Origin: Nostocaceae cyanobacterium | GTDB lineage: Bacteria > Cyanobacteriota > Cyanobacteriia > Cyanobacteriales > Nostocaceae | Direction of reading: 5' to 3' | Assembly (NCBI GenBank): GCA_035299225.1 | Contig: DATGXB010000028.1 | Coordinates: 1 to 61,151, forward strand | DNA length: 61,151 bases | In this document: positions 1-61,151 of the stretch, piece after piece | Numbering within the stretch: the first letter of the stretch is position 1 | Layout of the letters: the number at the start of each line of letters is the position of its first letter | Position numbers and translations under genes: made by a program | Notes under the pieces: model-generated | What the model was told of the DNA's origin: nothing | What the model saw: the letters and a program-made list of their open reading frames with translations, nothing else | Databases searched by the model: none

Positions 1-142
1 CTTATCCTCTAGGGCTTTGAGTTACCAGCAATAATTAAATCAAAGTCAAGTCTAAACCTGAGTTGCATTTAATTCGATATTTCCTATACTTCTTGCGCTG
101 TAAGCCTTGTAGCCTCGTTCTCCAAACTGTCCGAAGTATTGC

Positions 143-595
143 TTAAGATGCTACGGATAAATGAAACATTTTTAAGTGATGATCTCTAATCAAACTAAAA
201 GCTTCTGCATCTGCTTGGGCAGTTTGAGGATCAAAAAAGTAGGCAATATCTTCACGCATACCACAGCATAATTCTTGCACAGCCCAATACATTGTACCAG
301 TAGAACTTTGTAAATTAGACTCAAAAGTTGTATGGTACTGAGCCGGAGTTTTATTGGCTAATAGTTTCAGATATTCTGTAGGTAAATGACTGTTTTCCTG
401 GATATTTTTGTATTCAGCAAACTGTTTTGCGTCTTGTTCCGCAGTTTCCTGATTCACAAAATAAGCAATATGCCGACGGGATGGTAATTTTACAGTTCCA
501 TTCACCTTTTCTTGTACATCAGCAGACTCTACAACCAACCACAGTAAAGCGGTTTCTTGAGAACGATTATTTAATTTTACAGCTATGTAAACCAT
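143..595 (-). CDS. hypothetical protein with internal two-fold duplication
   Basis: 150-aa ORF with no recognisable family motif. Two related segments, IAYFVNQETAEQDAKQFAEY and IAYFFDPQTAQADAEAFSLI, suggest a tandem duplicated domain. Confidence 0.35.
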   Translation of the reverse strand: MVYIAVKLNNRSQETALLWLVVESADVQEKVNGTVKLPSRRHIAYFVNQETAEQDAKQFAEYKNIQENSHLPTEYLKLLANKTPAQYHTTFESNLQSSTGTMYWAVQELCCGMREDIAYFFDPQTAQADAEAFSLIRDHHLKMFHLSVAS

Positions 596-980
596 CCCAA
601 TTTTCTCCTAGAATAACTAGTTACTTTCTTTGGTAATACAAATTAACTGTTTTTAGCCTTGAGTCATTGGGAAAGGATATCACACACATAATAGCAGCCT
701 AACAAAATTAGATTTTGCTCAAGCAACTTAAATTATTGCTTCATTAAAATGATCGGCAGTTACCGAAGAACTTATGCATCTTATCCAAAACTTTATATTT
801 AACAGGTTTTTTGCAAAGTATTGATAAATGGATAAGCTCACAGAATTATGGGAACTGAAAATAGGTGGTAGTTTAGTACGTTGGTAACATCAGTTATTAA
901 TTCATTAAATCTATGGTGAGTTACGAAAAAACTGATATATCTTCATCAAAAATTTACATCTCTTGGGTCTTATGAAAATT

Positions 981-3317
981 TTATAAATTGAGACACAATT
1001 GGGAAGCGATCGCCTCTATGGTTGCTAGGGGTACGGTGGTAAAATACTGATGTTGAAATTGTTCTTCGCAGATGGCGGCTAAAAATTGGGAAATCGCTGT
1101 GTTAGCCAGGCTTTCGGGGCTGTTTGTGGGATGCCAAGTTATTTGTAGGTTACGGTCTTGACGTTGGACGGTAAACCCTAAGAGTTTTAAAGCTTTAAAG
1201 CCTAGTTGTAAACTTTGGGCACTAATACCCAATTTTTCTAATAGTTGTGCGCTAGTTACTGGCTTCTGAGTACGTCCCAGGTATTTAGCTACACCTACAA
1301 AAGTCAGCCACACTTGATCCGGTTCTAGGTCTTGGGGTTTTGACCAAGCGAGGGCTAATTGTTGCTGATTGTGAAGCGATCGCTTTAACCACCAGTGTAG
1401 ATCATCCCAACTTTTTGGACAATCTTTAATCATTAAAATGGCATTTTGGTCATTAAGTTTTGTGTATTGTGATGCAGGAAGATTACGCCAATCAAGAATT
1501 AAATTTGAGTGGACAGTGCTAAGTTGAGAATTACCACTAAGACGCACGGCAATTAAACGAATTTCATAACGTTTTTTAAAACTATTAAAATCAATTTCGG
1601 CGATACAATCACATTTACCGATAGGTAATTCATCTTTATAATGTCCCCACCAAATTCCAGGAAATCTACTTAAAGTAGAATCATCTCTAATGTCAAATTC
1701 GGTTTTAATATATTCTATTTTTTTGCCTTTAATATCTTCTGGTTTCCGATGCCAAGTATTCTCAAACCAGCAATTTTTAATCAGTAGTTTAGGAATAGGA
1801 TTTCCCATTCCACAAGGTTCTAATAATTTCAATTCTAAAAATAAATCTTTGCTTAAATCTGCAACTGTCACTACCAAATCAGCTTGGATAGTTGGTGTAA
1901 GGCTGATTCCACCTAAGTTCTGACGCAATTTTTGATTAATAGCATCGGTAAATAAAGGAATATTTCTTGCTAATAAACTTAATCCGGCTGCAAAAGGGTG
2001 TCCACCAAAACGATGTAATAAATGAGATTGTTCTTGGACTAATTGATATAAATCAACTGAATTAATAGAACGAGCCGAACCCCGTGCTAATAATTCAGCA
2101 TTATTAGTTGATGTTTCTGTACTTAATAAAATAGTTGGTCGTCCGGTTTCTTGGGCAACTTGCCCCGCAACTAAACCCAGCACACCCGCAGGCCATTGTG
2201 AGTCTTCTAGGACAATAACGCTAGTAGTTGATAAATCTAATTGTGCAATTTTTTGTGCTACTTGATTTTGGACATCTTTCTGTAAAGATTTGCGGCGGGA
2301 GTTGGCTAATTCTGTTTCTTCTGCTAATAAGTTGCAGCGTTGATGATTTCGACTGGTTAACAATTCGACACAAAAACTAGCATCACCATGAATCCTACTA
2401 ACTGCATTGATGCGCGGACCTAAACCAAAGGAAATATCTGTGGGGCGATCGCCATTTTTCTGGCATAATTCTAGTAAACGTCCTACACCTGGTCTTCTTC
2501 TTTCCGCAACAGGTTTTTTATAATCAGATTGTAACTGTTGGATTCCCAATTGTGCTAAATAGCGACAATCACCTTTTAATTGTACCAAATCGGCAATTAA
2601 ACCCACTGCCACTAAATCTAATAAATCTGTTAATGGGTGTTCAGGAACATCCGGTAAAGTTTGATATAAAGCCTCAACTAATTTATAAGCAACTGCGACA
2701 CCAGAGAGATGAAATAAAGGATGATCCTCTGATAAATAGCGGGGATTAATAATAGCTGTAACTGGTGGACGTTCTGCTGGTAAAGTATGATGGTCTGTAA
2801 CTATGATATCAATTCCTAACTCTTGAGCATAAATTATCTCACTAATATTAGTGCTACCGGTATCACAAGTAACGATTAATTCACAACCTTGTTTAGCTAA
2901 ACTTTCAATTCCCGCTTGATTGAGTCCATGAGATTCTGTTAAGCGATTCGGAATATAATAAATTAATTGTTGATGTTGCTCAAAAAATTCTCCTAAACCA
3001 TCCCATAACACCGCAGTAGAAGTAATTCCATCTGCATCAAAATCACCCCAAATCGCCACTTTTTCCCGGTCTATTCCCGCTTGCTGTAAACGTTTTACAG
3101 CCAAATACATTTCTGTTCCAAACTCAAACGGACTCGCAGGCTGATAATTTTTATAATCAACAAAAGCCGCTAATTGTTGTTGGTCTTTTATCCCCCGTTG
3201 CCAAAGTAATTGTGCTGCAAATATTCCCCCGTCCGGCGGTGCATACTCTTTTACAGCTTCAATAAACCACTGCGGTGGCTGTTGATTTGTGGTTAAAATC
3301 CATTGTTGTTCATTCAT
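981..3317 (-). CDS. recJ: single-stranded-DNA-specific exonuclease RecJ
   Basis: 778 aa. DHH motif (DFDADGITS), DHHA1-type C-terminal core, and a size typical of cyanobacterial RecJ. Confidence 0.88.
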   Translation of the reverse strand: MNEQQWILTTNQQPPQWFIEAVKEYAPPDGGIFAAQLLWQRGIKDQQQLAAFVDYKNYQPASPFEFGTEMYLAVKRLQQAGIDREKVAIWGDFDADGITSTAVLWDGLGEFFEQHQQLIYYIPNRLTESHGLNQAGIESLAKQGCELIVTCDTGSTNISEIIYAQELGIDIIVTDHHTLPAERPPVTAIINPRYLSEDHPLFHLSGVAVAYKLVEALYQTLPDVPEHPLTDLLDLVAVGLIADLVQLKGDCRYLAQLGIQQLQSDYKKPVAERRRPGVGRLLELCQKNGDRPTDISFGLGPRINAVSRIHGDASFCVELLTSRNHQRCNLLAEETELANSRRKSLQKDVQNQVAQKIAQLDLSTTSVIVLEDSQWPAGVLGLVAGQVAQETGRPTILLSTETSTNNAELLARGSARSINSVDLYQLVQEQSHLLHRFGGHPFAAGLSLLARNIPLFTDAINQKLRQNLGGISLTPTIQADLVVTVADLSKDLFLELKLLEPCGMGNPIPKLLIKNCWFENTWHRKPEDIKGKKIEYIKTEFDIRDDSTLSRFPGIWWGHYKDELPIGKCDCIAEIDFNSFKKRYEIRLIAVRLSGNSQLSTVHSNLILDWRNLPASQYTKLNDQNAILMIKDCPKSWDDLHWWLKRSLHNQQQLALAWSKPQDLEPDQVWLTFVGVAKYLGRTQKPVTSAQLLEKLGISAQSLQLGFKALKLLGFTVQRQDRNLQITWHPTNSPESLANTAISQFLAAICEEQFQHQYFTTVPLATIEAIASQLCLNL

Positions 3318-3686
3318 TTTTAATTACTAGCCCACCCCTAAATTATGCTCTACTGATTTGAAGTACAACGCCAGGTTCAAATTAGGAAATTTGATGGATT
3401 GGGAAATTTTCAAATTATTATATATAGCACTCCTATATTATAGGATAATATTTAGCCATGAGCTTTTATTGTTATCTCTATTGGGATTATGGTTTTTGTC
3501 TAAAGAAGTAACCCAAAATCATCTTTTAATAATATTGAATGTCATTACATATATTTTAACATTTTTATAGATTTCTTGAATAGTTGACAACATAAAATTT
3601 ACCTCTGGTTAGAAAGATAATACAACACATCGCAAGTAAATGGAGTACAAACTTTAATCAAAAAAACTTATTTTAAAGGTGCTTCA

Positions 3687-3715
3687 CCCCTGTTCCCTGT
3701 TCCCTGTTCCTTGTT
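3687..3715. repeat. heptamer STR (CCCTGTT x ~4)
   Basis: Direct reading of tandem heptamers in the recJ/flotillin intergenic region. Confidence 0.8.
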
Positions 3716-3869
3716 ATATGTGATTAGTCTTGATTGATTGGAGAGTTAGGATAGTTAATTTTGGTAACAATAATCATCTTTTCATCCTGTAAATCCTTAA
3801 ATCCTGGACATCTTGATTCAGGCATTTTCCCTAACTATAAGGATTTCTGGTTGATTTTGGAAATATACG

Positions 3870-3942
3870 TAAGGCGGGTATTTAACAGTATAATTCTCTA
3901 TAGTTACAGACTTGGGCTAAAAATACACACCCTACACATACT
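3870..3942 (+). repeat. copy A of a 70-75-bp MITE-like hairpin element (TAAGGYGGGYATTT ... AAAATRCMCACCCTACACATACT)
   Basis: Conserved arms match the copies at 33337-33409 and 40008-40080 (minus strand). The 3' arm is 21/22 identical between copies. The two arms are imperfect inverted repeats. Ends 98 bp upstream of the 4040 start codon. Confidence 0.6.
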
Positions 3943-4039
3943 GGCGAATGCAACCAAAAATTACACTAAGTTTAAGAAAAACCGGATATTTGAATTGAAG
4001 TGATAGTTTAGATAATTAGTTGCCCAAAAGGGCAAAAAT

Positions 4040-6166
4040 ATGAAAAGCTTATCATTTTCGCTTGGTCAAGTTAGAAAAAACCCAGTTTTGGGTTGGGCGG
4101 CTTCTGCTATTGCTACTTTAGCCTTAGCTGGCAGTATTAATGCTGCTAACGCCAGCACTGTAAACATTTCTACGACAAAAGAACTTAGTTCTGCATCATT
4201 ATCACTATCTCCAATTAATACCAATACTAACCAGCCCTCATTTAGTCAACCTAAATATCAACCGATGCAGTTGGCAGGGTTGGAACTAATTCCTATTGTT
4301 GTAGTTGGGGGTTTGATTATCTTTGTACCCTTGTTTTTCGGGGGGTTGGTGGTCATTGGTGAAAGGGAAGTGGGAATAGTAGTTAAAAAGTTCTCTGTGT
4401 CTGGAAAAGGACTTCCCCCTAGTCGGTTAATTGCTCTGAATAGTGAAGCTGGTTTACAGGCTGATACTCTGGCACCTGGTTGGCATTGGGGTTATTGGCC
4501 TTGGCAGTTTTCGGTGAAAAAAGAACCGGTGATTGTTGTCCCCCAAGGGCAAATTGCTTTAATTGTAGCGGCTGATGGTGCATCCAACCCACCAGAACGG
4601 ATTTTAGGCAAAATTGTGGAGTGCGATAACTTCCAAGATGCCCGGAAGTTTTTAACTAAGGGTGGGGAAAAAGGCCGACAAATGGGCTTTCTCACGGCTG
4701 GTAGTTACCGAATTAATACGGCTTTGTTTAAAGTGATTACGGCGGCTAATGCTAGTAATCATGGTATGCGTCCTGAACAGATGCACATCTATGAAATAGG
4801 CCCAGATAAGGTTGGTATTGTTACTACTTTGGATGGTTTACCAATTGCAGCAGGTGAAATTGCTGGACACATCGTTCAGGGTCATAATAATTTCCAAAAC
4901 GGTCAAAAATTTATTGATGCTGGGGGACAACGTGGTTTACAAGAACAGGTATTATTATCTGGTTCTTGGAATCTTAACCCTTGGTTTGTCAACATTGAAC
5001 AAGTACGGATGACTGAAATCCCAATCGGGTATGTGGGTGTGGTGATTTCTTTCGTAGGTGAAGAACACGAAGATGTGAGCGGGGCATCTTTCACCCACGG
5101 AAACTTAGTCAACCAAGGACATAAGGGGGTTTGGATAGAACCATTATATCCTGGGAAACACCCACTTAACAGCAAGGTAATGAAAGTGGAACTCGTGCCG
5201 ACGACAAATATCGTCTTAAACTTTACTGATAGAATTAGCGGTCAGCACGGTTATGATTCTAATTTAAAGGCACTTAAACTTCTGTCATTTGATGGTTTCA
5301 GCTTTGATTTAGAAATATTCCAAATTATTCACATTGGTGCTTCAGATGCGCCAAAAGTGATTTCCCGTTTAGGGTCGATGCAAAACGTCATTGATCAGGT
5401 GTTGCGTCCAATTGTGGGGAATTATTTCCGCAACTCGGCTCAAGAGTATACTATTTTGGATTTCTTAATTGCACGTAGCGATCGCCAAGTTGAAGCCTCA
5501 GATTATGTTAAATCTGCCTTGCGTGCTTATGATGTGCAAGCTGTGGATTCGTTGATTGGTTTGATTACCCCACCAGATGAATTAATGCACACGCTGACAG
5601 ACCGGAAAATTGCTGAAGAAAAACGTAAAACTTATGAAGTTCAGCAAATGGCAGAAACCCAACGTCAACAACTGGTACGGGAAACAGCGTTAGCTGATAT
5701 TCAACAAGAAATGGTGAAATCAGAAAAAAATGTGCAAATTTCTGACTTGAAAGCCCAAGCGGAAATTAAGGAAGCGAATGGTCAAGCGGAAGCGACCAAA
5801 CTGCGGGCGCTGGCTGAAGCTGAAGGTATCCGGGCTACAGGTAACGCGAAAGCTGAGACTTACCGCGCAGGTGTGCAGGCTTTGGGTTCTCAAGGTTATA
5901 CTGCCATGCAGTTGATGCAAATTGTCGGCGATCGCAATGTGCGTCTAATTCCTGATGTTTTAGTCGGTGGTAATAATGGCGGTGGTAATGGTTTAGTTGA
6001 TGGTTTACTATCTTTGGTTTTATGGAATCAAACCGCTAAACCTGGACAACCAGGAAAAACCCCCGCACCTCCCCCACCCCAAACACCTATCACGGCTAAA
6101 CTTGAAACCACTGCCAAAAATGGCAATCCTCCGATAGTGGTTGATATTCCTCAAGACCATTCATAA
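4040..6166 (+). CDS. flotillin-like SPFH/band-7 domain membrane protein
   Basis: 708 aa. N-terminal signal/TM segment, an SPFH-like core, then a long charged coiled-coil rich in E/A/Q (KAQAEIKEANGQAEATKLRALAEAEG) typical of bacterial flotillins. The C-terminus is Gly/Pro-rich. Confidence 0.6.
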   Translation: MKSLSFSLGQVRKNPVLGWAASAIATLALAGSINAANASTVNISTTKELSSASLSLSPINTNTNQPSFSQPKYQPMQLAGLELIPIVVVGGLIIFVPLFFGGLVVIGEREVGIVVKKFSVSGKGLPPSRLIALNSEAGLQADTLAPGWHWGYWPWQFSVKKEPVIVVPQGQIALIVAADGASNPPERILGKIVECDNFQDARKFLTKGGEKGRQMGFLTAGSYRINTALFKVITAANASNHGMRPEQMHIYEIGPDKVGIVTTLDGLPIAAGEIAGHIVQGHNNFQNGQKFIDAGGQRGLQEQVLLSGSWNLNPWFVNIEQVRMTEIPIGYVGVVISFVGEEHEDVSGASFTHGNLVNQGHKGVWIEPLYPGKHPLNSKVMKVELVPTTNIVLNFTDRISGQHGYDSNLKALKLLSFDGFSFDLEIFQIIHIGASDAPKVISRLGSMQNVIDQVLRPIVGNYFRNSAQEYTILDFLIARSDRQVEASDYVKSALRAYDVQAVDSLIGLITPPDELMHTLTDRKIAEEKRKTYEVQQMAETQRQQLVRETALADIQQEMVKSEKNVQISDLKAQAEIKEANGQAEATKLRALAEAEGIRATGNAKAETYRAGVQALGSQGYTAMQLMQIVGDRNVRLIPDVLVGGNNGGGNGLVDGLLSLVLWNQTAKPGQPGKTPAPPPPQTPITAKLETTAKNGNPPIVVDIPQDHS

Positions 6167-6179
6167 TTAATTCAAATGT

Positions 6180-6202
6180 AGCCCGGAAATCAATTTCGGG
6201 CT
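6180..6202 (+). terminator. candidate stem-loop downstream of the flotillin-like gene
   Basis: AGCCCGGAAA-TCAA-TTTCGGGCT, a 9-bp stem with one bulge. It lacks a clear U-tract, so support is weak. Confidence 0.25.
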
Positions 6203-6278
6203 AAAAGCTAAAATCATCTAAAGATGATTCTAGAGGATTGTAATAGTTTTGTCAGAAGTAGTTTATTTTTAAAAAACT

Positions 6279-8009
6279 TTGTTAATTCAAAAACGTTATC
6301 GTTTACAAAAAATAATTGCTAAAGGTGGATTTTGTCAAACTTTTTTGGCAATTGATGAAGGTAAAAATCCGGCGGAAGGTTGTATTGTTCAACAATTATC
6401 ATCACCGTGCCAAACTTCTGTACAAAAATTACAAGATATTGCTCAATATCCCCAAATCCCTAATTTAATTAATTGTTTTTCTGAAAATGGTTATTTTTAT
6501 TTGGTGCAAGAATTTATCCCCGGTAATAATTTAAAAAGTTTTTTAGCCAAACAAGGCACATTTAACGAAGTTCAAATTTGGCAAGTGTTAAAAGGTTTAT
6601 TACCAATTATCAAATTTATTCACTCGCAGCAAATTATTCATCAAAATATTAAACCGGAAAATATCATTATTAAAAATGATAATTTAATTGCAGAAAATTT
6701 AGTTTTGGTGGATTTAGCGGCTGCTAAAAGTCTGACTATACAAGAATTTCAGGGAAATAATCTCATTATTGGTAGTCCAGAATATATTGCACCTGAACAA
6801 GTCAAAGGGAAACCAGTTTTTGCCAGTGATTTATATAGTTTAGGGGTAACTTGTATTTATTTACTAACTCAAGTTTCCCCTTTTGATTTATTTGATATTG
6901 TTAATAATAATTGGATTTGGCGGGAATTTTTACAAACAGAAGTTAGCGAACATTTAGCCCAAATTTTAGATAAGTTAATTGAAAATGATTTTACAAAACG
7001 CTGGCAGAGTGCTGATGAATTAATTAAATTTATGGGAATTAAAATCCCAAATCCAAAATCTAAAATTCAAAATTCAAAATGGGAATGTTTATATAGTTTT
7101 TCTGGTGATGTTCCTAATCTAAATATTATCAATACTTTAGCTATTAGTCCCAATGGTCAAATTTTGGTTAGTGGTGATAATGATAAAAGTATTAAATTAT
7201 GGAATTTAAAAACTCAGCAGTTATTAGCGAATATTCCCGCACATAATCAGCCTGTAACATCTGTAGCTTTTAGTCCTGATGGGCAAGTTTTCGCTAGTGC
7301 TAGTGATGATAAAACTATCAAATTATGGCAAGTTGATAATTTACAAGAAATTCGCATTTTTACGGGACATAATCATTTTGTGAAATCAATTAGTTTTAGT
7401 CCTGACGGCTTAATTTTAGCTAGTGGAAGTTGGGATAAAACTATTAAAATTTGGGATGTAAAAACAGGTGTAGAACTGTGTAATTTAGCTGGACACCAAT
7501 TAAAAGTTAATACTGTGGCTTTTAGTCCCCAAGGTAATATTTTAGCGAGTGGGAGTAGCGATCGCACAATTCGCCTCTGGCAGTTACAAAACTTCACAAA
7601 TCTAGAAGAGAAGAATCACCCATGCATGAGATTACAAGGAATCTTATCAGATCATACATGGGCAGTTTTAGCAGTTGCTTTTAGTCCCGATGGGCAAATT
7701 TTAGCCACTGGTAGCCATGATAACACTATTAAATTATGGGACGTAAATACTGGCCAGTTGATTAGTACACTTTTAGGCCATTCCTGGTCTGTGGTAGCCT
7801 TAGCCTTTACAGATGATGGTAAAAATTTGATTAGTGCCAGTTGGGATCAGACAATTAAAATTTGGCAACTCAGCGCAAAAACCGAAATAGCCACACTTTC
7901 CGGTCATACAGACTCAGTAAATACTATTGCTGTTAACCCTGTTGACCAGCTAATAATTAGTGGCAGCAGGGACAAAAGCATTAAAATATGGCAACCTGTA
8001 CAAATTTAG
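6279..8009 (+). CDS. WD40-repeat protein with N-terminal Ser/Thr-kinase-like domain (predicted pseudokinase)
   Basis: TTG start in the ORF track. The N-terminal ~260 aa aligns to Hanks kinases (glycine loop KGGFCQT, APE motif SPEYIAPE, DLYSLG). All three catalytic motifs are substituted: VAIK Lys to Gln (CIVQQL), HRD to HQN (IHQNIKPEN), DFG to DLA. The C-terminal half has seven WD40 repeats (WD/W-x-V motifs between 7090 and 8009). Confidence 0.8.
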   Translation: MLIQKRYRLQKIIAKGGFCQTFLAIDEGKNPAEGCIVQQLSSPCQTSVQKLQDIAQYPQIPNLINCFSENGYFYLVQEFIPGNNLKSFLAKQGTFNEVQIWQVLKGLLPIIKFIHSQQIIHQNIKPENIIIKNDNLIAENLVLVDLAAAKSLTIQEFQGNNLIIGSPEYIAPEQVKGKPVFASDLYSLGVTCIYLLTQVSPFDLFDIVNNNWIWREFLQTEVSEHLAQILDKLIENDFTKRWQSADELIKFMGIKIPNPKSKIQNSKWECLYSFSGDVPNLNIINTLAISPNGQILVSGDNDKSIKLWNLKTQQLLANIPAHNQPVTSVAFSPDGQVFASASDDKTIKLWQVDNLQEIRIFTGHNHFVKSISFSPDGLILASGSWDKTIKIWDVKTGVELCNLAGHQLKVNTVAFSPQGNILASGSSDRTIRLWQLQNFTNLEEKNHPCMRLQGILSDHTWAVLAVAFSPDGQILATGSHDNTIKLWDVNTGQLISTLLGHSWSVVALAFTDDGKNLISASWDQTIKIWQLSAKTEIATLSGHTDSVNTIAVNPVDQLIISGSRDKSIKIWQPVQI

Positions 8010-8132
8010 GGGAACGGGGAATAGTCATTAGGGAACAGGCAACAGGCAACAGGCAACAGTCATTAGTTATTCTTTTTGACTTTTGACTTTCTCCCCTGCC
8101 TTCTGTTTCCTGCCCCCTGCCTCCTGCCTTCT
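8008..8132. repeat. bipartite STR block: G-rich heptamers (GGGAACA/AGGCAAC) then TTTTGAC x2 then C-rich heptamers (CCTGCCN)
   Basis: Read directly. Lies between convergent genes. The C-rich array ends 3 nt before the stop of the minus-strand gene at 8136. Confidence 0.85.
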
Positions 8133-8135
8133 AAA

Positions 8136-8441
8136 TCAAGCGCTACCGGTGAAAGCAACTTCAGGAAACTTCAGTTGTGCTTCGGCCATGGGTCGGTTTC
8201 TGCCTTCCTCTTGCCAGTAGTTAATGACTTCGGTGGCCTTGTTGAGTAATTCTACCCGATCTAACTCGGTAATCCAGTGCTTAGATTCTAGCTCTTTCTT
8301 GAGTTCTTCCCAAGCATCATTTCTCGGCCAGAAAAAGTATTTAGTGAGTGGGCTAGTACCCTTACCTACAATTTGATCCACTGCTAGGGCTACGTTCTCA
8401 TCTAACCAGAGAATTTTCAAGATAAATTTGGACAATGGCAC
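8136..8441 (-). CDS. ycf65: PSRP-3/Ycf65-like ribosome-associated protein
   Basis: 101 aa. [51 protein letters not shown] closely matches the conserved core of plastid-specific ribosomal protein 3 (VWMEKNIGLGLDQ...PLSPYFFWPRKDAWEELK). Confidence 0.75.
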
Positions 8442-8638
8442 CTCCGAGAAAAATCCCGTTTGAATTTACTAAGTTTGCGATCGCTTATTTTAACCCAATA
8501 ACCCACCAATTGACCAACAAACTATTATTATACAAAAGTGGAATCTTACTGGCAGCAAGACAAACAACCTGGTTTTATTAGGTTCTAGCCATTTTTGCCT
8601 TGATATAAAATATCATTATCTTCTCATCTTCCATACCC

Positions 8639-9415
8639 ATGAATGTATTTGTAGTTTTTGATATAGATGGTGTTATCCGTGATGTAGGCGGTTCTTATCG
8701 TCGCGCTTTAGCGGATACGGTGGAACATTTTACAAATCAAGGATACAGACCCACAGCAGAAGACATTGATCAATTAAAATCCGAAGGGTTATGGAATAAT
8801 GACTGGGAAGCGTCCCAAGAGTTGATTTACCGTTATTTTCAGGGTCAAGGTAAAACACGCCAAGAATTACAACTAGATTATCAGGCGATCGTTAATTATT
8901 TTCAATCTCGCTACAGAGGAACAGATCCAGTTAATTGGAATGGCTATATCTGCCATGAACCTTTATTAGTAAAATTAAGTTATTTTGAACAATTAACTCA
9001 AGCGGGGATTAGCTGGGGATTTTTTAGCGGTGCGACTCGTGCTTCTGCTATTTATATTTTAGAAAAACGTTTGGGTTTACAATCTCCTGTATTAATTGCG
9101 ATGGAAGATGCACCAGGAAAACCCGACCCCACAGGACTTTTTTCTACTGTTAATCTATTATCAAATCATAGTGAAACTAAATCACCAGTGATTTATATTG
9201 GTGACACAGTAGCAGATATGTACACTGTAGAAAAAGCCCGAAAATTAGATAGTTCTCGTCAATGGTTAGGAGTGGGAGTTTTACCACCCCATGTCCAACA
9301 AATAGTAAATCAACGTGATGCTTATGCAGAAAAATTAATTAATGCAGGTGCAGAATTAGTATTTACTAATGTGGAACATCTGAGTATAGATAAAATTAAA
9401 AACCTGATTCATTGA
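8639..9415 (+). CDS. HAD-superfamily hydrolase (subfamily IA-like)
   Basis: N-terminal motif I FVVFDIDGVIRD with Asp nucleophile. C-terminal motif GDTVADM. 258 aa. Confidence 0.7.
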   Translation: MNVFVVFDIDGVIRDVGGSYRRALADTVEHFTNQGYRPTAEDIDQLKSEGLWNNDWEASQELIYRYFQGQGKTRQELQLDYQAIVNYFQSRYRGTDPVNWNGYICHEPLLVKLSYFEQLTQAGISWGFFSGATRASAIYILEKRLGLQSPVLIAMEDAPGKPDPTGLFSTVNLLSNHSETKSPVIYIGDTVADMYTVEKARKLDSSRQWLGVGVLPPHVQQIVNQRDAYAEKLINAGAELVFTNVEHLSIDKIKNLIH

Positions 9416-9487
9416 TAGGGTAGTGCACCACGGCAAAAATAACTATTCATTTGAACCCTATCAAACATCAGTTAAATCAACTTTCTT

Positions 9488-9559
9488 ACCTCCTGCCTCC
9501 TGCCCCCTGCCTCCTGCCCCCTGCCTCCTGCCCCCTGCCCCCTGCCTCCTGCCTTCTTG
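9488..9559. repeat. C-rich heptamer STR array (CCTCCTGCC/CCCCTGCC x ~10)
   Basis: Read directly. It generates the spurious low-complexity ORF 9451-9672. Confidence 0.85.
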
Positions 9560-9870
9560 CACTAGATATTTTTGTTAAGATTTCTTTACAAATAGGTGAA
9601 TCTAGCGTTGCATTGCTTGCAAGTGATAGGTACTATAGAGAGTCACAGGGGCTTGATGCTGTGTTTACATAACTTTACAATCCAAGCCTTTTGGGGAAGC
9701 TATATTGCGTAAAGACTTTTTGGCGATGTTGCCTTGTATGGCGTAATTTGAGGCGATCGCACAATGGAAAAAAGACCAAAGTGCTTATTACATTCTTTAA
9801 AGTTATGTAGCCTTTTGATTACAGGCCATCAAGCACTGCGGTAAACTATGCCTTGATTATGATTTTTTGA

Positions 9871-10149
<279 letters not shown>

Positions 10150-10276
10150 GGAATTTAAGAAACTCAGTGTTTTCTTGCTGGGAACTGAGATTAGATAGCA
10201 GCAGTTAAACGGTTGTTTTTAATCTCAGAACTCAGCTCTAAATTTTTTGAATTTTTATATAACACAGGGGTATGTG

Positions 10277-10298
10277 GAGACGTTCAATGGAGCGTCTC
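10277..10298. repeat. imperfect palindromic element GAGACGTTCAATGGAGCGTCTC, a near-copy of the 28-bp palindrome inside the PKS gene
   Basis: Matches 51984-52011 at 25/28 positions, flanks included (GTRGAGACGTTCMATGGARCGTCTCTAY). Confidence 0.6.
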
Positions 10299-10544
10299 TA
10301 TATATTTTAGGGGAGATAACCAGCCAGGAGGCAGGGGGGAAAAAGAGGTGATTAGAACCCATCAGATTCAAGAAATTTTGGTGGTGATTTTTCTGTTTAG
10401 CAGTTGTATTATTGTGTGTGTAATGTTAGATTAAAAAAATTGCTGTGATCAGCAAATCAAAAATCAACCATTCTACGCTTATTGATGAGGTAAAGCATAC
10501 CTCTAAAGTTAACAAATAGTCCTGAAAACCAGAATCCCCTCATT

Positions 10545-13500
10545 TTGTTATTGGGGAGTGCTAATACTACCATGAACGATTTTGAAACTGAGACAATAGA
10601 ACTGCGTAACGAGTTAGCCAAGAAATACTTTGATTTATCACCACTAGGACGAAGAATTGTTCAATTATTCTCGGTAATTTACGAACCTATTAACAGAAAT
10701 TCGCTCTCCAGTTGTATTGCTTACATTGGTGAGTTAGATGAAAATAATAAACCTTTTGTTAGCAGAACCTTAAGTTATCAGGTTGATAAATTATTGTCAA
10801 TAGGCGTTTTAATTCAAGAAGGCGGAAAAAGTCCTCAATGTCATCCTTTACTGGCTGAGATTGCTACCCGTGATGCAGTCAAAGCGGGAAGGTTTGAATT
10901 ATTAGTTAAAGCATTGGAAGAAAAGATCCCTGTTAGTTATAGTTCGGCAACTGGACAAAAATATTTTAACGGCGATCGCCAATTTTTACGGGAATTTCGG
11001 ATCGGATTTTACCGTCACGACCTAGATTTTATTAATAAGCAGATTGAAGATTATTATAAAGGAGGTCGCAAAGACGAAAAACTATCAGTTAATGAAATGT
11101 TTATACGGGTGTGCAATAACCCATTTGATCCCGATTGGTTTCGCACACTACCACAAGAATTATATGATAACTGTATAACTAACATTCTCTTAGAAGCTGC
11201 CTTAAAATGCAATCTGGCAGATGAAGCTTTTGCCATGCTGCAAGAGGATTGTGCTGATAGTACAATCCATTCATCAGATTATCTACAATTAGTTTTAACC
11301 GAACAACTACTGTTGAGGGGTTGTATACAAGAAGCAGAAGACAATTTAAAGAATATTACAGAAGAATATCAAAATAATGCCCTGGTTTATGCAGGCTGGA
11401 TTAACTTTTTCAAGGGGAATATTCAACAGGCGATCGCCTATTACAACTTAGCACTCAAAACCCTGAAAAAAGGTAAAGGCAAGCGTCAGCTATACTTCAA
11501 TACTATAGGGGGCTTATTCTTTATCCTCGCACTGATCAAAGAAGGTTCACCCAATAGCCTGCAAACAGCTTTAGATTATACCAGTTCAGCCGCACGTCAA
11601 ACAGGACATTGGCTAAAACCCATTTATGTACAATTAAGTGTTTTATTGCGGATTCAATTAGGAGACATCACCCAAAAAGAATTTGTTCTTGATAAAAATA
11701 TCATTTTCCCCCAAGTCCACAACAGCCTAGAAACATTATTTTTTGCCCTTTGTCATTACTGGGTAGATGTTGACAGTGCAAAAAGCAACCTACCCAAAGT
11801 ATTAAGCCCATTCTATCAAAAAGCTGTAACATCAGGTTATCACTGGTTAGCGATGGAAAGCGCCGAACTCCTTTCCCGACTGATCCCAGATAGCACTTAT
11901 GATACACAAGCAGAAATCCTCCGGGAAGATATTGGCGTAGATAGTATAGTTGATTTAATTCAACCCCAGGAAGCTTGGGAACAATGTTTAAACGCTTTAG
12001 CTAACATCCAAAAAGAACCACAAACATCTGTAAAAGCTGAATCAGAACTGCGTTTAGGTTGGTTTATTACCTATTATTTTGGTTCATGCACCATCCAACC
12101 ACGAGAACAAAAGATTAACGCTCAAGGTGTTTGGAGTAAAGGCCGAGTTATAGCCCTCAAGCGGCTGAGTGAAGACCTAGCAGAATTTAGTTATTTAACT
12201 CCTCAAGATATCCGGGTTTGTGCTTATATTGAAACTTATAGCACGTATAATTACAGAAGTTACAGCAAAAGCGAGTATAGATTTAACGAAAAAGCCATAT
12301 CTGCATTAATTGGACATCCTTTAGTATTTTGGGAAGATTCACCCAATACCCGTGTAGAAATTGTTAAGGGAGAACTAGAACTGCTGGTAAAAAAAGGCAA
12401 AAAAGACCGATTAATTCTAGAATTATCCCCTAAATTTGAACCAATACAAAATTTACTCACCATCAAAGAAACCCCCACCAGATTAAAAGTCATTGAAATC
12501 ACCGCCGAACATCATCGGATTGCAGAAATTATTGGTAAAAATAATCGCTTAGAAGTTCCCATTGGCGCAAAAGAGCGAGTTTTGGCCGCTATTAATGCCA
12601 TATCTGGGTTAGTAACAGTACATTCGGATATTGGTGGAGGGTTAGAAGGTGCAATAGAAGTACCGGCTGACAGTAAACCTCATGTTCATTTATTACCTGC
12701 TGGTGATGGTTTAAAAGTTGCTGTATTAGTTCGTCCCTTTGCTGATGGCGGAAATTATTACCGTCCCGGTACAGGTGGAGAAACAGTAATTGCCGAAATT
12801 GACGGTAAAAGATTGCACACCACACGGGATTTACAGGCAGAAAAACAACAAGCGAAAGCAGTCATAGCAGCTTGTCCGACCTTCACCCAAGGGGAAGAAC
12901 AGGACGGAGAATGGTTAATAGAAGCACCAGAAGACTGTTTAGAACTGTTGCTAGAACTGGAAGCACTAGGAGAGACTGTAGTGCTGGAATGGCCAGAAGG
13001 GGAACAACTGCGAGTTAGTCACCAAGCAGGTTTTAGTAACTTTAGGTTAAGTATTCAACGTCAAAAAGATTGGTTTGCAGCTAGTGGTGAGTTGCAATTA
13101 GATGATGATTTGGTGTTGGATATGCAGCGTTTAATGGAACTGCTAGAAAAAACCCCCAGCAGATTTATACCTTTGGGTTCTGGTCAGTTCTTGGCTTTAA
13201 CGCAAGAATTTCGCAAACGCTTGGATGAGTTGCGGACATTTTCGGAAAAACACGGTAAAGGTGTACGTTTTCACCCCTTAGCGGCTTTCGCTTTAGAAGA
13301 TATGGTCGCGGAAGTGGAAAACTTGCAAGCGGATAAACACTGGAAAGAGCATATTCAACGGCTGAAAGAAATGCAAAATTTACAGCCAAAATTACCTTCT
13401 ACACTGCAAGCAGAATTAAGAGATTATCAAATAGATGGTTTTAACTGGTTAGCAAGGTTGGCTTATTGGGGTGTTGGCGCTTGCTTGGCTGATGATATGG

Positions 13501-14801
13501 GATTGGGGAAAACTTTACAAGCTTTAGCGGTGATTCTCACCCGTGCATCGGAAGGTGCTAGTTTAATTATTGCACCGACTTCTGTCTGTATGAACTGGGT
13601 GAGTGAAGCACAGAAATTTGCACCTACTTTAAATGTAATTCAGTTTGGGGGATTTAGTGGCAATGAACGCCAAACCGTTTTAGATAATTTACAGCCATTT
13701 GATATGCTGGTTTGCAGCTATGGTTTATTACAACAGGAAGAAGTAGCGCAGAAGTTAGCGCAGGTACAATGGCAAACCATCGTTTTAGATGAAGCCCAAG
13801 CGATTAAAAATGTTGCCACCAAACGGTCACAAGCGGCCATGAACTTACAAGGAGGTTTTAAAGTCCTGACTACAGGTACACCCATAGAAAACCATTTGGG
13901 TGAACTGTGGAATTTATTCCGCTTTATCAACCCTGGTTTACTTGGTTCATTAGAAAGCTTTAATCAGCGTTTTGCTAACCCGATTGAAAGATATCAGGAT
14001 AAACAAGCCAGAAATAAACTCAAAAAATTGATTCAACCCTTCCTGTTACGTCGTACCAAAAACCAAGTTTTAGAAGAGTTACCTTCTCGCACGGAAATAG
14101 TTTTACACGTCGAGTTAAGTCAGGAAGAGATTGCTTTGTATGAAGCACTGCGTCGGGAAGCCATAGCAAAACTGACTGATAGCGACACCCCAGCCGGTCA
14201 AAAGCATCTACAAGTGTTAGCGGAAATTATGAGATTACGTCGCGCTTGCTGTAATGCACGGTTAGTAATGCCTGATACGAATCTGAAAAGTGCGAAATTA
14301 CAGCTTTTTGGGGAAGTGCTGACGGAATTATTAGAGAACCGTCATAAGGCTTTGGTGTTTAGTCAGTTTGTAGACCATTTACAAATTATCAAGGAATATT
14401 TAGATAAGCAAAAAATATCTTATCAATATTTAGATGGTAGCACCCCCGCAGGAGAACGCAAAAAACGAGTAGATGCTTTCCAATCTGGTATAGGTGATGT
14501 ATTTTTAATCAGCCTCAAAGCCGGGGGTACGGGGTTAAATCTCACGGCTGCTGATTACGTGATTCATCTAGACCCCTGGTGGAATCCCGCAGTTGAAGAC
14601 CAGGCATCAGACCGTGCCCACCGCATCGGCCAAAAACGCCCAGTAACTATTTATAGACTGGTAGCGAAAAATACTATTGAGGAAAAAATAGTGGAATTGC
14701 ATCAACACAAGCGAGATTTAGCTGATAATCTTCTAGAGGGTGCGGATATGAGTGGTAAGATATCCACAAATGAGTTATTACAATTAATTAATGAGGGTTA
14801 A
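10545..14801 (+). CDS. SNF2-family (SWI2/SNF2) helicase with large N-terminal region
   Basis: The C-terminal ~550 aa hold SNF2_N (LRDYQIDGFNWLARL, DDMGLGKTLQ, DEAQAIKN) and HELICc (FLISLKAGGTGLNLTAADYVIHLDPWWNP, QASDRAHRIGQ) motifs. The likely true start is the ATG at 10572, in frame. Confidence 0.85.
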   Translation: MLLGSANTTMNDFETETIELRNELAKKYFDLSPLGRRIVQLFSVIYEPINRNSLSSCIAYIGELDENNKPFVSRTLSYQVDKLLSIGVLIQEGGKSPQCHPLLAEIATRDAVKAGRFELLVKALEEKIPVSYSSATGQKYFNGDRQFLREFRIGFYRHDLDFINKQIEDYYKGGRKDEKLSVNEMFIRVCNNPFDPDWFRTLPQELYDNCITNILLEAALKCNLADEAFAMLQEDCADSTIHSSDYLQLVLTEQLLLRGCIQEAEDNLKNITEEYQNNALVYAGWINFFKGNIQQAIAYYNLALKTLKKGKGKRQLYFNTIGGLFFILALIKEGSPNSLQTALDYTSSAARQTGHWLKPIYVQLSVLLRIQLGDITQKEFVLDKNIIFPQVHNSLETLFFALCHYWVDVDSAKSNLPKVLSPFYQKAVTSGYHWLAMESAELLSRLIPDSTYDTQAEILREDIGVDSIVDLIQPQEAWEQCLNALANIQKEPQTSVKAESELRLGWFITYYFGSCTIQPREQKINAQGVWSKGRVIALKRLSEDLAEFSYLTPQDIRVCAYIETYSTYNYRSYSKSEYRFNEKAISALIGHPLVFWEDSPNTRVEIVKGELELLVKKGKKDRLILELSPKFEPIQNLLTIKETPTRLKVIEITAEHHRIAEIIGKNNRLEVPIGAKERVLAAINAISGLVTVHSDIGGGLEGAIEVPADSKPHVHLLPAGDGLKVAVLVRPFADGGNYYRPGTGGETVIAEIDGKRLHTTRDLQAEKQQAKAVIAACPTFTQGEEQDGEWLIEAPEDCLELLLELEALGETVVLEWPEGEQLRVSHQAGFSNFRLSIQRQKDWFAASGELQLDDDLVLDMQRLMELLEKTPSRFIPLGSGQFLALTQEFRKRLDELRTFSEKHGKGVRFHPLAAFALEDMVAEVENLQADKHWKEHIQRLKEMQNLQPKLPSTLQAELRDYQIDGFNWLARLAYWGVGACLADDMGLGKTLQALAVILTRASEGASLIIAPTSVCMNWVSEAQKFAPTLNVIQFGGFSGNERQTVLDNLQPFDMLVCSYGLLQQEEVAQKLAQVQWQTIVLDEAQAIKNVATKRSQAAMNLQGGFKVLTTGTPIENHLGELWNLFRFINPGLLGSLESFNQRFANPIERYQDKQARNKLKKLIQPFLLRRTKNQVLEELPSRTEIVLHVELSQEEIALYEALRREAIAKLTDSDTPAGQKHLQVLAEIMRLRRACCNARLVMPDTNLKSAKLQLFGEVLTELLENRHKALVFSQFVDHLQIIKEYLDKQKISYQYLDGSTPAGERKKRVDAFQSGIGDVFLISLKAGGTGLNLTAADYVIHLDPWWNPAVEDQASDRAHRIGQKRPVTIYRLVAKNTIEEKIVELHQHKRDLADNLLEGADMSGKISTNELLQLINEG

Positions 14802-14830
14802 CATTCTTAATTATCCTCATATTTTTTAGG

Positions 14831-14876
14831 GTGGGTATTGCTAAGAAAGTTGAAAATAGATACAAAATTATTTAAG
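14831..14876 (+). repeat. 46-bp direct repeat copy A flanking the VapBC cassette
   Basis: GTGGGTATTGCTAAGAAAGTTGAAAATAGATACAAAATTATTTAAG matches 15741-15786 (GTGGGAATTGCTGAAAAAGTTAGTAATAGCTACAAAATTATTTAAA) at 39/46 positions. Confidence 0.7.
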
Positions 14877-14923
14877 AGGATGTTTGTAAAGTCAAAAAGT
14901 TTACTGAAAAACCTCTCTCCAAA

Positions 14924-14946
14924 CCTCTCTCCTGCAAGGAGAGAGG
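14924..14946. terminator. perfect 9-bp GC-rich hairpin (CCTCTCTCC-TGCAA-GGAGAGAGG), candidate bidirectional terminator
   Basis: Stem-loop read directly. T-runs follow on the minus strand, fitting a terminator for vapBC. A second hairpin TTCCCT-CGT-AGGGAA lies at 14961-14976. It is preceded by the direct repeat AACCTCTCTCC x2. Confidence 0.4.
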
Positions 14947-15091
14947 CTTTAAAACACCCATTCCCTCGTAGGGAAGGGGGGCAAGGGGGGTTAGGTTTTT
15001 CGGGCTTATTTGTTTCATCAAATACTTTTAAAACATCCTCTAAAGCAATGCCCACCTTTACCCTAATTCTTAAATTAAATTTAATAGTTTT

Positions 15092-15487
15092 TTATATTGA
15101 AACGGTAAGCAAGCCAAGATATTTAACAAATGGCAAAAAGTCTTTATCAGTAAATAGAAGAGAGTTTTGGTTTTGAATACAAAAAGTTGCAATAATTACA
15201 TCAACCGTTTTGCGAATAGTGATACCACGTTTGCGGAGAAATCTATAGTTATCAGCACTTCTGAGAGCAGTATCTAAGCCTAACATTTCAAAAATTGTTA
15301 GAGAAGTTAGTAAATCTTTTGCTGTGTGATATTCCGTATCTGATCGAAATCCCTGCAAAACTTCAGTCAAAATTAGATCACCAATTGCTATTGGTTCTAC
15401 TCCCAAAAGTGTATCTAGCTTATTAGTTTCCGGGGTTTCTATGCCATTAAAATAATCTATCCAGACACTTGAATCTATAATAATCAT
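15092..15487 (-). CDS. vapC: PIN-domain ribonuclease toxin VapC
   Basis: 131 aa starting MIIIDSSVWIDY with a PIN acidic-residue pattern. It overlaps the upstream antitoxin ORF by one base (ATGA). Confidence 0.8.
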   Translation of the reverse strand: MIIIDSSVWIDYFNGIETPETNKLDTLLGVEPIAIGDLILTEVLQGFRSDTEYHTAKDLLTSLTIFEMLGLDTALRSADNYRFLRKRGITIRKTVDVIIATFCIQNQNSLLFTDKDFLPFVKYLGLLTVSI

Positions 15488-15678
15488 TAATCTGTTCTCA
15501 TTTCTTCAAGATTGCCTTCCCATTTAAGTTTTCCCCGATACGCTTTAATTTTTTCTTGTTGCTTAAGTTTAATCAATGTTTTAAGAGCAAGTTCTATGAC
15601 TTCCTGTTTAGTCTTAAGTCCAGTTGCTTTAATAGCATTTTCTATGAGGTTTTCATCAATGGAAATATTATTGATCAT
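15487..15678 (-). CDS. vapB: type II antitoxin (VapB-like) of the VapBC pair
   Basis: 63-aa charged protein immediately upstream of vapC and translationally coupled to it. Confidence 0.6.
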   Translation of the reverse strand: MINNISIDENLIENAIKATGLKTKQEVIELALKTLIKLKQQEKIKAYRGKLKWEGNLEEMRTD

Positions 15679-15740
15679 AACATATTTATATTTAGACCTT
15701 TTATCGTAAATTATATCTCAAATTAAATCAGTATGTTGCT

Positions 15741-15786
15741 GTGGGAATTGCTGAAAAAGTTAGTAATAGCTACAAAATTATTTAAA
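15741..15786 (+). repeat. 46-bp direct repeat copy B flanking the VapBC cassette
   Basis: See copy A. Confidence 0.7.
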
Positions 15787-15808
15787 ACACTATCCATATT
15801 AACCTGAT

Positions 15809-16063
15809 TTATTCTGAATGCTTGCCTAAATAGTCTGGTAGTTCATCTAAATTCTTTTGTGTGAGTTGGCATAAACGCTTCATTTGCAGAATTGTGAGGC
15901 TGATTTCTGTAATACCTCGTTCACAACGGCTGACGGTAGAAGGGTCAATACCGATGGCCACGGCAAACTCGGCTTGAGTCATACCAAGCTGTTCGCGTAT
16001 CGCTTTTAAGGGTACTACGACCTCATCCGAGTTTTGGGGTTGACGTTTGGTTCTTTTTATCAT
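15809..16063 (-). CDS. XRE-family helix-turn-helix transcriptional regulator
   Basis: 84 aa with an HTH_3 motif (LGMTQAEFAVAIGIDPSTVSRCERG). Confidence 0.75.
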   Translation of the reverse strand: MIKRTKRQPQNSDEVVVPLKAIREQLGMTQAEFAVAIGIDPSTVSRCERGITEISLTILQMKRLCQLTQKNLDELPDYLGKHSE

Positions 16064-16109
16064 ACATTTTAACTAGGCGATTTGCCTAGCTAATTTGCTA
16101 ATAATTAGG

Positions 16110-17285
16110 TTAGGTTTTGATGTTAATTGATACTCTAACTTGGAGTTTGTTTAAGGTTTTGACGCGATCGCTATCTTGGGAATTAAGGCGTATTTTTACC
16201 TTTACTACCCGCACATCTGCCTGAGCGGTGGGGTCATCATTGACTATTCCTGGTTTATCTATTTGTAAACCAATGTGATCTACTACTCCTTTAAGTTCTC
16301 CGTCAAATCCTCCATATTCACTAACGATAGTTGATTGTTGACCAAGTTTGACATATTTAATATCACTTTCATAAACTTCTGCTAAAACATACATTTGCTG
16401 AGTCTGGCCAATGTCCAAAATGCCATTATTTCCCACATATTCGCCGACTTTAGCATTTATATTTAGGATTTGCCCAGACACGGGAGAGAAAACATAAGCT
16501 GATTCTAAATCAATTTCGGCTTTTTTAAGTTGAGCTAAGGCTTCATTTAATTCTGCTTCCGCTACTAAAATATCAGTTGGTTTAACATTTTTGAGACTAT
16601 CTAAAGTTGCTTTACCTCCCTTAATTCGCTCTCTACTGGTGCTAATTTGTTGACTGAGATTTGCTTTTGCTTCTTGCAATTTTTTTGTTTCAATTTGTAC
16701 TTGTAAACGTCTGTCTTCGGTGTCAGCCGCCGAAACTGCCCCATCTTTTAACAGTTTTTGGTAACGTTGATAATCATTTATTGCTTTGTTTAATTCTACT
16801 TCTTGACGAGCAATAATAGTTTGTTGAATTTTGACACCTTCAGATAATTCTGCTTGCATTTCTGTCACTTTATTTTGTTGGGCTGCAATTTGTCCCGACT
16901 TTTCACCGGCTCGAACTTGCGCTAAACGCGATCGCGCAACCTGCACTTTAGCTGCGGAATTTTCCACTGTTGCTTGATCCCGTTTAAAGCTGTCCATGAC
17001 AGCAATAATTTGACCTTCCCTGACTTGATCACCTTCCTTAACACGCAGTTCAGCCAAACGCTGGTTAGATGCTGGCGCTCCAAGATGAATAATTTCTCCT
17101 TGGGGTTCTATCCGTCCCAAAGCGGTAACATAAGTGACTGTTTGCTTACTAATGGGGATTTCCTGTTTACTGTCCTGTTTAGTGCTGAAAAGTTGACGTG
17201 AGTTAAAAGCAACGGTAGCAATAATAGCGATAACACTTACAGATAGTAGTATAAGATTTGCTTTATCTAATTTAATCTTGTTCAT
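16110..17285 (-). CDS. HlyD/DevB-family membrane fusion protein of ABC exporter
   Basis: 391 aa. N-terminal TM helix, a long coiled-coil, and biotinyl/lipoyl-like hairpin segments typical of DevB/HlyD periplasmic adaptor proteins. Confidence 0.8.
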   Translation of the reverse strand: MNKIKLDKANLILLSVSVIAIIATVAFNSRQLFSTKQDSKQEIPISKQTVTYVTALGRIEPQGEIIHLGAPASNQRLAELRVKEGDQVREGQIIAVMDSFKRDQATVENSAAKVQVARSRLAQVRAGEKSGQIAAQQNKVTEMQAELSEGVKIQQTIIARQEVELNKAINDYQRYQKLLKDGAVSAADTEDRRLQVQIETKKLQEAKANLSQQISTSRERIKGGKATLDSLKNVKPTDILVAEAELNEALAQLKKAEIDLESAYVFSPVSGQILNINAKVGEYVGNNGILDIGQTQQMYVLAEVYESDIKYVKLGQQSTIVSEYGGFDGELKGVVDHIGLQIDKPGIVNDDPTAQADVRVVKVKIRLNSQDSDRVKTLNKLQVRVSINIKT

Positions 17286-17377
17286 TATATTGATTGCTTA
17301 AATTTTTTTAAGTGTATTTTCTGTTAAATTTAGAACTTACTCAAATTTGTTATATCCCAAAAAAAGAAAAAGTCATT

Positions 17378-17510
17378 AGGGAACAGGGAACAGGGAACAG
17401 GGAACAGGGAATAGGCAATAGGCAATAGGCAACAGGAAATAGAGAATTAATTCTTTTATTTTCCCCCCTGCCCCTCTGCCCCCTGCCCCTCTGCCCCTCT
17501 TCTCCCCTGC
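17378..17510. repeat. bipartite STR spacer: (GGGAACA)n(AGGCAAT)n ... (CCCCTGCC/CCTCTGCC)n
   Basis: Read directly. The C-rich array ends exactly at the stop codon of the upstream minus-strand ABC ATPase gene. Confidence 0.9.
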
Positions 17511-17511
17511 G

Positions 17512-18936
17512 TCATTTTGCAATCACACCGATCACACTACAAAAAGTTTCTCGGTCAAGTACCATCAAATCAGCATCAGCCTTTGCTCCAACTCGCACTG
17601 TAAAAGGATATTCTTCCCCATCAATTAACTGAGTATTACCAAAATAATCACCTGTTTTGATTTGATAGGATGTTGAATTATTGCCGTCACTTACTAATAC
17701 TTCTGCTGTTCCTGCTAATATCAAATAGAATTTATCGGCTAATGTACCTTGTTGAACTATTGTAGAATTAGCCCCATATCTAATTACCTTGGCTTGAGAT
17801 GCGATCGCCCTGATTTGGTATGTTTCAATATTAGGTAAGGCTTTGGACAGGTAACTACTGAACAAACGTTGATGTACACGACGCACAACATCAGAATTAG
17901 TTAAATCAGAACTACTGAGGAAATTTTGAAACATTTCTTCCTCAATTACCATCACTTTAACTTCGGAATCTTTGACCACACGTACTGTAGCCGTGCGTTT
18001 ACCACCTTGTAACAAACCTACCTCACCAAAATAATCCCCACGCTTGAGATGATTAATTAATCTGGGGGGTTGGTCAGCAGATTCTTGCATAATATTAACT
18101 TCACCTTCCAACAAAATATAGAATTTATTAGCTGGATCTCCTTGCTGAACGATGACTTCTTCTGATTGATAAGTTAAAACAGTGGGTTGATTAACGGTTT
18201 GCATGAGTGCAGATTCATTAAAACCAGGTAAAGCGAGGGAAAGTTCTTGATGTAAAGCTAAACCTAATTTGCCATCTTCAACATTAATAATGCGGTCTGC
18301 TAAATCAAGTATGCGATTATCATGTGTCACCATAAGAACGGCGCTATTTTGTTCTTTGGCTAGACGTTGCATTAAAGCTACTACATTACGTCCTGATGTT
18401 CTATCTAAAGCTGCTGTCGGCTCATCAGCAAGTACCAAACTGGGACAACTCACCAACGCACTAGCGATCGCTACCCGTTGTTTTTGTCCTCCAGAAAGAT
18501 TACTAGGATAAGCATTAATTTTTTCTCTTAATCCTATTGACTCCAAAATGGCTTCTATCTTACTACGAGCTTCTTTAGGGGAAAAGTTGGAATGTAATTC
18601 CAATGACATTTGAATATTCTGTTCAACCGTCAAAAAATCTAATAAACTACTTGATTGGGTAACATAGCCAAAGTTTCGACGCATTTGTACTAATTTTTCT
18701 TTAGTAGCTCCATTTAGTTCCTGTTCCAAAATTGTAATACTTCCTTCTTGGACAGAACGCAGACAACCAATTAAACTCAGTAATGTACTTTTTCCTGAAC
18801 CTGATGGACCAGTTAAAATTACAAATTCCTTAGCTTTAATTTCCAAATTAATATCAAATAAAATTTGCTTTCGGAGTTCATCTTCTCCAAAAAAGTAATT
18901 AAGGTTTTGGATAGAAACAATTGTTTGAGCAAACAC
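17512..18936 (-). CDS. DevA-like ABC transporter ATP-binding protein fused to two C-terminal cyclic-nucleotide-binding domains
   Basis: Residues 1-230 carry Walker A GPSGSGKST, signature LSGGQKQRVAIA and Walker B LVLADEPT. Residues ~250-360 form a cNMP-binding fold (GDYFGEVGLL...RTATVRVV). Residues ~370-470 form a second, more divergent cNMP-like domain (GDYFGNTQLIDGEEYPFTVRV). Confidence 0.85.
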   Translation of the reverse strand: MFAQTIVSIQNLNYFFGEDELRKQILFDINLEIKAKEFVILTGPSGSGKSTLLSLIGCLRSVQEGSITILEQELNGATKEKLVQMRRNFGYVTQSSSLLDFLTVEQNIQMSLELHSNFSPKEARSKIEAILESIGLREKINAYPSNLSGGQKQRVAIASALVSCPSLVLADEPTAALDRTSGRNVVALMQRLAKEQNSAVLMVTHDNRILDLADRIINVEDGKLGLALHQELSLALPGFNESALMQTVNQPTVLTYQSEEVIVQQGDPANKFYILLEGEVNIMQESADQPPRLINHLKRGDYFGEVGLLQGGKRTATVRVVKDSEVKVMVIEEEMFQNFLSSSDLTNSDVVRRVHQRLFSSYLSKALPNIETYQIRAIASQAKVIRYGANSTIVQQGTLADKFYLILAGTAEVLVSDGNNSTSYQIKTGDYFGNTQLIDGEEYPFTVRVGAKADADLMVLDRETFCSVIGVIAK

Positions 18937-18970
18937 GGTGTTAATTGATAGTAGAGTGAAGTTTAGTCAA

Positions 18971-19125
18971 TAGGAAATAGGGAACAGGGAACAGGCAATA
19001 GGCAATAGGCAATAGGCAATAGGCAATAGGCAATAGGCAATAGGCAATTAGGAATTTCTTATTTTCCCCCTTGCCCCTCTGCCCCCCTGCCCCTCTGCCC
19101 TTCTGCCTCCTGTCCCCTGCCTCCT
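18971..19125. repeat. bipartite STR spacer: (GGGAACA)2(AGGCAAT)9 ... C-rich (CCCCTCTGCC)n
   Basis: Read directly. The C-rich array abuts the stop codon of the devC-like gene. Confidence 0.9.
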
Positions 19126-20291
19126 TAAAATAGGTCTGCGGGATTGGCTTCTCTGAGTTTATTTACAGCAATAATGCCAGATGTAAAACACATAATAATT
19201 GTTAACAAAAATACGAATAATGCTCTGGTTAATGTCATATACATTGCCAGAGATGTGGCATTTTGGACAACAGCATATAATATTAAAGAAGCAAATAAAC
19301 CAGGAATATAACCTAATATTGCTAAAATCAAAGCTTCTTGAAATAAGATTTTGAGAAAATAACGATGTTTATAACCTCTGGCTTTGAGGACAGCATAATC
19401 TGGTAAATGGGTAGAAACTTCACTATAAAGAATTTGATAAACAATAATCACTCCTACCAAAAAGCCAACAAAAACTCCGGTACTAAAAACAAAGCCAATG
19501 GGAGCGCTAGTAGCCCAGTAATGTTTTTCATGTTCTATAAATTCGTTTAGTGTCATTACTTGAAGATTCCCATTAAGTTGAGCTTTAAGTTTTTTTATAA
19601 TTGCTGGAATATCAACACCTGGCTTAAGCTTTATTAGCCCAATTGTAATATTTTCTGCCGAACTACCTGACACCAAATAAGTAAAAGTGGTATTACTAAC
19701 AATCAGATTACCATCATCAGCAAAGGATGCTCCCGCCAAATCTACTAATTCTCTAATCAAAACTTGCTTATTACCCACTTCTACTTGAACTGATTTTCCT
19801 GATTTCAGGATATTTAACATATTGCCATATTCTTTTAAGTTAGATTTGCCATCTAGTAAAACAACTCCTTTTGTCTTTAACAGATGAGTGACTTGCTCAA
19901 AATTGGGAATTTCAAAAGGGTTATTGTCGGGGTTAATTCCCAGAATAATAATTCCTTTTCCTCCGCTAGAATTGCCATATTTAAAAGATAATTGTCCGTG
20001 ATGAATATAGTTTATAGAATCAACTTCACTGAAATTGAGAGTGCGATATAAATATTGTCGAGGAAAATTGACGGTGCTAACTAGGGTTTTCATTCGCGGG
20101 TGAATTAAAATCAAATCCGCTTTAAGACGTTGTTGTAATGCTGTTTGGCTCTCAAACAGAGAATCTAAAAAAGCTAATTGCGTAAAAATCAAAATTGCCG
20201 CAAAAGCAATACCAAAGAGTGCTACCACTAACCGTACTTTGTTACGTGTCAGTTGTAACCAGGCTAGAGGGACTTTTCCGAGAACATTCAT
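19125..20291 (-). CDS. DevC-like ABC exporter permease (FtsX/MacB-type)
   Basis: 388 aa. N-terminal TM helix, a large periplasmic domain, and a C-terminal FtsX-like 3-TM bundle. Its position immediately upstream of the DevA-like ATPase supports the call. Confidence 0.8.
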
Positions 20292-20325
20292 GTAGTTTTG
20301 TAAACTGAAAATTCAGTGTATTGTT

Positions 20326-21675
20326 TTGTCATACCTTAACTTTACTCAGTTGGCAATGATGAAGAAAGTGCTGGCTAATAATATTTTTTTACGTAAGATT
20401 CTCAAGAATGCTAGTTGGCTGCTTGGTGGCCGAGTGATGACTGGATTAAGCAGTTTACTCTACCTAAGTTTAGTTACTCATAATCTTGGTGATACAGGAT
20501 TTGGGATGTTAGTTTTGATCCTAACTTATGTTCAAATCATTACAGATTTAACTACTTTCCAATCTTCTCAAGCACTAATTCGTTACGGTGCTATTTGTAT
20601 TGAACAGGAAAATAAATTAGCTTTACAACAGTTATTAAAGTTTACTACCATCCTTGATTTGTTAGGGGTAATAGCTGGTTTAGCGATCGCCGTTCTCATT
20701 GCTCCCTATATTGGTGTATATCTGGGATGGAATCAAGCCACAGTGAGTCAAGTGCGGTGGTATAGCTTGATTATTCTGTTTACTAGCACAGCCACCCCTA
20801 GAGGTTTATTGCAGTTGTGCGATCGCTTTGATTTACTAGCCCTACAAATTACCATTCCTACCTTAATACGAGTGTTTGGGGCGGTTTTTGCGAGTATTTT
20901 TCATGCTTCATTGTTGGTTTATTTATGGTTATGGTTTACTTCCGAAGCTTTGGGAGGATTGTTATTATTCTTTGTAGGTTGGCGAGTCGCTTGGCAACGG
21001 GAAATGCTAAAAAATATGAATTGGTCTTTCAAGAATTTAACCCAAAATCATCCCGATTTATTAAAGTTTTCCATCGTCTCTAATTTTGATTCTTCCCTAC
21101 CCATGATTATGAGACAAGCCAGCCCTTTAGTAGTAGGAATTTTTGCCACTCCCGCAGCAGCAGGACTATTTCAAGTTAGCTATGAATTATCTACCCCACT
21201 CAAAGATTTAGCGCAGATTTTGACTCAATCAGTTTATCCAGAATTAGCGCGGTTAGATAGTCAACAAAAATGGCGTTTATTTATCAATGTATTGATTAAA
21301 TCTACTTTTTTTGCCTTATTAATTGGGTTAGGAATATTGCTAATTAGTCTATTTTTTGGTAAAATAATTTTACAGTATGCCTTTGGTGAAGCGTTTATTT
21401 CTGCCCATCAAATTTTAGTATTATTGGTCATAGCAGAAGTTTTCACAATGGGAAATTGTGCTTTAGAACCAGCTTTTTATGCCATTGGTAAACCGAGTGT
21501 ACCCTTAAAAGTGAATGCTACAGCTATTTTGGGCGTTTATTTACCCTTACTGTTAATTTTAACTTCATCTTTTGGTGTAATCGGTACAGGAATAGCCACT
21601 TTATCATCTACCGCATTAATCTTTATTCTCAATTCTCTACTAATTTGGCCACAACTGCGTCGCGGGAGAAAGTAA
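20326..21675 (+). CDS. MOP-superfamily polysaccharide/lipid flippase (Wzx-like)
   Basis: 449 aa and highly hydrophobic, with about 12 predicted TM segments and a polysaccharide-biosynthesis-protein-like pattern. Divergent from the dev-like operon. Confidence 0.65.
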   Translation: MSYLNFTQLAMMKKVLANNIFLRKILKNASWLLGGRVMTGLSSLLYLSLVTHNLGDTGFGMLVLILTYVQIITDLTTFQSSQALIRYGAICIEQENKLALQQLLKFTTILDLLGVIAGLAIAVLIAPYIGVYLGWNQATVSQVRWYSLIILFTSTATPRGLLQLCDRFDLLALQITIPTLIRVFGAVFASIFHASLLVYLWLWFTSEALGGLLLFFVGWRVAWQREMLKNMNWSFKNLTQNHPDLLKFSIVSNFDSSLPMIMRQASPLVVGIFATPAAAGLFQVSYELSTPLKDLAQILTQSVYPELARLDSQQKWRLFINVLIKSTFFALLIGLGILLISLFFGKIILQYAFGEAFISAHQILVLLVIAEVFTMGNCALEPAFYAIGKPSVPLKVNATAILGVYLPLLLILTSSFGVIGTGIATLSSTALIFILNSLLIWPQLRRGRK

Positions 21676-21789
21676 TGCGGCTTTCAGCAAAGTCGAACGG
21701 GTGCAAAATGTGAGGGATTGGTGTATAGTTGAATTTGAAGAAGATAAATGACAATTAAACGATTTAAAGAAATGCGAGATTAGCAAAAG

Positions 21790-22032
21790 GTGAAACTTAT
21801 GATTGTCCCAGAACTTGAACAACAACTTTTGCAACTTTCCCCCAACGATAAACTTTATATTATCCAACTACTAGCACAAAGCCTAACTATACAAAATAAA
21901 AATAATGAAATCCTCCCAAAAGAACCAAGTAAACTTTCAGAGTTTTTTCGTCAATCTCCACTAGTAGAAGTTGCTGAAGAATTAGACCTGAGCAGAGATA
22001 CAAGTTTACCTCGTGATACTTTTATCCCATGA
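21790..22032 (+). CDS. type II antitoxin (partner of the downstream PIN toxin)
   Basis: 80 aa. Overlaps the downstream PIN gene by 4 bp (ATGA). Confidence 0.5.
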   Translation: MKLMIVPELEQQLLQLSPNDKLYIIQLLAQSLTIQNKNNEILPKEPSKLSEFFRQSPLVEVAEELDLSRDTSLPRDTFIP

Positions 22033-22451
22033 CATACCTTCTTGATACCTGCTTAATTTCTGAAATTATCGCTAAACAACCAAATCAACAAGTTTTAGAT
22101 TGGCTAGATGCTCAACTTCCAGAAACACTTTATCTTAGTGTAATCACAGTTGGCGAAATTACTAAAGGTATAAGTAAACTTCCCACATCTAAACGCAAAG
22201 AATCTCTAACAAAATGGTTAAATGAAGCCCTACCCATTCGTTTTGAAAATAGAATCTTAGGTTTGGATACTTCAACAATGATATTATGGGGAAATCTAGT
22301 TGCACAATTAGAACAAAATGGGCGACCTTTACCAGTTATGGATTCTCTAATTGCAGCCATCGCTTTGCAAAACTCTCTCTCTCTTGTTACTAGAAATGAA
22401 AAAGATTTTGCTGGCACAGGAGTTGTAATCATTAATCCCTGGTATTCTTAA
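22029..22451 (+). CDS. vapC: PIN-domain toxin VapC
   Basis: 140 aa starting MTYLLDTCLISE with a PIN fold acidic pattern (D6, E43, D102...). Confidence 0.8.
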   Translation: MTYLLDTCLISEIIAKQPNQQVLDWLDAQLPETLYLSVITVGEITKGISKLPTSKRKESLTKWLNEALPIRFENRILGLDTSTMILWGNLVAQLEQNGRPLPVMDSLIAAIALQNSLSLVTRNEKDFAGTGVVIINPWYS

Positions 22452-22511
22452 CCCAATTAAATGATTAGATATATTGATGTATAATATTAGAAACAAGTTG
22501 GATCTAAATCT

Positions 22512-23120
22512 ATGAAACTGCAAACTACTATCCAAGAAATAAAAACAGTTACCGCTTACTATACCCCAGAAGAATATTTAGAACTTGAGGAAAAAGCTGA
22601 TTTTAAAAATGAATATAGAAACGGGGAAATTATACCAATGACAGGAGGAACAACAAACCATAATAGATTGGCTGGTAATTTTTATATTTGCCTGAATTTA
22701 GCATTAAATGATTTAGAATATGAAGTTTATATTGGTGATGTAAAATTGTGGATTCCACGTTATCGGGAATTTACTTATCCTGATGTGATGGTGATTGAAG
22801 GTGAGCCTGTTTATTATGGCACAAACACTACAATAGTTACTAATCCGATATTAATTGCTGAGGTTTTATCTAAATCTACAAAAGACTATGATCGGGGTGA
22901 TAAATTTCTCTATTATCGCTCAATTCCCGAATTTAAAGAATATATTTTGATTGACCAAACTCAATATTATGTAATGCAATATGTAAAAAATGCTGAAAAT
23001 CAATGGATTTTGACAGAACATGAAACAGAAGATGCTCTATTAAATCTTTCTTCAATTAATGTGAAATTATCTTTACAGCAATTATATAAAAAAATTAATT
23101 TTCTGGAAACTATAGAATAA
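22512..23120 (+). CDS. Uma2-family (DUF820) restriction-endonuclease-like protein
   Basis: 202 aa. TPEEYLELEE...YRNGEII...GNFYICL...YPDVMV motifs characteristic of cyanobacterial Uma2 proteins. Confidence 0.75.
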   Translation: MKLQTTIQEIKTVTAYYTPEEYLELEEKADFKNEYRNGEIIPMTGGTTNHNRLAGNFYICLNLALNDLEYEVYIGDVKLWIPRYREFTYPDVMVIEGEPVYYGTNTTIVTNPILIAEVLSKSTKDYDRGDKFLYYRSIPEFKEYILIDQTQYYVMQYVKNAENQWILTEHETEDALLNLSSINVKLSLQQLYKKINFLETIE

Positions 23121-23224
23121 CTGTGGTATGGGGTGCGGAAATGTAAATCCTGATTCAGATACAGCCCGTTTCAGGTAAATGAGGTACAAATTTTTGGAAC
23201 AAACCCTTATACAAAAAGACTTTC

Positions 23225-23290
23225 AACCCTGTTCCCTGCACCGCACTGAGCGCAGTCGAAGTGTTCCCTGTTCCCTGTTCCCTACTGTAA
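23225..23290. repeat. CCCTGTT heptamer array interrupted by a 25-bp small dispersed element (23239-23263, CACCGCACTGAGCGCAGTCGAAGTG)
   Basis: The heptamer phase is broken as ccctg|element|tt. The identical 25-mer sits at the identical position in the array at 38787-38811. Confidence 0.85.
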
Positions 23291-23352
23291 TAAAAATCCT
23301 GCACATCCTTGAAAGGACATGAGGATTTATATTAATTTATTAATATCTGTAC

Positions 23353-23748
23353 CTAATCTAATTTGTGTCCAGTAAAGCGGGAATATTGTACTACTTGTGA
23401 TGGAGGTAAATTTGAAATAGCGACCATCCCTTTCAAACTTTCTTCAAAATATATCACTCCACCAATACGTTTTCCGACAAAAAAACCACCATGAATAAAT
23501 TGATATTCAGGAATGGTAACTAAAAAGAGGTTTTGGGGAGGTTCATTAAAAATCTTTTTGCTGATGATGGGTACTACATCTTCCAAAAAAGTATGTTTAA
23601 TAGGTTCTCCGATGTCGGTAAATTCTTGATGATCAGCAAAATGATCCATATAAAAATTCCAGACCTTGGACAAGTCTTTCTCTTTCTCCAGTTTTGAGTT
23701 TAGTTGTTTTAGTTTTTTAATGTCAAATACTGGTGCTGGTTGTGGCAT
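23353..23748 (-). CDS. hypothetical protein
   Basis: 131-aa ORF with no recognisable motifs. Confidence 0.4.
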   Translation of the reverse strand: MPQPAPVFDIKKLKQLNSKLEKEKDLSKVWNFYMDHFADHQEFTDIGEPIKHTFLEDVVPIISKKIFNEPPQNLFLVTIPEYQFIHGGFFVGKRIGGVIYFEESLKGMVAISNLPPSQVVQYSRFTGHKLD

Positions 23749-23953
23749 AGTTGATACATCCTTAAATTCTGTACTTCGACTTCGCGCAGTAAGCGTAATA
23801 CTATTTTACTTTAATAATGATACAAATACTGGGTAAGGGTTTAGCACTGCTTGACCCCTACGAAAAATTCATAAGTATTAGGGTTTTTGTGAATTGGTAT
23901 AAATCGTGATTCTGACAATTGCATATTTTCTGACTAATTACAAGGTTTAATGA

Positions 23954-24469
23954 TTACCACCAACGAATTTGTAAATATCCTGGTTGTTCTGTCGTTAGTT
24001 CTTCTTCTGTTTGCCAATCTGTGGGTTTATAGGTTTTAAAAACTCGATCCCAAATATCAACACCCATACCAAAATTATGATGCCATTGGTTATATTTGTG
24101 GTGGACATGGTGAACTGGCATTTTTAACCAAATACAAAGTTTGGGGTGATCGTGTTGGAGTTGATGAGCATAAGCAGAAAATACTGTATAACCTAAGCAA
24201 CCTATTAACCAACTAATTTTAATGTACCAGTTTGCATCAGCTAGTTGTAAAGCTAGAAATGTTAAAAAGATGAGAGGTAAACCACCAAGAAGATAGTCTC
24301 GAAATTCTGGGATTACTCCCTGTCCAGTTCCATCGAGGTGGTGATCAATGTGAAAGCGGCAGGTTTTGGGGAATATGTGCATCAAGCGATGTCCCCAGTA
24401 TTCAACTAGGCTGGTAATCAGCAACGCTGCGATAAAAGTAACTGTGATCTGTGCAATATTAATTAACAT
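23954..24469 (-). CDS. fatty-acid hydroxylase superfamily membrane protein (Sur2/sterol-desaturase-like)
   Basis: 171 aa and hydrophobic, with histidine boxes HRLMH, HHLDG, HQLQHDH and HHVHHKYNQWHH. Confidence 0.6.
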   Translation of the reverse strand: MLINIAQITVTFIAALLITSLVEYWGHRLMHIFPKTCRFHIDHHLDGTGQGVIPEFRDYLLGGLPLIFLTFLALQLADANWYIKISWLIGCLGYTVFSAYAHQLQHDHPKLCIWLKMPVHHVHHKYNQWHHNFGMGVDIWDRVFKTYKPTDWQTEEELTTEQPGYLQIRWW

Positions 24470-24544
24470 CGTGGGGGAAAGGGTGTAAGGTATGGTTTAA
24501 AGATTATTATTTTCTGTTGTCTATAGTATAAAAGTTTCGTTAAA

Positions 24545-26350
24545 GTGTTATCTACTTCTTTTAAATCCCTAGTTGAACTTTTGAGCGATCGCGCTCACAC
24601 CCAACCCCATGAACAGGCTTTCACTTTCCTCAAAGATGGGGAAATCGAGTCTGGTAGCCTCACCTATCAAAATTTAGACCAACAAGCACGAGCGATCGCC
24701 TCTACACTCCAATCTATCACCTCCGCAGGCGATCGCATTTTATTACTTTATCCCTTCAATGCTTGTTTAGAATTTGTTGCGGCTTTATTTGGCTGCTTAT
24801 ATGCAGGTGTGATTGCTATCCCCACCAGACCACCCCAAAACGCCGAAGAATGGGCAGATTTTAGCTTTCGTGTCCAAGAATGCCAAACAGATATTGCTTT
24901 AACTTCTGCGGCCACGATAGATAAATTAAAGGATTCATGGTTAAACTTTGCCCCAGAAAGTAAAAACCTATCTTGGATTGCAACAGATACAATTGATTTA
25001 GCTCAAGCCACAAACTGGCAACAGCCAAAAATTGATAGCGAGACTATTGGCTATTTTCAATACACCTCTGGTTCAACCGGCATTCCTAAAGCAGTGGTAA
25101 TTACTCATGGTAACGTATTACAAAACTGCGCTAATTTCCAGGAAACTTTTCCTAATTTGAAATTTCGCGGTGTAAATTGGTTGCCTTTAACCCATGATAT
25201 GGGTTTGGTGGCTGGTGTGATGCAAACCGTTTATGCTGGGGCTTTTACCGCGTTCATGTCACCAATAGCGGTGTTTCAAAATCCCTCACGTTGGATTAAA
25301 GCCGTTTCCAACTACAAAGCCACCATTAGCGGTGGGCCGAATTTTATTTATGATATTTGTGTGCAAAGGGTCAACCCCGCAGAAATTGCCGACCTGGATT
25401 TAAGTAACTGGCAAATTGCCGGGAATGGTGCTGAACCAGTGCGACCGGAAACCCTAGAACGATTTACAGAAGTATTTTCACCCTATGGCTTTCGTCAAGA
25501 AGCGTTTTATTTATCCTATGGCATGGCTGAAGCCACTTTGGTAATTTCTGGGGGTGCAGTCAATGAAACCTCAACCGTGCGATTTTTAGATGAAAAAGCT
25601 TTAGAACAAAATCGCGTGGTGTTTGTAGCCAAAGGTCAAGCGGGATCACGGACGGTAATTAATTGCGGTTGTCCCTGGCCAGGAAATCGAGTGGTAATTG
25701 TTGACCCTCAAACTTTAACACCTTGTTCACCTGATGGTGTGGGGGAAATTTGGGTACAAGGTGCGGGACTGAGTAGCAGTTATTGGCATCGGCCAGAAGA
25801 AACAGAGAAAACCTTTCAGGGTTATTTAGCAGATAGTGGTGAGGGGTCGTTTTTAAGGACTGGGGATTTAGGTTTTCTGCATCATGGCCAACTGTTTATT
25901 ACAGGTCGTCTCAAAGACATCATGATTTTTTGGGGACGTAACTTTTATCCGCAAATTTTAGAACAAACATCAGAAAAGAGTCATCCCGCTTTATCTGCTA
26001 ATGGTAGTGCGGCTTTTTCTGTGGATGTAGAGGGAGAGGAAAGATTAGTAATTGTGCAAGAGGTAAATCGTCATGCACTCCGTAAGTTAAATCCTGAACA
26101 GGTAGCCGAGATGATTGGGGCTATTCGCCAGAGTATAATTATGCAGCATTTGGTAGAAGTTTATGCGATCGCACTAATCAAACCTAGCACCCTTCCCAAA
26201 ACCACAAGCGGAAAAGTCCAACGTCGTTACTGTCGAGATTTATTTTTAACCGGAAAATTAGCATTAGTTCAACAGTGGTATTGTCCCGATTCAGAACGAT
26301 TAGATCCTACTGATTTAACAGCTGCTTTACCTGATATTGAAGATGCTTAA
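24545..26350 (+). CDS. fatty acyl-AMP ligase (FAAL)
   Basis: GTG start. 601 aa. AMP-binding core YTSGSTGIPKAVVITHGN, a FAAL-type insertion, and a C-terminal subdomain. No fused ACP. Confidence 0.85.
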   Translation: MLSTSFKSLVELLSDRAHTQPHEQAFTFLKDGEIESGSLTYQNLDQQARAIASTLQSITSAGDRILLLYPFNACLEFVAALFGCLYAGVIAIPTRPPQNAEEWADFSFRVQECQTDIALTSAATIDKLKDSWLNFAPESKNLSWIATDTIDLAQATNWQQPKIDSETIGYFQYTSGSTGIPKAVVITHGNVLQNCANFQETFPNLKFRGVNWLPLTHDMGLVAGVMQTVYAGAFTAFMSPIAVFQNPSRWIKAVSNYKATISGGPNFIYDICVQRVNPAEIADLDLSNWQIAGNGAEPVRPETLERFTEVFSPYGFRQEAFYLSYGMAEATLVISGGAVNETSTVRFLDEKALEQNRVVFVAKGQAGSRTVINCGCPWPGNRVVIVDPQTLTPCSPDGVGEIWVQGAGLSSSYWHRPEETEKTFQGYLADSGEGSFLRTGDLGFLHHGQLFITGRLKDIMIFWGRNFYPQILEQTSEKSHPALSANGSAAFSVDVEGEERLVIVQEVNRHALRKLNPEQVAEMIGAIRQSIIMQHLVEVYAIALIKPSTLPKTTSGKVQRRYCRDLFLTGKLALVQQWYCPDSERLDPTDLTAALPDIEDA

Positions 26351-26401
26351 CCCATTTTCAGATTAATACAAATAGCCAAGGGTAAAAGGGAAACTTAATT
26401 G

Positions 26402-27676
26402 ATGTCTGATACCAAAACAAAAATTTTAATTGTTTATGAACGGTCAGGAATGGGTCATGAAATCATGGCTAATATCCTGACCGAGCAAATTTTCCAAGAC
26501 CCTAACATTGAAATTTACAAATATACCATTACAGAATTATTGCAAGACCCATTAAGTGAGCTTTTAACTAAAACTTGGGTGAGTGCTTGGAACTTGTTTA
26601 TACGTCATAATTTAATCTGGTTAGCGGATGGATTAATCAATTATCTCATGCGTTTAATTTTATTACCTATTGGTGAAGTTAGTTCAGTTGCAGCCATGCA
26701 CCAAACTTTAGATAAAATTGCGCCAGATATTCTAATATGTACCGCCGATACTGCGGGAAAATGTTTAGGGAGTTGGGCTAAAGAAAAACAAATTCCCTTT
26801 TTTTTAGTGATTACAGACCTATCTATTTTTATAGATTTAGTTTCTCCCGATGCTATTCATATTTGTTACTTTCCCGAAACCGTCAAAGCTATCCAAAATT
26901 TTCCTTTTAAACTCGCTTACTGGTCTGATAATTTAACCCGTTCTAGCAAACTATCTCAGCAAATTAGTTTTATTGCTAAATACCTTTATGATTTTATCCT
27001 ATGTTATCCACAAAATCGCATTTATCGCAATATTGACCAAGATTACCAACCTCAAAATCATGCTCGTTGTCAGGTAATCGGACCCCTACGCGAAGCAAAA
27101 CATTTTACAATTAGAGAACAAAAAACCCTCCGCAAAAAATTAGAATTATCCCTAACAAATCCTTGCATTTTAATTATTAGTGGTAGTTTTGGCGGTAACT
27201 TCTGCACAAAATACTTAAAATCTTTACAAGAATTTCCTCTCAATTCTCTAGTTATAATTGTAGCTTGTGGTCGAGATGAAAATTTGCGGTTAAAGATTGA
27301 AAGAATAGCAGCAGAACAGCAAAATCTTCATATAATATCACTTGGTTTTGTAGATAATCTCCATGAATGGATGTCGGCTGTAGATGTGATTTTGGCACGT
27401 CCCTCAGCAGGAATTTTATTAGAATCTCTACTTGCTCACACACCTTTATTACTTCCCCGACAAGCAGCAGCAAACGACAGAGGAACTATCAATTTTGTAG
27501 AAAAATATCAATTAGGTGAATGCTTTAAAAATCAGCAAGATTTAAAGATAAAATTAAAGCAATTAATCGAAGAAAAAGAACTTTATCAACAGCGAATTAA
27601 AGATTTACTTAAAAATTATCCTTCTACTTTTGATGAACAACGAGAAAAATTATGCAGTATATTCTTAAAAAGATAA
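26402..27676 (+). CDS. GT-B fold glycosyltransferase (GT28 / MGDG-synthase / UgtP-like)
   Basis: 425 aa. N-terminal ILIVYERSGMGHEIMA resembles the Glyco_tran_28_N / MGDG_synth motif. The C-terminal Rossmann-like half matches too. ATG at 26402 follows an in-frame TTG at 26399. Confidence 0.5.
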   Translation: MSDTKTKILIVYERSGMGHEIMANILTEQIFQDPNIEIYKYTITELLQDPLSELLTKTWVSAWNLFIRHNLIWLADGLINYLMRLILLPIGEVSSVAAMHQTLDKIAPDILICTADTAGKCLGSWAKEKQIPFFLVITDLSIFIDLVSPDAIHICYFPETVKAIQNFPFKLAYWSDNLTRSSKLSQQISFIAKYLYDFILCYPQNRIYRNIDQDYQPQNHARCQVIGPLREAKHFTIREQKTLRKKLELSLTNPCILIISGSFGGNFCTKYLKSLQEFPLNSLVIIVACGRDENLRLKIERIAAEQQNLHIISLGFVDNLHEWMSAVDVILARPSAGILLESLLAHTPLLLPRQAAANDRGTINFVEKYQLGECFKNQQDLKIKLKQLIEEKELYQQRIKDLLKNYPSTFDEQREKLCSIFLKR

Positions 27677-28230
27677 TTTACAACACAGGAATTTAATTTT
27701 ATACAATTATTTATTAAAGTATTTTAATTATGATACAAAACCTTTCCGCAGAATTACTATATTTTTAGGGAAATACAGGCTGATCAGCATATTTCTGACT
27801 CGGAAATTAAATGATGAAAATCCAAATCCCTGCCAAATTTCTAAATTTATCATAGATAATATTTATTTTGATTGTATTGCTAGAGGTTCATTATTATTAA
27901 GACCAAAATTTATCATCATATATAATGAAAACTAAAAAACAGTAGCACAACATAAAGATAAAAGTATATAACTTCATCTATAGTTACACCTAATGATTTA
28001 ATATTGTCTAACCATAGATAGAGAATGAGTGCAGATTGACTCGATTATAGTTAGAGCAAATCTAGGTAGAATTTAACACGCTCAATTTTTTCCTAGTGAT
28101 TTTGGTTTAACTATTAAAAACCTATTTGGCAGAATTTACATTCATGTTGTGAACTCTAGATTAAACTTCAAATCAAGCCAGTAAATCTCAAGTTTCTTTC
28201 TAGAATACTGTTTCCTACTCTCATGAGGTA

Positions 28231-28297
28231 AGTAATTAGGCAGAATTAATTACTCAACTTATTTCCCTGTTCCCTGTTCCCTGTTCCCTGTTCCCTT
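28231..28297 (+). repeat. 24-bp hairpin leader (AGTAATTAGGCAGAATTAATTACT) followed by a CCCTGTT x5 array
   Basis: The same hairpin abuts heptamer arrays at 38721-38742 (+) and 36887-36908 (-) in the same relative orientation. Confidence 0.75.
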
Positions 28298-28340
28298 GCA
28301 ACACGTAGGAAATTAATTTTGCACGACTACTTACAAAATC

Positions 28341-28370
28341 ATCTGCGTTTATCTGCGTCTATCTGCGTTC
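28341..28370 (+). repeat. three tandem 10-bp units ATCTGCGTYY
   Basis: atctgcgttt atctgcgtct atctgcgttc, read directly. About 165 bp upstream of the probable start at 28537. Confidence 0.8.
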
Positions 28371-28536
28371 CATTCTTACTGCTTGTACCTCACCGGAAAA
28401 CGAGACTTTTTTAAAAATACCTAATTTTTAGGCGTGTGATCACTCTTAAAAGTTGGATTTTTCTGGACATATCGTTCCAGAAAATAGAAAGTATTTAGTT
28501 GAGATAAAATATCATCTTAAAAAATGGCAGGATAAC

Positions 28537-30543
28537 ATGAAAAAATTTACTGTAAATACAACTTTAACGGGCAAAGTTACAGATGTTCAACCAGAACAAG
28601 ACAGCTTTGTAATAAAATGCCGTAGTGGTGATGAGTTGGAGGTTCACACAGGAAAAGAAACTCAATTTAGATTTGTGAAAAATCTGGATGATATAGAGCG
28701 CGACCGTGTCCCTAGTCCTGATAACTTAAATTCCGCTTCTCCCACCGATTTAGTACGTAAATATATCCAACCTGATACCCTTGTAGTTTTACAGGGTGTA
28801 TATCAAGAAAATAATGGTAGTCGTCACTATGATGCTAAAATTATTAACTTACTGCATTCCTATCGAGGTAAAGATGAATATCTATTTGAGCAAACCCATT
28901 GGTGGCTAACACAAATTGCTCGTCTTGCAGATAGTTGGTTAGGTTATTTATTTCCAGATAAACAAGCTTATGAAATTGATGATTTTGCCCTCTATCGAAC
29001 AAATTTAAATATTATAGGTTTACCTACGGATGATACAATACAGGAATGTGCCACACTTTCTCGACTAATTTATGGTCTTTCTTCGGCTTATTTACTAACT
29101 GGTAGTGAGCGTTATATTTCCGCAGCTAGGGCTGGAGTTCAATATCAGCGCGAAACTTTCCGCAGTTTATCATCTGATGGGAAACATTGTTTTTGGGCTT
29201 TTGGTAAGCGCAAAACTATGTATAGTTATAAGTTATATATGAACTCTTTAAACGATGATGATAGAGACACAATTCCACTTTACGAGCAAATTTATGCCTT
29301 AGCTGGATTGGCTCAATATTATCGGGTTACGTTAGATTGGGAAGTGCTGGATGATATAAAGCGGACTGTTCGCACCTTTAATGATTTCTTCACTGACCCG
29401 GAATCAGAATACGGTAAAAACGCTTATGGAGATTATTTTTCTCACTTAGATTATGTTACCTTAAATTGGGATAGTCCGGCTCTGGGTAACAACCAATCTA
29501 GAAAAAATTGGAACTCTATAGGGGATCATATACCTGCCTATTTAATTAACGTGATTTTGGCATTAGAACCTTTACCAATCACTGATCATGGTAACGAAGA
29601 TATCCGCCAATTTTTAGAGACTTGTAAGAAGATTCTGAAAACAACATCCACAATTATTGTAGATAAGTTTCCCGATCCTGATCCTAATGTTCCGTTTGTG
29701 AATGAACGATTTTTTAGGAATTGGAAGCCTGACCATGAATGGAGATGGCAAAAGAACCGTGCAGTAATTGGACACAATTTAAAGATTGCGTGGAATTTAA
29801 CTCGTGTTGCTAACTATTATTACTGTTTAGCTACTAGTGAAAATGAACCAGAAAGCAAAGAATCAAAACATTTAGCTGACAAGTTGATGAAGTTGGCAGA
29901 TAAGTTAGGAATCAGGATGGCAGAGATTGGTATAGACTTATTTAGAGGGGGAATTTTCGATACTTTAGAGCGTAATCCTCAAAATGGGATGCCATTAGAT
30001 TTTCCTTGGTTCAATACTAAAGACTTTTGGCAACAGGAACAAGCTTTGTTAGCTTATCTGATTCTTCATGGTTGCAGCCAAGAAAGTCATGATCAAAAGC
30101 AGGATTATTTACGGTTAGCAAGAGAAACCGCCGCATTTTGGAATCTGTTCTTTCTCGACTTAGAAAATAAAGGTATTTTCTTCCGAGTTAGCGAAAGTGG
30201 TGATGCAATTACCTTGGGACAGTATGGCAGTAAAGGCGGACATTCTATTTCTGGATATCATGCTTTTGAACTTAATTATTTGGCTCATATTTATATCAGT
30301 GCCTATGTGACGAAAGAACCCTTTTGTTTGTATTTTAAACCTGACAGATATTGTCGCCAGCGATCGCTCAATGTTCTACCGGATTTCTTTAGACCCAATA
30401 CCCTGGAAGTCAGCAGAATCAGTATTGACGGATGCGATCGCACATCCATAGACCCGGATAATTTCCGCATTGAACTGGGAGAAACAGAATTTCAACTGGG
30501 TTCAGCCGCAGAAATCATTGTGGAATTTACACCTAAAAAATAG
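28537..30543 (+). CDS. hypothetical protein, possibly an (alpha/alpha)6-barrel AGE/glycoside-hydrolase-like enzyme
   Basis: The ORF-track start at 28453 is TTG. The in-frame ATG at 28537 has a GGCAGGA ribosome-binding site. Tentative fold assignment only, from an N-terminal beta-rich segment followed by helical-repeat sequence. Confidence 0.3.
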   Translation: MKKFTVNTTLTGKVTDVQPEQDSFVIKCRSGDELEVHTGKETQFRFVKNLDDIERDRVPSPDNLNSASPTDLVRKYIQPDTLVVLQGVYQENNGSRHYDAKIINLLHSYRGKDEYLFEQTHWWLTQIARLADSWLGYLFPDKQAYEIDDFALYRTNLNIIGLPTDDTIQECATLSRLIYGLSSAYLLTGSERYISAARAGVQYQRETFRSLSSDGKHCFWAFGKRKTMYSYKLYMNSLNDDDRDTIPLYEQIYALAGLAQYYRVTLDWEVLDDIKRTVRTFNDFFTDPESEYGKNAYGDYFSHLDYVTLNWDSPALGNNQSRKNWNSIGDHIPAYLINVILALEPLPITDHGNEDIRQFLETCKKILKTTSTIIVDKFPDPDPNVPFVNERFFRNWKPDHEWRWQKNRAVIGHNLKIAWNLTRVANYYYCLATSENEPESKESKHLADKLMKLADKLGIRMAEIGIDLFRGGIFDTLERNPQNGMPLDFPWFNTKDFWQQEQALLAYLILHGCSQESHDQKQDYLRLARETAAFWNLFFLDLENKGIFFRVSESGDAITLGQYGSKGGHSISGYHAFELNYLAHIYISAYVTKEPFCLYFKPDRYCRQRSLNVLPDFFRPNTLEVSRISIDGCDRTSIDPDNFRIELGETEFQLGSAAEIIVEFTPKK

Positions 30544-30553
30544 GCAAGCAGTT

Positions 30554-31213
30554 ATGGCCACCCGAATGCTAGAAGGACGAAAAATTGCCATTCTTGTAGA
30601 AAGTGAATTTATCCCAGAGGAAATTGCCGCCTATCAGCACCGTTTTAGCGAACTTGGGGCAACTGTGCATTTTATGTCTCGGCTATGGGGTTACGAAAGT
30701 CTGCGTTTTGTGAGTGATGTTGATAAGGTGGGCAAGTCCTTGGAATACCTAGATGTAAACATTGATTTTCAGAATGTAGACCTGAATGATTATGCTGCTG
30801 TAATTGTTTCTGCTGGTTATACCAGTGTACGTCTGCGTTATTTTCAGCCTCCGCAAGATTGTCCTATTAGTCCAGAACAGACACGCACAGCGCCAGCAGT
30901 CCAATTTTTTGCCCAAGCAATGGTAAATCCCAAAATTGTCAAAGGGGCGATTTGTCATGGATTATGGCTATTGACACCCATGCCAGAACTATTGCAAGGA
31001 AGAAAAGTTATCTGTCATGAAGTGACCCTTGCAGATATTGCTAATGCTGGTGCCGTTTATGTTCCCTCTGATTCGGGAATCGTGGTGGATGGTGACTTAG
31101 TGACAGGACGATCTGGTGATGATGTGGGTTTATTTATTGAGGCGATCGCTCAACTCATCATCCAAAAAAATGCAGAATCAGCCCAAACCCAGGAATTAGT
31201 AGCTAAATTGTGA
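30554..31213 (+). CDS. DJ-1/PfpI-family protein
   Basis: Nucleophile elbow motif AICHGLWLL plus a DJ-1/PfpI-like flavodoxin fold pattern. Start refined to ATG 30554. Paralog of 33500-34141. Confidence 0.75.
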   Translation: MATRMLEGRKIAILVESEFIPEEIAAYQHRFSELGATVHFMSRLWGYESLRFVSDVDKVGKSLEYLDVNIDFQNVDLNDYAAVIVSAGYTSVRLRYFQPPQDCPISPEQTRTAPAVQFFAQAMVNPKIVKGAICHGLWLLTPMPELLQGRKVICHEVTLADIANAGAVYVPSDSGIVVDGDLVTGRSGDDVGLFIEAIAQLIIQKNAESAQTQELVAKL

Positions 31214-31229
31214 CTTTAGGGAAAAAGAT

Positions 31230-32135
31230 ATGAGAACAGCCAATTATGCACAGCGTGACCAAGCTGCACAAGTCGTTTTTTACGTTCCTTTGTGGAAAAG
31301 AAAGGGAATTTCTTTAGAATTATTCGATGATTATTGGCGTAATGTTCACGGCCCAGTCTGCGCTCGTTTACCAGGTCAATATCAATATTGGCAATTTCAC
31401 GTCGCACACAATGAAGGTGGTATTTGGCCAACTATCGAAGGCATCAACTACAGCACCGATGAAGAAGACCAATTTGATGGCATTGCCGAGTTAACCTTTA
31501 AAACTGTCGAAGACCGTCAGACCTGGTTTCAGGCTTCTACCATTCTCATGGATGACGAACACAACTTATTTCGTCAGGCGATCGGTTATAACACCAACCC
31601 CGGTAACTCCATCACTTATATTGACGGAATTGAAAACCCCACCCCTAACGGTTTATTGGGTGTAGAAAAACTCCATGTCATGCTCAAAAAAACTGATGAT
31701 GTAAGTGTAGAAGACTTCCGCCAATATCTGAAAGAAAGCTTTGTTTCTGAATTAGTCAAAAGTGACTTAGTGCTGAAATTGCGGATACATTTGTTTGAAG
31801 AAGTAGATAATTCCCGTCCCGATGCAGCAGGTGTATCTCATTCTGAAGCACCAGAAAAAAACTATCAAGCAGCTTTGCAAATCGGCTTTTCTAATCCTCT
31901 GGAAATGGAAAGGTTCTTCACTTCCGAAATTTACACCAAAACCACAAAATCCCAAGCGAAATACATCAAACAAATTAGTACATTTCCCGAAAGAACCGCT
32001 TTTACCTTTGTCTACAATGGTCAGATGACATTAGCCGGACAACGCAGTTCTACAGTAGCAGATTTGATTATAAATATAGGAGCAATAAACCAATTACAAG
32101 ATGACATTTCTAACTTAATTCTGGGTAAACGCTAA
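31230..32135 (+). CDS. hypothetical protein, possibly a tandem EthD/Dabb-like (dimeric alpha+beta barrel) domain protein
   Basis: 301 aa. Its two halves each resemble small EthD-like stress/tailoring proteins. Assignment is tentative. Confidence 0.3.
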   Translation: MRTANYAQRDQAAQVVFYVPLWKRKGISLELFDDYWRNVHGPVCARLPGQYQYWQFHVAHNEGGIWPTIEGINYSTDEEDQFDGIAELTFKTVEDRQTWFQASTILMDDEHNLFRQAIGYNTNPGNSITYIDGIENPTPNGLLGVEKLHVMLKKTDDVSVEDFRQYLKESFVSELVKSDLVLKLRIHLFEEVDNSRPDAAGVSHSEAPEKNYQAALQIGFSNPLEMERFFTSEIYTKTTKSQAKYIKQISTFPERTAFTFVYNGQMTLAGQRSSTVADLIINIGAINQLQDDISNLILGKR

Positions 32136-32168
32136 TCAAATTAATGACTTTTTTGATAGGAGAAAATC

Positions 32169-32528
32169 GTGTCTGTCTATTCTCCCAAAAAAAATGCAGT
32201 TCTCGATGATCCACAACTGCAAGCAAATCTGAAAGCCATCAATCCTAAATTTGGAGATTTTGTGATTCGCGTCGCTGGTGAAGCTTGGGGTCTACCATTA
32301 ATTGACCAAAAAACCAAAGCTTTAATTACAATTGCTGTTGATGTAGTGAATCAGGATCATGCTGGCCCAGGAAATCCCTTTGGCGCTCATGTTCAAATGG
32401 CTATGCAGCAAGGCGCTACTCGTGAAGAAATAGAAGAACTATTTTTATTCTTATGCGTCTATGCCGGATTTAATAAAGTAGCTAGTTGTTTTGGGGCTTT
32501 GAATGAATTGTTAGATTCAACAACATAA
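32169..32528 (+). CDS. carboxymuconolactone decarboxylase (CMD/AhpD-like) family protein
   Basis: GTG start preceded by an AGGAGA ribosome-binding site. 119 aa. The AhpD-like core (AGEAWGLPLIDQKTKALITIAVDVVNQDHAGPG...HVQMAMQQGATREEI) matches the CMD family pattern. Confidence 0.65.
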   Translation: MSVYSPKKNAVLDDPQLQANLKAINPKFGDFVIRVAGEAWGLPLIDQKTKALITIAVDVVNQDHAGPGNPFGAHVQMAMQQGATREEIEELFLFLCVYAGFNKVASCFGALNELLDSTT

Positions 32529-32650
32529 TTACTAAAGGAAGTAATTGATTTTTGTAGATGGAATTTTTTACTTTTTTTCTCCAAAATCATCATCAAATTT
32601 TGTTGTCTGAATCTCACAAAAAGAGAAAATTATGAAGTTGGTAATAATTT

Positions 32651-33259
32651 ATGAAACGCTGTATCAATTATTATCAAAATTTAATCGCTGATTATTCAAA
32701 AACAGGGTTAGTTTCTCCAGAATTAGCCGAAAAGCTCATTTTTGAAGCTGAAAAATTTATTGCTTTAAAAGAAGACCATTTTCCCGAAATCACTCCCGAT
32801 TATTCATTAGAACAGATTGAACAAGAAAATAAAGCTTGGTGGCCTACTCATTGTGAGGCATTGAGACAGGGTAGAGGAGATATTTTAACTGGAGAATATC
32901 GCCAAGAATTGGTTTATTTTTGTCAAGATGGCCCATACTACGGATTAGAACAACAAAAAGAAAGGGAGCAGCATTGGTGGGCTTTAATCGCTCAACCTGG
33001 TGTAACTATGTGCTGGCCAATTGTCATGTTTCATGGTGAATTTGTTTGGTTTGAATGGAATTGTTTAGATAATGAAACTAACGAAACAATTGCTAAAGGT
33101 AGTGTTGCTTGGTTGCGTCGAGGTCATCGTGGTGGATGTTATATCAAGGGTGAACAATTGACTTTTTATCGTGATGTTTTTGCTCCTAATGAACTTTTGA
33201 AATTAATGAGTACATCTAGTACAACAAGTCAAAGGTCAAAAGTCAAAAGTCAAAAATAG
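32651..33259 (+). CDS. hypothetical protein (possible NTF2/SnoaL-like fold) with STR-encoded C-terminus
   Basis: 202 aa. The last 10 codons are encoded by GTCAAAR heptamer repeats (33228-33255). Confidence 0.3.
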   Translation: MKRCINYYQNLIADYSKTGLVSPELAEKLIFEAEKFIALKEDHFPEITPDYSLEQIEQENKAWWPTHCEALRQGRGDILTGEYRQELVYFCQDGPYYGLEQQKEREQHWWALIAQPGVTMCWPIVMFHGEFVWFEWNCLDNETNETIAKGSVAWLRRGHRGGCYIKGEQLTFYRDVFAPNELLKLMSTSSTTSQRSKVKSQK

Positions 33260-33336
33260 AAAAAGCTTGTCTAATAACCCTTTCAGACTTTTGAGGCTGG
33301 TTGCTTATTTCCACAATTCTGCACTAGGTAAATTCA

Positions 33337-33409
33337 TAAGGTGGGCATTTCCTATCATTTTTCGTTTGGAATTAGAATTTTTTTCAAAAATACCCACCCT
33401 ACACATACT
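33337..33409 (+). repeat. copy B of the MITE-like hairpin element
   Basis: TAAGGTGGGCATTT ... AAAAATACCCACCCTACACATACT. Ends 91 bp upstream of ATG 33500. A (CCCTGTT)10 array follows directly. Confidence 0.6.
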
Positions 33410-33412
33410 TTC

Positions 33413-33483
33413 ACCCCTGTTCCCTGTTCCCTGTTCCCTGTTCCCTGTTCCCTGTTCCCTGTTCCCTGTTCCCTGTTCCCTGT
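33413..33483. repeat. perfect (CCCTGTT)10 heptamer array in 5' leader
   Basis: Ten uninterrupted copies, ending 17 bp before the DJ-1 paralog start codon. Confidence 0.9.
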
Positions 33484-33499
33484 TATAAATACAAAATTA

Positions 33500-34141
33500 A
33501 TGGAGGATAATATGGCTACTAATAGTAAAGGTAAAATAGGTGTACTGATTGAAGAACATTTTGACCCCTTTGAGTTTCGGTCTTTTAATGAATACTTTCC
33601 TCAACAGGGTTATCAAGTTGAATATATTTCTCACTTATGGGGAAATAAAGCAATAACTTTTCACGCTAATTCAGAAGATGGAGTTATTAAAGAACAGGTA
33701 ACTGTAACTACAGAGGTTAATGATATTAATCCTGCCGATTATAAAGCGATAATTTGTATTGGTGCTTACGCTATGGATCGGTTGAGATATGAGGTAAATG
33801 TCAGAAAGGGTGAACCAAATCAAGCACCAGCAGTTGTGTTTATTCGTCAAGCTATGCAAGAACCTAATGTGAAAATAGGGGTAATTTGTCATGGGTTATG
33901 GCTACTTTGTGCTGCGGATATTTTGGAAAATCGGCGAGTAACTTGTGCTCATAATATTTTGGTGGATGTGGAAAATGCTGGGGCGGATATTATCTACGAA
34001 AATGATTTAGCTGCTGATATTGTGATTGATGAAAATTTAGTTACGGGCAGACATCCTGACCTTGTATATAAGTTCATGGAAACTTTGGTGAGAGAAGTTG
34101 AGAATAAGCAGCGCAGTCTTCATGCTGCTATGACTGTTTAA
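33500..34141 (+). CDS. DJ-1/PfpI-family protein (paralog of 30554-31213)
   Basis: VICHGLWLL nucleophile elbow. Shared HLWG and RLRY motifs. The ORF-track start at 33341 reads through the STR, so the ATG at 33500 is the more likely start. Confidence 0.75.
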   Translation: MEDNMATNSKGKIGVLIEEHFDPFEFRSFNEYFPQQGYQVEYISHLWGNKAITFHANSEDGVIKEQVTVTTEVNDINPADYKAIICIGAYAMDRLRYEVNVRKGEPNQAPAVVFIRQAMQEPNVKIGVICHGLWLLCAADILENRRVTCAHNILVDVENAGADIIYENDLAADIVIDENLVTGRHPDLVYKFMETLVREVENKQRSLHAAMTV

Positions 34142-34275
34142 AGTTTTTATAGCAGGGAACAGGGAACAGGGAACAGGGTTAAAAGTCTCTTGCTATAAGC
34201 TTTGTTCCAAAAATTTGTACCTCATATACCTGAAACGTGCTGTAGTTTCTGAATGCTCAAAAAGGGATATCAATT

Positions 34276-36804
34276 ATGGCTAAGATTCCCGTGCAGTTTA
34301 CCTATTTTACAGGTATTAAAAGAGCAATTTTTAGTAATCTTCGTTTAATAGGCAGTTGGGATGAAAAAGGTCGCTATTCTCAACAATGGCAATCTTTAGA
34401 TATGCAACCAATGACAGGGGAAGATGGTTGTCCCTGCTTTACAGCAACAGTGGAGTTTGATGATTCTCAAATTGGTTGGTTATTTCGCTGGGGTGTAATG
34501 CTAGATTGTCCCGCAGGTAATAATTTGTGGGGTATCCCAACGGAGATTCACGATCGCAATTCAAGCGATCGCTATCGCACTTTTTCTTTACAATCTGCTA
34601 ATGCTACTCACCCTCAACAAGAAATATATTATCTATCTGATAGTCGCCAACTAGGATCACAAAAATATTATCTTCCTGGCCAATCTCAACCAAGTATCCG
34701 CTTTGCTGTCTGGTCGCCAAATGCCCAAAATGTAGAAGTTGTATTTGGTAACACCAGTAGCGGTTATATTGCTGATGATTATTTTCACAATGATCCTGAT
34801 TTTGGCATGAATCCTGACTTGGGCCCATTTCCCATGTTCAGAAACCAGGAGGGGATTTGGCAAACTGATGTGCAAGTATCACCAGAATTAACCGATTTCT
34901 CCCGTTTTGATCATCTTCCTTATATGTTCAGAATTGTGAATGAGGGAGGACGGGTGGTTTATCGTACTGATTTATATTCTCGTTGTCAAATTGGGAAAGG
35001 TAATGTTAATCCTGATGGTAAACCTTTCTCTTCTAGATATGCAGATAAATACGGTAAACCCTTTTCAGGAGATTATCAAGATTTAGATGGGACTAAAAGT
35101 TGTTCTGTGGTGATTAATCCAGATACGGTAACTAGACAGTTTCTTGAACCGGACTGGTCAAAATTAGAATTTATCCCAGCAGAAGAGTTTTGGAGTCATG
35201 AGTTTTCACTGGAAAAACCTGTTCCCCAGCGTGTGGAAGATTTAGTTATTTATGAACTTCATGTCGGGTCATTAGGGTATGGTCATGATAAACCGGGAAA
35301 TTTTGCGGATGCGATCGCTTTATTACCCTATTTAGTCGAATTGGGAGTTAATGCTGTCGAACTTTTACCAATGGCAGAATTTCGAGATGAGGTCAACTGG
35401 GGATATGAAACATCTCACTATTTTGCCCTAGAATATAGCGCCGGTGGTCGAGATCAACTAAAGCATTTTATCAGAGAATGCCATCGTCATGGGATTGCAG
35501 TCATTTTAGATGTAGTGTACAACCATTTCAATCCTGATGGTGAACGGGCAGAATGGGCTTATGATTCGGATCTTCCCGAACATAATTTCTATTACTGGTA
35601 TGAAGGCAATTCTACTGATTACTTCTACCCAGATGGTAAACCTTTCCCGGAAGGTGGCTATGTTGATAATATGTCTACCGGTTACGCACCTCGATTTTAT
35701 GAAGAGAAGGTGCGACAAATGTTTATTAGCAGTGCAGTAGCTCTAATTGAGGAATTTCATGTAGATGGATTCCGGGTTGATCAAACCACTTCCATGCACC
35801 TATACAACCAACTGCACGCCGATGGTAGACCTGTGGGTAATGCTAATATTTTTGGGGCTAAGTTCCTGCGAGAATGGACAAGGACAATGAAGCTAATCCG
35901 ACCAAATGCCATTCTCATTGCTGAGGATCATTCTGATTGGGAAGCAGTGACTCAATTACCTGATGTTGGCGGTTTGGGCTTTGATGCGGCTTGGTATGCC
36001 AACTTTTATCATCATTTAATTGGTGATGCTAGACCAGGAACAGAATACGCCAAATTAATTCCTACTGCTGGATACGGTACAGACGAACCTCTAGCTATGG
36101 ATAAATTTGCTGGGGTGCTCGGCTGGTCTGGTCATAACAAGGTTGTCTACCATGAATCCCATGATGAAGCAGGTAATTCTTATTATGAACTAGGAGGCCA
36201 GAGAGTTGAATCTAGGCGGACGATAGTAGCGGCGGTTAATGCAGCGCCCCTGATTGGTGAAACGCGACGTTATGGTGAAGCCCGTTCTCGCTTTGCTTTT
36301 GGAATGTCTGTATTGTCGGCTGGTACGCCAATGTTTTTGATGGGTGAGGAAATTGGCGCACAACAACCCTACAGATACAGCGATTTTATCAATAACCGAG
36401 AGGATTTATTAGGCGATCGCCTAACTCATGGTCAACATCTATTCCGGTTTTACCAAGACCTGATTCACTTGCGGCTTAATCATCAAGGACTCCGTTCTCA
36501 CTGGATTGATCTGATCCATGTTCATAATGCCAATCGCGTTATTGCCTTCAAACGTTGGGACGTAAGTGAAGAATTATTGATTGTAGCTAGTTTAAATAAT
36601 CACCCCTTCCATTCAGGTTATACCATTAACAATTCCCGAATCGGAGATGGTCAATGGCGGGAAATATTCAATAGTGATGCCTCACTCTACGGAGGAGATA
36701 ATATCGGCAACTTTGGATCTTCTATTTCTGCAAATAATGGATCTATTCATCCCATCATCCCCGCTAACGGATTTGTTGTGTTCCGCAAACTCACTACCCT
36801 TTAG
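34276..36804 (+). CDS. GH13 alpha-amylase-family glycoside hydrolase with ~300-aa N-terminal extension
   Basis: GH13 conserved regions AVILDVVYNHF (region I), GFRVDQTTSMH (region II, Asp nucleophile), and a catalytic-domain Glu/Asp pattern downstream. 842 aa. Confidence 0.75.
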   Translation: MAKIPVQFTYFTGIKRAIFSNLRLIGSWDEKGRYSQQWQSLDMQPMTGEDGCPCFTATVEFDDSQIGWLFRWGVMLDCPAGNNLWGIPTEIHDRNSSDRYRTFSLQSANATHPQQEIYYLSDSRQLGSQKYYLPGQSQPSIRFAVWSPNAQNVEVVFGNTSSGYIADDYFHNDPDFGMNPDLGPFPMFRNQEGIWQTDVQVSPELTDFSRFDHLPYMFRIVNEGGRVVYRTDLYSRCQIGKGNVNPDGKPFSSRYADKYGKPFSGDYQDLDGTKSCSVVINPDTVTRQFLEPDWSKLEFIPAEEFWSHEFSLEKPVPQRVEDLVIYELHVGSLGYGHDKPGNFADAIALLPYLVELGVNAVELLPMAEFRDEVNWGYETSHYFALEYSAGGRDQLKHFIRECHRHGIAVILDVVYNHFNPDGERAEWAYDSDLPEHNFYYWYEGNSTDYFYPDGKPFPEGGYVDNMSTGYAPRFYEEKVRQMFISSAVALIEEFHVDGFRVDQTTSMHLYNQLHADGRPVGNANIFGAKFLREWTRTMKLIRPNAILIAEDHSDWEAVTQLPDVGGLGFDAAWYANFYHHLIGDARPGTEYAKLIPTAGYGTDEPLAMDKFAGVLGWSGHNKVVYHESHDEAGNSYYELGGQRVESRRTIVAAVNAAPLIGETRRYGEARSRFAFGMSVLSAGTPMFLMGEEIGAQQPYRYSDFINNREDLLGDRLTHGQHLFRFYQDLIHLRLNHQGLRSHWIDLIHVHNANRVIAFKRWDVSEELLIVASLNNHPFHSGYTINNSRIGDGQWREIFNSDASLYGGDNIGNFGSSISANNGSIHPIIPANGFVVFRKLTTL

Positions 36805-36840
36805 ATAAGCAGTTGTGCAAAATTAATTTCCTACCTGAGA

Positions 36841-37000
36841 ATAGGGAACAGGGAACAGGGAACAGGGAACAGGGGGAATAAGTTGTGTAATTAATTCTGC
36901 CTAATTACTTATTGCCAGCGCAGGGATTTTCCACTTCAGGACAAATACAGTATTCAGGTCTTCTTACCTCCTGCCTCCTGCCTTCTGCCTTCTGCCTTCT
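36841..37000. repeat. STR block: (GGGAACA)4, hairpin leader (minus orientation, 36887-36908), (CCTGCCT/CTGCCTT) array
   Basis: Read directly. The C-rich array ends 4 nt before the stop codon of the minus-strand NDH-2 gene. Confidence 0.85.
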
Positions 37001-37004
37001 GAAA

Positions 37005-38372
37005 CTAAACATTTACTGGCTGTCTATCTTTAGCTGGTGTGTAATTAGTTGTGGTATTACTGTCTTCAGCTTGAGCAAATGCTAAGGCTTCTTCACCTGT
37101 AATCAATCTCGCGCTACGTTTACGGGTGATGTAATTCCATGCCCACTGAATGATCACTAAGATTTTGTGGTCAAACTCAATCAAGAAATAGATGTGAATG
37201 ACTAACCAGAATAACCAAGCAAAGTAACCTGTCAACTTGAGAGGACCGATGTCTACAACAGCTGAATTTTTAGCAATCATCGCTAGACTGCCGTGATCAG
37301 TATATTTGAATGGTGCCAGAGTTTTCTTTTGTAGACGTTTTTGAATTAATGCAGCGACGTATTCACCTTCTTGTTTAGCAACGGGTGCAACTCCAGGTAG
37401 GGGTTGACCGGTTTGGTGAGAGAAGTTGGCCAAGTCTCCCACAACGAAAATATTTCTGTGTCCCTGAATACTTAAGTCTGGTTCAACAATTACTCGTCCA
37501 GAGCGATCGCATTCTACACCAGTCCGTTCAGCTAAAACTTTACCGATTGCTGAACCTTGCACACCTGCTGCCCACAATACAGTTTTTGAGGCAATTTCTT
37601 GGACTTTATCACCCTGTTTAAAAGTCACAACATCATTTTCAATATTGGTAACTCTGGTTTGAGTGTGCAGTTCTACACCTAACTTCCGCAAAGATTTTGC
37701 TGCTGCTTGGGATAACTCTGGGGAAATGTGTGGCAGAACTCGATCAGGCCCTTGTAGGAGTAAGATTTTTGCTTCTGAAGTGTCAATGTTGCGGAAATCT
37801 TCTTTGAGGGTTTTGTAAGCTAATTCAGCGATCGCACCCGCCAATTCTACCCCAGTAGGCCCACCCCCGACAATCACAAAAGTCAACAAAGCACGACGTT
37901 TTTCAGGATCAGTTTCTTTTTCTGCTGCTTCAAATGCTAGAAATATCCGACGACGCATTTCGATCGCATCTTCCACAGTTTTCAAGCCGGGTGCCAATTC
38001 TTTCCAGTTATCCTTACCAAAATAAGAGTGATTAGCACCTGTAGCGATAATTAATGTATCATAAGGTACTGATTTATCACCCAAAATAACTTGTTGGGCT
38101 GTGGGATCAATATCATTTACTTCTCCCAGCAAAACTTGTGTATTCTTGCTTTTGCTGAGTACACCCCGTAATGGAGAAGAAATATCAGCAGGTGATAGTG
38201 TACCTGTAGCAACTTGATATAAAAGCGGCTGGAATAAATGAAAGTTACGTTTATCAATCAAAGTAATTTCTACATTCGCTTTCTTCAAAGCCTTGGCTGC
38301 ATACAGTCCACCAAAGCCACCACCGACGATTACAACTTTATGCTTTGGATGATTCTCAAGTGAAGCTACCAT
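37005..38372 (-). CDS. ndbA: type II NAD(P)H dehydrogenase (NDH-2, FAD-dependent pyridine nucleotide-disulfide oxidoreductase)
   Basis: Two dinucleotide-binding motifs (VVIVGGGFGGLYAAKAL; FVIVGGGPTGVELAGAI) and a C-terminal membrane-anchoring helix. Confidence 0.8.
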   Translation of the reverse strand: MVASLENHPKHKVVIVGGGFGGLYAAKALKKANVEITLIDKRNFHLFQPLLYQVATGTLSPADISSPLRGVLSKSKNTQVLLGEVNDIDPTAQQVILGDKSVPYDTLIIATGANHSYFGKDNWKELAPGLKTVEDAIEMRRRIFLAFEAAEKETDPEKRRALLTFVIVGGGPTGVELAGAIAELAYKTLKEDFRNIDTSEAKILLLQGPDRVLPHISPELSQAAAKSLRKLGVELHTQTRVTNIENDVVTFKQGDKVQEIASKTVLWAAGVQGSAIGKVLAERTGVECDRSGRVIVEPDLSIQGHRNIFVVGDLANFSHQTGQPLPGVAPVAKQEGEYVAALIQKRLQKKTLAPFKYTDHGSLAMIAKNSAVVDIGPLKLTGYFAWLFWLVIHIYFLIEFDHKILVIIQWAWNYITRKRSARLITGEEALAFAQAEDSNTTTNYTPAKDRQPVNV

Positions 38373-38720
38373 AAGTAATATTTCCTTGTGTTAAGAGCGT
38401 GTAACTATTCTTAACAAAGATGTAACAAAATCATGATATTTATTGCAGCTTGATTTGAACAATTGTAAAAATCATGAAATTAATCAAAGTTACAATTAGT
38501 AAAGTGTTGACTAAAAATACCTATTACCAAAATCTTCCTTTAAAATCCTGAAACCCTAGTTTTATAAACATCTTAGGAATTAAAGGGTTAAAGCATACTT
38601 GATAAATTAGCACTTATGCCTATCGTTAAAAATGCGTTTTTATTGAGAATTAAAGATTAACTAATCAGGATTATTCCGTGAGTAACGACTCTCACAAAAT
38701 ATTAAGCCAGATGCCGTTAA

Positions 38721-38835
38721 GTAATTAAGCAGAATTAATTACCCAAACTTTTTTCCTGTTGCCTATTGCCTGTTCCCTGTTCCCTGCACCGCACTGAGCG
38801 CAGTCGAAGTGTTCCCTGTTCCCTGCTGTAAGTCT
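38721..38835. repeat. hairpin leader, then AGGCAAT/CCCTGTT array carrying the identical 25-bp dispersed element (38787-38811)
   Basis: The 25-mer is 25/25 identical to 23239-23263 and inserted at the same ccctg^tt position. Confidence 0.85.
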
Positions 38836-39999
38836 TTAAACCGGTTGCCCAGCATCAAGAATACTTTGTAAAATTTCAGCAACTTCAAATACAGCTTGAT
38901 TTTGAATTGCAGTCACATTAGTTTTATAGCGTGACCAATTTTCAGGTTTTAAAAGTTCTGTAATAGCTGGAACAATTTGCTTAAAGCTTTTAACTGTGAT
39001 ACCGACTTGTTTTTCTAAAATCCAGTCAGCATTATATTTTTCATTCATCAGTGTTGCATAATTACGATCTACAATCACAGGTAAATTCATCACTAATGCT
39101 TCACTAATACTAATAGAACCAGGTTTACCAATAAAAAAATCAGCTAAATTCATCAAATACGCTACATCTTCAGTAAAACCTTGAATATGTTGTTTTAACT
39201 GAGTGGGACGCTCTTTTAATGCTTTTGCTAATTTTTGATTATTACCACAGAGAAAAATTACCTGTATTTTGTCGCTGATAGATTCTAAAGAACGGGCTAT
39301 ATCTAAAATGGTCGCACAACCTTTAGCCCCAAATGATACTATGGCAGTAATTTTATCTGGATCTAATCCTAAACGCTGTCTTTCTGTATGACGGTTGTCA
39401 GAAATTGGCCGATAAAATTGGGGATGAACAATCAAACCTGAAGTTTTTATAATATACTCTTCCCATACACCTAAATTACGGGCTTGATTTCTGGCTTTTT
39501 CTGTCCCACAAATAACATAACTTTTAGTTTCCGGTTCAATCCAAAAATGCGGCGGACAATCTGCAAAATCAGTTAAAATTGTCACCATTGGCGTGTCGGG
39601 TTGAACACGTTGTAAACTTTCCCAAATCGCTCGATTATGTAGAGGAATTAAAGAAATTACTAAATCAATTGGTGTATGCTGTCTCCAGTGTTTTTCTCCT
39701 AATTCCACTGCTTTTGAGTACAACAAATTAATAAAAAACTTATCCAGAAACATAGTCACAGGATGAAACCATGTCCAATCCATACTTAGCATATCGTTAT
39801 ATACATCATTGGCATCTACCCCAAATAATTTTTTGTAGGGGTCTAGCAATTTTGTCAGTTCACCAATATCTGTAACTGTAATTTGCCAAGGTCGGTTTTG
39901 TTGTTGGGCAATTGCTTTTAAAGCTCTTAAAGTAGCATAATGTCCCCCACCTGCATTGAGAGTAAAAATATGTAATGAATAGATTTTTTCCGCATTCAT
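38836..39999 (-). CDS. GT-B fold glycosyltransferase (MGDG-synthase/UgtP-like, GT28 family)
   Basis: N-terminal LNAGGGHYATLRAL resembles the UgtP/YpfP ANYGNGH motif. C-terminal GKPGSISISEALVMNLPVIV. Confidence 0.55.
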   Translation of the reverse strand: MNAEKIYSLHIFTLNAGGGHYATLRALKAIAQQQNRPWQITVTDIGELTKLLDPYKKLFGVDANDVYNDMLSMDWTWFHPVTMFLDKFFINLLYSKAVELGEKHWRQHTPIDLVISLIPLHNRAIWESLQRVQPDTPMVTILTDFADCPPHFWIEPETKSYVICGTEKARNQARNLGVWEEYIIKTSGLIVHPQFYRPISDNRHTERQRLGLDPDKITAIVSFGAKGCATILDIARSLESISDKIQVIFLCGNNQKLAKALKERPTQLKQHIQGFTEDVAYLMNLADFFIGKPGSISISEALVMNLPVIVDRNYATLMNEKYNADWILEKQVGITVKSFKQIVPAITELLKPENWSRYKTNVTAIQNQAVFEVAEILQSILDAGQPV

Positions 40000-40007
40000 A
40001 ATTTAGT

Positions 40008-40080
40008 AGTATGTGTAGGGTGGGCATTTTCGGTAAAACACTGAATAAAAGCGGAAAATTTTCGGAAATGCCCACCTCAG
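40008..40080 (-). repeat. copy C of the MITE-like hairpin element (reverse orientation)
   Basis: The minus strand reads ...GAGGTGGGCATTT-loop-AAAATGCCCACCCTACACATACT, 22/23 identical to copy B. It fills the gspE-GT intergenic region and ends 9 nt upstream of the GT start codon. Confidence 0.6.
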
Positions 40081-40151
40081 TATTTTTCCAAAATCAAACC
40101 GGATTCCTATATCAGTATCATAGTTTTTAGGAAATGGTATTACCACTTTCT

Positions 40152-41849
40152 CTACAGCGCAGTAATTTGGCTTTCCATTGCTGGAACTGCTGCTACTTGT
40201 AAATGAGGTTTAAAATGGTGTTCACGATTAAAAACACTATGAGGTAAAACTCTCAAAACCTCTTCGATGGTCGTTACTCCAGTTGTCACCTTTTGCGCTG
40301 CTGCTACACCAAAAGAAGTAAAATTTATCTCCTTTAAATAACGATTTAACTGAGTCATTGTTCCTTCATAAATTAACTCTCGCACTCTATCATCTACATC
40401 TAATAATTCTACAATTGCTTCCCGTCCTAAATACCCAGAATTAAAACACTTAGGACAGCCTCGACCCCGTTTCCAACTCTTGGTTGTAGTTGGTGTTGCT
40501 TCTAATCCTAGTCTACGTAAATCTGTGGCTGTAGGTGTATAGGGTTCTGCACAGTGGGGACAAACTCGACGGACTAAACGCTGTGCCACTATGCCCAAAA
40601 GTGCATCACTAATTAAACCAGGGTCGGGGCCAATATCTTTTAACCTGGGAATTGTACCTACAGCATCATTTGTATGTAAAGTAGTAAATACTAAGTGTCC
40701 AGTTAAAGCTGCTCTAACTGCTGTTTCTGCTGTTTCTGCATCCCGAACTTCTCCCAACATAATTACATCCGGGTCTTGACGGAGAATCGCCCGTAAACCC
40801 GCAGCAAAGGTCATTCCGGCGGCTTCGTTAACTTGGGTTTGGGTAATTCCTGCTAAGACGTATTCTACTGGATCTTCTACTGTGACGACGTTAACGGATT
40901 CTTTTGCTACATATTGTAAACTGGTGTAGAGAGTGCTAGTTTTTCCTGAACCTGTGGGACCAGTGAGAATAATCATGCCCTGTGGTTCACTTAACCATCT
41001 TTTATAAGTCTCTAATGTAGAACCGGAAAAGCCAAGTTTATTCATATCGGTGAAGGGGTTACGCTGTGGTAGTAAGCGTATTACTACTTTTTCCCCACCT
41101 ACACAGGGGAGGGTGCTGACCCGCATATCTAAACCTACTTCTGCCAAATCACTGGTATTATATTTTTCACCAATGCGACCATCTTGGGGACGGCGACTTT
41201 CAGCAATATCAATTTCTGACATGACTTTGAGGGCTACTACCACTTTCCGGCTGATTTCTAGAGGCAGGGTAGTAATGTGACGTAATACACCATCAATCCG
41301 GTAGCGGACTCTTAACCCATCGGGCATGGGTTCTAGGTGGATATCACTAGCACGGTTGCGTAAAGCTCCACTGATAATGGTTTTAACTCTTTCTATTTGG
41401 TCTGAGGCTTTGGAAAGATAGAGTTCGGTGATTTCTGTGATGTTTTCTGATTCTGATTCTTTGGTGAGGGGGTTAACTAGGGAGTCGGCGCTAATTTTAC
41501 TCAGGTCTAGATTTTGGGTGATGTACCAAGCTTTGTAACTTCTTTCTGTGATGGGGATGATTTTGATTTCTGTGGAAGTGCGATCGCCTAATTTTTTAAT
41601 TTCTTCTGGTGTTAATACCACTGGACTCCCCAAATAGTAACAATTACGCCACAACAACAAGGGAATCACTGGCGGTAATTCCTGGGGATTGGGGAATAAT
41701 TTAAAAAACCGAACGCTAACTTCCGAGTCTAAAAATTCCAGATTGATTTTTCCTGTCTCATCTATTAACAGTGTCAATGCTTGTTGACAATCAATTATAC
41801 CCTTTTTTAACTCCTGCCAAGGATTTAAGGGACTATCAAATAGTTGCAT
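40152..41849 (-). CDS. type II secretion / type IV pilus assembly ATPase (GspE/PilB family)
   Basis: Walker A GPTGSGKTST, Asp and His boxes, and a tetracysteine motif CPHC...CPKC. 565 aa. Confidence 0.85.
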   Translation of the reverse strand: MQLFDSPLNPWQELKKGIIDCQQALTLLIDETGKINLEFLDSEVSVRFFKLFPNPQELPPVIPLLLWRNCYYLGSPVVLTPEEIKKLGDRTSTEIKIIPITERSYKAWYITQNLDLSKISADSLVNPLTKESESENITEITELYLSKASDQIERVKTIISGALRNRASDIHLEPMPDGLRVRYRIDGVLRHITTLPLEISRKVVVALKVMSEIDIAESRRPQDGRIGEKYNTSDLAEVGLDMRVSTLPCVGGEKVVIRLLPQRNPFTDMNKLGFSGSTLETYKRWLSEPQGMIILTGPTGSGKTSTLYTSLQYVAKESVNVVTVEDPVEYVLAGITQTQVNEAAGMTFAAGLRAILRQDPDVIMLGEVRDAETAETAVRAALTGHLVFTTLHTNDAVGTIPRLKDIGPDPGLISDALLGIVAQRLVRRVCPHCAEPYTPTATDLRRLGLEATPTTTKSWKRGRGCPKCFNSGYLGREAIVELLDVDDRVRELIYEGTMTQLNRYLKEINFTSFGVAAAQKVTTGVTTIEEVLRVLPHSVFNREHHFKPHLQVAAVPAMESQITAL

Positions 41850-41946
41850 AAATTACTTGAGTGAATATTGGTTTATCTAGTAATAATTGTTTAGCAGGAA
41901 AGAAGCAAGTAGTTTTTAATACATAAAATATTGAGGAATGTGCGAT

Positions 41947-42774
41947 TTAAAGATGATGATCAAATTCCCCATTTTTGTGCAATTTCCCCACAAGTCCATC
42001 AAAATACCATTGTAGTAGGGGAGCGAAGAGGCTGTGCAACCGCATTAATAAAGTCATTTCTAATCCCGGTGTAATTACGAAGGCTTGGCGGGTGATTTCT
42101 TGTAAAATTTTCGTTGCTACTTGTTCGGCTGTCATGGTTTGGGCTGATTGGGTAATTAGTTTGGTTTCTGGGGGTTTGGTTTGATTTTCGGCGGCTAATT
42201 GGGGTGTGTCGGTGTCTGGTGGGTAGACTATGGAAATGTGCAAATTTTTGGTTTTCAGTTCACCCCGCAATGATTCAGCTAAACCCCGGACAGCAAATTT
42301 ACTAGGGCTATAGGGTGTATAACCATACAAACCAATTAAGCCGGCTCCTGAAGAAATGACGACAATATGACCTTTTTTCTGTTGTATCATTGCGGGTAAG
42401 GCGGCTTTAATACAGTAAAGAGTACCAAAGTAATTTATGGCCATTGTTTCTTCAAAAACCGTTAGGGGGAGTTCTGTAAAATATCCAGGTTGGGCAGTAC
42501 CAGCCGAGGTGATTAATAAATCTGGTGTACCTAATTGAGTTATAGCAGAGGCGATCGCTCTTTCTGCTTCTTCCCATTGAGAAACATCGGCGGAAATGGC
42601 TAATATTCGTTGTTCTGAGTGGGTTTTTAAGCTTTCCAGTTCTTTTTGGGTAGAGTTAAGTTTGGTTTGGTTACGGGCAATAATAGAGACATTAGCACCT
42701 GTTTGGATCAGAAGAGAGGCGATCGCTTTACCAATACCACTAGAACCACCCGTAATAATTGCGTGTTTATACAT
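41947..42774 (-). CDS. 3-ketodihydrosphingosine reductase (KDSR)-like short-chain dehydrogenase
   Basis: The true start is probably the ATG at 42774, since the ORF-track N-terminal MPPASCLLPPAS is STR-derived. ITGGSSGIGKAIA...NVSIIARNQTKL matches KDSR TGGSSGIGKCIA...ITLVARNEDKL. SKFAVRGLAESLRGELK...VYPPDTDTP...ENQTKPPETKLI matches KDSR SKFAIRGLAEALQMEVK...AYPPDTDTP...ENRTKPLETRLI, as recalled from the human KDSR sequence. Confidence 0.75.
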   Translation of the reverse strand: MYKHAIITGGSSGIGKAIASLLIQTGANVSIIARNQTKLNSTQKELESLKTHSEQRILAISADVSQWEEAERAIASAITQLGTPDLLITSAGTAQPGYFTELPLTVFEETMAINYFGTLYCIKAALPAMIQQKKGHIVVISSGAGLIGLYGYTPYSPSKFAVRGLAESLRGELKTKNLHISIVYPPDTDTPQLAAENQTKPPETKLITQSAQTMTAEQVATKILQEITRQAFVITPGLEMTLLMRLHSLFAPLLQWYFDGLVGKLHKNGEFDHHL

Positions 42775-42776
42775 TA

Positions 42777-42862
42777 GGCAATAGGAGGCAGGAGGCAGGA
42801 GGCAGGAGGCAGGAGGCATAAATAATTACTTCCTCATCTCCTCTTTCCCCCTGTTCCCTGTT
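42777..42862. repeat. STR block (AGGAGGC)5 ... CCCCCTGTTCCCTGTT
   Basis: Read directly. Lies between the CHRD and KDSR-like genes and creates the spurious N-terminal extension. Confidence 0.85.
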
Positions 42863-42866
42863 GTAA

Positions 42867-43565
42867 TTAACTTTTAACTGGACTTATTTTACCGCGAATA
42901 TCTCCAAAATATGTTTGTCCTTTAGTATGTAAATTAAAGTACAATTCGCTTCTTCTAGCAAACTGTTCCATCCCAGAAACGGTTTTTACTTTTTTGGATT
43001 TATCTAATTTATCTGGTGCATTTGCTGCGTCTGATGCAATTAGACATCCTGACAGGAAAACACCTAAAGGATCATTGGGAGAATTAACAACTTTTTCTAT
43101 ATTTTCATTGGTAACTACTACTGAAAAATGATTATCAGCAAAATTCTGTTGAATGTCTCCAGACAATGCAAAATCAACTAGAATTGGACCTAATTCATCC
43201 GGTTTACCACAGTGAATATGAAACATATTGATATCTTTTATGTTTACACCTTCAATATGAACATCAACAAAAGCTTTACTTAAATCTTTGGTAAATTTTA
43301 CTGTTCCATGTCCCTTTGATTTGCGCTCACTTCTGAGTAAAGAAGGGGCTGTAGATTGAAATTTTGGTGGGATATATTTTGGTGTATCTTTCTCTTCACC
43401 TGGTTCTTGCTGAGGAGTCAAAAAAGCTTCGTAAACAGAACCAATTTCTTCACCTTTCGGTATTTTACTTTGTGCAAAAGCCTTTTTTGGTTGTAGGGGT
43501 AATACAGTTAAGCAGACAAAAGCCAGCAAACAAATCAAGACAGTGAATATATATTTACTACGCAT
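42867..43565 (-). CDS. secreted CHRD-domain protein
   Basis: N-terminal signal peptide (MRSKYIFTVLICLLAFVCLTVLP). CHRD-like motif FHIHCGKPDELGPILVDF. Confidence 0.45.
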   Translation of the reverse strand: MRSKYIFTVLICLLAFVCLTVLPLQPKKAFAQSKIPKGEEIGSVYEAFLTPQQEPGEEKDTPKYIPPKFQSTAPSLLRSERKSKGHGTVKFTKDLSKAFVDVHIEGVNIKDINMFHIHCGKPDELGPILVDFALSGDIQQNFADNHFSVVVTNENIEKVVNSPNDPLGVFLSGCLIASDAANAPDKLDKSKKVKTVSGMEQFARRSELYFNLHTKGQTYFGDIRGKISPVKS

Positions 43566-43733
43566 AACATTCTACTTTTCAAAAATTTAACAAGGATGTA
43601 AAACTTTCATTAGCTTTAGTCAGCAATATTATCACGATTGCTAAAATTACTACTGTATATTTACTAATCTTTAAATATTTCCTAATTTCTACCTCCAGCA
43701 AGAATCATTATTCAGTCATACCCTTTTTTACAG

Positions 43734-46700
43734 TTAAGAAATGTAGCATTTTTTCAAAGCCGTTATAGTTTGATTAATTTGTGTTTCTGTGTGCAAACAA
43801 CTAATAAAAAAGCGCAGACGTGCAGCATCATTAGGGACAGCAGGATAAATCATTGGTTGAACGTTGATTCCAGCTTGGAAGAGTGCGTGAGATAAGCGAA
43901 TACAGTTTAGAGAATCTCCCAAAACAATGGGAATAATCGGAGAATTTTGGCTTGTGGATGTGTTCCAACCTTGTGCTTGAGCTAGTTGCAAAAATTGATG
44001 CGATCGCTCTTGCAAAATTTTCACTCGTTCTGGTTCTGATTTCAGTAACCGCAGAGATGCTAAAGCCGCAGCAGTATTAGCAGGGGATAATCCTACACTA
44101 TAAACAAACCCGGGAGCAGTATATTTTAAATAATTTACCAAAGCCTTAGAACCAGCAATATATCCCCCACAACTAGCAAAAGCTTTGCTTAATGTCCCCA
44201 TCCACAAATCTACTTGATTTCGTTCTATATTAGAAAATTCACCAATACCCCGGCCATTTTCACCTAATACCCCAATAGAATGGGCTTCATCTACCATTAA
44301 AAAGGTTTTATGTCGTTTTTTCATTTCAATAAATCGGGGTAAATCTGGGATATCTCCATCCATACTATAAATACCTTCAATTACTATTAAAACTCGCCGA
44401 TAATTTTGGCGTTGGTTTTGTAGCATTTTATCTAAAAATTGCCAATCATTATGGGGAAAAGGTACGGATTTAGCACCAGATAAAGCACAACCTTGTAAAA
44501 TACTATTGTGACTGAAGGCATCGTAAAAAATTAAATCTTGGGAATTGAACAAATGACCGATAGTAGTAACATTGGTAGCGTGACCACTAACATATACAAT
44601 GCAATCTTCTACACCAATAAATTCTGCTAATTCTTGTTCTAATTCTTGATGTAGTAAACGTTCACCTGATGCCAAACGACTGGCACAAACTGATGTGCCA
44701 TAGCTATCAATTGCTGCCTTTGCTGCTGCGGAAACTGTCGGATTTCCTGATAAGCCTAAATAGTTGTAACTGGAATAGTTAATTAGTGTTTGTCCTTGAA
44801 TTTGTGTACAATCTCTAGTTATGGATTCCTGGATTTGAAAATAAGGATTAGGAATTTCTAAAGTTTGAATTTGGGTTAATTTTGCTTGGAGTTGGGCATA
44901 TTCTGGAAAAGATTCAATTTGATAATATTCAGAAGGAATTTGTGCTAAAGGCTGATTATGATCTTGAGAAAGTTCTTTAACTAGATATTGTGTTAAATTA
45001 GCAATTGTTTCAAATGATTGCAGTGTAGAAATATTAAGTAAATATCCAGAATAGCTTTGTAAGTCTTGAATGAATTGTGTTGCTGTCAAAGAATCTAAAC
45101 CATAAGCTGCAAAAGATTCATTTTGGTTAATAGATTGAATAGAAATATTTAATTTTTTTGCCAACCATTGACAAATCCAATCTTGGATTGATTCTAAAGC
45201 ATAATCTTGATGATGTTTTGGAGAAATATCTATTACTTCTGAAGCTATTAAAGGTAAATTTCCTGCTAAGAAAGTCTCACGACAGAGAAACCGTTGTATT
45301 TTACCACTAGAAGTTTTAGGAAGAGTTCCTGGTTTAAGTAATAAAACTTGATATACTTGTAAATCATGTTCCATTAAAACGGCTTTTCTAATAGCTTTTA
45401 CTACTTCCTCCACTTGGATATTTCGCAAATAATTCCGCTTGACTTCACAAGCTACAAAAAGACGATTTTCTCCATCTATTTCCACCACAAAAGCGGCAAT
45501 ACTATGAAAACTTAATGCTGGATGGCAAGTTTCTACGGTTTGTTCAATATCTTGAGGATAATAATTTCTTCCCCGGATAATTAATATATCTTTAATCCGT
45601 CCAGTGACAAATAAACCTGCCTCATCATCCCAAAACCCTAAATCCCCAGTTCGCAAAAATGCTCCTTCTTTTGTATCTGCTAAATAAGCATAAAATGTTT
45701 GTTTTGTTAATTCTGCTTGTTGCCAATATCCTTGGGTGACACTTTCACCTTTAACCCAAATTTCCCCGATTTCTCCTGATGAACATTTGGTTAAGGAATC
45801 AGGATTTACAATAATCACAGTTTGACCAAGGACAGGATAGCCACAACTAACAATTTTACGGGTATTTTGAGTTTCTGTAGGGGAATTAATTACTTGATTT
45901 TTTTCTAAAGCTTTAGCGTCAAATATTTTAATTATAGGTGATTTTTCTTTAATTGCACCTGTTATTAATAAAGTTGTTTCAGCCATGCCATAGGAAGGAC
46001 GGAAAGCACTGGGATTAAATCCATAGGGGGCAAATGTATCAATAAAATCTGTAATAGTTTCTGCTCGTATAGGTTCAGCCCCATTAATGGCAATTTGCCA
46101 ACTGCTAAGGTTAAAATTAGTTAATTGTTCTGGATTAATCTTTTTAAATCTTTCTACACACAGATCATAAGCAAAATTAGGGCTGACTGTGACTGTAACT
46201 TGATAATTAGAAATTACTTTTAACCACAATATTGGGTTTTGTAAAAATGCCATTGGTGACATTAATATCACCGGAAATCCTACTAACAGGGGTTGAAGTG
46301 TTCCCCCAACTAAGCCCATATCATGGTAAAGTGGTAGCCAATTTAAAACTATCCCCTCAGCACTTTCTTGATAGCTATGTTGGATAACTTGACAGTTATG
46401 AACTAAATTCTTGTGAGAAACTATTACCCCTTTAGGAGTGCCTGTAGAACCAGAAGTATATTGTAAAAATGCGGTGGTATTAGGTTCTATTTTTATATGG
46501 GTAAAATCTTCAGCTTTAGTATTTATCTGGTCGGTTAAAACCCATTGTAAATGTGTAAATATCTCTTCCTTTTGGGCAATGAGTTGAAAAATATTTGTGT
46601 TAGTTAATAATAAGTTAGCTTGGGCATCATGAACAATGGTTTGTAATCGGGATAACTTCTGGTTGCGTTTGGGTGGATAAGCTGGGACAGCAATGATTCC

Positions 46701-46979
46701 TGCATATAAACAGGCAAAAAAACTGATAACAAAATCTAATCCTGATGGATAAAGTAGTAACGCTCTATTACCTGGTGTAGAGATGGTTTGCAAATGGGCA
46801 GCAACATATTTTATTTTATCTTCTAGCTCTTGATAAGTTAAACAATCGGTTTGTATTTCTCCATCTTCGAGAAATATATAGGCTTTTTGGTGTGGTTGGT
46901 GTTTTGCCCTGTAGTGTAATAAATCTACAAGGGTTTTGTCCTGGAGAGGAAAATCAGCTTTAATTTGGGAGGTTATCAT
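43734..46979 (-). CDS. tridomain FAAL - acyl carrier protein - alpha-oxoamine synthase (serine-palmitoyltransferase/AONS-like, PLP-dependent)
   Basis: Residues 1-570 are a FAAL (YTSGSTGTPKGVIVSHKN). Residues ~585-665 are an ACP (AAYGLDSLTATQF, phosphopantetheine Ser). Residues ~700-1081 are an AONS/SPT-type aminotransferase class II (NYSSYNYLGLS, GHATNVTTIGHL, PLP-Lys motif GTLSKAFASCGG). Confidence 0.85.
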   Translation of the reverse strand: MITSQIKADFPLQDKTLVDLLHYRAKHQPHQKAYIFLEDGEIQTDCLTYQELEDKIKYVAAHLQTISTPGNRALLLYPSGLDFVISFFACLYAGIIAVPAYPPKRNQKLSRLQTIVHDAQANLLLTNTNIFQLIAQKEEIFTHLQWVLTDQINTKAEDFTHIKIEPNTTAFLQYTSGSTGTPKGVIVSHKNLVHNCQVIQHSYQESAEGIVLNWLPLYHDMGLVGGTLQPLLVGFPVILMSPMAFLQNPILWLKVISNYQVTVTVSPNFAYDLCVERFKKINPEQLTNFNLSSWQIAINGAEPIRAETITDFIDTFAPYGFNPSAFRPSYGMAETTLLITGAIKEKSPIIKIFDAKALEKNQVINSPTETQNTRKIVSCGYPVLGQTVIIVNPDSLTKCSSGEIGEIWVKGESVTQGYWQQAELTKQTFYAYLADTKEGAFLRTGDLGFWDDEAGLFVTGRIKDILIIRGRNYYPQDIEQTVETCHPALSFHSIAAFVVEIDGENRLFVACEVKRNYLRNIQVEEVVKAIRKAVLMEHDLQVYQVLLLKPGTLPKTSSGKIQRFLCRETFLAGNLPLIASEVIDISPKHHQDYALESIQDWICQWLAKKLNISIQSINQNESFAAYGLDSLTATQFIQDLQSYSGYLLNISTLQSFETIANLTQYLVKELSQDHNQPLAQIPSEYYQIESFPEYAQLQAKLTQIQTLEIPNPYFQIQESITRDCTQIQGQTLINYSSYNYLGLSGNPTVSAAAKAAIDSYGTSVCASRLASGERLLHQELEQELAEFIGVEDCIVYVSGHATNVTTIGHLFNSQDLIFYDAFSHNSILQGCALSGAKSVPFPHNDWQFLDKMLQNQRQNYRRVLIVIEGIYSMDGDIPDLPRFIEMKKRHKTFLMVDEAHSIGVLGENGRGIGEFSNIERNQVDLWMGTLSKAFASCGGYIAGSKALVNYLKYTAPGFVYSVGLSPANTAAALASLRLLKSEPERVKILQERSHQFLQLAQAQGWNTSTSQNSPIIPIVLGDSLNCIRLSHALFQAGINVQPMIYPAVPNDAARLRFFISCLHTETQINQTITALKKCYIS

Positions 46980-47200
46980 TATGACAGCTTCTTGAATAAT
47001 TGATATTACAAAACTTCATTCAATTTTTAGTTAAATATAGGCTATAGTTTACTGCTATAAACATTTTTTCGCCCGAATAGTGGTGAAATTCCTTAACTAA
47101 CAGGCTACCTCTGGTTACAATAGCATCCAAGTTCAAGCGGTTGATAATAAAATTTTTTGCCCCCTGCTGCCCTGCACTACCCTCCATTAATACTGCAAAT

Positions 47201-50200
47201 ATGCAACACTTAAAAACCTTGAAAAATAGAGAACCCATTGCGATAGTCGGTATTGGTTGCCGCTTTCCAGGTGGTGCGAATAACTCAGAAGCATTTTGGA
47301 ACTTGTTGATTAATGGTGTAGATGCGATCGCCGAAGTACCTGCAAGCCGTTGGAATATTAGTAACTTTTATCACCCTGACACCGCCAAGCCAGGGAAAAT
47401 CCGCACTCGTTGGGGTGGGTTTATTGAAGATATAGATCAATTTGACGCGCAATTTTTCGGCATTTCCCCCAGAGAAGCGGCTTGTATTGATCCCCAGCAA
47501 AGGTTATTGCTAGAGGTCGTTTGGGAAGCTTTGGAAGATGGGGGACAGGTAGCAGCAAAACTGGCTAATTCTCAAACTGGTGTATTTATCGGCATATCGG
47601 GTAGTGATTATCACCATATTCAACTCAATGTAAGCGATCGCCATTTAATCAATGCTTACACACATTTAGGGGGTGTCCACTGCATCGCTGCCAACCGGAT
47701 TTCCTATGTTTTAAATCTCCAGGGACCCAGTTTAGCAGTTGATACCGCTTGTTCTTCCTCCCTGGTAGCGGTTCATTTAGCTTGTCAAAGCATCTGGAAT
47801 GGGGAATCAAGCGCCGCTATTGCTGGGGGTGTGAATGCCATGCTCAAACCAGAAACCAGCATTGGATTTTCTAAAGCCTCCATGCTTTCACCAGATGGAC
47901 GTTGTTTTACTTTTGACGCACGCGCTAACGGATATGTCCGGGGTGAGGGTGTGGGTGTGGTATTTTTAAAGCCTTTATCTCAAGCTCAAGCTGACAAAGA
48001 TCCGATTTATGCGGTAATAAAAGCTACCGCTGTTAACCAAGATGGCCAAACCAACGGCATTACAGTTCCTAACGGCAAAGCCCAAGAAGCGGCTATTTTA
48101 TCAGCTTGTGAACAAGCGGGAATTTTACCAGAACAGGTGCAATACGTAGAAGCCCACGGCACAGGAACACCAGTAGGTGATCCCATTGAAACTAAAGCTT
48201 TAGGTCATGTTTTGGGGAAAAATCGGCCAGCAGGAGAACATTGTTTAATCGGTTCGGTAAAAACGAATATTGGGCATTTAGAGCCAGCTTCGGGCATTGC
48301 GGGTTTGATTAAAGTGGCTTTGGCGATTAAAAATGGTCAAATTCCGCCAAACTTAAATTTACAAACACCAAACCCTGAAATTCCTTTTACTGAGTTGCGG
48401 TTGCGTGTACCAACAAACCCAGAACCCTGGCCGGATGAAGAGAAGCCACGTATAGCCGGCATCAATTCTTTTGGTTTTGGGGGAACTAATGCTCATACGA
48501 TTTTAGCAGAAGTTCCTCAGCCTCCAGCCCCACTTCGACTTCGCTCTGTTACCACCGCTAAAAAATCCTATTTATTACCTTTATCAGCCCGCAGTGAAGC
48601 CGCACTGAAAGATTTAGCAGCAGCTTATAAAATATTTTTGACAAATACAAGTTTATCATTATCGGATATTTGTTATACTGCCACTTTCTACCGAGATCAT
48701 CATGACCACCGTTTAGCAGTGGTGGGAAGTTCTCCCGCAGAAATAACCGCTAACTTAGCAGGGTTTTTGGCTGAAGAAACCCGCTTGAGAATTTCTGAGG
48801 GGCGGGTTATTGTTGATAAGTTGCCTAAGTTGGCTTTTGTTTTCTCTGGAATGGGTCAACAATGGTGGGCAATGGGACGGAGTTTATTAGCAGAGGAATC
48901 AGTATTTCGAGAAAAAATACAACAGTGTGACCAATTATTGAGACAATATACCGACTGGTCACTGTGGGAGGAGTTAACAGCAAGTGAGGAAAGTTCGCGC
49001 ATTAATGAAACTCAAATCGCTCAATGTGCGATTTTTTCCGTACAAGTTGCCTTGGCCGCTTTATGGGAAAGTTGGGGTATTGTCCCAGCCGGCATAGTTG
49101 GCCATAGTGTGGGAGAAGTGGCAGCTGCTTATGTTGCGGGGGTGTTAAGTTTAGAAGATGCTGTATGTGTAATTTTCCACCGTAGCCGCTTACAAGCTAC
49201 CAGTGCCGGACAAGGAAAAATGTTAGCAGTGGGGTTATCTCTGGAAGAAGCTGAAAAGGTCATATCTGGGTATGAAGATAAAGTCGCTGTGGGTGCGGTT
49301 AACAGTCATAATTCTGTCACCCTCTCAGGAGATAGTCAGGCTTTAGGAGAAATTGCCCAAACTTTAGAACAGCAAGAGGTTTTTTGTCGTTTCCTCAAGG
49401 TAGAAGTTCCCTATCACAGCCCCTTAATGGAACATCTCAAGGCAGATTTATTACATTCTTTATCAGAAATTACACCAAAATCAGCCGCTATTCCTCTCTT
49501 TTCTACAGTCACAGGTCAGCAAGTTGCAGGAACGGAAATAGATGGAGCATACTGGGGGCAAAATATGCGAAATCCAGTATTATTTGCTGCCGCAGTAGAA
49601 GGAATGATGGAAGCTGAGTATAATTTGTTCTTAGAAATTGGTGCTCATCCAGTTTTAGCTAACTATATTTCTGAGTGTTTTACTCAAGCAAATCAAGCAG
49701 TAACGGTTTTACCTTCCCTGCGTCGGCAAGAATCTGATTTAGTAATAATGCTGGGGAGTTTTGGTAAACTTTATACTGTAGGATATGCAGTTGATTGGAA
49801 TCGGCTGGATTTAGATGGTCAGTTTGTGCGTGTTCCGTCCTATCCTTGGCAAAAAGAGCAATATTGGCATGAGTCAGAAGAATCACAACAGGCTAGAATA
49901 GGGGAAGGTTTGAGGCGATCGCTCTTAGGCAAACAAGTACATCCTTTATTGGGAAGTCGTCTAGAATCTGTACAATTGTTGTGGAATGCCACAATAGACC
50001 AAAGCAACCTCACCTATTTAAAAGACCATCGCATCCAGGGATCAGTAGTTTATCCCGGTGCAGGTTACATTGAAATGGTCTTGGCTACCGCTAAGGAGCT
50101 TTTTGGTGCAGGAAGTTGTATTTTAGAAGATGTAGAATTTTTGCAAGCTTTATTTTTACCCGATGAACCAATTACATTACAGTTAAGCGTAGAAGACCAA

Positions 50201-53200
50201 AATCAAAACAGTTTCAATATTCATAGTTTGGTTAAAGGTGAAAAACCTGCTTGGGTACGTCATGCTACAGGTAATTTACTCAAATTGCAAAATCATTTAC
50301 CTGAACCCATCATATTAAATGAGATTCGCGCTAATTGTCATCAAGAAATATCTCAACATCTTCTTTATCAACAATTCCAAGAAATCGGTTTAGAATATGG
50401 GGCAAATTTCCAAGGAATTGCAAAACTTTGGACTGGTGAAAAAGAAGCACTTGCTCAAATCAAATTACCCGAAAATCTCACAGCAGAATTACCAAATTAT
50501 CAGTTACATCCAACCTTATTAGATGCTTGTTTTCAAGTGCTAATTGGTACTGTTTCCACTAAACAAACTTATCTACCGATAAAAATTGAAAAATTCCGTT
50601 TTTACCAATCTCCTGGTTTACAAGTCTGGACTTATGCGCGGTTAGTGACAGAAAACACCAAGCAAATTACAGGAGATATACAAATAATAGATGCTAATGG
50701 TAATATATTAGTAGAAATTCAAGGTTTCTGCTGTCGTTCCCTTCCCCAAGCACAGGAATTTGTTACAAAACCAGAAAATTTACTTTATCAATATCAATGG
50801 GAATTAAAATCACGTCCTGACCAAAAATTAATTATCAATGCTGCTTATCTTCCTTCTCCTCACCAAATTACTGAAAATCTCCACAGTGAAGCTATGAGAT
50901 TAAGTCAGCAATTAGGACGTAAAATTTATTATGAACAAGTAAATTCCCAAGTAAATAATTTATCCGTTAGTTATATTATTCATGCCTTTCAACAATTAGG
51001 CTGGAAACCAGAATTACATCAACAAATTAACACAGATACCTTAATAGAACAGTTGGGTATTGCATCTCAGCATCGGCGTTTATTTGGTCGGTTGTTGGCA
51101 ATTTTAGAAAAAGAAAATATCTTAACATTAATATCTGATCAAAACTGGAAAATCAACCAAATTCCTGAAGTCAAAGAAATAAAACAACTTTGGCAAAATC
51201 TATTTACTCAATTTCCCGCATATCAAGCCGAACTGACTTTACAGCGACGTTGCGGTGAGAAATTAGCCCAAGTTTTACGCGGAGAAATTGACCCCTTACA
51301 ACTAATTTTTCCAGAAGGTTCGCTCACCGCATCAGAACAACTTTACCAAGATTCTCCTAATTATAAAATTTACAATATTTTAGTACAAAAAGCCGTTGCC
51401 TTAGCATTAGAACATTTACCAGCCGGTCGCAAAATCAGAATCTTAGAAATTGGTGCGGGTACTGGTGCGCTAACTTATTATATTTTGCCAAAATTACCAG
51501 CTAAACGCACAGAATATATATTTACAGATGTAACTCAAGTTTTTGTCAATTCTGCTCAACAAAAATTTAGCAATTATCCTTTTATTAATTATTCCGTTTT
51601 AGATATTGAAGCTGATCCAATTTCTCAAGGTTTTGATGCACATTCTTTTGATTTGATTGTAGCATCTGATGTACTGCACGCAACTACTAATTTACCTTCT
51701 ACCTTAGAAAATATTAAACAACTTTTAGCTTCCCAAGGATTATTAATATTTATAGAATTAACAAATGCACCCTATTGGGCAGATTTAGTATTTGGAATGC
51801 TTCAAGGTTGGTGGCTATTTGCAGATGAGAGAAAAATTAATCCTTTACTTTCAGCTTTACAATGGCAAGATTTACTGATAAAATGCGGATTTACAGAAGT
51901 TGATAGCCTTGCAGATAGCGACGGAACTTTTGCATCTGTGCATCAGGTATTTTTGGCTCAAACTCCCCAAATTAAAATACAAGGTAGAGACGTTCCATGG
52001 AACGTCTCTACAACCGAAAATATTCAAAACGTTTCTACAGCAGAAAATATTCAAAACATCTCTATATCTGAGAATATTAATTTACCAACTCAAAAAACGG
52101 GAACTTGGTTAATTTTTGGTGATAAATTTGGAGTTGGACAAAAGTTAGCTGAAAAATTGAAAGAAAATTCACAAACTCCCATTTTCATTTTACCCGGAAA
52201 TGAGTTTCAACAAATCGCTGATGATTGTTTCCAAATTCGTCCAGCACATCTAGAAGATATCCAAAGAATAGTACACACTAATATTACTGGTATTATTCAT
52301 CTTTGGAGTTTGGATATTCCAGCAGTTGCAGAAACAACTTTAACTGAACTAGAACAAGCTCAAAAATTAGGTTGTTTAACTATACTTTACCTAGTCCAAA
52401 CTTTAGAAAAAATCGGCATTTCCCCCCGCTTAGTATTAGTAACAGCCGACACTCAAGCTATAGGAGAAACTCCAGCTTTAGAAGTTGGTCAATCTCAATT
52501 ATGGGGTTTAGGACGGGTAATTGATAATGAGTTTCCTAATTTGCGTTGTTTAAGAATTGATATCAGTTCTAAAAAAGATATTCGAGAAATTAATGCGCTA
52601 TTTGCTGAACTGTGGTCAGAAGATAGAGAAGATGAAATTGTTTTCCGGGGTGAAGCGCGTTATGTCCATCGCTTAGTATCAGTAGTAGCAGGAGAAATTA
52701 ATTCAAAATCTGCAATTAAAAATCAACCATTTCGTTTAGAGATCACCCAACCAGGAATTTTAGACAACCTCACCTTAAAACCATTAGCAAGAAAGCAACC
52801 AGAAGCGGGAGAAGTGGAAATAGAGGTTTACGCTACAGGGTTAAACTTTAAAGATGTAGCAAAAGCAATGAACTTGCTGGCTGATGTGAACTTAGAAGGA
52901 AATTTTTCCGGGCGATCGCTTGGTTTGGAATGTGCTGGTAAAATTACAGCTATTGGTGCAGGTGTGACAAATTTTCAAATTGGTGATGAAGTTATAGCCA
53001 GCGCTCCTCACAGCTTCAGTTCCCACACTATCACAGATGCCCGTCTAGTTGTCCACAAACCCCAAAATATCAGTTTTGAAGAAGCTGCAACCATTCCGGC
53101 GGTTTTCCTCACTGCTTATTATGCCCTGCATTATTTGGGTAGAATAACTAAAGGGGAGAAAGTTCTGATTCATGCCGCAGCAGGTGGAGTTGGTCTAGCA

Positions 53201-55585
53201 GCTATCCAACTAGCGCAAAAAGCAGGTGCGGAAATATTTGCTACCGCAGGCAGTGCAGAAAAACGGGAATTACTCCAAGCTTTAGGTGTTAAATATGTCA
53301 TGGATTCCCGTAGTTTAGATTTTGCTGACCAGATCATGCAATACACCAATAATAAAGGTGTAGATATCGTCCTTAACTCTTTAGCTGGTGCAGCTATTCC
53401 CAAAAGTCTTTCTGTCTTAGCACCCTATGGACGGTTTATAGAAATTGGTAAACGGGATATTGATGATAATAATAAATTAGGTTTACGACCTTTTCAGAAA
53501 AACCTCTCATTTTTCGCGGTAGACTTAGACCGACTGTGGAAAGAACGCGCAGAGTTAGCCGGTTCTTTATTTGCTGAAGTAATGCAACTTTTCCGAGAAC
53601 AGACTTTACACCCCCTACCTCACCGAGTTTTCCCCATCTCTCAGGTAAAATCAGCTTTCCGTTACATGGCTCAAGCTAAACACATCGGTAAAGTTGTAAT
53701 TTCCTTGCAAAACCCTGATGTAATTATTCCCCCACCACAGGAAAAAATTACATTTCATCAACATGGTACTTATTTAATTACTGGCGGTTTAGGTGGATTT
53801 AGTTTAGCATTAGCTCAATGGTTAGTAGAACATGGTGCGGGAAATTTAGTGTTGATGGGCAGAAGTGGTCAAGTTTCCCCCGATGCTGAGTTAATTATTA
53901 ACAGTTTAAAAGCCGCCGGTACTAATGTTGTGGTAGCTAAAGCCGATGTTAGTCAAGCCGACCAAGTGGCACGGGTGCTTAAAGATATCAAAGAATCTCT
54001 ACCACCATTACGGGGAATATTCCATGCAGCTTTAGTATTAGATGATGCCATCTTACTGCAACTCAATCAAGAACGATTCCAAAAAGTAATTGCTCCCAAG
54101 GTTGATGGTGCTTGGAATTTACACACCCAAACTTTAGATATACCCTTAGATTGCTTTGTGCTATTTTCTTCTGTAGCCGCAACCATTGGTAATCCTGGTC
54201 AGGGTAATTATGTAGCTGCAAGTGTTTTTCTTGATACATTAGCACATTATCGCCGCAACTTAGGGTTAAAAGCCTTAAGCATTAACTGGGGAGTTATCGC
54301 TGATGTGGGTTATGCTGCTCAAAAGTCCCACATAGGAGAACATTTCCAACGTTTGGGACTAAAACCGCTACAGTCAAAACAAGCTTTACAGGTTTTAGAA
54401 AAATTGCTACAAGCGGACGCAGTACAAACCGCAGTAGCACCGGTAGATTGGTTACAATGGCATCAAGCTTATCCGGCTGGTATATCTCCCCGTTTTTCTT
54501 ACCTCACCAGCCAAGAAAGCTTAACTCAAGAAGCAAGTAACCCTAATATTGATACTGATTCTTTCCGTAATCTCCTATTAGCTGCAACAGACCGCGAACA
54601 GTTATTATCATCCCGTTTGCTGGAACAAGTTGCGAGGGTTTTGGGAACTTCTGTGGCTAAATTAGATACTTCCAAATCATTAACGAATTTGGGGTTAGAT
54701 TCCCTCATGGCCGTAGAACTGAGTAACCGCATCAAAAATGAACTAGAAGCCAAAATACCAGCCATGAAAATCATGCAGGGGTTGAATATTTCCCAACTGA
54801 CAAGCGAAATCATGGAACAGTTAACTGGAGCTGCTAAACAAAACGTTTCCGTGAAAACAGGTGACTGGTTAGTGTTCCCCCGACCAAATTCTGAAGCGCG
54901 TTTGCGGTTGTTTTGCTTCCCTTATATTAACGGTAGTAGTTCGGTATTTAGTCAATGGCCAGAGAAATTACCCCCAGATATTGAAGTTTGTGCTGTACAA
55001 TTACCAGGAGGAAGCGATCGCCTCAATGAACCACCCATCCAAACCTTAACTTCCCTCATAGAAACACTTGCAAATGCTCTCATCCCTAATTTAAACAAAC
55101 CCTTTGCCTTTTATGGTCACAGTTTAGGCGCATTAATCAGCTTTGAACTAGCTCGATATCTGCGTCAAAAAACCGGTAAAATCCCTGTTCATCTGTTTGT
55201 TGCTGCTTTACAAGCTCCCCAACTACCCCACCCTTACCCCTCTATATCTCACCTCTCCGACTCCCAAGCCTTAAAAAAAGCCTCTCTGTTGGACTTACCC
55301 GAAGCATTTGGACAAAATCCTGAGTTAATGCAGTTATTATTACCAGGTCTAAAAGCCGGAATTGCCATTTCTCAAAATTATACTTATGCACCAGATAAAC
55401 CCTTAGAATGTCCCATTACCGCTTTTGGTGGAAATCAAGATAAAGTCATCACTCAAGAGCATTTATTAGCTTGGGAAAAACAAACTTCTAGTACATTCAA
55501 TTTACAAATCTTCCCTGGTAATCATTTATTTCTACACACTGACCAAAACCTACTACTACCTTATTTAGCCACTTACTTGAATTAG
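47201..55585 (+). CDS. single-module, fully reducing type I polyketide synthase, domain order KS-AT-DH-cMT-ER-KR-ACP-TE
   Basis: The ORF opens at 47141 (MIIK), but the in-frame ATG at 47201 (MQHLKT) is the probable start. KS Cys motif DTACSSSL near 47750. AT GHSVGE near 49100. DH HxxxGxxxxP (HPLLGSRLE...YPGAGY) near 49945. SAM motif LEIGAGTGAL near 51445. ER VLIHAAAGGVGLAAIQLA near 53170. KR ITGGLGGFSLALAQW near 53770. ACP LGLDSLMAVEL near 54700. TE GHSLGALIS near 55120. Confidence 0.9.
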   Translation: MQHLKTLKNREPIAIVGIGCRFPGGANNSEAFWNLLINGVDAIAEVPASRWNISNFYHPDTAKPGKIRTRWGGFIEDIDQFDAQFFGISPREAACIDPQQRLLLEVVWEALEDGGQVAAKLANSQTGVFIGISGSDYHHIQLNVSDRHLINAYTHLGGVHCIAANRISYVLNLQGPSLAVDTACSSSLVAVHLACQSIWNGESSAAIAGGVNAMLKPETSIGFSKASMLSPDGRCFTFDARANGYVRGEGVGVVFLKPLSQAQADKDPIYAVIKATAVNQDGQTNGITVPNGKAQEAAILSACEQAGILPEQVQYVEAHGTGTPVGDPIETKALGHVLGKNRPAGEHCLIGSVKTNIGHLEPASGIAGLIKVALAIKNGQIPPNLNLQTPNPEIPFTELRLRVPTNPEPWPDEEKPRIAGINSFGFGGTNAHTILAEVPQPPAPLRLRSVTTAKKSYLLPLSARSEAALKDLAAAYKIFLTNTSLSLSDICYTATFYRDHHDHRLAVVGSSPAEITANLAGFLAEETRLRISEGRVIVDKLPKLAFVFSGMGQQWWAMGRSLLAEESVFREKIQQCDQLLRQYTDWSLWEELTASEESSRINETQIAQCAIFSVQVALAALWESWGIVPAGIVGHSVGEVAAAYVAGVLSLEDAVCVIFHRSRLQATSAGQGKMLAVGLSLEEAEKVISGYEDKVAVGAVNSHNSVTLSGDSQALGEIAQTLEQQEVFCRFLKVEVPYHSPLMEHLKADLLHSLSEITPKSAAIPLFSTVTGQQVAGTEIDGAYWGQNMRNPVLFAAAVEGMMEAEYNLFLEIGAHPVLANYISECFTQANQAVTVLPSLRRQESDLVIMLGSFGKLYTVGYAVDWNRLDLDGQFVRVPSYPWQKEQYWHESEESQQARIGEGLRRSLLGKQVHPLLGSRLESVQLLWNATIDQSNLTYLKDHRIQGSVVYPGAGYIEMVLATAKELFGAGSCILEDVEFLQALFLPDEPITLQLSVEDQNQNSFNIHSLVKGEKPAWVRHATGNLLKLQNHLPEPIILNEIRANCHQEISQHLLYQQFQEIGLEYGANFQGIAKLWTGEKEALAQIKLPENLTAELPNYQLHPTLLDACFQVLIGTVSTKQTYLPIKIEKFRFYQSPGLQVWTYARLVTENTKQITGDIQIIDANGNILVEIQGFCCRSLPQAQEFVTKPENLLYQYQWELKSRPDQKLIINAAYLPSPHQITENLHSEAMRLSQQLGRKIYYEQVNSQVNNLSVSYIIHAFQQLGWKPELHQQINTDTLIEQLGIASQHRRLFGRLLAILEKENILTLISDQNWKINQIPEVKEIKQLWQNLFTQFPAYQAELTLQRRCGEKLAQVLRGEIDPLQLIFPEGSLTASEQLYQDSPNYKIYNILVQKAVALALEHLPAGRKIRILEIGAGTGALTYYILPKLPAKRTEYIFTDVTQVFVNSAQQKFSNYPFINYSVLDIEADPISQGFDAHSFDLIVASDVLHATTNLPSTLENIKQLLASQGLLIFIELTNAPYWADLVFGMLQGWWLFADERKINPLLSALQWQDLLIKCGFTEVDSLADSDGTFASVHQVFLAQTPQIKIQGRDVPWNVSTTENIQNVSTAENIQNISISENINLPTQKTGTWLIFGDKFGVGQKLAEKLKENSQTPIFILPGNEFQQIADDCFQIRPAHLEDIQRIVHTNITGIIHLWSLDIPAVAETTLTELEQAQKLGCLTILYLVQTLEKIGISPRLVLVTADTQAIGETPALEVGQSQLWGLGRVIDNEFPNLRCLRIDISSKKDIREINALFAELWSEDREDEIVFRGEARYVHRLVSVVAGEINSKSAIKNQPFRLEITQPGILDNLTLKPLARKQPEAGEVEIEVYATGLNFKDVAKAMNLLADVNLEGNFSGRSLGLECAGKITAIGAGVTNFQIGDEVIASAPHSFSSHTITDARLVVHKPQNISFEEAATIPAVFLTAYYALHYLGRITKGEKVLIHAAAGGVGLAAIQLAQKAGAEIFATAGSAEKRELLQALGVKYVMDSRSLDFADQIMQYTNNKGVDIVLNSLAGAAIPKSLSVLAPYGRFIEIGKRDIDDNNKLGLRPFQKNLSFFAVDLDRLWKERAELAGSLFAEVMQLFREQTLHPLPHRVFPISQVKSAFRYMAQAKHIGKVVISLQNPDVIIPPPQEKITFHQHGTYLITGGLGGFSLALAQWLVEHGAGNLVLMGRSGQVSPDAELIINSLKAAGTNVVVAKADVSQADQVARVLKDIKESLPPLRGIFHAALVLDDAILLQLNQERFQKVIAPKVDGAWNLHTQTLDIPLDCFVLFSSVAATIGNPGQGNYVAASVFLDTLAHYRRNLGLKALSINWGVIADVGYAAQKSHIGEHFQRLGLKPLQSKQALQVLEKLLQADAVQTAVAPVDWLQWHQAYPAGISPRFSYLTSQESLTQEASNPNIDTDSFRNLLLAATDREQLLSSRLLEQVARVLGTSVAKLDTSKSLTNLGLDSLMAVELSNRIKNELEAKIPAMKIMQGLNISQLTSEIMEQLTGAAKQNVSVKTGDWLVFPRPNSEARLRLFCFPYINGSSSVFSQWPEKLPPDIEVCAVQLPGGSDRLNEPPIQTLTSLIETLANALIPNLNKPFAFYGHSLGALISFELARYLRQKTGKIPVHLFVAALQAPQLPHPYPSISHLSDSQALKKASLLDLPEAFGQNPELMQLLLPGLKAGIAISQNYTYAPDKPLECPITAFGGNQDKVITQEHLLAWEKQTSSTFNLQIFPGNHLFLHTDQNLLLPYLATYLN
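51984..52082 (+). repeat. 28-bp perfect palindrome (GTAGAGACGTTCCATGGAACGTCTCTAC) followed by three imperfect 27-bp tandem repeats, in-frame within the PKS cMT-ER linker
   Basis: Palindrome checked base by base (14+14, centred on CCATGG). The repeats encode VSTTENIQN / VSTAENIQN / ISISENINL. A near-copy of the palindrome is at 10277-10298. Confidence 0.85.
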
Positions 55586-55746
55586 TCAAAAAAAGAGGTA
55601 TTTAACGGCATAGGTAAAATTGTCTATTTTCTAATCTTGCTTATGTCTGGCGATAAAAAACTCCTATGAATCATCTATACATACATCCATAGGAGAAATT
55701 ATACAACTTTTTTATTTATTTTCCAAACCACATTTGATAAAATAAA

Positions 55747-57639
55747 CTATTCCACTGTCACAGATTTAGCCAAGTTTCTGGGCTGGTCTACGTCTAAACC
55801 ACGTCTAGCAGCGATATGATAAGCTAGTAGTTGCAGAGGTATAACTGTGAGAATTGGTGAGAGAATTTCCTCTACTTCTGCTACAGGAATAATATCATTA
55901 AAGATTTCTGCGGCTTCACCATGATTAACTGATGTGACACCAATTAAGCGAGAATCTCGTGCTTTGGCTTCTTGAGCGTTAGAGATGACTTTTTCGTAAA
56001 CTGTTCCCGGCATAGCGATCGCTACTACTGGTACTTTAGCATCTAACAAAGCAATGGGCCCGTGTTTCATTTCCCCTGCTGGGTATCCCTCCGCGTGAAT
56101 ATAGCTGATTTCTTTTAATTTCAAAGCCCCTTCTAAAGCGATAGGAAAATTAATTCCTCTCCCCACAAAAATGAAATCTTTGGTTTCCGCAAAGTCATGT
56201 ACTAAATTCTCAATATACTTTTCCTGAGTTTCTAAAATCGCTTCAATTTCTCCCGGAAGTTGGCGTAAACCTGCCAAAATTTCCGCTAATCTGCTATGAG
56301 ATATAGTCTGGCGACGATATGCTAAATCTAAAGCCAATGCATAAAAAGCCATTAATTGGGCAATAAAGGTTTTTGTGGCTGCAACACCAATTTCAATCCC
56401 CCCATGAGTATTAATAATATTCGCTACCATCTGTCCCAAAGTGCTTTCCGGGCGGTTGGTAATTCCTAATAGTCGCGCTTGATACTTAGCATCTTTCCCT
56501 TGTCGGCGCTCTTTTTCCATACTCAAAGCCGCTAAAGTATCCGCAGTTTCCCCAGATTGAGTTACCCCAATAGTTAAAGTATTAGCAGTCATGGGGGATG
56601 GTGCATAGCGAAATTCAGAAGCGTATTGTACTTGAGTGGGGACAAGGGCTAATTGTTCAATTAAGTATTTTCCCACTAAAGCAGCGTGCCAGCTAGTACC
56701 ACAGGCGACAATTTGGATTTGTTCTAAATCTGCGTAAAATTCTGCTGGTAAACCTAAATTTACAGGTGATTTATCAGTTTGCGTACTTCCTTCTGGGGAA
56801 AAATAAGCCTCTAAACAAGCCCGGACTACTCCCGGTTGCTCATAGATTTCCTTGAGCATAAAATGTTTGAATCCCTGCTTTTCCACCATAACGGGATTCC
56901 AGTTCAAGGTACGGGGTTGCTTTTTCAAGCGGTGGCCGCTAAAGCTGTAAACCTCAACCCCCAAAGGAGTCAAACGAGCAATTTCCCCATTTTCTAGGGG
57001 CAATACTGCGCGGGTATGGGAGACAATCGCGGGGGTATCGGAAGCACAGAAAAACTCACCCTGACCGAAACCAATCACCAACGGGGCTTGCTGGCGCACT
57101 ACAATTAACTCATCAGGGTAATCTGCGGAGATTATGGCGATCGCATAACCCCCTTCTAGCTGATTCACCGCTTCCCGCACGGCTGTATATAGTTGGTATT
57201 CTGGCTGGACTTGTTCTTTAACTGACTTTAAACATTCAGCAATTAAATTTGGGATAACTTCCGTATCTGTATCTGAGCGAAATTCATACCCCTTAGCTTT
57301 TAAACTTTCTTTTAAATCCCGATAATTTTCGATAATTCCATTTTGCACCACAGCTATCCGCATAGCTGTATCCAGATGGGGATGAGCATTATATTCTTCT
57401 GGTTTACCATGAGTTGCCCAGCGAGTATGACCGATACCGATTTGGGCATGACTTTCCATTTGTTCCAGTTTAGAACGCAGGTTATGCAGCTTACCCTTAG
57501 CCCGGATACACTGCACCTTATCCTCCCAAATCGTCGCTACTCCAGCCGAATCATACCCTCTGTACTCCAGTTTTTCCAGTCCTGCCAAAAGAATATTTGT
57601 CGCCGTTTGCGTGCCTATATATCCTACAATTCCGCACAT
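55747..57639 (-). CDS. glmS: glutamine--fructose-6-phosphate aminotransferase GlmS
   Basis: N-terminal MCGIVGYIG (Ntn Cys), two SIS domains, and C-terminal ...VDQPRNLAKSVTVE. 630 aa. Confidence 0.95.
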   Translation of the reverse strand: MCGIVGYIGTQTATNILLAGLEKLEYRGYDSAGVATIWEDKVQCIRAKGKLHNLRSKLEQMESHAQIGIGHTRWATHGKPEEYNAHPHLDTAMRIAVVQNGIIENYRDLKESLKAKGYEFRSDTDTEVIPNLIAECLKSVKEQVQPEYQLYTAVREAVNQLEGGYAIAIISADYPDELIVVRQQAPLVIGFGQGEFFCASDTPAIVSHTRAVLPLENGEIARLTPLGVEVYSFSGHRLKKQPRTLNWNPVMVEKQGFKHFMLKEIYEQPGVVRACLEAYFSPEGSTQTDKSPVNLGLPAEFYADLEQIQIVACGTSWHAALVGKYLIEQLALVPTQVQYASEFRYAPSPMTANTLTIGVTQSGETADTLAALSMEKERRQGKDAKYQARLLGITNRPESTLGQMVANIINTHGGIEIGVAATKTFIAQLMAFYALALDLAYRRQTISHSRLAEILAGLRQLPGEIEAILETQEKYIENLVHDFAETKDFIFVGRGINFPIALEGALKLKEISYIHAEGYPAGEMKHGPIALLDAKVPVVAIAMPGTVYEKVISNAQEAKARDSRLIGVTSVNHGEAAEIFNDIIPVAEVEEILSPILTVIPLQLLAYHIAARRGLDVDQPRNLAKSVTVE

Positions 57640-57734
57640 TGCTCACACCATTCTGCTAGAGGTTGATTAAATCTAAGCATAGTTGATTAGTCATAGAGGG
57701 GTCATTCTAGCAGACAATTGGCAGTTTAGTACAA

Positions 57735-57790
57735 GGAGGAAGAAGGCAGGCGTTCCGTGAGCGAAGTCGAACGGGGCAGGAGGCAGGAGG
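57735..57790. repeat. AGGCAGG-type STR interrupted by a 24-bp element (57751-57774, CGTTCCGTGAGCGAAGTCGAACGG) related to the 25-bp dispersed element
   Basis: Shares the core GCGMAGTCGAA with the copies at 23239, 38787, about 21686 and 23771 (the last on the opposite strand). Confidence 0.6.
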
Positions 57791-57996
57791 TAAGAAAGCT
57801 CAATATATAAGCCTTGTTTAGTTTTTTTACTGATTTTCGTCAATCTGCACCAGTTAATGTGGAATTAAATTAGGTGGTTAAATTTCGGCTGATTGTGTTT
57901 AGAGGTGGTATTTACCAATTCATAGAAGTTAAATTTGTGACATCACACAAAGAGCAAATTTATTTTGTGCAATTTATTCTCAAATTTCAGTAACAC

Positions 57997-60030
57997 CTAA
58001 TTTTTCTGAATTGGTAACAGTAAAGTTTGTTCTATTTCCTCACGCACTGAACGAGTAAGATGACACTCTTTGAGACAATTTACTAGAAAATTATTTGCTA
58101 AATAATAATCCCCTAGTAGCAAGTATTGTTCATCATTAAACTGCCAGTTATGACTGATATTCCGATGTTCAATTATCATTTTTCGGAGTTTATCAGTCCA
58201 GTTTTTACCATTTATTTTCCACCATATTTTAAAATTATATATATTCTCTTTAGAAATATCTGGTAGCTGTTCTTTGAGTGTTTGTAACTTCAAATATAAT
58301 ACATTATCAAATTTGTATACAAGTTCCAATAAATCATTGATAGACAGAAATTTTTCAAATTCAACATTTCGTTTGATGTGGTCATCAAACTTGTAGATAA
58401 AGCGGAGAAATTTGTAAATTTTTAACTTGAGTCTTAAATCTAAGGAGAGACAGTCACTGATTACGATTTTGGGATCAAACTTATAGAAGATATTTAAATC
58501 TAAGTCAAGACAAAGTTCTAAATAAAAAGCTCTAATAGCAGCAATTTTATAAGGTGATTTAACAGAACTAGATTTTTGCTCAAGCCATTTAAGAAAATTC
58601 TGAATTTTTTCATCATAAGCTACAATTTTATCAATTTCTTGTTTCATCAATAAAACTAGCTCATCTGCCTCTTTCAACATTCCTCCAATTAATAAAAAAA
58701 CCTCTTGCCACCGTGGTTCTAAAATGTGGCCAACTAATTTTTTTAGTTCCTGATATTGATTACGACTAGTATAAATACTTCTAGCTGTAAAATATTCGTG
58801 AAAAGTTAGATGAGAGAAAGAGTAAATATTTCTAGCTCGTTCTACAAATAAGCCATGCTGTGATTCAATAGATTTTAACACTGCTCTACTATCTACTAGT
58901 AATGCTTCCGGGTCAGTTTGTGCATCTGGTAAATTTTGAATATAATTACTAATATATTCCTCAAGTTGTCTTTGTTTAAAAAAGTAATTTCCTTCCTGAA
59001 AAGTTGTAAAAGCAATTTCGCTTAGTAAATCCTCTTTGCGCTTGGTAGGTAATTTTTTATAAACTTGATCACGTTCAATACTGCGTGTTCCATCCCATTT
59101 CCTGAGTAGTATATCTAAACCTTGTTCGTAAAGGTCAGCACGATTTTCAGGAAAATCCACCGATTCAGAAAACAGCCAGCATAAAAATGTCAATAGTAAA
59201 GGATTCGTTGATAATTCTTTAATTCTTTCATTTTCTTCTATTTTTGTAATAAATTGTTTAGCCTTTTCAGGCTTTTTATTTTGAAACCATTTAGTTACAA
59301 AATTCTTAATTTGCTTATCATCAAAATCTGCCATTTCCACATCTTTAAAATGTTCAAAGACATATTCTTTGGCAGCAATGCGACAAGTAATTATAAAATA
59401 ATTAGTATCATATTTATTGGTCAATGCCTGAATCTCTCTTAAAACTCGTTGATCATCTACTTCTCTGACTTCATCCAAACCATCTAGTAAAATTATAGCT
59501 TGACCATTTTGTAATATTTTTATAATGTTATCTTGCTCAGATATATCATTAACAGAAAATTCATTATAAATATACTGTAATAACTTAGGTTGATTTTCTG
59601 CTTCTGCAAATGCTTTCAGGGTGATAAAAATGGGTAAACGATTAGTGAAAAATTTACCGGAGTTACATTGAATAGCAATTCTTTTTAAAAAAGTGGTTTT
59701 ACCTGCTCCTGGTTTACCAAATATCATTAATTTTGGGTATCTTTCAACAGCTTCTAAACCTGGTACTCTTGCTTCTCTAATAGGATTTAAACAAAAAGGA
59801 TTAAAATCTTCTCTTTTCGATACTTCGGAAATTTGTGCTATGCTTGGAGGTCTTCGGCTGGTAATATTTTCTAAAATATTTACATCAGTATAAATATCAT
59901 CTAAGCCAATTTCTTGAGTCATATCTAAAACTTTCATTGTGCCGCATTGTTTTTTAATATAATCCCTCACTTTTTGACGCATTTCTTGAACTAAAGCATC
60001 AATATCAATTTGGTTTTCTGATTTTACCAA
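57997..60030 (-). CDS. NACHT-family NTPase (STAND), probably 5'-truncated by IS insertion
   Basis: Walker A GKPGAGKTTFLKRIA, Walker B AIILLDGLDEV, and TCR sensor-1-like motif IITCRIAA. The ORF has only a TTG start. The reading frame stays open 150 nt further upstream with no start codon, up to IS-derived sequence. Confidence 0.7.
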   Translation of the reverse strand: MVKSENQIDIDALVQEMRQKVRDYIKKQCGTMKVLDMTQEIGLDDIYTDVNILENITSRRPPSIAQISEVSKREDFNPFCLNPIREARVPGLEAVERYPKLMIFGKPGAGKTTFLKRIAIQCNSGKFFTNRLPIFITLKAFAEAENQPKLLQYIYNEFSVNDISEQDNIIKILQNGQAIILLDGLDEVREVDDQRVLREIQALTNKYDTNYFIITCRIAAKEYVFEHFKDVEMADFDDKQIKNFVTKWFQNKKPEKAKQFITKIEENERIKELSTNPLLLTFLCWLFSESVDFPENRADLYEQGLDILLRKWDGTRSIERDQVYKKLPTKRKEDLLSEIAFTTFQEGNYFFKQRQLEEYISNYIQNLPDAQTDPEALLVDSRAVLKSIESQHGLFVERARNIYSFSHLTFHEYFTARSIYTSRNQYQELKKLVGHILEPRWQEVFLLIGGMLKEADELVLLMKQEIDKIVAYDEKIQNFLKWLEQKSSSVKSPYKIAAIRAFYLELCLDLDLNIFYKFDPKIVISDCLSLDLRLKLKIYKFLRFIYKFDDHIKRNVEFEKFLSINDLLELVYKFDNVLYLKLQTLKEQLPDISKENIYNFKIWWKINGKNWTDKLRKMIIEHRNISHNWQFNDEQYLLLGDYYLANNFLVNCLKECHLTRSVREEIEQTLLLPIQKN

Positions 60031-60139
60031 ATCGGATTTTTCCGGTTCATTATTTGCTAAATCATCTATATTAGGATAATTACTTAAATCTGCTATTTCT
60101 TCCCAAGATTCAAGTTTAAGTTCTTGACCTCTGTACAGG

Positions 60140-61151
60140 ACAAAAAATAGAAAAAAGCTTGCAAAGGGGACAGGAAAGGGGTTTCATAGAAAGTTACCAC
60201 ACAATCAAAGAAACCCCTATGAACCAGATTAACCTATTACGAGAAACACTGAAACCCCATTTAGGATGGCATGGAGCGCGATTAAGTTTCTTAGCATTGT
60301 TCTTAATAGCATTATTAAGAGTAAAAACAGTCAACTTGGTAGAATTGTCCACCGGATTTCGGAATTGTGCAAAAAAAGAATCGAATTATAAACGTTTACA
60401 ACGCTTTTTCCGAGATTTTGATGTGAACTATGCAGTCATAGCAAAAATGATTGTAGCTTTGATGAATATCCCCCAACCTTGGGTATTGAGTATTGACCGT
60501 ACAGACTGGTCATTCGGTCAAACTCACTGGAATATCTTGATGTTAGGAGTAGTACATAATGGTGTTGCCTACCCTCTAGTTTGGGAGATATTGGATAAAA
60601 AGGGTAATTCCAACAGTGATGAGAGAATGAACTTATTAGACCGTTTTCAACAAATATTTCCAGATGTACAAGTTGCTAATGTGACCGCAGACCGAGAATT
60701 TGTTGGTGCAGAATGGTTAAGCTATTTGCTGTTAGAGCCGAATATCTCCTTTAGAATCAGGATTCGCCATAGTGACCTGATTCATGATGGACAAAAAGCA
60801 CTTCCTGGTTCGGTGATCTTTGCTCATCTCAAAGTTGGTGAAAGTCAGGTTTTATCTGGTCGTCGTTGGGTTTGGGGTCGATTAGTCTATGTTGCTGGTC
60901 TACGCCTAGCTGATGGCAAGTTATTAATCGTGATTTCTCCTGATTCACCAGAAACGATGATTGCTGACTATGGTCGTCGTTGGGGTATTGAAACTTTATT
61001 TGGAATGCTAAAAACTCGTGGTTTTTGCTTGGAATCCACTCATTTTATTGATGCCGAACGACTGAGTAAGTTGTTAGCTCTTCTGGCATTAGCTATGTGT
61101 TGGGCTGTCAAAACTGGAGAATGGTTACATCAACATCGACCCATCAAAATT
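60140..61151 (+). mobile_element. IS4-family insertion sequence (left end approximate, right end outside window)
   Basis: The transposase ORF plus about 80 bp of upstream sequence. The left boundary is inferred from where the NACHT-frame upstream sequence turns IS-like (about 60135-60160). The inverted repeat cannot be defined without the other end. Confidence 0.55.
60219..61151 (+). CDS. IS4-family DDE transposase (3' partial, runs off window)
   Basis: ATG at 60219 with an uninterrupted 311-codon frame to the window end. C-terminal signature YGRRWGIETLFGMLKTRGFCLE is typical of IS4/IS5-type transposases. A DDE-domain-like pattern precedes it. Confidence 0.7.
   Translation, partial: MNQINLLRETLKPHLGWHGARLSFLALFLIALLRVKTVNLVELSTGFRNCAKKESNYKRLQRFFRDFDVNYAVIAKMIVALMNIPQPWVLSIDRTDWSFGQTHWNILMLGVVHNGVAYPLVWEILDKKGNSNSDERMNLLDRFQQIFPDVQVANVTADREFVGAEWLSYLLLEPNISFRIRIRHSDLIHDGQKALPGSVIFAHLKVGESQVLSGRRWVWGRLVYVAGLRLADGKLLIVISPDSPETMIADYGRRWGIETLFGMLKTRGFCLESTHFIDAERLSKLLALLALAMCWAVKTGEWLHQHRPIKI

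Follow-up and report, generated by a model that had tools for sequence, protein, structure and literature searches.

The window analysed here, a stretch of 61,151 nucleotides from a Nostocaceae cyanobacterium, carries a stand-alone monomodular type I PKS gene on the + strand (47201..55585). The open reading frame is uninterrupted from either of two possible start codons (TTG at 47141 or ATG at 47201) to 55585, and encodes 2794 aa when read from the ATG. The gene is monocistronic and convergent with glmS, and has a GC content of 0.40 in comparison to 0.38 for the window. On its 5' side, a divergent intergenic region of 221 bp (46980..47200) separates it from an operon encoding a protein with fatty acyl-AMP ligase (FAAL), ACP and alpha-oxoamine synthase (AONS) domains. 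A promoter and terminator scan found weak promoter-like hexamers on both strands of this region, as consensus matches alone, and no terminator in the flanks of the PKS gene.

Domain organization of the PKS

A Pfam domain search combined with motif checks gives the order KS-AT-DH-cMT-psiKR-ER-KR-ACP-TE, which is far beyond chance, and every catalytic motif that was checked is intact. The KS (47231..48361, residues 11-387; Pfam 4e-99) has its Cys, His and His in DTACSS, EAHGTGT and KTNIGH, and is followed by an AT (48836..49786, residues 546-862; Pfam 2e-80) with GHSVGE and VPYH. In the DH (49940..50755, residues 914-1185; Pfam 1e-41), the sequences HRIQGSVVYP, GLEYGANF and LLDACFQ are found, including the HxxxGxxxxP and DxxxQ motifs. 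The cMT (50897..51895) consists of a lid (residues 1233-1310) and a core (residues 1404-1565), matched together by Pfam Methyltransf_12 (8e-19 over 1233-1565), and precedes a psiKR structural subdomain (52139..52588, residues 1647-1796; Pfam Beta-ketacyl_N 1.9e-7). The remaining domains are an ER (52805..53701, residues 1869-2167) with the NADPH motif HAAAGGVG, a KR (53765..54301, residues 2189-2367; Pfam 3.5e-67) with a B-type LDD motif and the catalytic Tyr, an ACP (54614..54802, residues 2472-2534) with GLDSL, and a type-II-like TE (54905..55546, residues 2569-2782; Pfam 5e-36) with GHSLGA and GNHLF. All of these domains are encoded on the + strand, and the catalytic motifs of KS, AT, DH, MT, ER, KR, ACP and TE are kept across 12 orthologues. 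The order KS-AT-DH-MT-ER-KR-ACP-TE within one module, as read by the first-pass annotation, is correct on the Pfam annotation, and the active-site residues of KR (LDD and Tyr), DH (HxxxGxxxxP and DxxxQ) and ER (HAAAGGVG), which that reading had left to be verified, are all present.

The cMT likewise appears competent, as had been proposed from an intact SAM-binding motif I (LEIGAGTGAL). This motif is present as ILEIGAGTG at residue 1414, and the cMT region aligns with the crystallised active CurJ C-MT (5THY) at 2e-94, with a His (in DVLHAT) and a Glu (in IFIELT) falling on the CurJ dyad. A His-Glu dyad is used by PKS C-MTs (PMC9821293). The linker between cMT and psiKR contains a 27-bp tandem repeat (52001..52078, + strand; 2.9 copies) that encodes NVSTTENIQ-like units, and the 94% relative is shorter by 26 aa across this interval.

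The TE had been expected to release a free acid, and its closest solved relatives are indeed type II thioesterases, RifR (7e-40) and RedJ (1e-39), along with Mtb TesA and human TE2, in line with a hydrolytic type. In the comparison with solved structures, no type I PKS TE reached 1e-5 against the PKS-fused TE.

A bacterial, single-module enzyme

The PKS is a bacterial, stand-alone, single-module and fully reducing type I enzyme, showing every feature of a bacterial cis-AT type I module with a full reductive loop and a C-MT. It contains the sole KS and the sole AT within the 61-kb window, and only about 10 residues lie ahead of the KS, too few for a docking or loading domain at the N-terminus. 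Orthologues of 60-73% identity in other Nostocales are also single-KS genes, found in Dendronalium, Scytonema, Nostoc C052, N. minutum and Rhizonema, with the best genome match at 73% (N. minutum and Dendronalium). The best homologues overall are bacterial and mostly cyanobacterial, and many of the best matches share the domain order. In addition, the AT specificity motif is an unusual VPYH, where HAFH or YASH is usual; this motif occurs in nearly all single-module matches and in 0 matches of more than 3700 aa. The PKS falls, by its sequence, in a monomodular clade marked by the AT motif GHSVGE...VPYH. As this clade is without a characterised member, the iterativity and substrate assigned to the PKS are extrapolations.

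The first-pass annotation had held that canonical bacterial modular PKSs are ordered differently and had compared the gene with animal FAS and fungal highly reducing (HR) PKSs. The architecture is instead ordinary for bacteria, whose cis-AT PKSs have KS-AT-DH-(cMT)-ER-KR-ACP as their standard order; CurJ-type modules, MAS (mycocerosic acid synthase) and SupA/SwfA all follow it. The observation of the domain order was confirmed, and its interpretation was partly right. Animal FAS and LovB do occur among the solved-structure matches, and animal FAS has its domains in the same linear order, which could point to an enzyme foreign to bacteria, for example one acquired from a eukaryote. This origin is rejected as extremely improbable, as the bacterial structures outrank the eukaryotic ones, with MAS at 1163 bits and DEBS-derived constructs and CurL at about 780-880, against 752 for FAS and 760 for LovB. 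Further, the MT is nearest to cyanobacterial CurJ and its motifs are intact, unlike the MT of animal FAS, which is an inactive pseudo-domain; the best homologues are bacterial enzymes with the same architecture, and the GC content of the gene (0.40) matches that of the window (0.38). It is also very improbable that the gene encodes the terminal module of a multimodular assembly line located partly elsewhere. Last modules typically end in a TE, and many relatives of 2.5-2.6 kaa are TE-less, but there is no second KS in 61 kb, a single KS in the orthologous loci, and no N-terminal docking region. Moreover, the AT motif sets the VPYH clade apart from multimodular matches, and the TE is type-II-like rather than resembling a type I PKS TE. 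With one KS, one AT and no docking region, the gene does not belong to the colinear multimodular class.

Other known types were also considered and rejected. PfaA-like enzymes have tandem ACPs, and their module includes neither an ER nor an MT. Homology to HglE-type enzymes, which the first-pass annotation had named as evidence that would count against its reading, does not apply, given that the PfaA model TIGR02813 reaches 399 bits, well below its cut-off of 1010, and that the domain architecture is a different one. An olefin synthase is rejected as well, as the PKS has a different domain order and no sulfotransferase. The top NCBIfam match is Pks2, at 1426 bits, below its cut-off of 2400.

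Lipid genes in the window

The divergent operon begins with a tri-domain FAAL-ACP-AONS protein of 1081 aa (43734..46979, - strand), identified by Pfam and by FAAL and SPT/KBL/BioF models. The PLP lysine of its AONS domain lies in GTLSKAF and aligns to KBL and SPTLC2, and the KBL, SPT and BioF models score this domain about equally. Next on the same strand are a CHRD-domain protein of 232 aa (42867..43565), which is confined to this lineage of the operon, and an SDR of 290 aa (41947..42819) resembling 3-ketodihydrosphingosine reductase (KDSR), with TSC10 (8jat) as its top solved relative (9.6e-31). The SDR gene follows the AONS gene at three other loci (L007, L008 and L089). A lipid glycosyltransferase of 387 aa (38836..39999, - strand) resembles MGDG and diglucosyl-DAG synthases, and its orthologue is directly 3' of the SDR gene in Fischerella L007.

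Further lipid genes lie towards the start of the window, including a second glycosyltransferase, GT28-like and 425 aa in length (26399..27676, + strand), and a stand-alone FAAL of 601 aa, FAAL601 (24545..26350, + strand). Orthologues of FAAL601 adjoin the PKS-linked block at L001 and L010, and are also found at L007, L009 and L091, which have no PKS. Close by are a small fatty-acid hydroxylase superfamily protein of 171 aa (23954..24469, - strand), a Polysacc_synt-type flippase of 449 aa (20326..21675, + strand) and a glycolipid-type exporter (16110..20291, - strand) made up of DevB (16110-17285), a DevA-like ATPase (17512-18936) and DevC (19125-20291). The DevC model scores 373 bits against a cut-off of 290 and the DevB family 321 against 129, while the DevA-like ABC ATPase carries two cNMP-binding domains. 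Orthologues of DevBCA are directly 3' of the PKS at L001 and L010. The lipid genes of the window are split by insertions, comprising PIN/Uma2, a T2SSE ATPase and an 11-kb block.

Comparative evidence for a possible coupling

The set of FAAL-ACP-AONS, KDSR-like SDR, two glycosyltransferases, second FAAL, hydroxylase, flippase and DevBCA is conserved across Nostocales. The PKS is divergent from FAAL-ACP-AONS in the window and in one 94% relative, whereas in Dendronalium sp. ChiSLP03b and Nostoc minutum NIES-26, which share one arrangement, it is beside the other half of the set and abuts orthologues of DevB, DevA-cNMP, DevC, flippase, hydroxylase and FAAL601 (70-78% identical to those of the window). 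In Fischerella PCC 9605, those same Dev, flippase, hydroxylase and FAAL601 genes form one contiguous block with the genes for FAAL-ACP-AONS, the SDR and the two glycosyltransferases.

Similar associations are found elsewhere. Oxoamine synthases 52-65% identical to the AONS domain of the window directly follow monomodular PKSs at 9 loci. A metagenome scan with FAAL-ACP-AONS returned 10 loci, mostly of unrelated adenylating enzymes; the one useful locus, L097, encodes an oxoamine synthase (65% identical to the AONS of the window) fused to a PKS module and followed by an SDR 61% identical to that of the window. Another protein, P0099, is a PKS of the window type fused to a FAAL, without a TE and followed by an ACP gene, and its FAAL is 53% identical to that of the tri-domain protein.

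Despite these associations, the PKS and the lipid gene set do not need each other. In Scytonema PCC 10023, Nostoc C052 and Rhizonema, none of the lipid genes was found within 10 kb of the PKS orthologue, and these organisms are also absent among the named close FAAL-ACP-AONS orthologues, and no PKS was found within 10 kb of the lipid genes at five loci. The proposal of the first-pass annotation that the PKS supplies the FAAL of the adjacent operon is plausible from this comparative context.

Comparison with known systems

Modules of CurJ and JamJ, which carry HAFH-type ATs, have the same order around the MT (KS-AT-DH-cMT-...-KR-ACP), and the KS-AT of CurL is a strong match. Those modules are part of colinear multimodular lines, in contrast to the lone module described here with its VPYH AT and type-II-like TE. 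The best full-length solved relative is MAS, which is also stand-alone and fully reducing (KS-AT-DH-ER-KR-ACP). MAS iteratively elongates a fatty acyl primer into methyl-branched fatty acids, in partnership with the FAAL FadD28. However, MAS has neither C-MT nor TE and derives its branches from methylmalonyl-CoA through a YASH-type AT, which is absent from the PKS of the window; here the AT carries GHSVGE and VPYH, SAM would be the methyl donor, and the protein includes a fused TE.

SupA reportedly has the order KS-AT-DH-MT-ER-KR-ACP. SupA and SwfA are small stand-alone PKSs of sponge symbionts with an FAS-like order, and methyl-branched fatty acids have been proposed as their products (PMC4245539, PMC3908369). 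The likeness is one of architecture as described, and differs in that no fused TE is reported and that the host phyla and gene context are other ones. Together with WcbR/RkpA and SgaA, these enzymes make up the bacterial monomodular FAS-like PKS families already described (PMC3908369, PMC4245539, PMC12134224).

In Pseudomonas fluorescens, the monomodular and fully reducing PKS SgaA, the SPT SgaB and the SDR SgaC give rise to long-chain sphinganines (PMC12134224). The SgaAB and WcbR-RkpA systems are alike in having a monomodular PKS adjoining an SPT-like oxoamine synthase, with a KDSR-like SDR in the cluster, and the AONS domain of the window is 52-55% identical to PKS-adjacent oxoamine synthases on Pseudomonas and Caballeronia plasmids. 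The characterised SgaA-like PKSs share just 34-35% identity with that of the window and have a YAFH-type AT, no MT motif and no TE. Additionally, the oxoamine synthase of SgaAB-type systems is a free-standing protein that presumably receives its chain straight from the ACP of a TE-less PKS, whereas in the window the synthase is fused to FAAL-ACP and the PKS has a TE.

The fungal fumonisin (Fum1/Fum8/Fum13), sphingofungin and myriocin pathways follow the same chemical logic. In these pathways, the chain from a methylating HR PKS is joined to an amino acid by an oxoamine synthase and then reduced by a KDSR-type SDR. They are eukaryotic and not close homologues, have no FAAL-ACP relay or TEII-like domain, and yield toxins, in contrast to the exported glycolipids predicted for the window. 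A further parallel is RedL, whose first domains are an adenylation-ACP pair and whose last is an oxoamine synthase. An acyl chain is passed from one carrier protein to the multidomain RedL by the type II thioesterase RedJ (PMC4147253), though RedJ is free-standing and acts on an FAS-type ACP, RedL has its own KS-AT, and the product is a pyrrole precursor. Parallels between fungal SDRs and the sphinganine pathway have been cited (PMC12134224). The literature search found nothing on a FAAL combined with an oxoamine synthase, in cyanobacteria or in general, nor on the exact domain string of the PKS.

Proposed function and alternative explanations

What is directly observed of the PKS is its domain content, the integrity of its motifs, its occurrence as a lone module, its gene neighbourhoods and its homologies. 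Judging by its sequence, the PKS probably makes a methyl-branched fatty acid. At a probability of about 0.5, it serves as an accessory supplier of this methyl-branched acid, which a FAAL recaptures for the synthesis of a long-chain base. As the PKS lacks a loading module, a docking region and a partner module, its KS must be primed in trans, and the primer would be a fatty acyl thioester. Malonyl units are the most likely substrate of the AT, the CurJ-type C-MT would place a SAM-derived methyl on the alpha carbon of the beta-ketoacyl intermediate, and the B-type KR, the DH and the ER would then fully reduce the methylated unit. Being a stand-alone single module makes iterative use plausible, and by analogy with MAS and SgaA the module probably turns over more than once. 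The fused type-II-like TE would hydrolyse the product, setting free a saturated fatty acid with methyl branching.

With a TE on the PKS and a FAAL-ACP built into the synthase, the chain would be handed over as the free acid. Its re-activation most likely falls to a fatty acyl-AMP ligase, for which the FAAL of the FAAL-ACP-oxoamine synthase is the prime candidate. In a condensation of this acyl-ACP and an amino acid, the oxoamine synthase would form an alpha-amino ketone, which the adjacent ketosphinganine-reductase-like SDR may reduce to a long-chain amino alcohol; the second FAAL, the hydroxylase, the two lipid glycosyltransferases, the flippase and DevBCA are predicted to decorate and export the lipid. 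In this pathway, the PKS would be accessory rather than obligatory, supplying a modified chain. We infer the chain length of the acid and its number of methyl branches, the receiving FAAL, the amino acid used, the final lipid and the direction of transfer, and P0099, being TE-less, could mean that a FAAL-ACP primes the PKS and does not receive from it.

This last possibility leads to a rather unlikely alternative, in which a FAAL-ACP (that of the tri-domain protein or FAAL601) primes the PKS with a C14-C18 fatty acid, a single methylated and fully reduced C2 unit is added, and the TE frees a 2-methyl fatty acid. A single module permits one elongation or iteration, as stated for SwfA (PMC3908369), FAAL genes are near several related PKSs, and the P0099 PKS-FAAL with its ACP, without a TE, reads naturally as a loading didomain. 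On the other hand, FAAL601 and FAAL-ACP-AONS are conserved at PKS-less loci, so priming of the PKS cannot be the main job of these FAALs, and the characterised stand-alone relatives, mycocerosic acid synthase (the top solved match) and SgaA (PMC12134224), are iterative. It is also unlikely that the PKS is an independent orphan, making a branched lipid for another purpose such as the envelope, with its proximity to AONS an accident of rearrangement. Such independence would fit with the variable neighbourhoods of the orthologues (Scytonema PCC 10023 and Nostoc C052 have no AONS, SDR, FAAL601 or hydroxylase nearby), with the insertions that break the lipid genes of the window, and with an arrangement common only to one 94% relative. 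However, the PKS is juxtaposed to both halves of the lipid set, in the lineage of the window and in Dendronalium/N. minutum respectively, which is unlikely by chance, and this AONS/SDR family and this type of FAAL are linked to monomodular PKSs by gene fusion or adjacency at other loci.

Extending the accessory-supplier reading, a tentative possibility is that the window holds the first recognisable genetic basis of a cyanobacterial sphingolipid-like glycolipid, the PKS having been recruited in some Nostocales through a free-acid/FAAL relay. The long-chain base would be acylated, hydroxylated, glycosylated and exported by the DevBCA-type pump, and the relay would parallel, in bacteria, the fumonisin/sphingofungin logic and amount to a decoupled form of SgaAB. 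Only two cyanobacterial lipids of the sphingoid or amino-glycolipid kind have been reported, and none of the enzymes has been characterised (PMC8895605). If the coupling is real, it would provide a testable gene set for these lipids and a new variant of the recently discovered PKS-derived sphingolipid biosynthesis in bacteria, where PKS-TE with FAAL recapture would be a third wiring beside a PKS fused to the synthase and a PKS adjoining it. For annotation, the VPYH motif of the AT may be a cheap mark for distinguishing stand-alone, probably iterative PKSs from assembly-line modules.

Domain organization and catalytic motifs of the PKS

The polyketide synthase (PKS) gene is one uninterrupted frame on the + strand of the window, running from 47141 (TTG) or 47201 (ATG) to 55585 and encoding 2794 residues when counted from the ATG. 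Pfam places its domains in the order proposed by the first-pass annotation: KS (residues 11-387, 4e-99), KS-AT linker (390-525), AT (546-862, window 48836-49786, 2e-80), DH (914-1185), methyltransferase (MT) lid (HTH_51, 1233-1310), MT core (1404-1565), structural psiKR (1647-1796), ER (1869-2167), KR (2189-2367, 4e-67), ACP (2472-2534) and TE (2569-2782, 5e-36). Every catalytic signature searched for was found, and all are also kept in 12 full-length orthologues: DTACSS, EAHGTGT and KTNIGH in the KS, GHSVGE in the AT, HRIQGSVVYP, GLEYGANF and LLDACFQ in the DH, ILEIGAGTG and DVLHAT in the MT, HAAAGGVG in the ER, LDD and the catalytic Tyr in the KR, GLDSL in the ACP, and GHSLGA and GNHLF in the TE. 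The crystallised CurJ C-methyltransferase (5THY) matches the MT region at 2e-94. The MT His (DVLHAT) and Glu (IFIELT) align with CurJ chain positions 304 and 330, which we take to be His280 and Glu306 in the published numbering. Such a His-Glu dyad is used by PKS C-methyltransferases (PMC9821293). The MT had been called intact, and the ILEIGAGTG motif, the CurJ match and the aligned His and Glu bear this out; the MT, ER and KR motifs, whose loss would have argued otherwise, are all found. Claims at the level of the enzyme are secure.

The linker between the cMT and psiKR domains contains a 27-bp tandem repeat (window 52001-52078; 2.9 copies, 82% matches) that encodes NVSTTENIQ-like units. Precisely this stretch is 26 amino acids shorter in a 94% identical relative (P0001), and the number of copies thus seems to vary.

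The thioesterase is not of the classical type I PKS kind; its relatives of known structure belong to type II or hydrolytic thioesterases: RifR (7e-40) and RedJ (1e-39), followed by M. tuberculosis TesA, human thioesterase 2, YbtT and SrfD. These relatives fit the earlier suggestion that the PKS releases a free acid. Variants of this PKS differ at the C-terminus: P0025 carries a thioester reductase there, P0099 a fatty acyl-AMP ligase (FAAL), and many have nothing.

A stand-alone module of bacterial type

The order of the domains had been read as that of animal and fungal enzymes rather than bacterial ones, a reading that fails. The normal cis-AT order is KS-AT-DH-(cMT)-ER-KR-ACP. The best solved relative of the whole PKS is the bacterial mycocerosic acid synthase (1163 bits), followed by DEBS-derived constructs and CurL (about 780-880 bits), with fungal LovB (760 bits) and animal FAS (752 bits) below all of these. 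The same domain set is common to many bacterial proteins in a large protein database, and full-length TE-bearing orthologues with 60-73% identity occur in Dendronalium, Scytonema, Rhizonema, Brasilonema, Tolypothrix, Nostoc and Desmonostoc. An HglE/PfaA type, the former raised earlier as an alternative, is ruled out by both score and architecture. The GC content of the gene (0.40, against 0.38 for the window) gives no hint of a foreign origin. Bacteria are already known to have single-module PKSs of FAS-like order, among them SupA, SwfA, WcbR/RkpA and SgaA (PMC3908369, PMC4245539, PMC10308959, PMC12134224). The combination of FAS-like order and a live MT is real, yet ordinary among bacteria, and the genomic context of the gene is of greater interest.

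The PKS is a stand-alone module. With only some 10 residues ahead of the KS, there is no docking or loading region, and no second KS or AT was found anywhere in the 61-kb window. The gene is monocistronic, and glmS lies convergent to it. Its orthologue is likewise the sole KS of the locus in Dendronalium sp. ChiSLP03b (L001), Scytonema PCC 10023 (L002/L003), Nostoc C052 (L004), Nostoc minutum NIES-26 (L010) and Rhizonema (L012). In place of HAFH or YASH, the AT carries the specificity motif VPYH (GHSVGE...EVPYHSP). In the top 120 database matches, [ED]VPYH is present in nearly every protein of 2.3-3.3 kaa and in none of those above 3.7 kaa, and genomic loci are split likewise into single-KS and multi-KS contexts. 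To our knowledge, this motif has not been described, and it may mark a clade of stand-alone, possibly iterative PKSs. The PKS is a TE-bearing member of this uncharacterised monomodular clade. Malonyl-specific ATs have Phe at the corresponding position, and the aromatic residue of VPYH there fits malonyl loading, in which case the methyl group would come from SAM. Single-module matches with GHSVGE...[ED]VPYH span Cyanobacteria, Alphaproteobacteria, Verrucomicrobia and Actinobacteria (P0001-P0120; L010-L088).

A conserved lipid locus beside the PKS

Divergently transcribed from the PKS gene and 221 bp away is a minus-strand operon. It encodes a tri-domain FAAL-ACP-AONS protein (43734-46979; AONS, alpha-oxoamine synthase) with a conserved PLP lysine, a CHRD-domain protein (42867-43565), an SDR whose nearest solved relative is the 3-ketodihydrosphingosine reductase TSC10 (9.6e-31), a T2SSE (PilB/GspE-like) ATPase (40152-41849) and a lipid glycosyltransferase. 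Further upstream are a GT28-like transferase, a stand-alone FAAL of 601 residues, a 171-aa fatty-acid hydroxylase, a flippase and a DevB/DevA/DevC exporter, of which DevC and DevB both exceed NCBIfam cut-offs. The DevA-like ABC ATPase (17512-18936, - strand) ends in two cyclic-nucleotide-binding domains, and since the same fusion occurs in Dendronalium, a cNMP-regulated exporter of the DevBCA type is suggested.

In Fischerella PCC 9605 (L007, 10001-22760), orthologues of these genes with 72-83% identity form one contiguous block in which no PKS is present, and subsets recur in four further loci. The set is therefore a conserved Nostocales lipid locus, which in the window is split by insertions into 16110-27676 and 38836-46979, with roughly 11 kb of unrelated genes between the two parts. 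On its own, the set resembles an amino-glycolipid pathway that has yet to be described.

The T2SSE ATPase and CHRD genes are insertions in the AONS-SDR-glycosyltransferase operon, absent from the Fischerella, Dendronalium and Nostoc versions; the CHRD gene is common only to the window and the 94% relative. Between the flippase and hydroxylase genes (22029-23120, + strand) lie genes for a PIN-domain protein and for Uma2, a putative restriction endonuclease; they probably represent an insertion of mobile or toxin type. A further PIN gene is located at 15092-15487.

Association of the PKS with the lipid locus

Judged from gene neighborhoods, the PKS appears tied to a set of conserved but unstudied cyanobacterial genes for what would be a sphingolipid-like glycolipid. 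Its juxtaposition with the AONS gene is common to the window and the 94% relative. Directly after the PKS gene in Dendronalium and N. minutum come instead orthologues of devB, devA-cNMP, devC, the flippase, the hydroxylase and the stand-alone FAAL (70-78% identity). The FAAL-ACP-AONS and SDR genes lie on a separate contig in Dendronalium, the sole genome in which their position could be checked. The same gene set is thus joined to the PKS in two different ways, each through a different half. In seven monomodular cMT-PKS loci of other phyla, a free-standing synthase 52-60% identical to the window AONS domain is encoded directly downstream, and SgaAB-like PKS and synthase pairs on Pseudomonas and Caballeronia plasmids show 55% and 52% identity to it. 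Locus L097 encodes a fusion of a KS-DH-ER-KR-ACP module with a synthase (65% identity), and after it comes an SDR with 61% identity to that of the window. These pairings indicate that members of the AONS and SDR families partner PKSs in other loci. The PKS part of P0099 is 53% identical to the window PKS, and its FAAL is nearest to that of the tri-domain protein (53%), with an ACP gene next.

The main rivals to this reading are that the PKS is an orphan lipid synthase unrelated to the locus, or that it extends a chain in a single round after priming by a FAAL-ACP. In Scytonema, Nostoc C052 and Rhizonema the PKS orthologue has no lipid-locus neighbors, and the PKS is often missing from the lipid locus, as an orphan would predict; the adjacencies and fusions point to a partnership. 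Neither depends on the other, and the PKS looks like an optional add-on. The proposal that the PKS supplies the adjacent FAAL is plausible on comparative grounds: adjacency and fusions tie it to FAAL and AONS families, but several orthologues have no such neighbors.

In L097 (4982-12540), the fusion protein has 2239 aa in the order KS-DH-ER-KR-ACP-oxoamine synthase; Pfam found no AT domain in it, and a P450 gene lies alongside. P0099 (metagenome contig L094, 10001-19836) is a KS-AT-DH-MT-ER-KR-ACP module naturally fused to a C-terminal FAAL, with a stand-alone ACP gene after it and an ABC/MacB-type transporter before it.

Proposed pathway

For the PKS product, iterativity and direction of transfer, we infer the following scheme. 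A fatty acyl thioester would prime the KS in trans and malonyl units would extend the chain, with the intact MT using SAM to methylate the beta-keto intermediate. The unit would then be fully reduced, consistent with the intact KR, DH and ER motifs, and the module would probably run more than one cycle (one round only, with FAAL-ACP priming, in the single-round alternative). The TEII-like domain would then hydrolyse the product, and the tri-domain FAAL would adenylate the free methyl-branched acid and load its own ACP. Condensation of the acyl-ACP with an amino acid and reduction of the ketone by the SDR would give a long-chain amino alcohol, which the remaining genes may acylate, hydroxylate, glycosylate, flip and export. 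The fungal Fum1/Fum8/Fum13 system follows the same logic as the proposed PKS-AONS-SDR route. In Pseudomonas fluorescens, SgaA, SgaB and SgaC (a PKS, SPT and SDR) make sphinganines (PMC12134224), and RedL receives a fatty acyl chain through the RedJ thioesterase (PMC4147253). For sphingolipids of cyanobacteria, no enzyme has yet been characterised (PMC8895605).

Other genes in the window

A 696-aa ORF with no Pfam match (28453-30543, + strand) is followed by DJ-1/PfpI, EthD and DJ-1/PfpI genes. The window also encodes a NACHT STAND NTPase (57997-60030, - strand), a Ser/Thr kinase fused to WD40 repeats (6279-8009, + strand) and a 1418-aa SNF2-family helicase (10545-14801, + strand), which are typical of Nostocales genomes and appear unrelated to the PKS.

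What the first reader, a model, noticed from the sequence alone, without database searches (positions are those of the whole stretch)
57997..61151. NACHT (STAND) NTPase gene apparently decapitated by an IS4-family insertion
The NACHT ORF has only a TTG start at 60030. Its reading frame stays open for a further ~150 nt upstream (to 60183), encoding hydrophilic sequence (...LKLESWEEIADLSNYPNIDDLANNEPEKSDLVKSENQ...) with no ATG, GTG or TTG. It then runs into sequence belonging to an IS4-family element whose transposase begins at 60219. This suggests the original N-terminal domain now lies beyond the IS. In bacterial NACHT/AVAST-like defence proteins that domain is often an effector. The C-terminal ~300 aa after the NACHT module has no obvious WD40 or TPR repeats. 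IS inactivation of a defence-type STAND gene bears on the strain's phage-resistance repertoire.
Basis: partly seen in the sequence, partly recalled or inferred. Interest (0 to 1): 0.5.

Follow-up and report, generated by a model that had tools for sequence, protein, structure and literature searches.

The report
NACHT gene split by an IS4 element
A 1,153-bp IS4-family jumping gene has landed in codon 64 of a cyanobacterial HTH-NACHT-NCH2 (NLR-like) gene and split it in two; both halves were found in the same genome, so this is an ordinary, apparently recent, insertional gene disruption.

Summary
The NACHT ORF (minus strand, 57997-60030, TTG start) has an open frame upstream to 60183. Only 60031-60128 of that is native gene. 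It aligns colinearly with residues 65-101 of the closest intact homologue. 60129-60183 is the left end of the IS.

Seven other copies place the IS terminus exactly at 60129. The element is 1,153 bp, with 20-bp inverted repeats and a 9-bp target duplication. The contig ends inside it, at IS nucleotide 1023.

The insertion cuts the conserved Cys codon of an "F..IC.EL.L.WEEIA" helix. The missing head was recovered as an 87-aa "hypothetical protein" (HLP88971.1, locus tag VK184_10325) from the same MAG. It consists of 64 native residues, then Q-E from the duplicated target, then 21 residues read from the IS right end. Only a 9-bp duplication reproduces that junction peptide. The rebuilt 773-aa protein aligns end to end with a 775-aa homologue.

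The lost domain is a small XRE/Cro-type helix-turn-helix, not an enzymatic effector. The C-terminal domain is the known NCH2 domain. A role in phage defence is untested. This is an ordinary event of low interest.

The parts
57997..60128 (-). The 3' part of the disrupted HTH-NACHT-NCH2 gene. It holds native coding sequence for residues 65-773 of the reconstructed protein, plus 2 nt of the cut Cys64 codon and the stop codon at 57997-57999.
   Evidence: Aligns from QELKLESW... to the C-terminus with more than 100 homologues of 750-800 aa. Pfam finds NACHT and NCH2. The reconstruction aligns 1-773 against P0002 1-775 at 67% identity.
57997..60030 (-). The ORF as annotated in GenBank (HLP87505.1, 677 aa). 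It begins at TTG, the first available start codon, which is not the native start.
   Evidence: Of the 102 homologues where the VLDM[TS] anchor was located, all but P0001 itself and the fragment P0015 have at least 101 residues before it, against 33 here.
60031..60128 (-). Native coding sequence stranded upstream of the TTG. It encodes the last helix of the HTH domain (QELKLESWEEIADL) and the acidic linker.
   Evidence: Colinear BLASTP matches to P0002 residues 65-101 and P0051 residues 66-104; alignment A1.
60120..60128 (.). Left copy of the 9-bp target-site duplication: GTTCTTGAC on the + strand, GTCAAGAAC on the gene strand, encoding (C)-Q-E.
   Evidence: A 9-bp TSD is seen in copies L003, L010 and L007. 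Q-E is present on both halves of the gene. Only a 9-bp duplication yields P0241's junction peptide CQEPKYRTKIVE.
60129..61151 (+). IS4-family insertion sequence, nucleotides 1-1023 of 1153. It is cut off by the end of the contig.
   Evidence: Sequence conservation among 8 copies starts sharply at 60129. All complete copies are 1153 bp. The window copy is 90% identical in DNA to L002.
60129..60148 (+). Left terminal inverted repeat, CTCTGTACAGGACAAAAAAT.
   Evidence: Matches the reverse complement of the right end in full copies (CTAAGTACAGGACAAAAAAT) at 18 of 20 positions.
60219..61151 (+). Transposase ORF, residues 1-311 of 353 (HLP87506.1, annotated 'partial').
   Evidence: Pfam DDE_Tnp_1. 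Full-length relatives are 353 aa. P0122, 93% identical, scores 286 bits on NCBIfam NF033591 IS4 against a cutoff of 152.
60969..61013 (+). Y-(2)-R-(3)-E-(6)-K signature of IS4-family transposases (YGRRWGIETLFGMLK). The candidate catalytic D residues lie in SIDRTDW (60489-60509) and TADREF (60684-60701).
   Evidence: Read directly from the translation. That this motif defines the IS4 family is from my own knowledge.
59692..59718 (-). Walker A / P-loop, GKPGAGKTT.
   Evidence: Invariant in alignment A1; coordinates.
59467..59490 (-). Walker B with the NACHT signature D-G-L-D-E (LLDGLDEV).
   Evidence: Invariant in A1; coordinates. The D[GAS]hDE signature is described in bioRxiv 10.1101/2022.07.19.500537.
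58012..58290 (-). NCH2 (NACHT C-terminal helical domain 2).
   Evidence: Pfam PF22727, 108.2 bits against a cutoff of 27, residues 632-724 of the 728-aa translation.

Best explanation
A 1,153-bp IS4-family insertion sequence transposed into codon 64 of a 773-codon gene. The gene encodes an XRE-type HTH, a NACHT NTPase and an NCH2 domain. The IS has 20-bp terminal inverted repeats and a single 353-aa DDE transposase whose TAG stop is the last 3 nt of the element. The insertion duplicated 9 bp of target (GTCAAGAAC on the gene strand).

The insertion separates the promoter, the start codon and the first 64 codons (all but the last helix of the HTH) from the rest of the gene. The head now lies on another contig of the same MAG. 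There it is annotated as an 87-aa hypothetical protein that reads 21 codons into the IS right end. The body (709 codons) remains in this window. It has no native start codon and no recognisable promoter. The annotated TTG at 60030 is only the first start codon a gene caller can find.

The most likely consequence is loss of function of the full-length protein. The event appears recent, or the body is still under selection, because the body shows no stop codon, frameshift or loss of an invariant residue. The contig ends inside the IS because the element is repeated and breaks the assembly.

Shown: the IS boundary, the IS anatomy, homology of the stranded upstream peptide, the existence and sequence of the head fragment in the same assembly, and the 9-bp duplication. 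Inferred: loss of expression or function, recency, and the biological role of the gene.
For: 1. IS terminus. Conservation among 8 independent copies begins exactly at window 60129, and the flanks are unrelated. The right end and the 1153-bp length are defined in the same way. A 9-bp TSD is present in 3 of the 5 copies that have both flanks.
2. IS4 identity. Pfam DDE_Tnp_1, NCBIfam NF033591 at 286 bits against a cutoff of 152 for the 93%-identical P0122, and the YREK motif in the window.
3. The stranded upstream peptide is homologous to residues 65-101 of P0002 and 66-104 of P0051. The break falls in the Cys codon of the F..IC.EL.L.WEEIA motif; that Cys is invariant in the N-terminal-domain alignments A4-A6. 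The remaining '?gt' fits TGT.
4. Homologues are 750-800 aa. Among those where the anchor motif was located, none but a contig-edge fragment starts near the TTG.
5. A search with the predicted head (P0002 residues 1-64 plus the predicted read-through into the IS right end) returned one protein out of 5.8 billion. It is P0241 / HLP88971.1, 87 aa...DKFREIC-QE-PKYRTKIVEREEIHYDSSLNQ. Its tail matches the reverse-complement translation of the IS right end of L002 at 19 of 21 residues.
6. Same genome. P0241 carries locus tag VK184_10325, window proteins carry VK184_02535 and VK184_02670, and all accessions fall in one HLP87xxx-88xxx block.
7. Only a 9-bp duplication gives the junction CQEPKYRTKIVE. 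Duplications of 8 or 10 bp give other peptides.
8. The reconstructed 773-aa protein aligns 1-773 against 1-775 of P0002 at 67% identity.
9. The promoter scan found no sigma-70-like site on the minus strand between 60030 and 60400.
Against: - The DNA of the 15,191-bp contig carrying the head could not be fetched. The right junction is therefore shown at protein level only.
- No reads were available, so I cannot tell whether the insertion is fixed or polymorphic in the sampled population.
- Two related IS copies (L002, L004) lack a TSD, so not every copy sits in a simple insertion.
- Cyanobacterial promoters are poorly captured by a sigma-70 consensus scan. Transcription of the headless body from within or near the IS left end is not excluded.
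- No near-identical intact allele (empty site) was found in any collection. The closest homologue is 68% identical.
Confidence: 0.93

Rival explanations
1. The 677-aa TTG-initiated ORF is the native gene, the open frame upstream is fortuitous, and the IS merely sits in the upstream intergenic region.
For: Stop-free runs of 33 codons occur by chance about 5% of the time at this composition. GenBank annotates the 677-aa ORF as a complete protein.
Against: The upstream peptide is colinearly homologous to the corresponding segment of intact homologues. Apart from one contig-edge fragment, none of the 102 homologues where the anchor motif was located starts near the TTG. The matching head with the duplicated Q-E and an IS-derived tail exists in the same MAG.
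Confidence: 0.01
2. The junction is an assembly artefact: a chimeric join between a NACHT gene and an unrelated IS copy in a metagenome assembly.
For: The sequence is a MAG contig that ends inside a repeat. No reads could be examined. IS copies are common causes of mis-joins.
Against: The join falls on the exact first nucleotide of the IS, as defined by 7 other copies, and not inside shared sequence. The reciprocal junction exists on another contig at the exact last nucleotide of the IS. It carries a 9-bp duplication of the target, which is the footprint of transposition. A k-mer chimera would not create either feature.
Confidence: 0.02
3. The insertion is real but not a null. The gene is functionally split. 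The 87-aa HTH fragment and a headless NACHT-NCH2 protein are both made, the latter from the TTG at 60030 and driven by read-out from the IS left end or a cryptic promoter. This would alter rather than abolish the function, for example by uncoupling sensing from DNA binding.
For: Both ORFs are intact. The 709-codon body has no stop, frameshift or lost invariant residue, although the expected stop frequency in this composition is 8.6% per random codon. A TTG start exists. Cyanobacterial promoters often escape consensus scans.
Against: No promoter-like site was found on the minus strand between 60030 and 60400. No Shine-Dalgarno-like sequence is evident before the TTG (direct reading). An intact body is equally well explained by a recent insertion. 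No expression data exist.
Confidence: 0.1

Closest known systems
IS4-family insertion sequences (DDE transposase with a YREK motif, e.g. IS4, IS10, IS50, and the NCBIfam NF033591 group common in cyanobacteria)
   Same: - A single transposase ORF that fills the element.
- Pfam DDE_Tnp_1 and NCBIfam NF033591 matches.
- The Y-(2)-R-(3)-E-(6)-K signature.
- Roughly 20-bp terminal inverted repeats that start with CT.
- A 9-bp target duplication.
- Related copies at 66-72% DNA identity on plasmids of Chroococcidiopsis, Pseudanabaena, Leptolyngbya and Calothrix, where annotated features are called IS4 family transposase or transposase.
   Different: It is compact at 1,153 bp, and the transposase stop codon TAG forms the last three nucleotides of the element. 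I could not check whether this element has an ISfinder name.
Bacterial NACHT (NLR-related) proteins, bNACHT, of Kibby et al. (bioRxiv 10.1101/2022.07.19.500537); clade 6 proteins bNACHT25 and bNACHT32 with an NCH1 C-terminal domain (PMC12169576)
   Same: A central NACHT module with Walker A and the D-G-L-D-E Walker B signature, and a helical C-terminal domain of the NCH class. The family is strongly expanded in filamentous cyanobacteria.
   Different: - The tested bNACHTs carry N-terminal nuclease or other effector domains, or none. This protein carries a small XRE-type HTH.
- Its C-terminal domain is NCH2, not NCH1 or SNaCT.
- I found no experimental test of this architecture in the papers I read.
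- The PADLOC and NCBIfam anti-phage models match only the NTPase core and score far below their cutoffs.
STAND-type transcription regulators with a DNA-binding domain fused to the NTPase (MalT, AfsR, GutR)
   Same: A DNA-binding HTH is fused to a STAND NTPase with a C-terminal putative sensor. This suggests signal-dependent oligomerisation that controls DNA binding. These regulators are cited as non-immune STANDs in PMC13581612.
   Different: They belong to different STAND clades (MalT/SARP, not NACHT) and use different HTH types. No target operator or regulated neighbouring gene is conserved next to homologues of this protein.

Membership tests
IS4 family insertion sequence | DDE transposase of the IS4 type (Pfam DDE_Tnp_1; NCBIfam IS4 equivalog) | tested here: met
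   Window ORF: PF01609, 41.5 bits against a cutoff of 23. P0122, the 93%-identical full-length relative: NF033591, 286 bits against a cutoff of 152.
IS4 family insertion sequence | Y-(2)-R-(3)-E-(6)-K signature around the catalytic E | tested here: met
   YGRRWGIETLFGMLK at 60969-61013. That this motif defines the family is from my own knowledge.
IS4 family insertion sequence | Terminal inverted repeats bounding the element | tested here: met
   IRL CTCTGTACAGGACAAAAAAT is at 60129-60148. IRR (reverse complement) CTAAGTACAGGACAAAAAAT is seen in full copies; 18 of 20 positions match. The right end of this particular copy lies beyond the window and is seen only through P0241's tail.
IS4 family insertion sequence | Direct target-site duplication of fixed length | tested here: met
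   9 bp in L003, L010 and L007. For this copy, the 9 bp GTCAAGAAC is inferred from Q-E on both halves and from the junction peptide. The right junction is evidenced at protein level only.
NACHT clade of STAND NTPases | NACHT domain profile match with Walker A and the D[GAS]hDE Walker B signature | tested here: met
   PF05729, 63.1 bits against a cutoff of 26.7. GKPGAGKTT and LLDGLDEV are present. The signature is as described in 10.1101/2022.07.19.500537.
NACHT clade of STAND NTPases | NCH2 C-terminal helical domain (defines this sub-architecture) | tested here: met
   PF22727, 108.2 bits against a cutoff of 27, covering profile positions 4-96 of 96.
XRE / Cro-C1 type helix-turn-helix domain (the missing N-terminus) | Profile match to HTH_3 / HTH_26 or to solved XRE-family HTH structures | tested here: inconclusive
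   - Sister N-termini pass Pfam gathering scores: HTH_3 at 28.5 and 25.5 bits against 23, HTH_26 at 32 bits against 22.
- A family profile that includes the reconstructed sequence hits 3tyr (E = 1.9e-5), HipB (4e-4) and 434 repressor (9e-3).
- P0241 and the reconstructed N-terminus give no Pfam hit on their own, and P0002 scores 16.3 bits, below the cutoff.
- Foldseek hits of the AF2 model (pLDDT 73) are nearly all XRE HTH proteins, but all have E of at least 0.7.
Validated anti-phage STAND systems (bNACHT, Avs, EruA, PADLOC families) | Full-length match to a curated defence-system model | tested here: not met
   NCBIfam EruA scores 53.5 bits against a cutoff of 1000 and matches the NTPase core only. 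PADLOC PDC-S60 is a candidate system and matches only partially: residues 152-471 against profile positions 391-698 of 1027.
Validated anti-phage STAND systems (bNACHT, Avs, EruA, PADLOC families) | N-terminal enzymatic or adaptor effector domain (nuclease, TIR, protease, EAD) | tested here: not met
   The N-terminus is a roughly 64-residue HTH-like domain. Among the top 120 homologues, TIR-family Pfam domains (PF01582, PF13676) are listed only for P0079.
Validated anti-phage STAND systems (bNACHT, Avs, EruA, PADLOC families) | Demonstrated protection against phage | not testable with these tools
   This needs an experiment. None of the papers read reported one for an HTH-NACHT-NCH2 protein.

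The most novel reading that the evidence does not exclude
HTH-NACHT-NCH2 proteins may be NLR-like transcription switches. The family had more than 6,000 members in the search, is expanded in filamentous cyanobacteria, and carries interchangeable N-terminal DNA-binding modules and a hypervariable region before NCH2. The IS-split allele here might not be a dead gene. It could be a functional split that leaves a free 87-aa operator-binding HTH and a headless sensor NTPase, so that IS insertion acts as a way to re-wire or silence a potentially autotoxic immune regulator.
Probability: 0.07. Interest if true: 0.45.

Novelty: new member of a known kind. Interest (0 to 1): 0.15.

Why it matters
The finding matters little beyond annotation. 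Three GenBank entries (HLP87505.1 'NACHT domain-containing NTPase', HLP87506.1 'IS4 family transposase, partial' and HLP88971.1 'hypothetical protein') are really one disrupted gene plus one IS. The two contigs (61,151 bp and 15,191 bp) can be scaffolded across it. The result also removes one NLR-like gene from this strain's functional repertoire.

Two points are mildly useful more generally. The architecture lost here has a DNA-binding head rather than an effector, which argues against automatically reading cyanobacterial NACHT genes as suicide-effector defence genes. Also, predicting the read-through peptide of an IS junction proved an effective way to find the other half of a split gene in protein databases.

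Tried and rejected
2. Exact right-junction pattern GTCCTGTACTTAGGTTCTTGAC: no match in genome contigs or metagenome contigs.
3. Gene-side pattern GATTCAAGTTTAAGTTCTTGAC in metagenome contigs: no match.
4. The search for related loci with the NACHT body in genome contigs found only the 68% homologue and two distant ones. This MAG is therefore not in that collection, and no empty-site allele is available.
5. The look-up of encoding contigs for P0001, for glmS of the window and for P0241 found nothing on record. No DNA was obtained for the partner contig.
6. P0242, a Logan transposase in the same 90% cluster, turned out to be a different copy (89% DNA identity) with unrelated flanks.
7. tblastn of homologue N-termini against the window found no head fragment elsewhere in the window, so a local inversion is ruled out.
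8. The neighbourhoods of four homologues were inspected for a conserved partner or target gene. None was found; contexts vary and include helicases, an integrase, a pentapeptide-repeat protein and a CyanoTRADDas_TM protein.
9. The promoter and terminator scan gave nothing above the shuffled background and nothing on the minus strand upstream of the TTG.
10. An Rfam search of 55500-61151 gave no hit.
11. A Foldseek search with the AF2 model of the head gave no significant hit. It is used only as weak support.
12. An effector-type N-terminus was considered and rejected.
Full report
OBSERVATION. The minus-strand ORF 57997..60030 (677 aa, TTG start) is present. Translating further upstream shows the frame open to 60183, closed by TGA at 60184-60186. 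No ATG, GTG or TTG occurs before the TTG at 60030. On the plus strand an ORF starts at ATG 60219 and runs off the window end after 311 codons. Pfam identifies the first protein as NACHT (63 bits) with a C-terminal NCH2 domain (108 bits). It identifies the second as a DDE_Tnp_1 transposase. At the composition of this 30% GC gene, 33 stop-free codons arise by chance about 5% of the time, so the open frame alone proves little.

IS THE UPSTREAM FRAME REAL CODING SEQUENCE? A search of 5.8 billion proteins returned more than 6,000 relatives. The best 120 are almost all 750-800 aa, about 100 residues longer than the TTG model. In an alignment with 12 of them, the window sequence matches from QELKLESWEEIADL onward. 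The 19 residues before it (NPFPVPFASFFLFFVLYRG) match nothing. In pairwise BLASTP, the 42 residues encoded by 60001-60126 align colinearly with residues 65-101 of P0002 (E = 7e-6) and 66-104 of P0051 (E = 2e-7). The VLDM[TS] anchor motif was located in 102 of the top 120 homologues. It lies at least 101 residues from the N-terminus in all of them except P0001, which is this ORF, and P0015, a fragment.

WHERE THE IS BEGINS. The partial transposase has full-length 353-aa relatives. I fetched the DNA of several copies. Aligning eight left ends shows unrelated flanks that switch to near-identity at one position, window 60129, where CTCTGTACAGGACAAAAAAT begins. The right ends switch in the same way after ...ATTTTT(T)GTCCTGTACTTAG. 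All complete copies are 1,153 bp. The two ends form 20-bp inverted repeats matching at 18 of 20 positions. Three of the five copies with both flanks (L003, L010, L007) have perfect 9-bp direct repeats. The transposase stop codon TAG is the last three nucleotides of the element.

The window holds IS nucleotides 1-1023, and its copy is 90% identical to L002. The window is the entire 61,151-bp contig, so the contig simply ends inside the repeat. IS4-family membership is supported by three results: NCBIfam NF033591 (286 bits against a cutoff of 152, for P0122, which is 93% identical), the YGRRWGIETLFGMLK (YREK) motif at 60969-61013, and related IS copies on cyanobacterial plasmids, where annotated features are called IS4 family transposase or transposase.

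WHERE THE GENE IS CUT. Native gene sequence ends at 60128. On the gene strand it reads ?GT CAA GAA CTT AAA..., that is, ?-Q-E-L-K. Homologues have an invariant Cys exactly there, in the motif F..IC.EL.L.WEEIA. The remaining 'GT' fits TGT. The stretch 60129-60183 of the 'open upstream frame' is IS sequence.

FINDING THE MISSING HEAD. Scans for the predicted right junction found nothing in either collection, and a scan for an empty site found nothing in metagenome contigs. The genome itself is not in genome contigs. I then predicted what the head ORF should encode. It should carry about 64 N-terminal residues like those of P0002. These should be followed by Q-E from the duplicated target, and then by a read-through into the reverse complement of the IS right end (PKYRTKIVERKETHYDSSLNQ, taken from L002).

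Searching with that 87-aa construct returned a single protein. It is P0241 (HLP88971.1), also 87 aa, named 'hypothetical protein VK184_10325 [Nostocaceae cyanobacterium]', on a 15,191-bp contig. Its sequence is MSKKKLTICATPEGLQKAEQALKRLKDGKKESLVIALQGLVGKSTIIKFFKREPISVDKFREIC-QE-PKYRTKIVEREEIHYDSSLNQ.

Hypothetical proteins encoded in the window carry locus tags VK184_02535 and VK184_02670. All accessions fall in one HLP87xxx-88xxx block. The head is therefore in the same assembly.

Simulating the junction shows that only a 9-bp duplication (GTCAAGAAC) yields CQEPKYRTKIVE. Duplications of 8 or 10 bp give different peptides. Joining P0241 residues 1-66 to the window translation from Leu (60120) gives a 773-aa protein that aligns 1-773 against 1-775 of P0002 at 67% identity. 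This is a simple insertion with nothing deleted. The right junction is shown at protein level only, because I could not obtain that contig's DNA.

WHAT WAS CUT OFF. The head is not an enzymatic effector.
- At least 74 of the top 120 homologues carry the same roughly 60-residue N-terminal module.
- Three of four tested representatives pass Pfam gathering scores for HTH_3 or HTH_26, the Cro/C1 type. The match extends through the ...IC..L.L.W..I helix.
- A profile of 24 such N-termini, including the reconstructed one, hits solved XRE-family HTH proteins: 3tyr at 1.9e-5, HipB at 4e-4 and 434 repressor at 9e-3. The best alignment (3tyr) runs through the same last helix.
- The P0002/P0241 subtype falls below Pfam thresholds on its own.
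- An AlphaFold model of P0241 (pLDDT 73) shows helices at 12-24, 30-36, 43-50 and 57-65. It gives only non-significant Foldseek hits, though almost all of them are XRE HTH proteins.

I therefore call the domain an XRE-type HTH by family-level homology and mark membership of this particular sequence as inconclusive. The IS cuts inside this domain, in front of its last helix. Other homologues carry a LuxR/sigma-70 region 4-like module (21 of 120) or another module in the same position. This suggests that DNA binding is the usual output of this architecture.

CONSEQUENCE (inferred). The body has lost its promoter, its start codon and most of its HTH. No sigma-70-like promoter is predicted on the minus strand between the TTG and the IS interior. 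No start codon precedes the TTG. The simplest reading is a null allele. The body retains every invariant residue, including Walker A GKPGAGKTT and Walker B LLDGLDEV. It also has 709 stop-free codons, although random sequence of this composition would hit a stop at 8.6% of codons. The insertion is therefore recent, or the fragment is still under selection. I give about 10% to expression of a headless NACHT-NCH2 protein.

A mis-assembly is very unlikely. Both junctions fall on the exact terminal nucleotides of the IS and carry the 9-bp duplication.

COMPARISON WITH WHAT IS KNOWN. The element is a typical, compact IS4-family IS. The gene belongs to the bacterial NACHT (NLR-related) proteins surveyed by Kibby et al. 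That paper defines the NCH domains, lists HTH among the fused domains, and notes the large paralogue numbers in cyanobacteria (10.1101/2022.07.19.500537). The tested clade 6 proteins, bNACHT25 and bNACHT32, have NCH1 domains and N-terminal nucleases (PMC12169576). I found no experiment on an HTH-NACHT-NCH2 protein.

Defence-system models match only the NTPase core and score far below threshold: EruA at 53 bits against a cutoff of 1000, and PDC-S60 only partially. Homologues have no conserved neighbour. Functionally, the nearest analogy is to STAND transcription regulators such as MalT, AfsR and GutR (cited in PMC13581612), but these belong to other clades. The 'defence gene' label is thus a plausible guess, not a finding.

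VERDICT. Two sub-claims are corrected: the head is an HTH rather than an effector, and a defence role is unproven. This is an ordinary insertional disruption of one member of a very large paralogous family in a MAG. Interest is low.

Noticed in passing
L002:2910-4062, L003:1910-3062, L010:1120-2272 (full IS copies); window 60129-61151: In every complete 1,153-bp copy, the transposase stop codon TAG is the last three nucleotides of the element, inside the right inverted repeat. The ORF therefore ends exactly at the IS terminus.
   Followed up: partly
L002:2895-2909 vs 4063-4077; L004:30-44 vs 1198-1212: Two related IS copies have no matching 9-bp direct repeat at their flanks, unlike L003, L010 and L007. 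This could reflect IS-mediated rearrangement or deletion, or chimeric short-read unitigs.
   Followed up: no
window 57997-60128 vs 53000-57999: The NACHT gene is 30% GC, against 35-45% (mostly 41-45%) across the adjacent glmS and PKS genes and 38% for the whole window. The drop is sharp at about 58000. This is consistent with a horizontally acquired or otherwise atypical gene.
   Followed up: partly
Homologues P0002-P0120: The same NACHT-NCH2 chassis carries interchangeable N-terminal modules. At least 74 of 120 have an XRE-HTH-like module, 21 have a LuxR/sigma-70 region 4-like module (MLP.DFL...AFR.R.S..Y.KF) and 6 have a 'MATQFNF..TVFL.RFD' module with no Pfam hit. One has TIR domains (P0079).
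   Followed up: partly
Alignment A1 columns ~680-800 (window residues encoded at about 58290-58560, minus strand): Between the NACHT module and NCH2, homologues have a hypervariable, low-complexity region of degenerate L-(D/S)-L-x-R-type repeats whose length differs greatly between proteins. The window protein has a short, lysine- and phenylalanine-rich version. It may be a rapidly diversifying sensor segment.
   Followed up: no
L001:149-448 (minus strand), upstream of P0002 at 847-3174: The closest homologue has a divergently oriented 99-aa gene with a CyanoTRADDas_TM domain (PF20712) immediately upstream. Three other homologues do not, so it is not a conserved partner.
   Followed up: partly
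window 16110-20291 and 38836-55585: The contig carries a 2,814-aa type I polyketide synthase (47141-55585). It also carries genes that GenBank annotates as a glycosyltransferase (38836-39999) and the ABC transporter permease DevC (19125-20291). The combination is reminiscent of a heterocyst-glycolipid-type gene cluster. I did not analyse it.
   Followed up: no
window 61151 (contig end) and the 15,191-bp contig carrying VK184_10325: The two contigs of this MAG can be scaffolded through the IS. The window covers IS nucleotides 1-1023. The partner contig must contain at least the last roughly 66 nt, leaving a gap of at most about 64 nt.
   Followed up: partly
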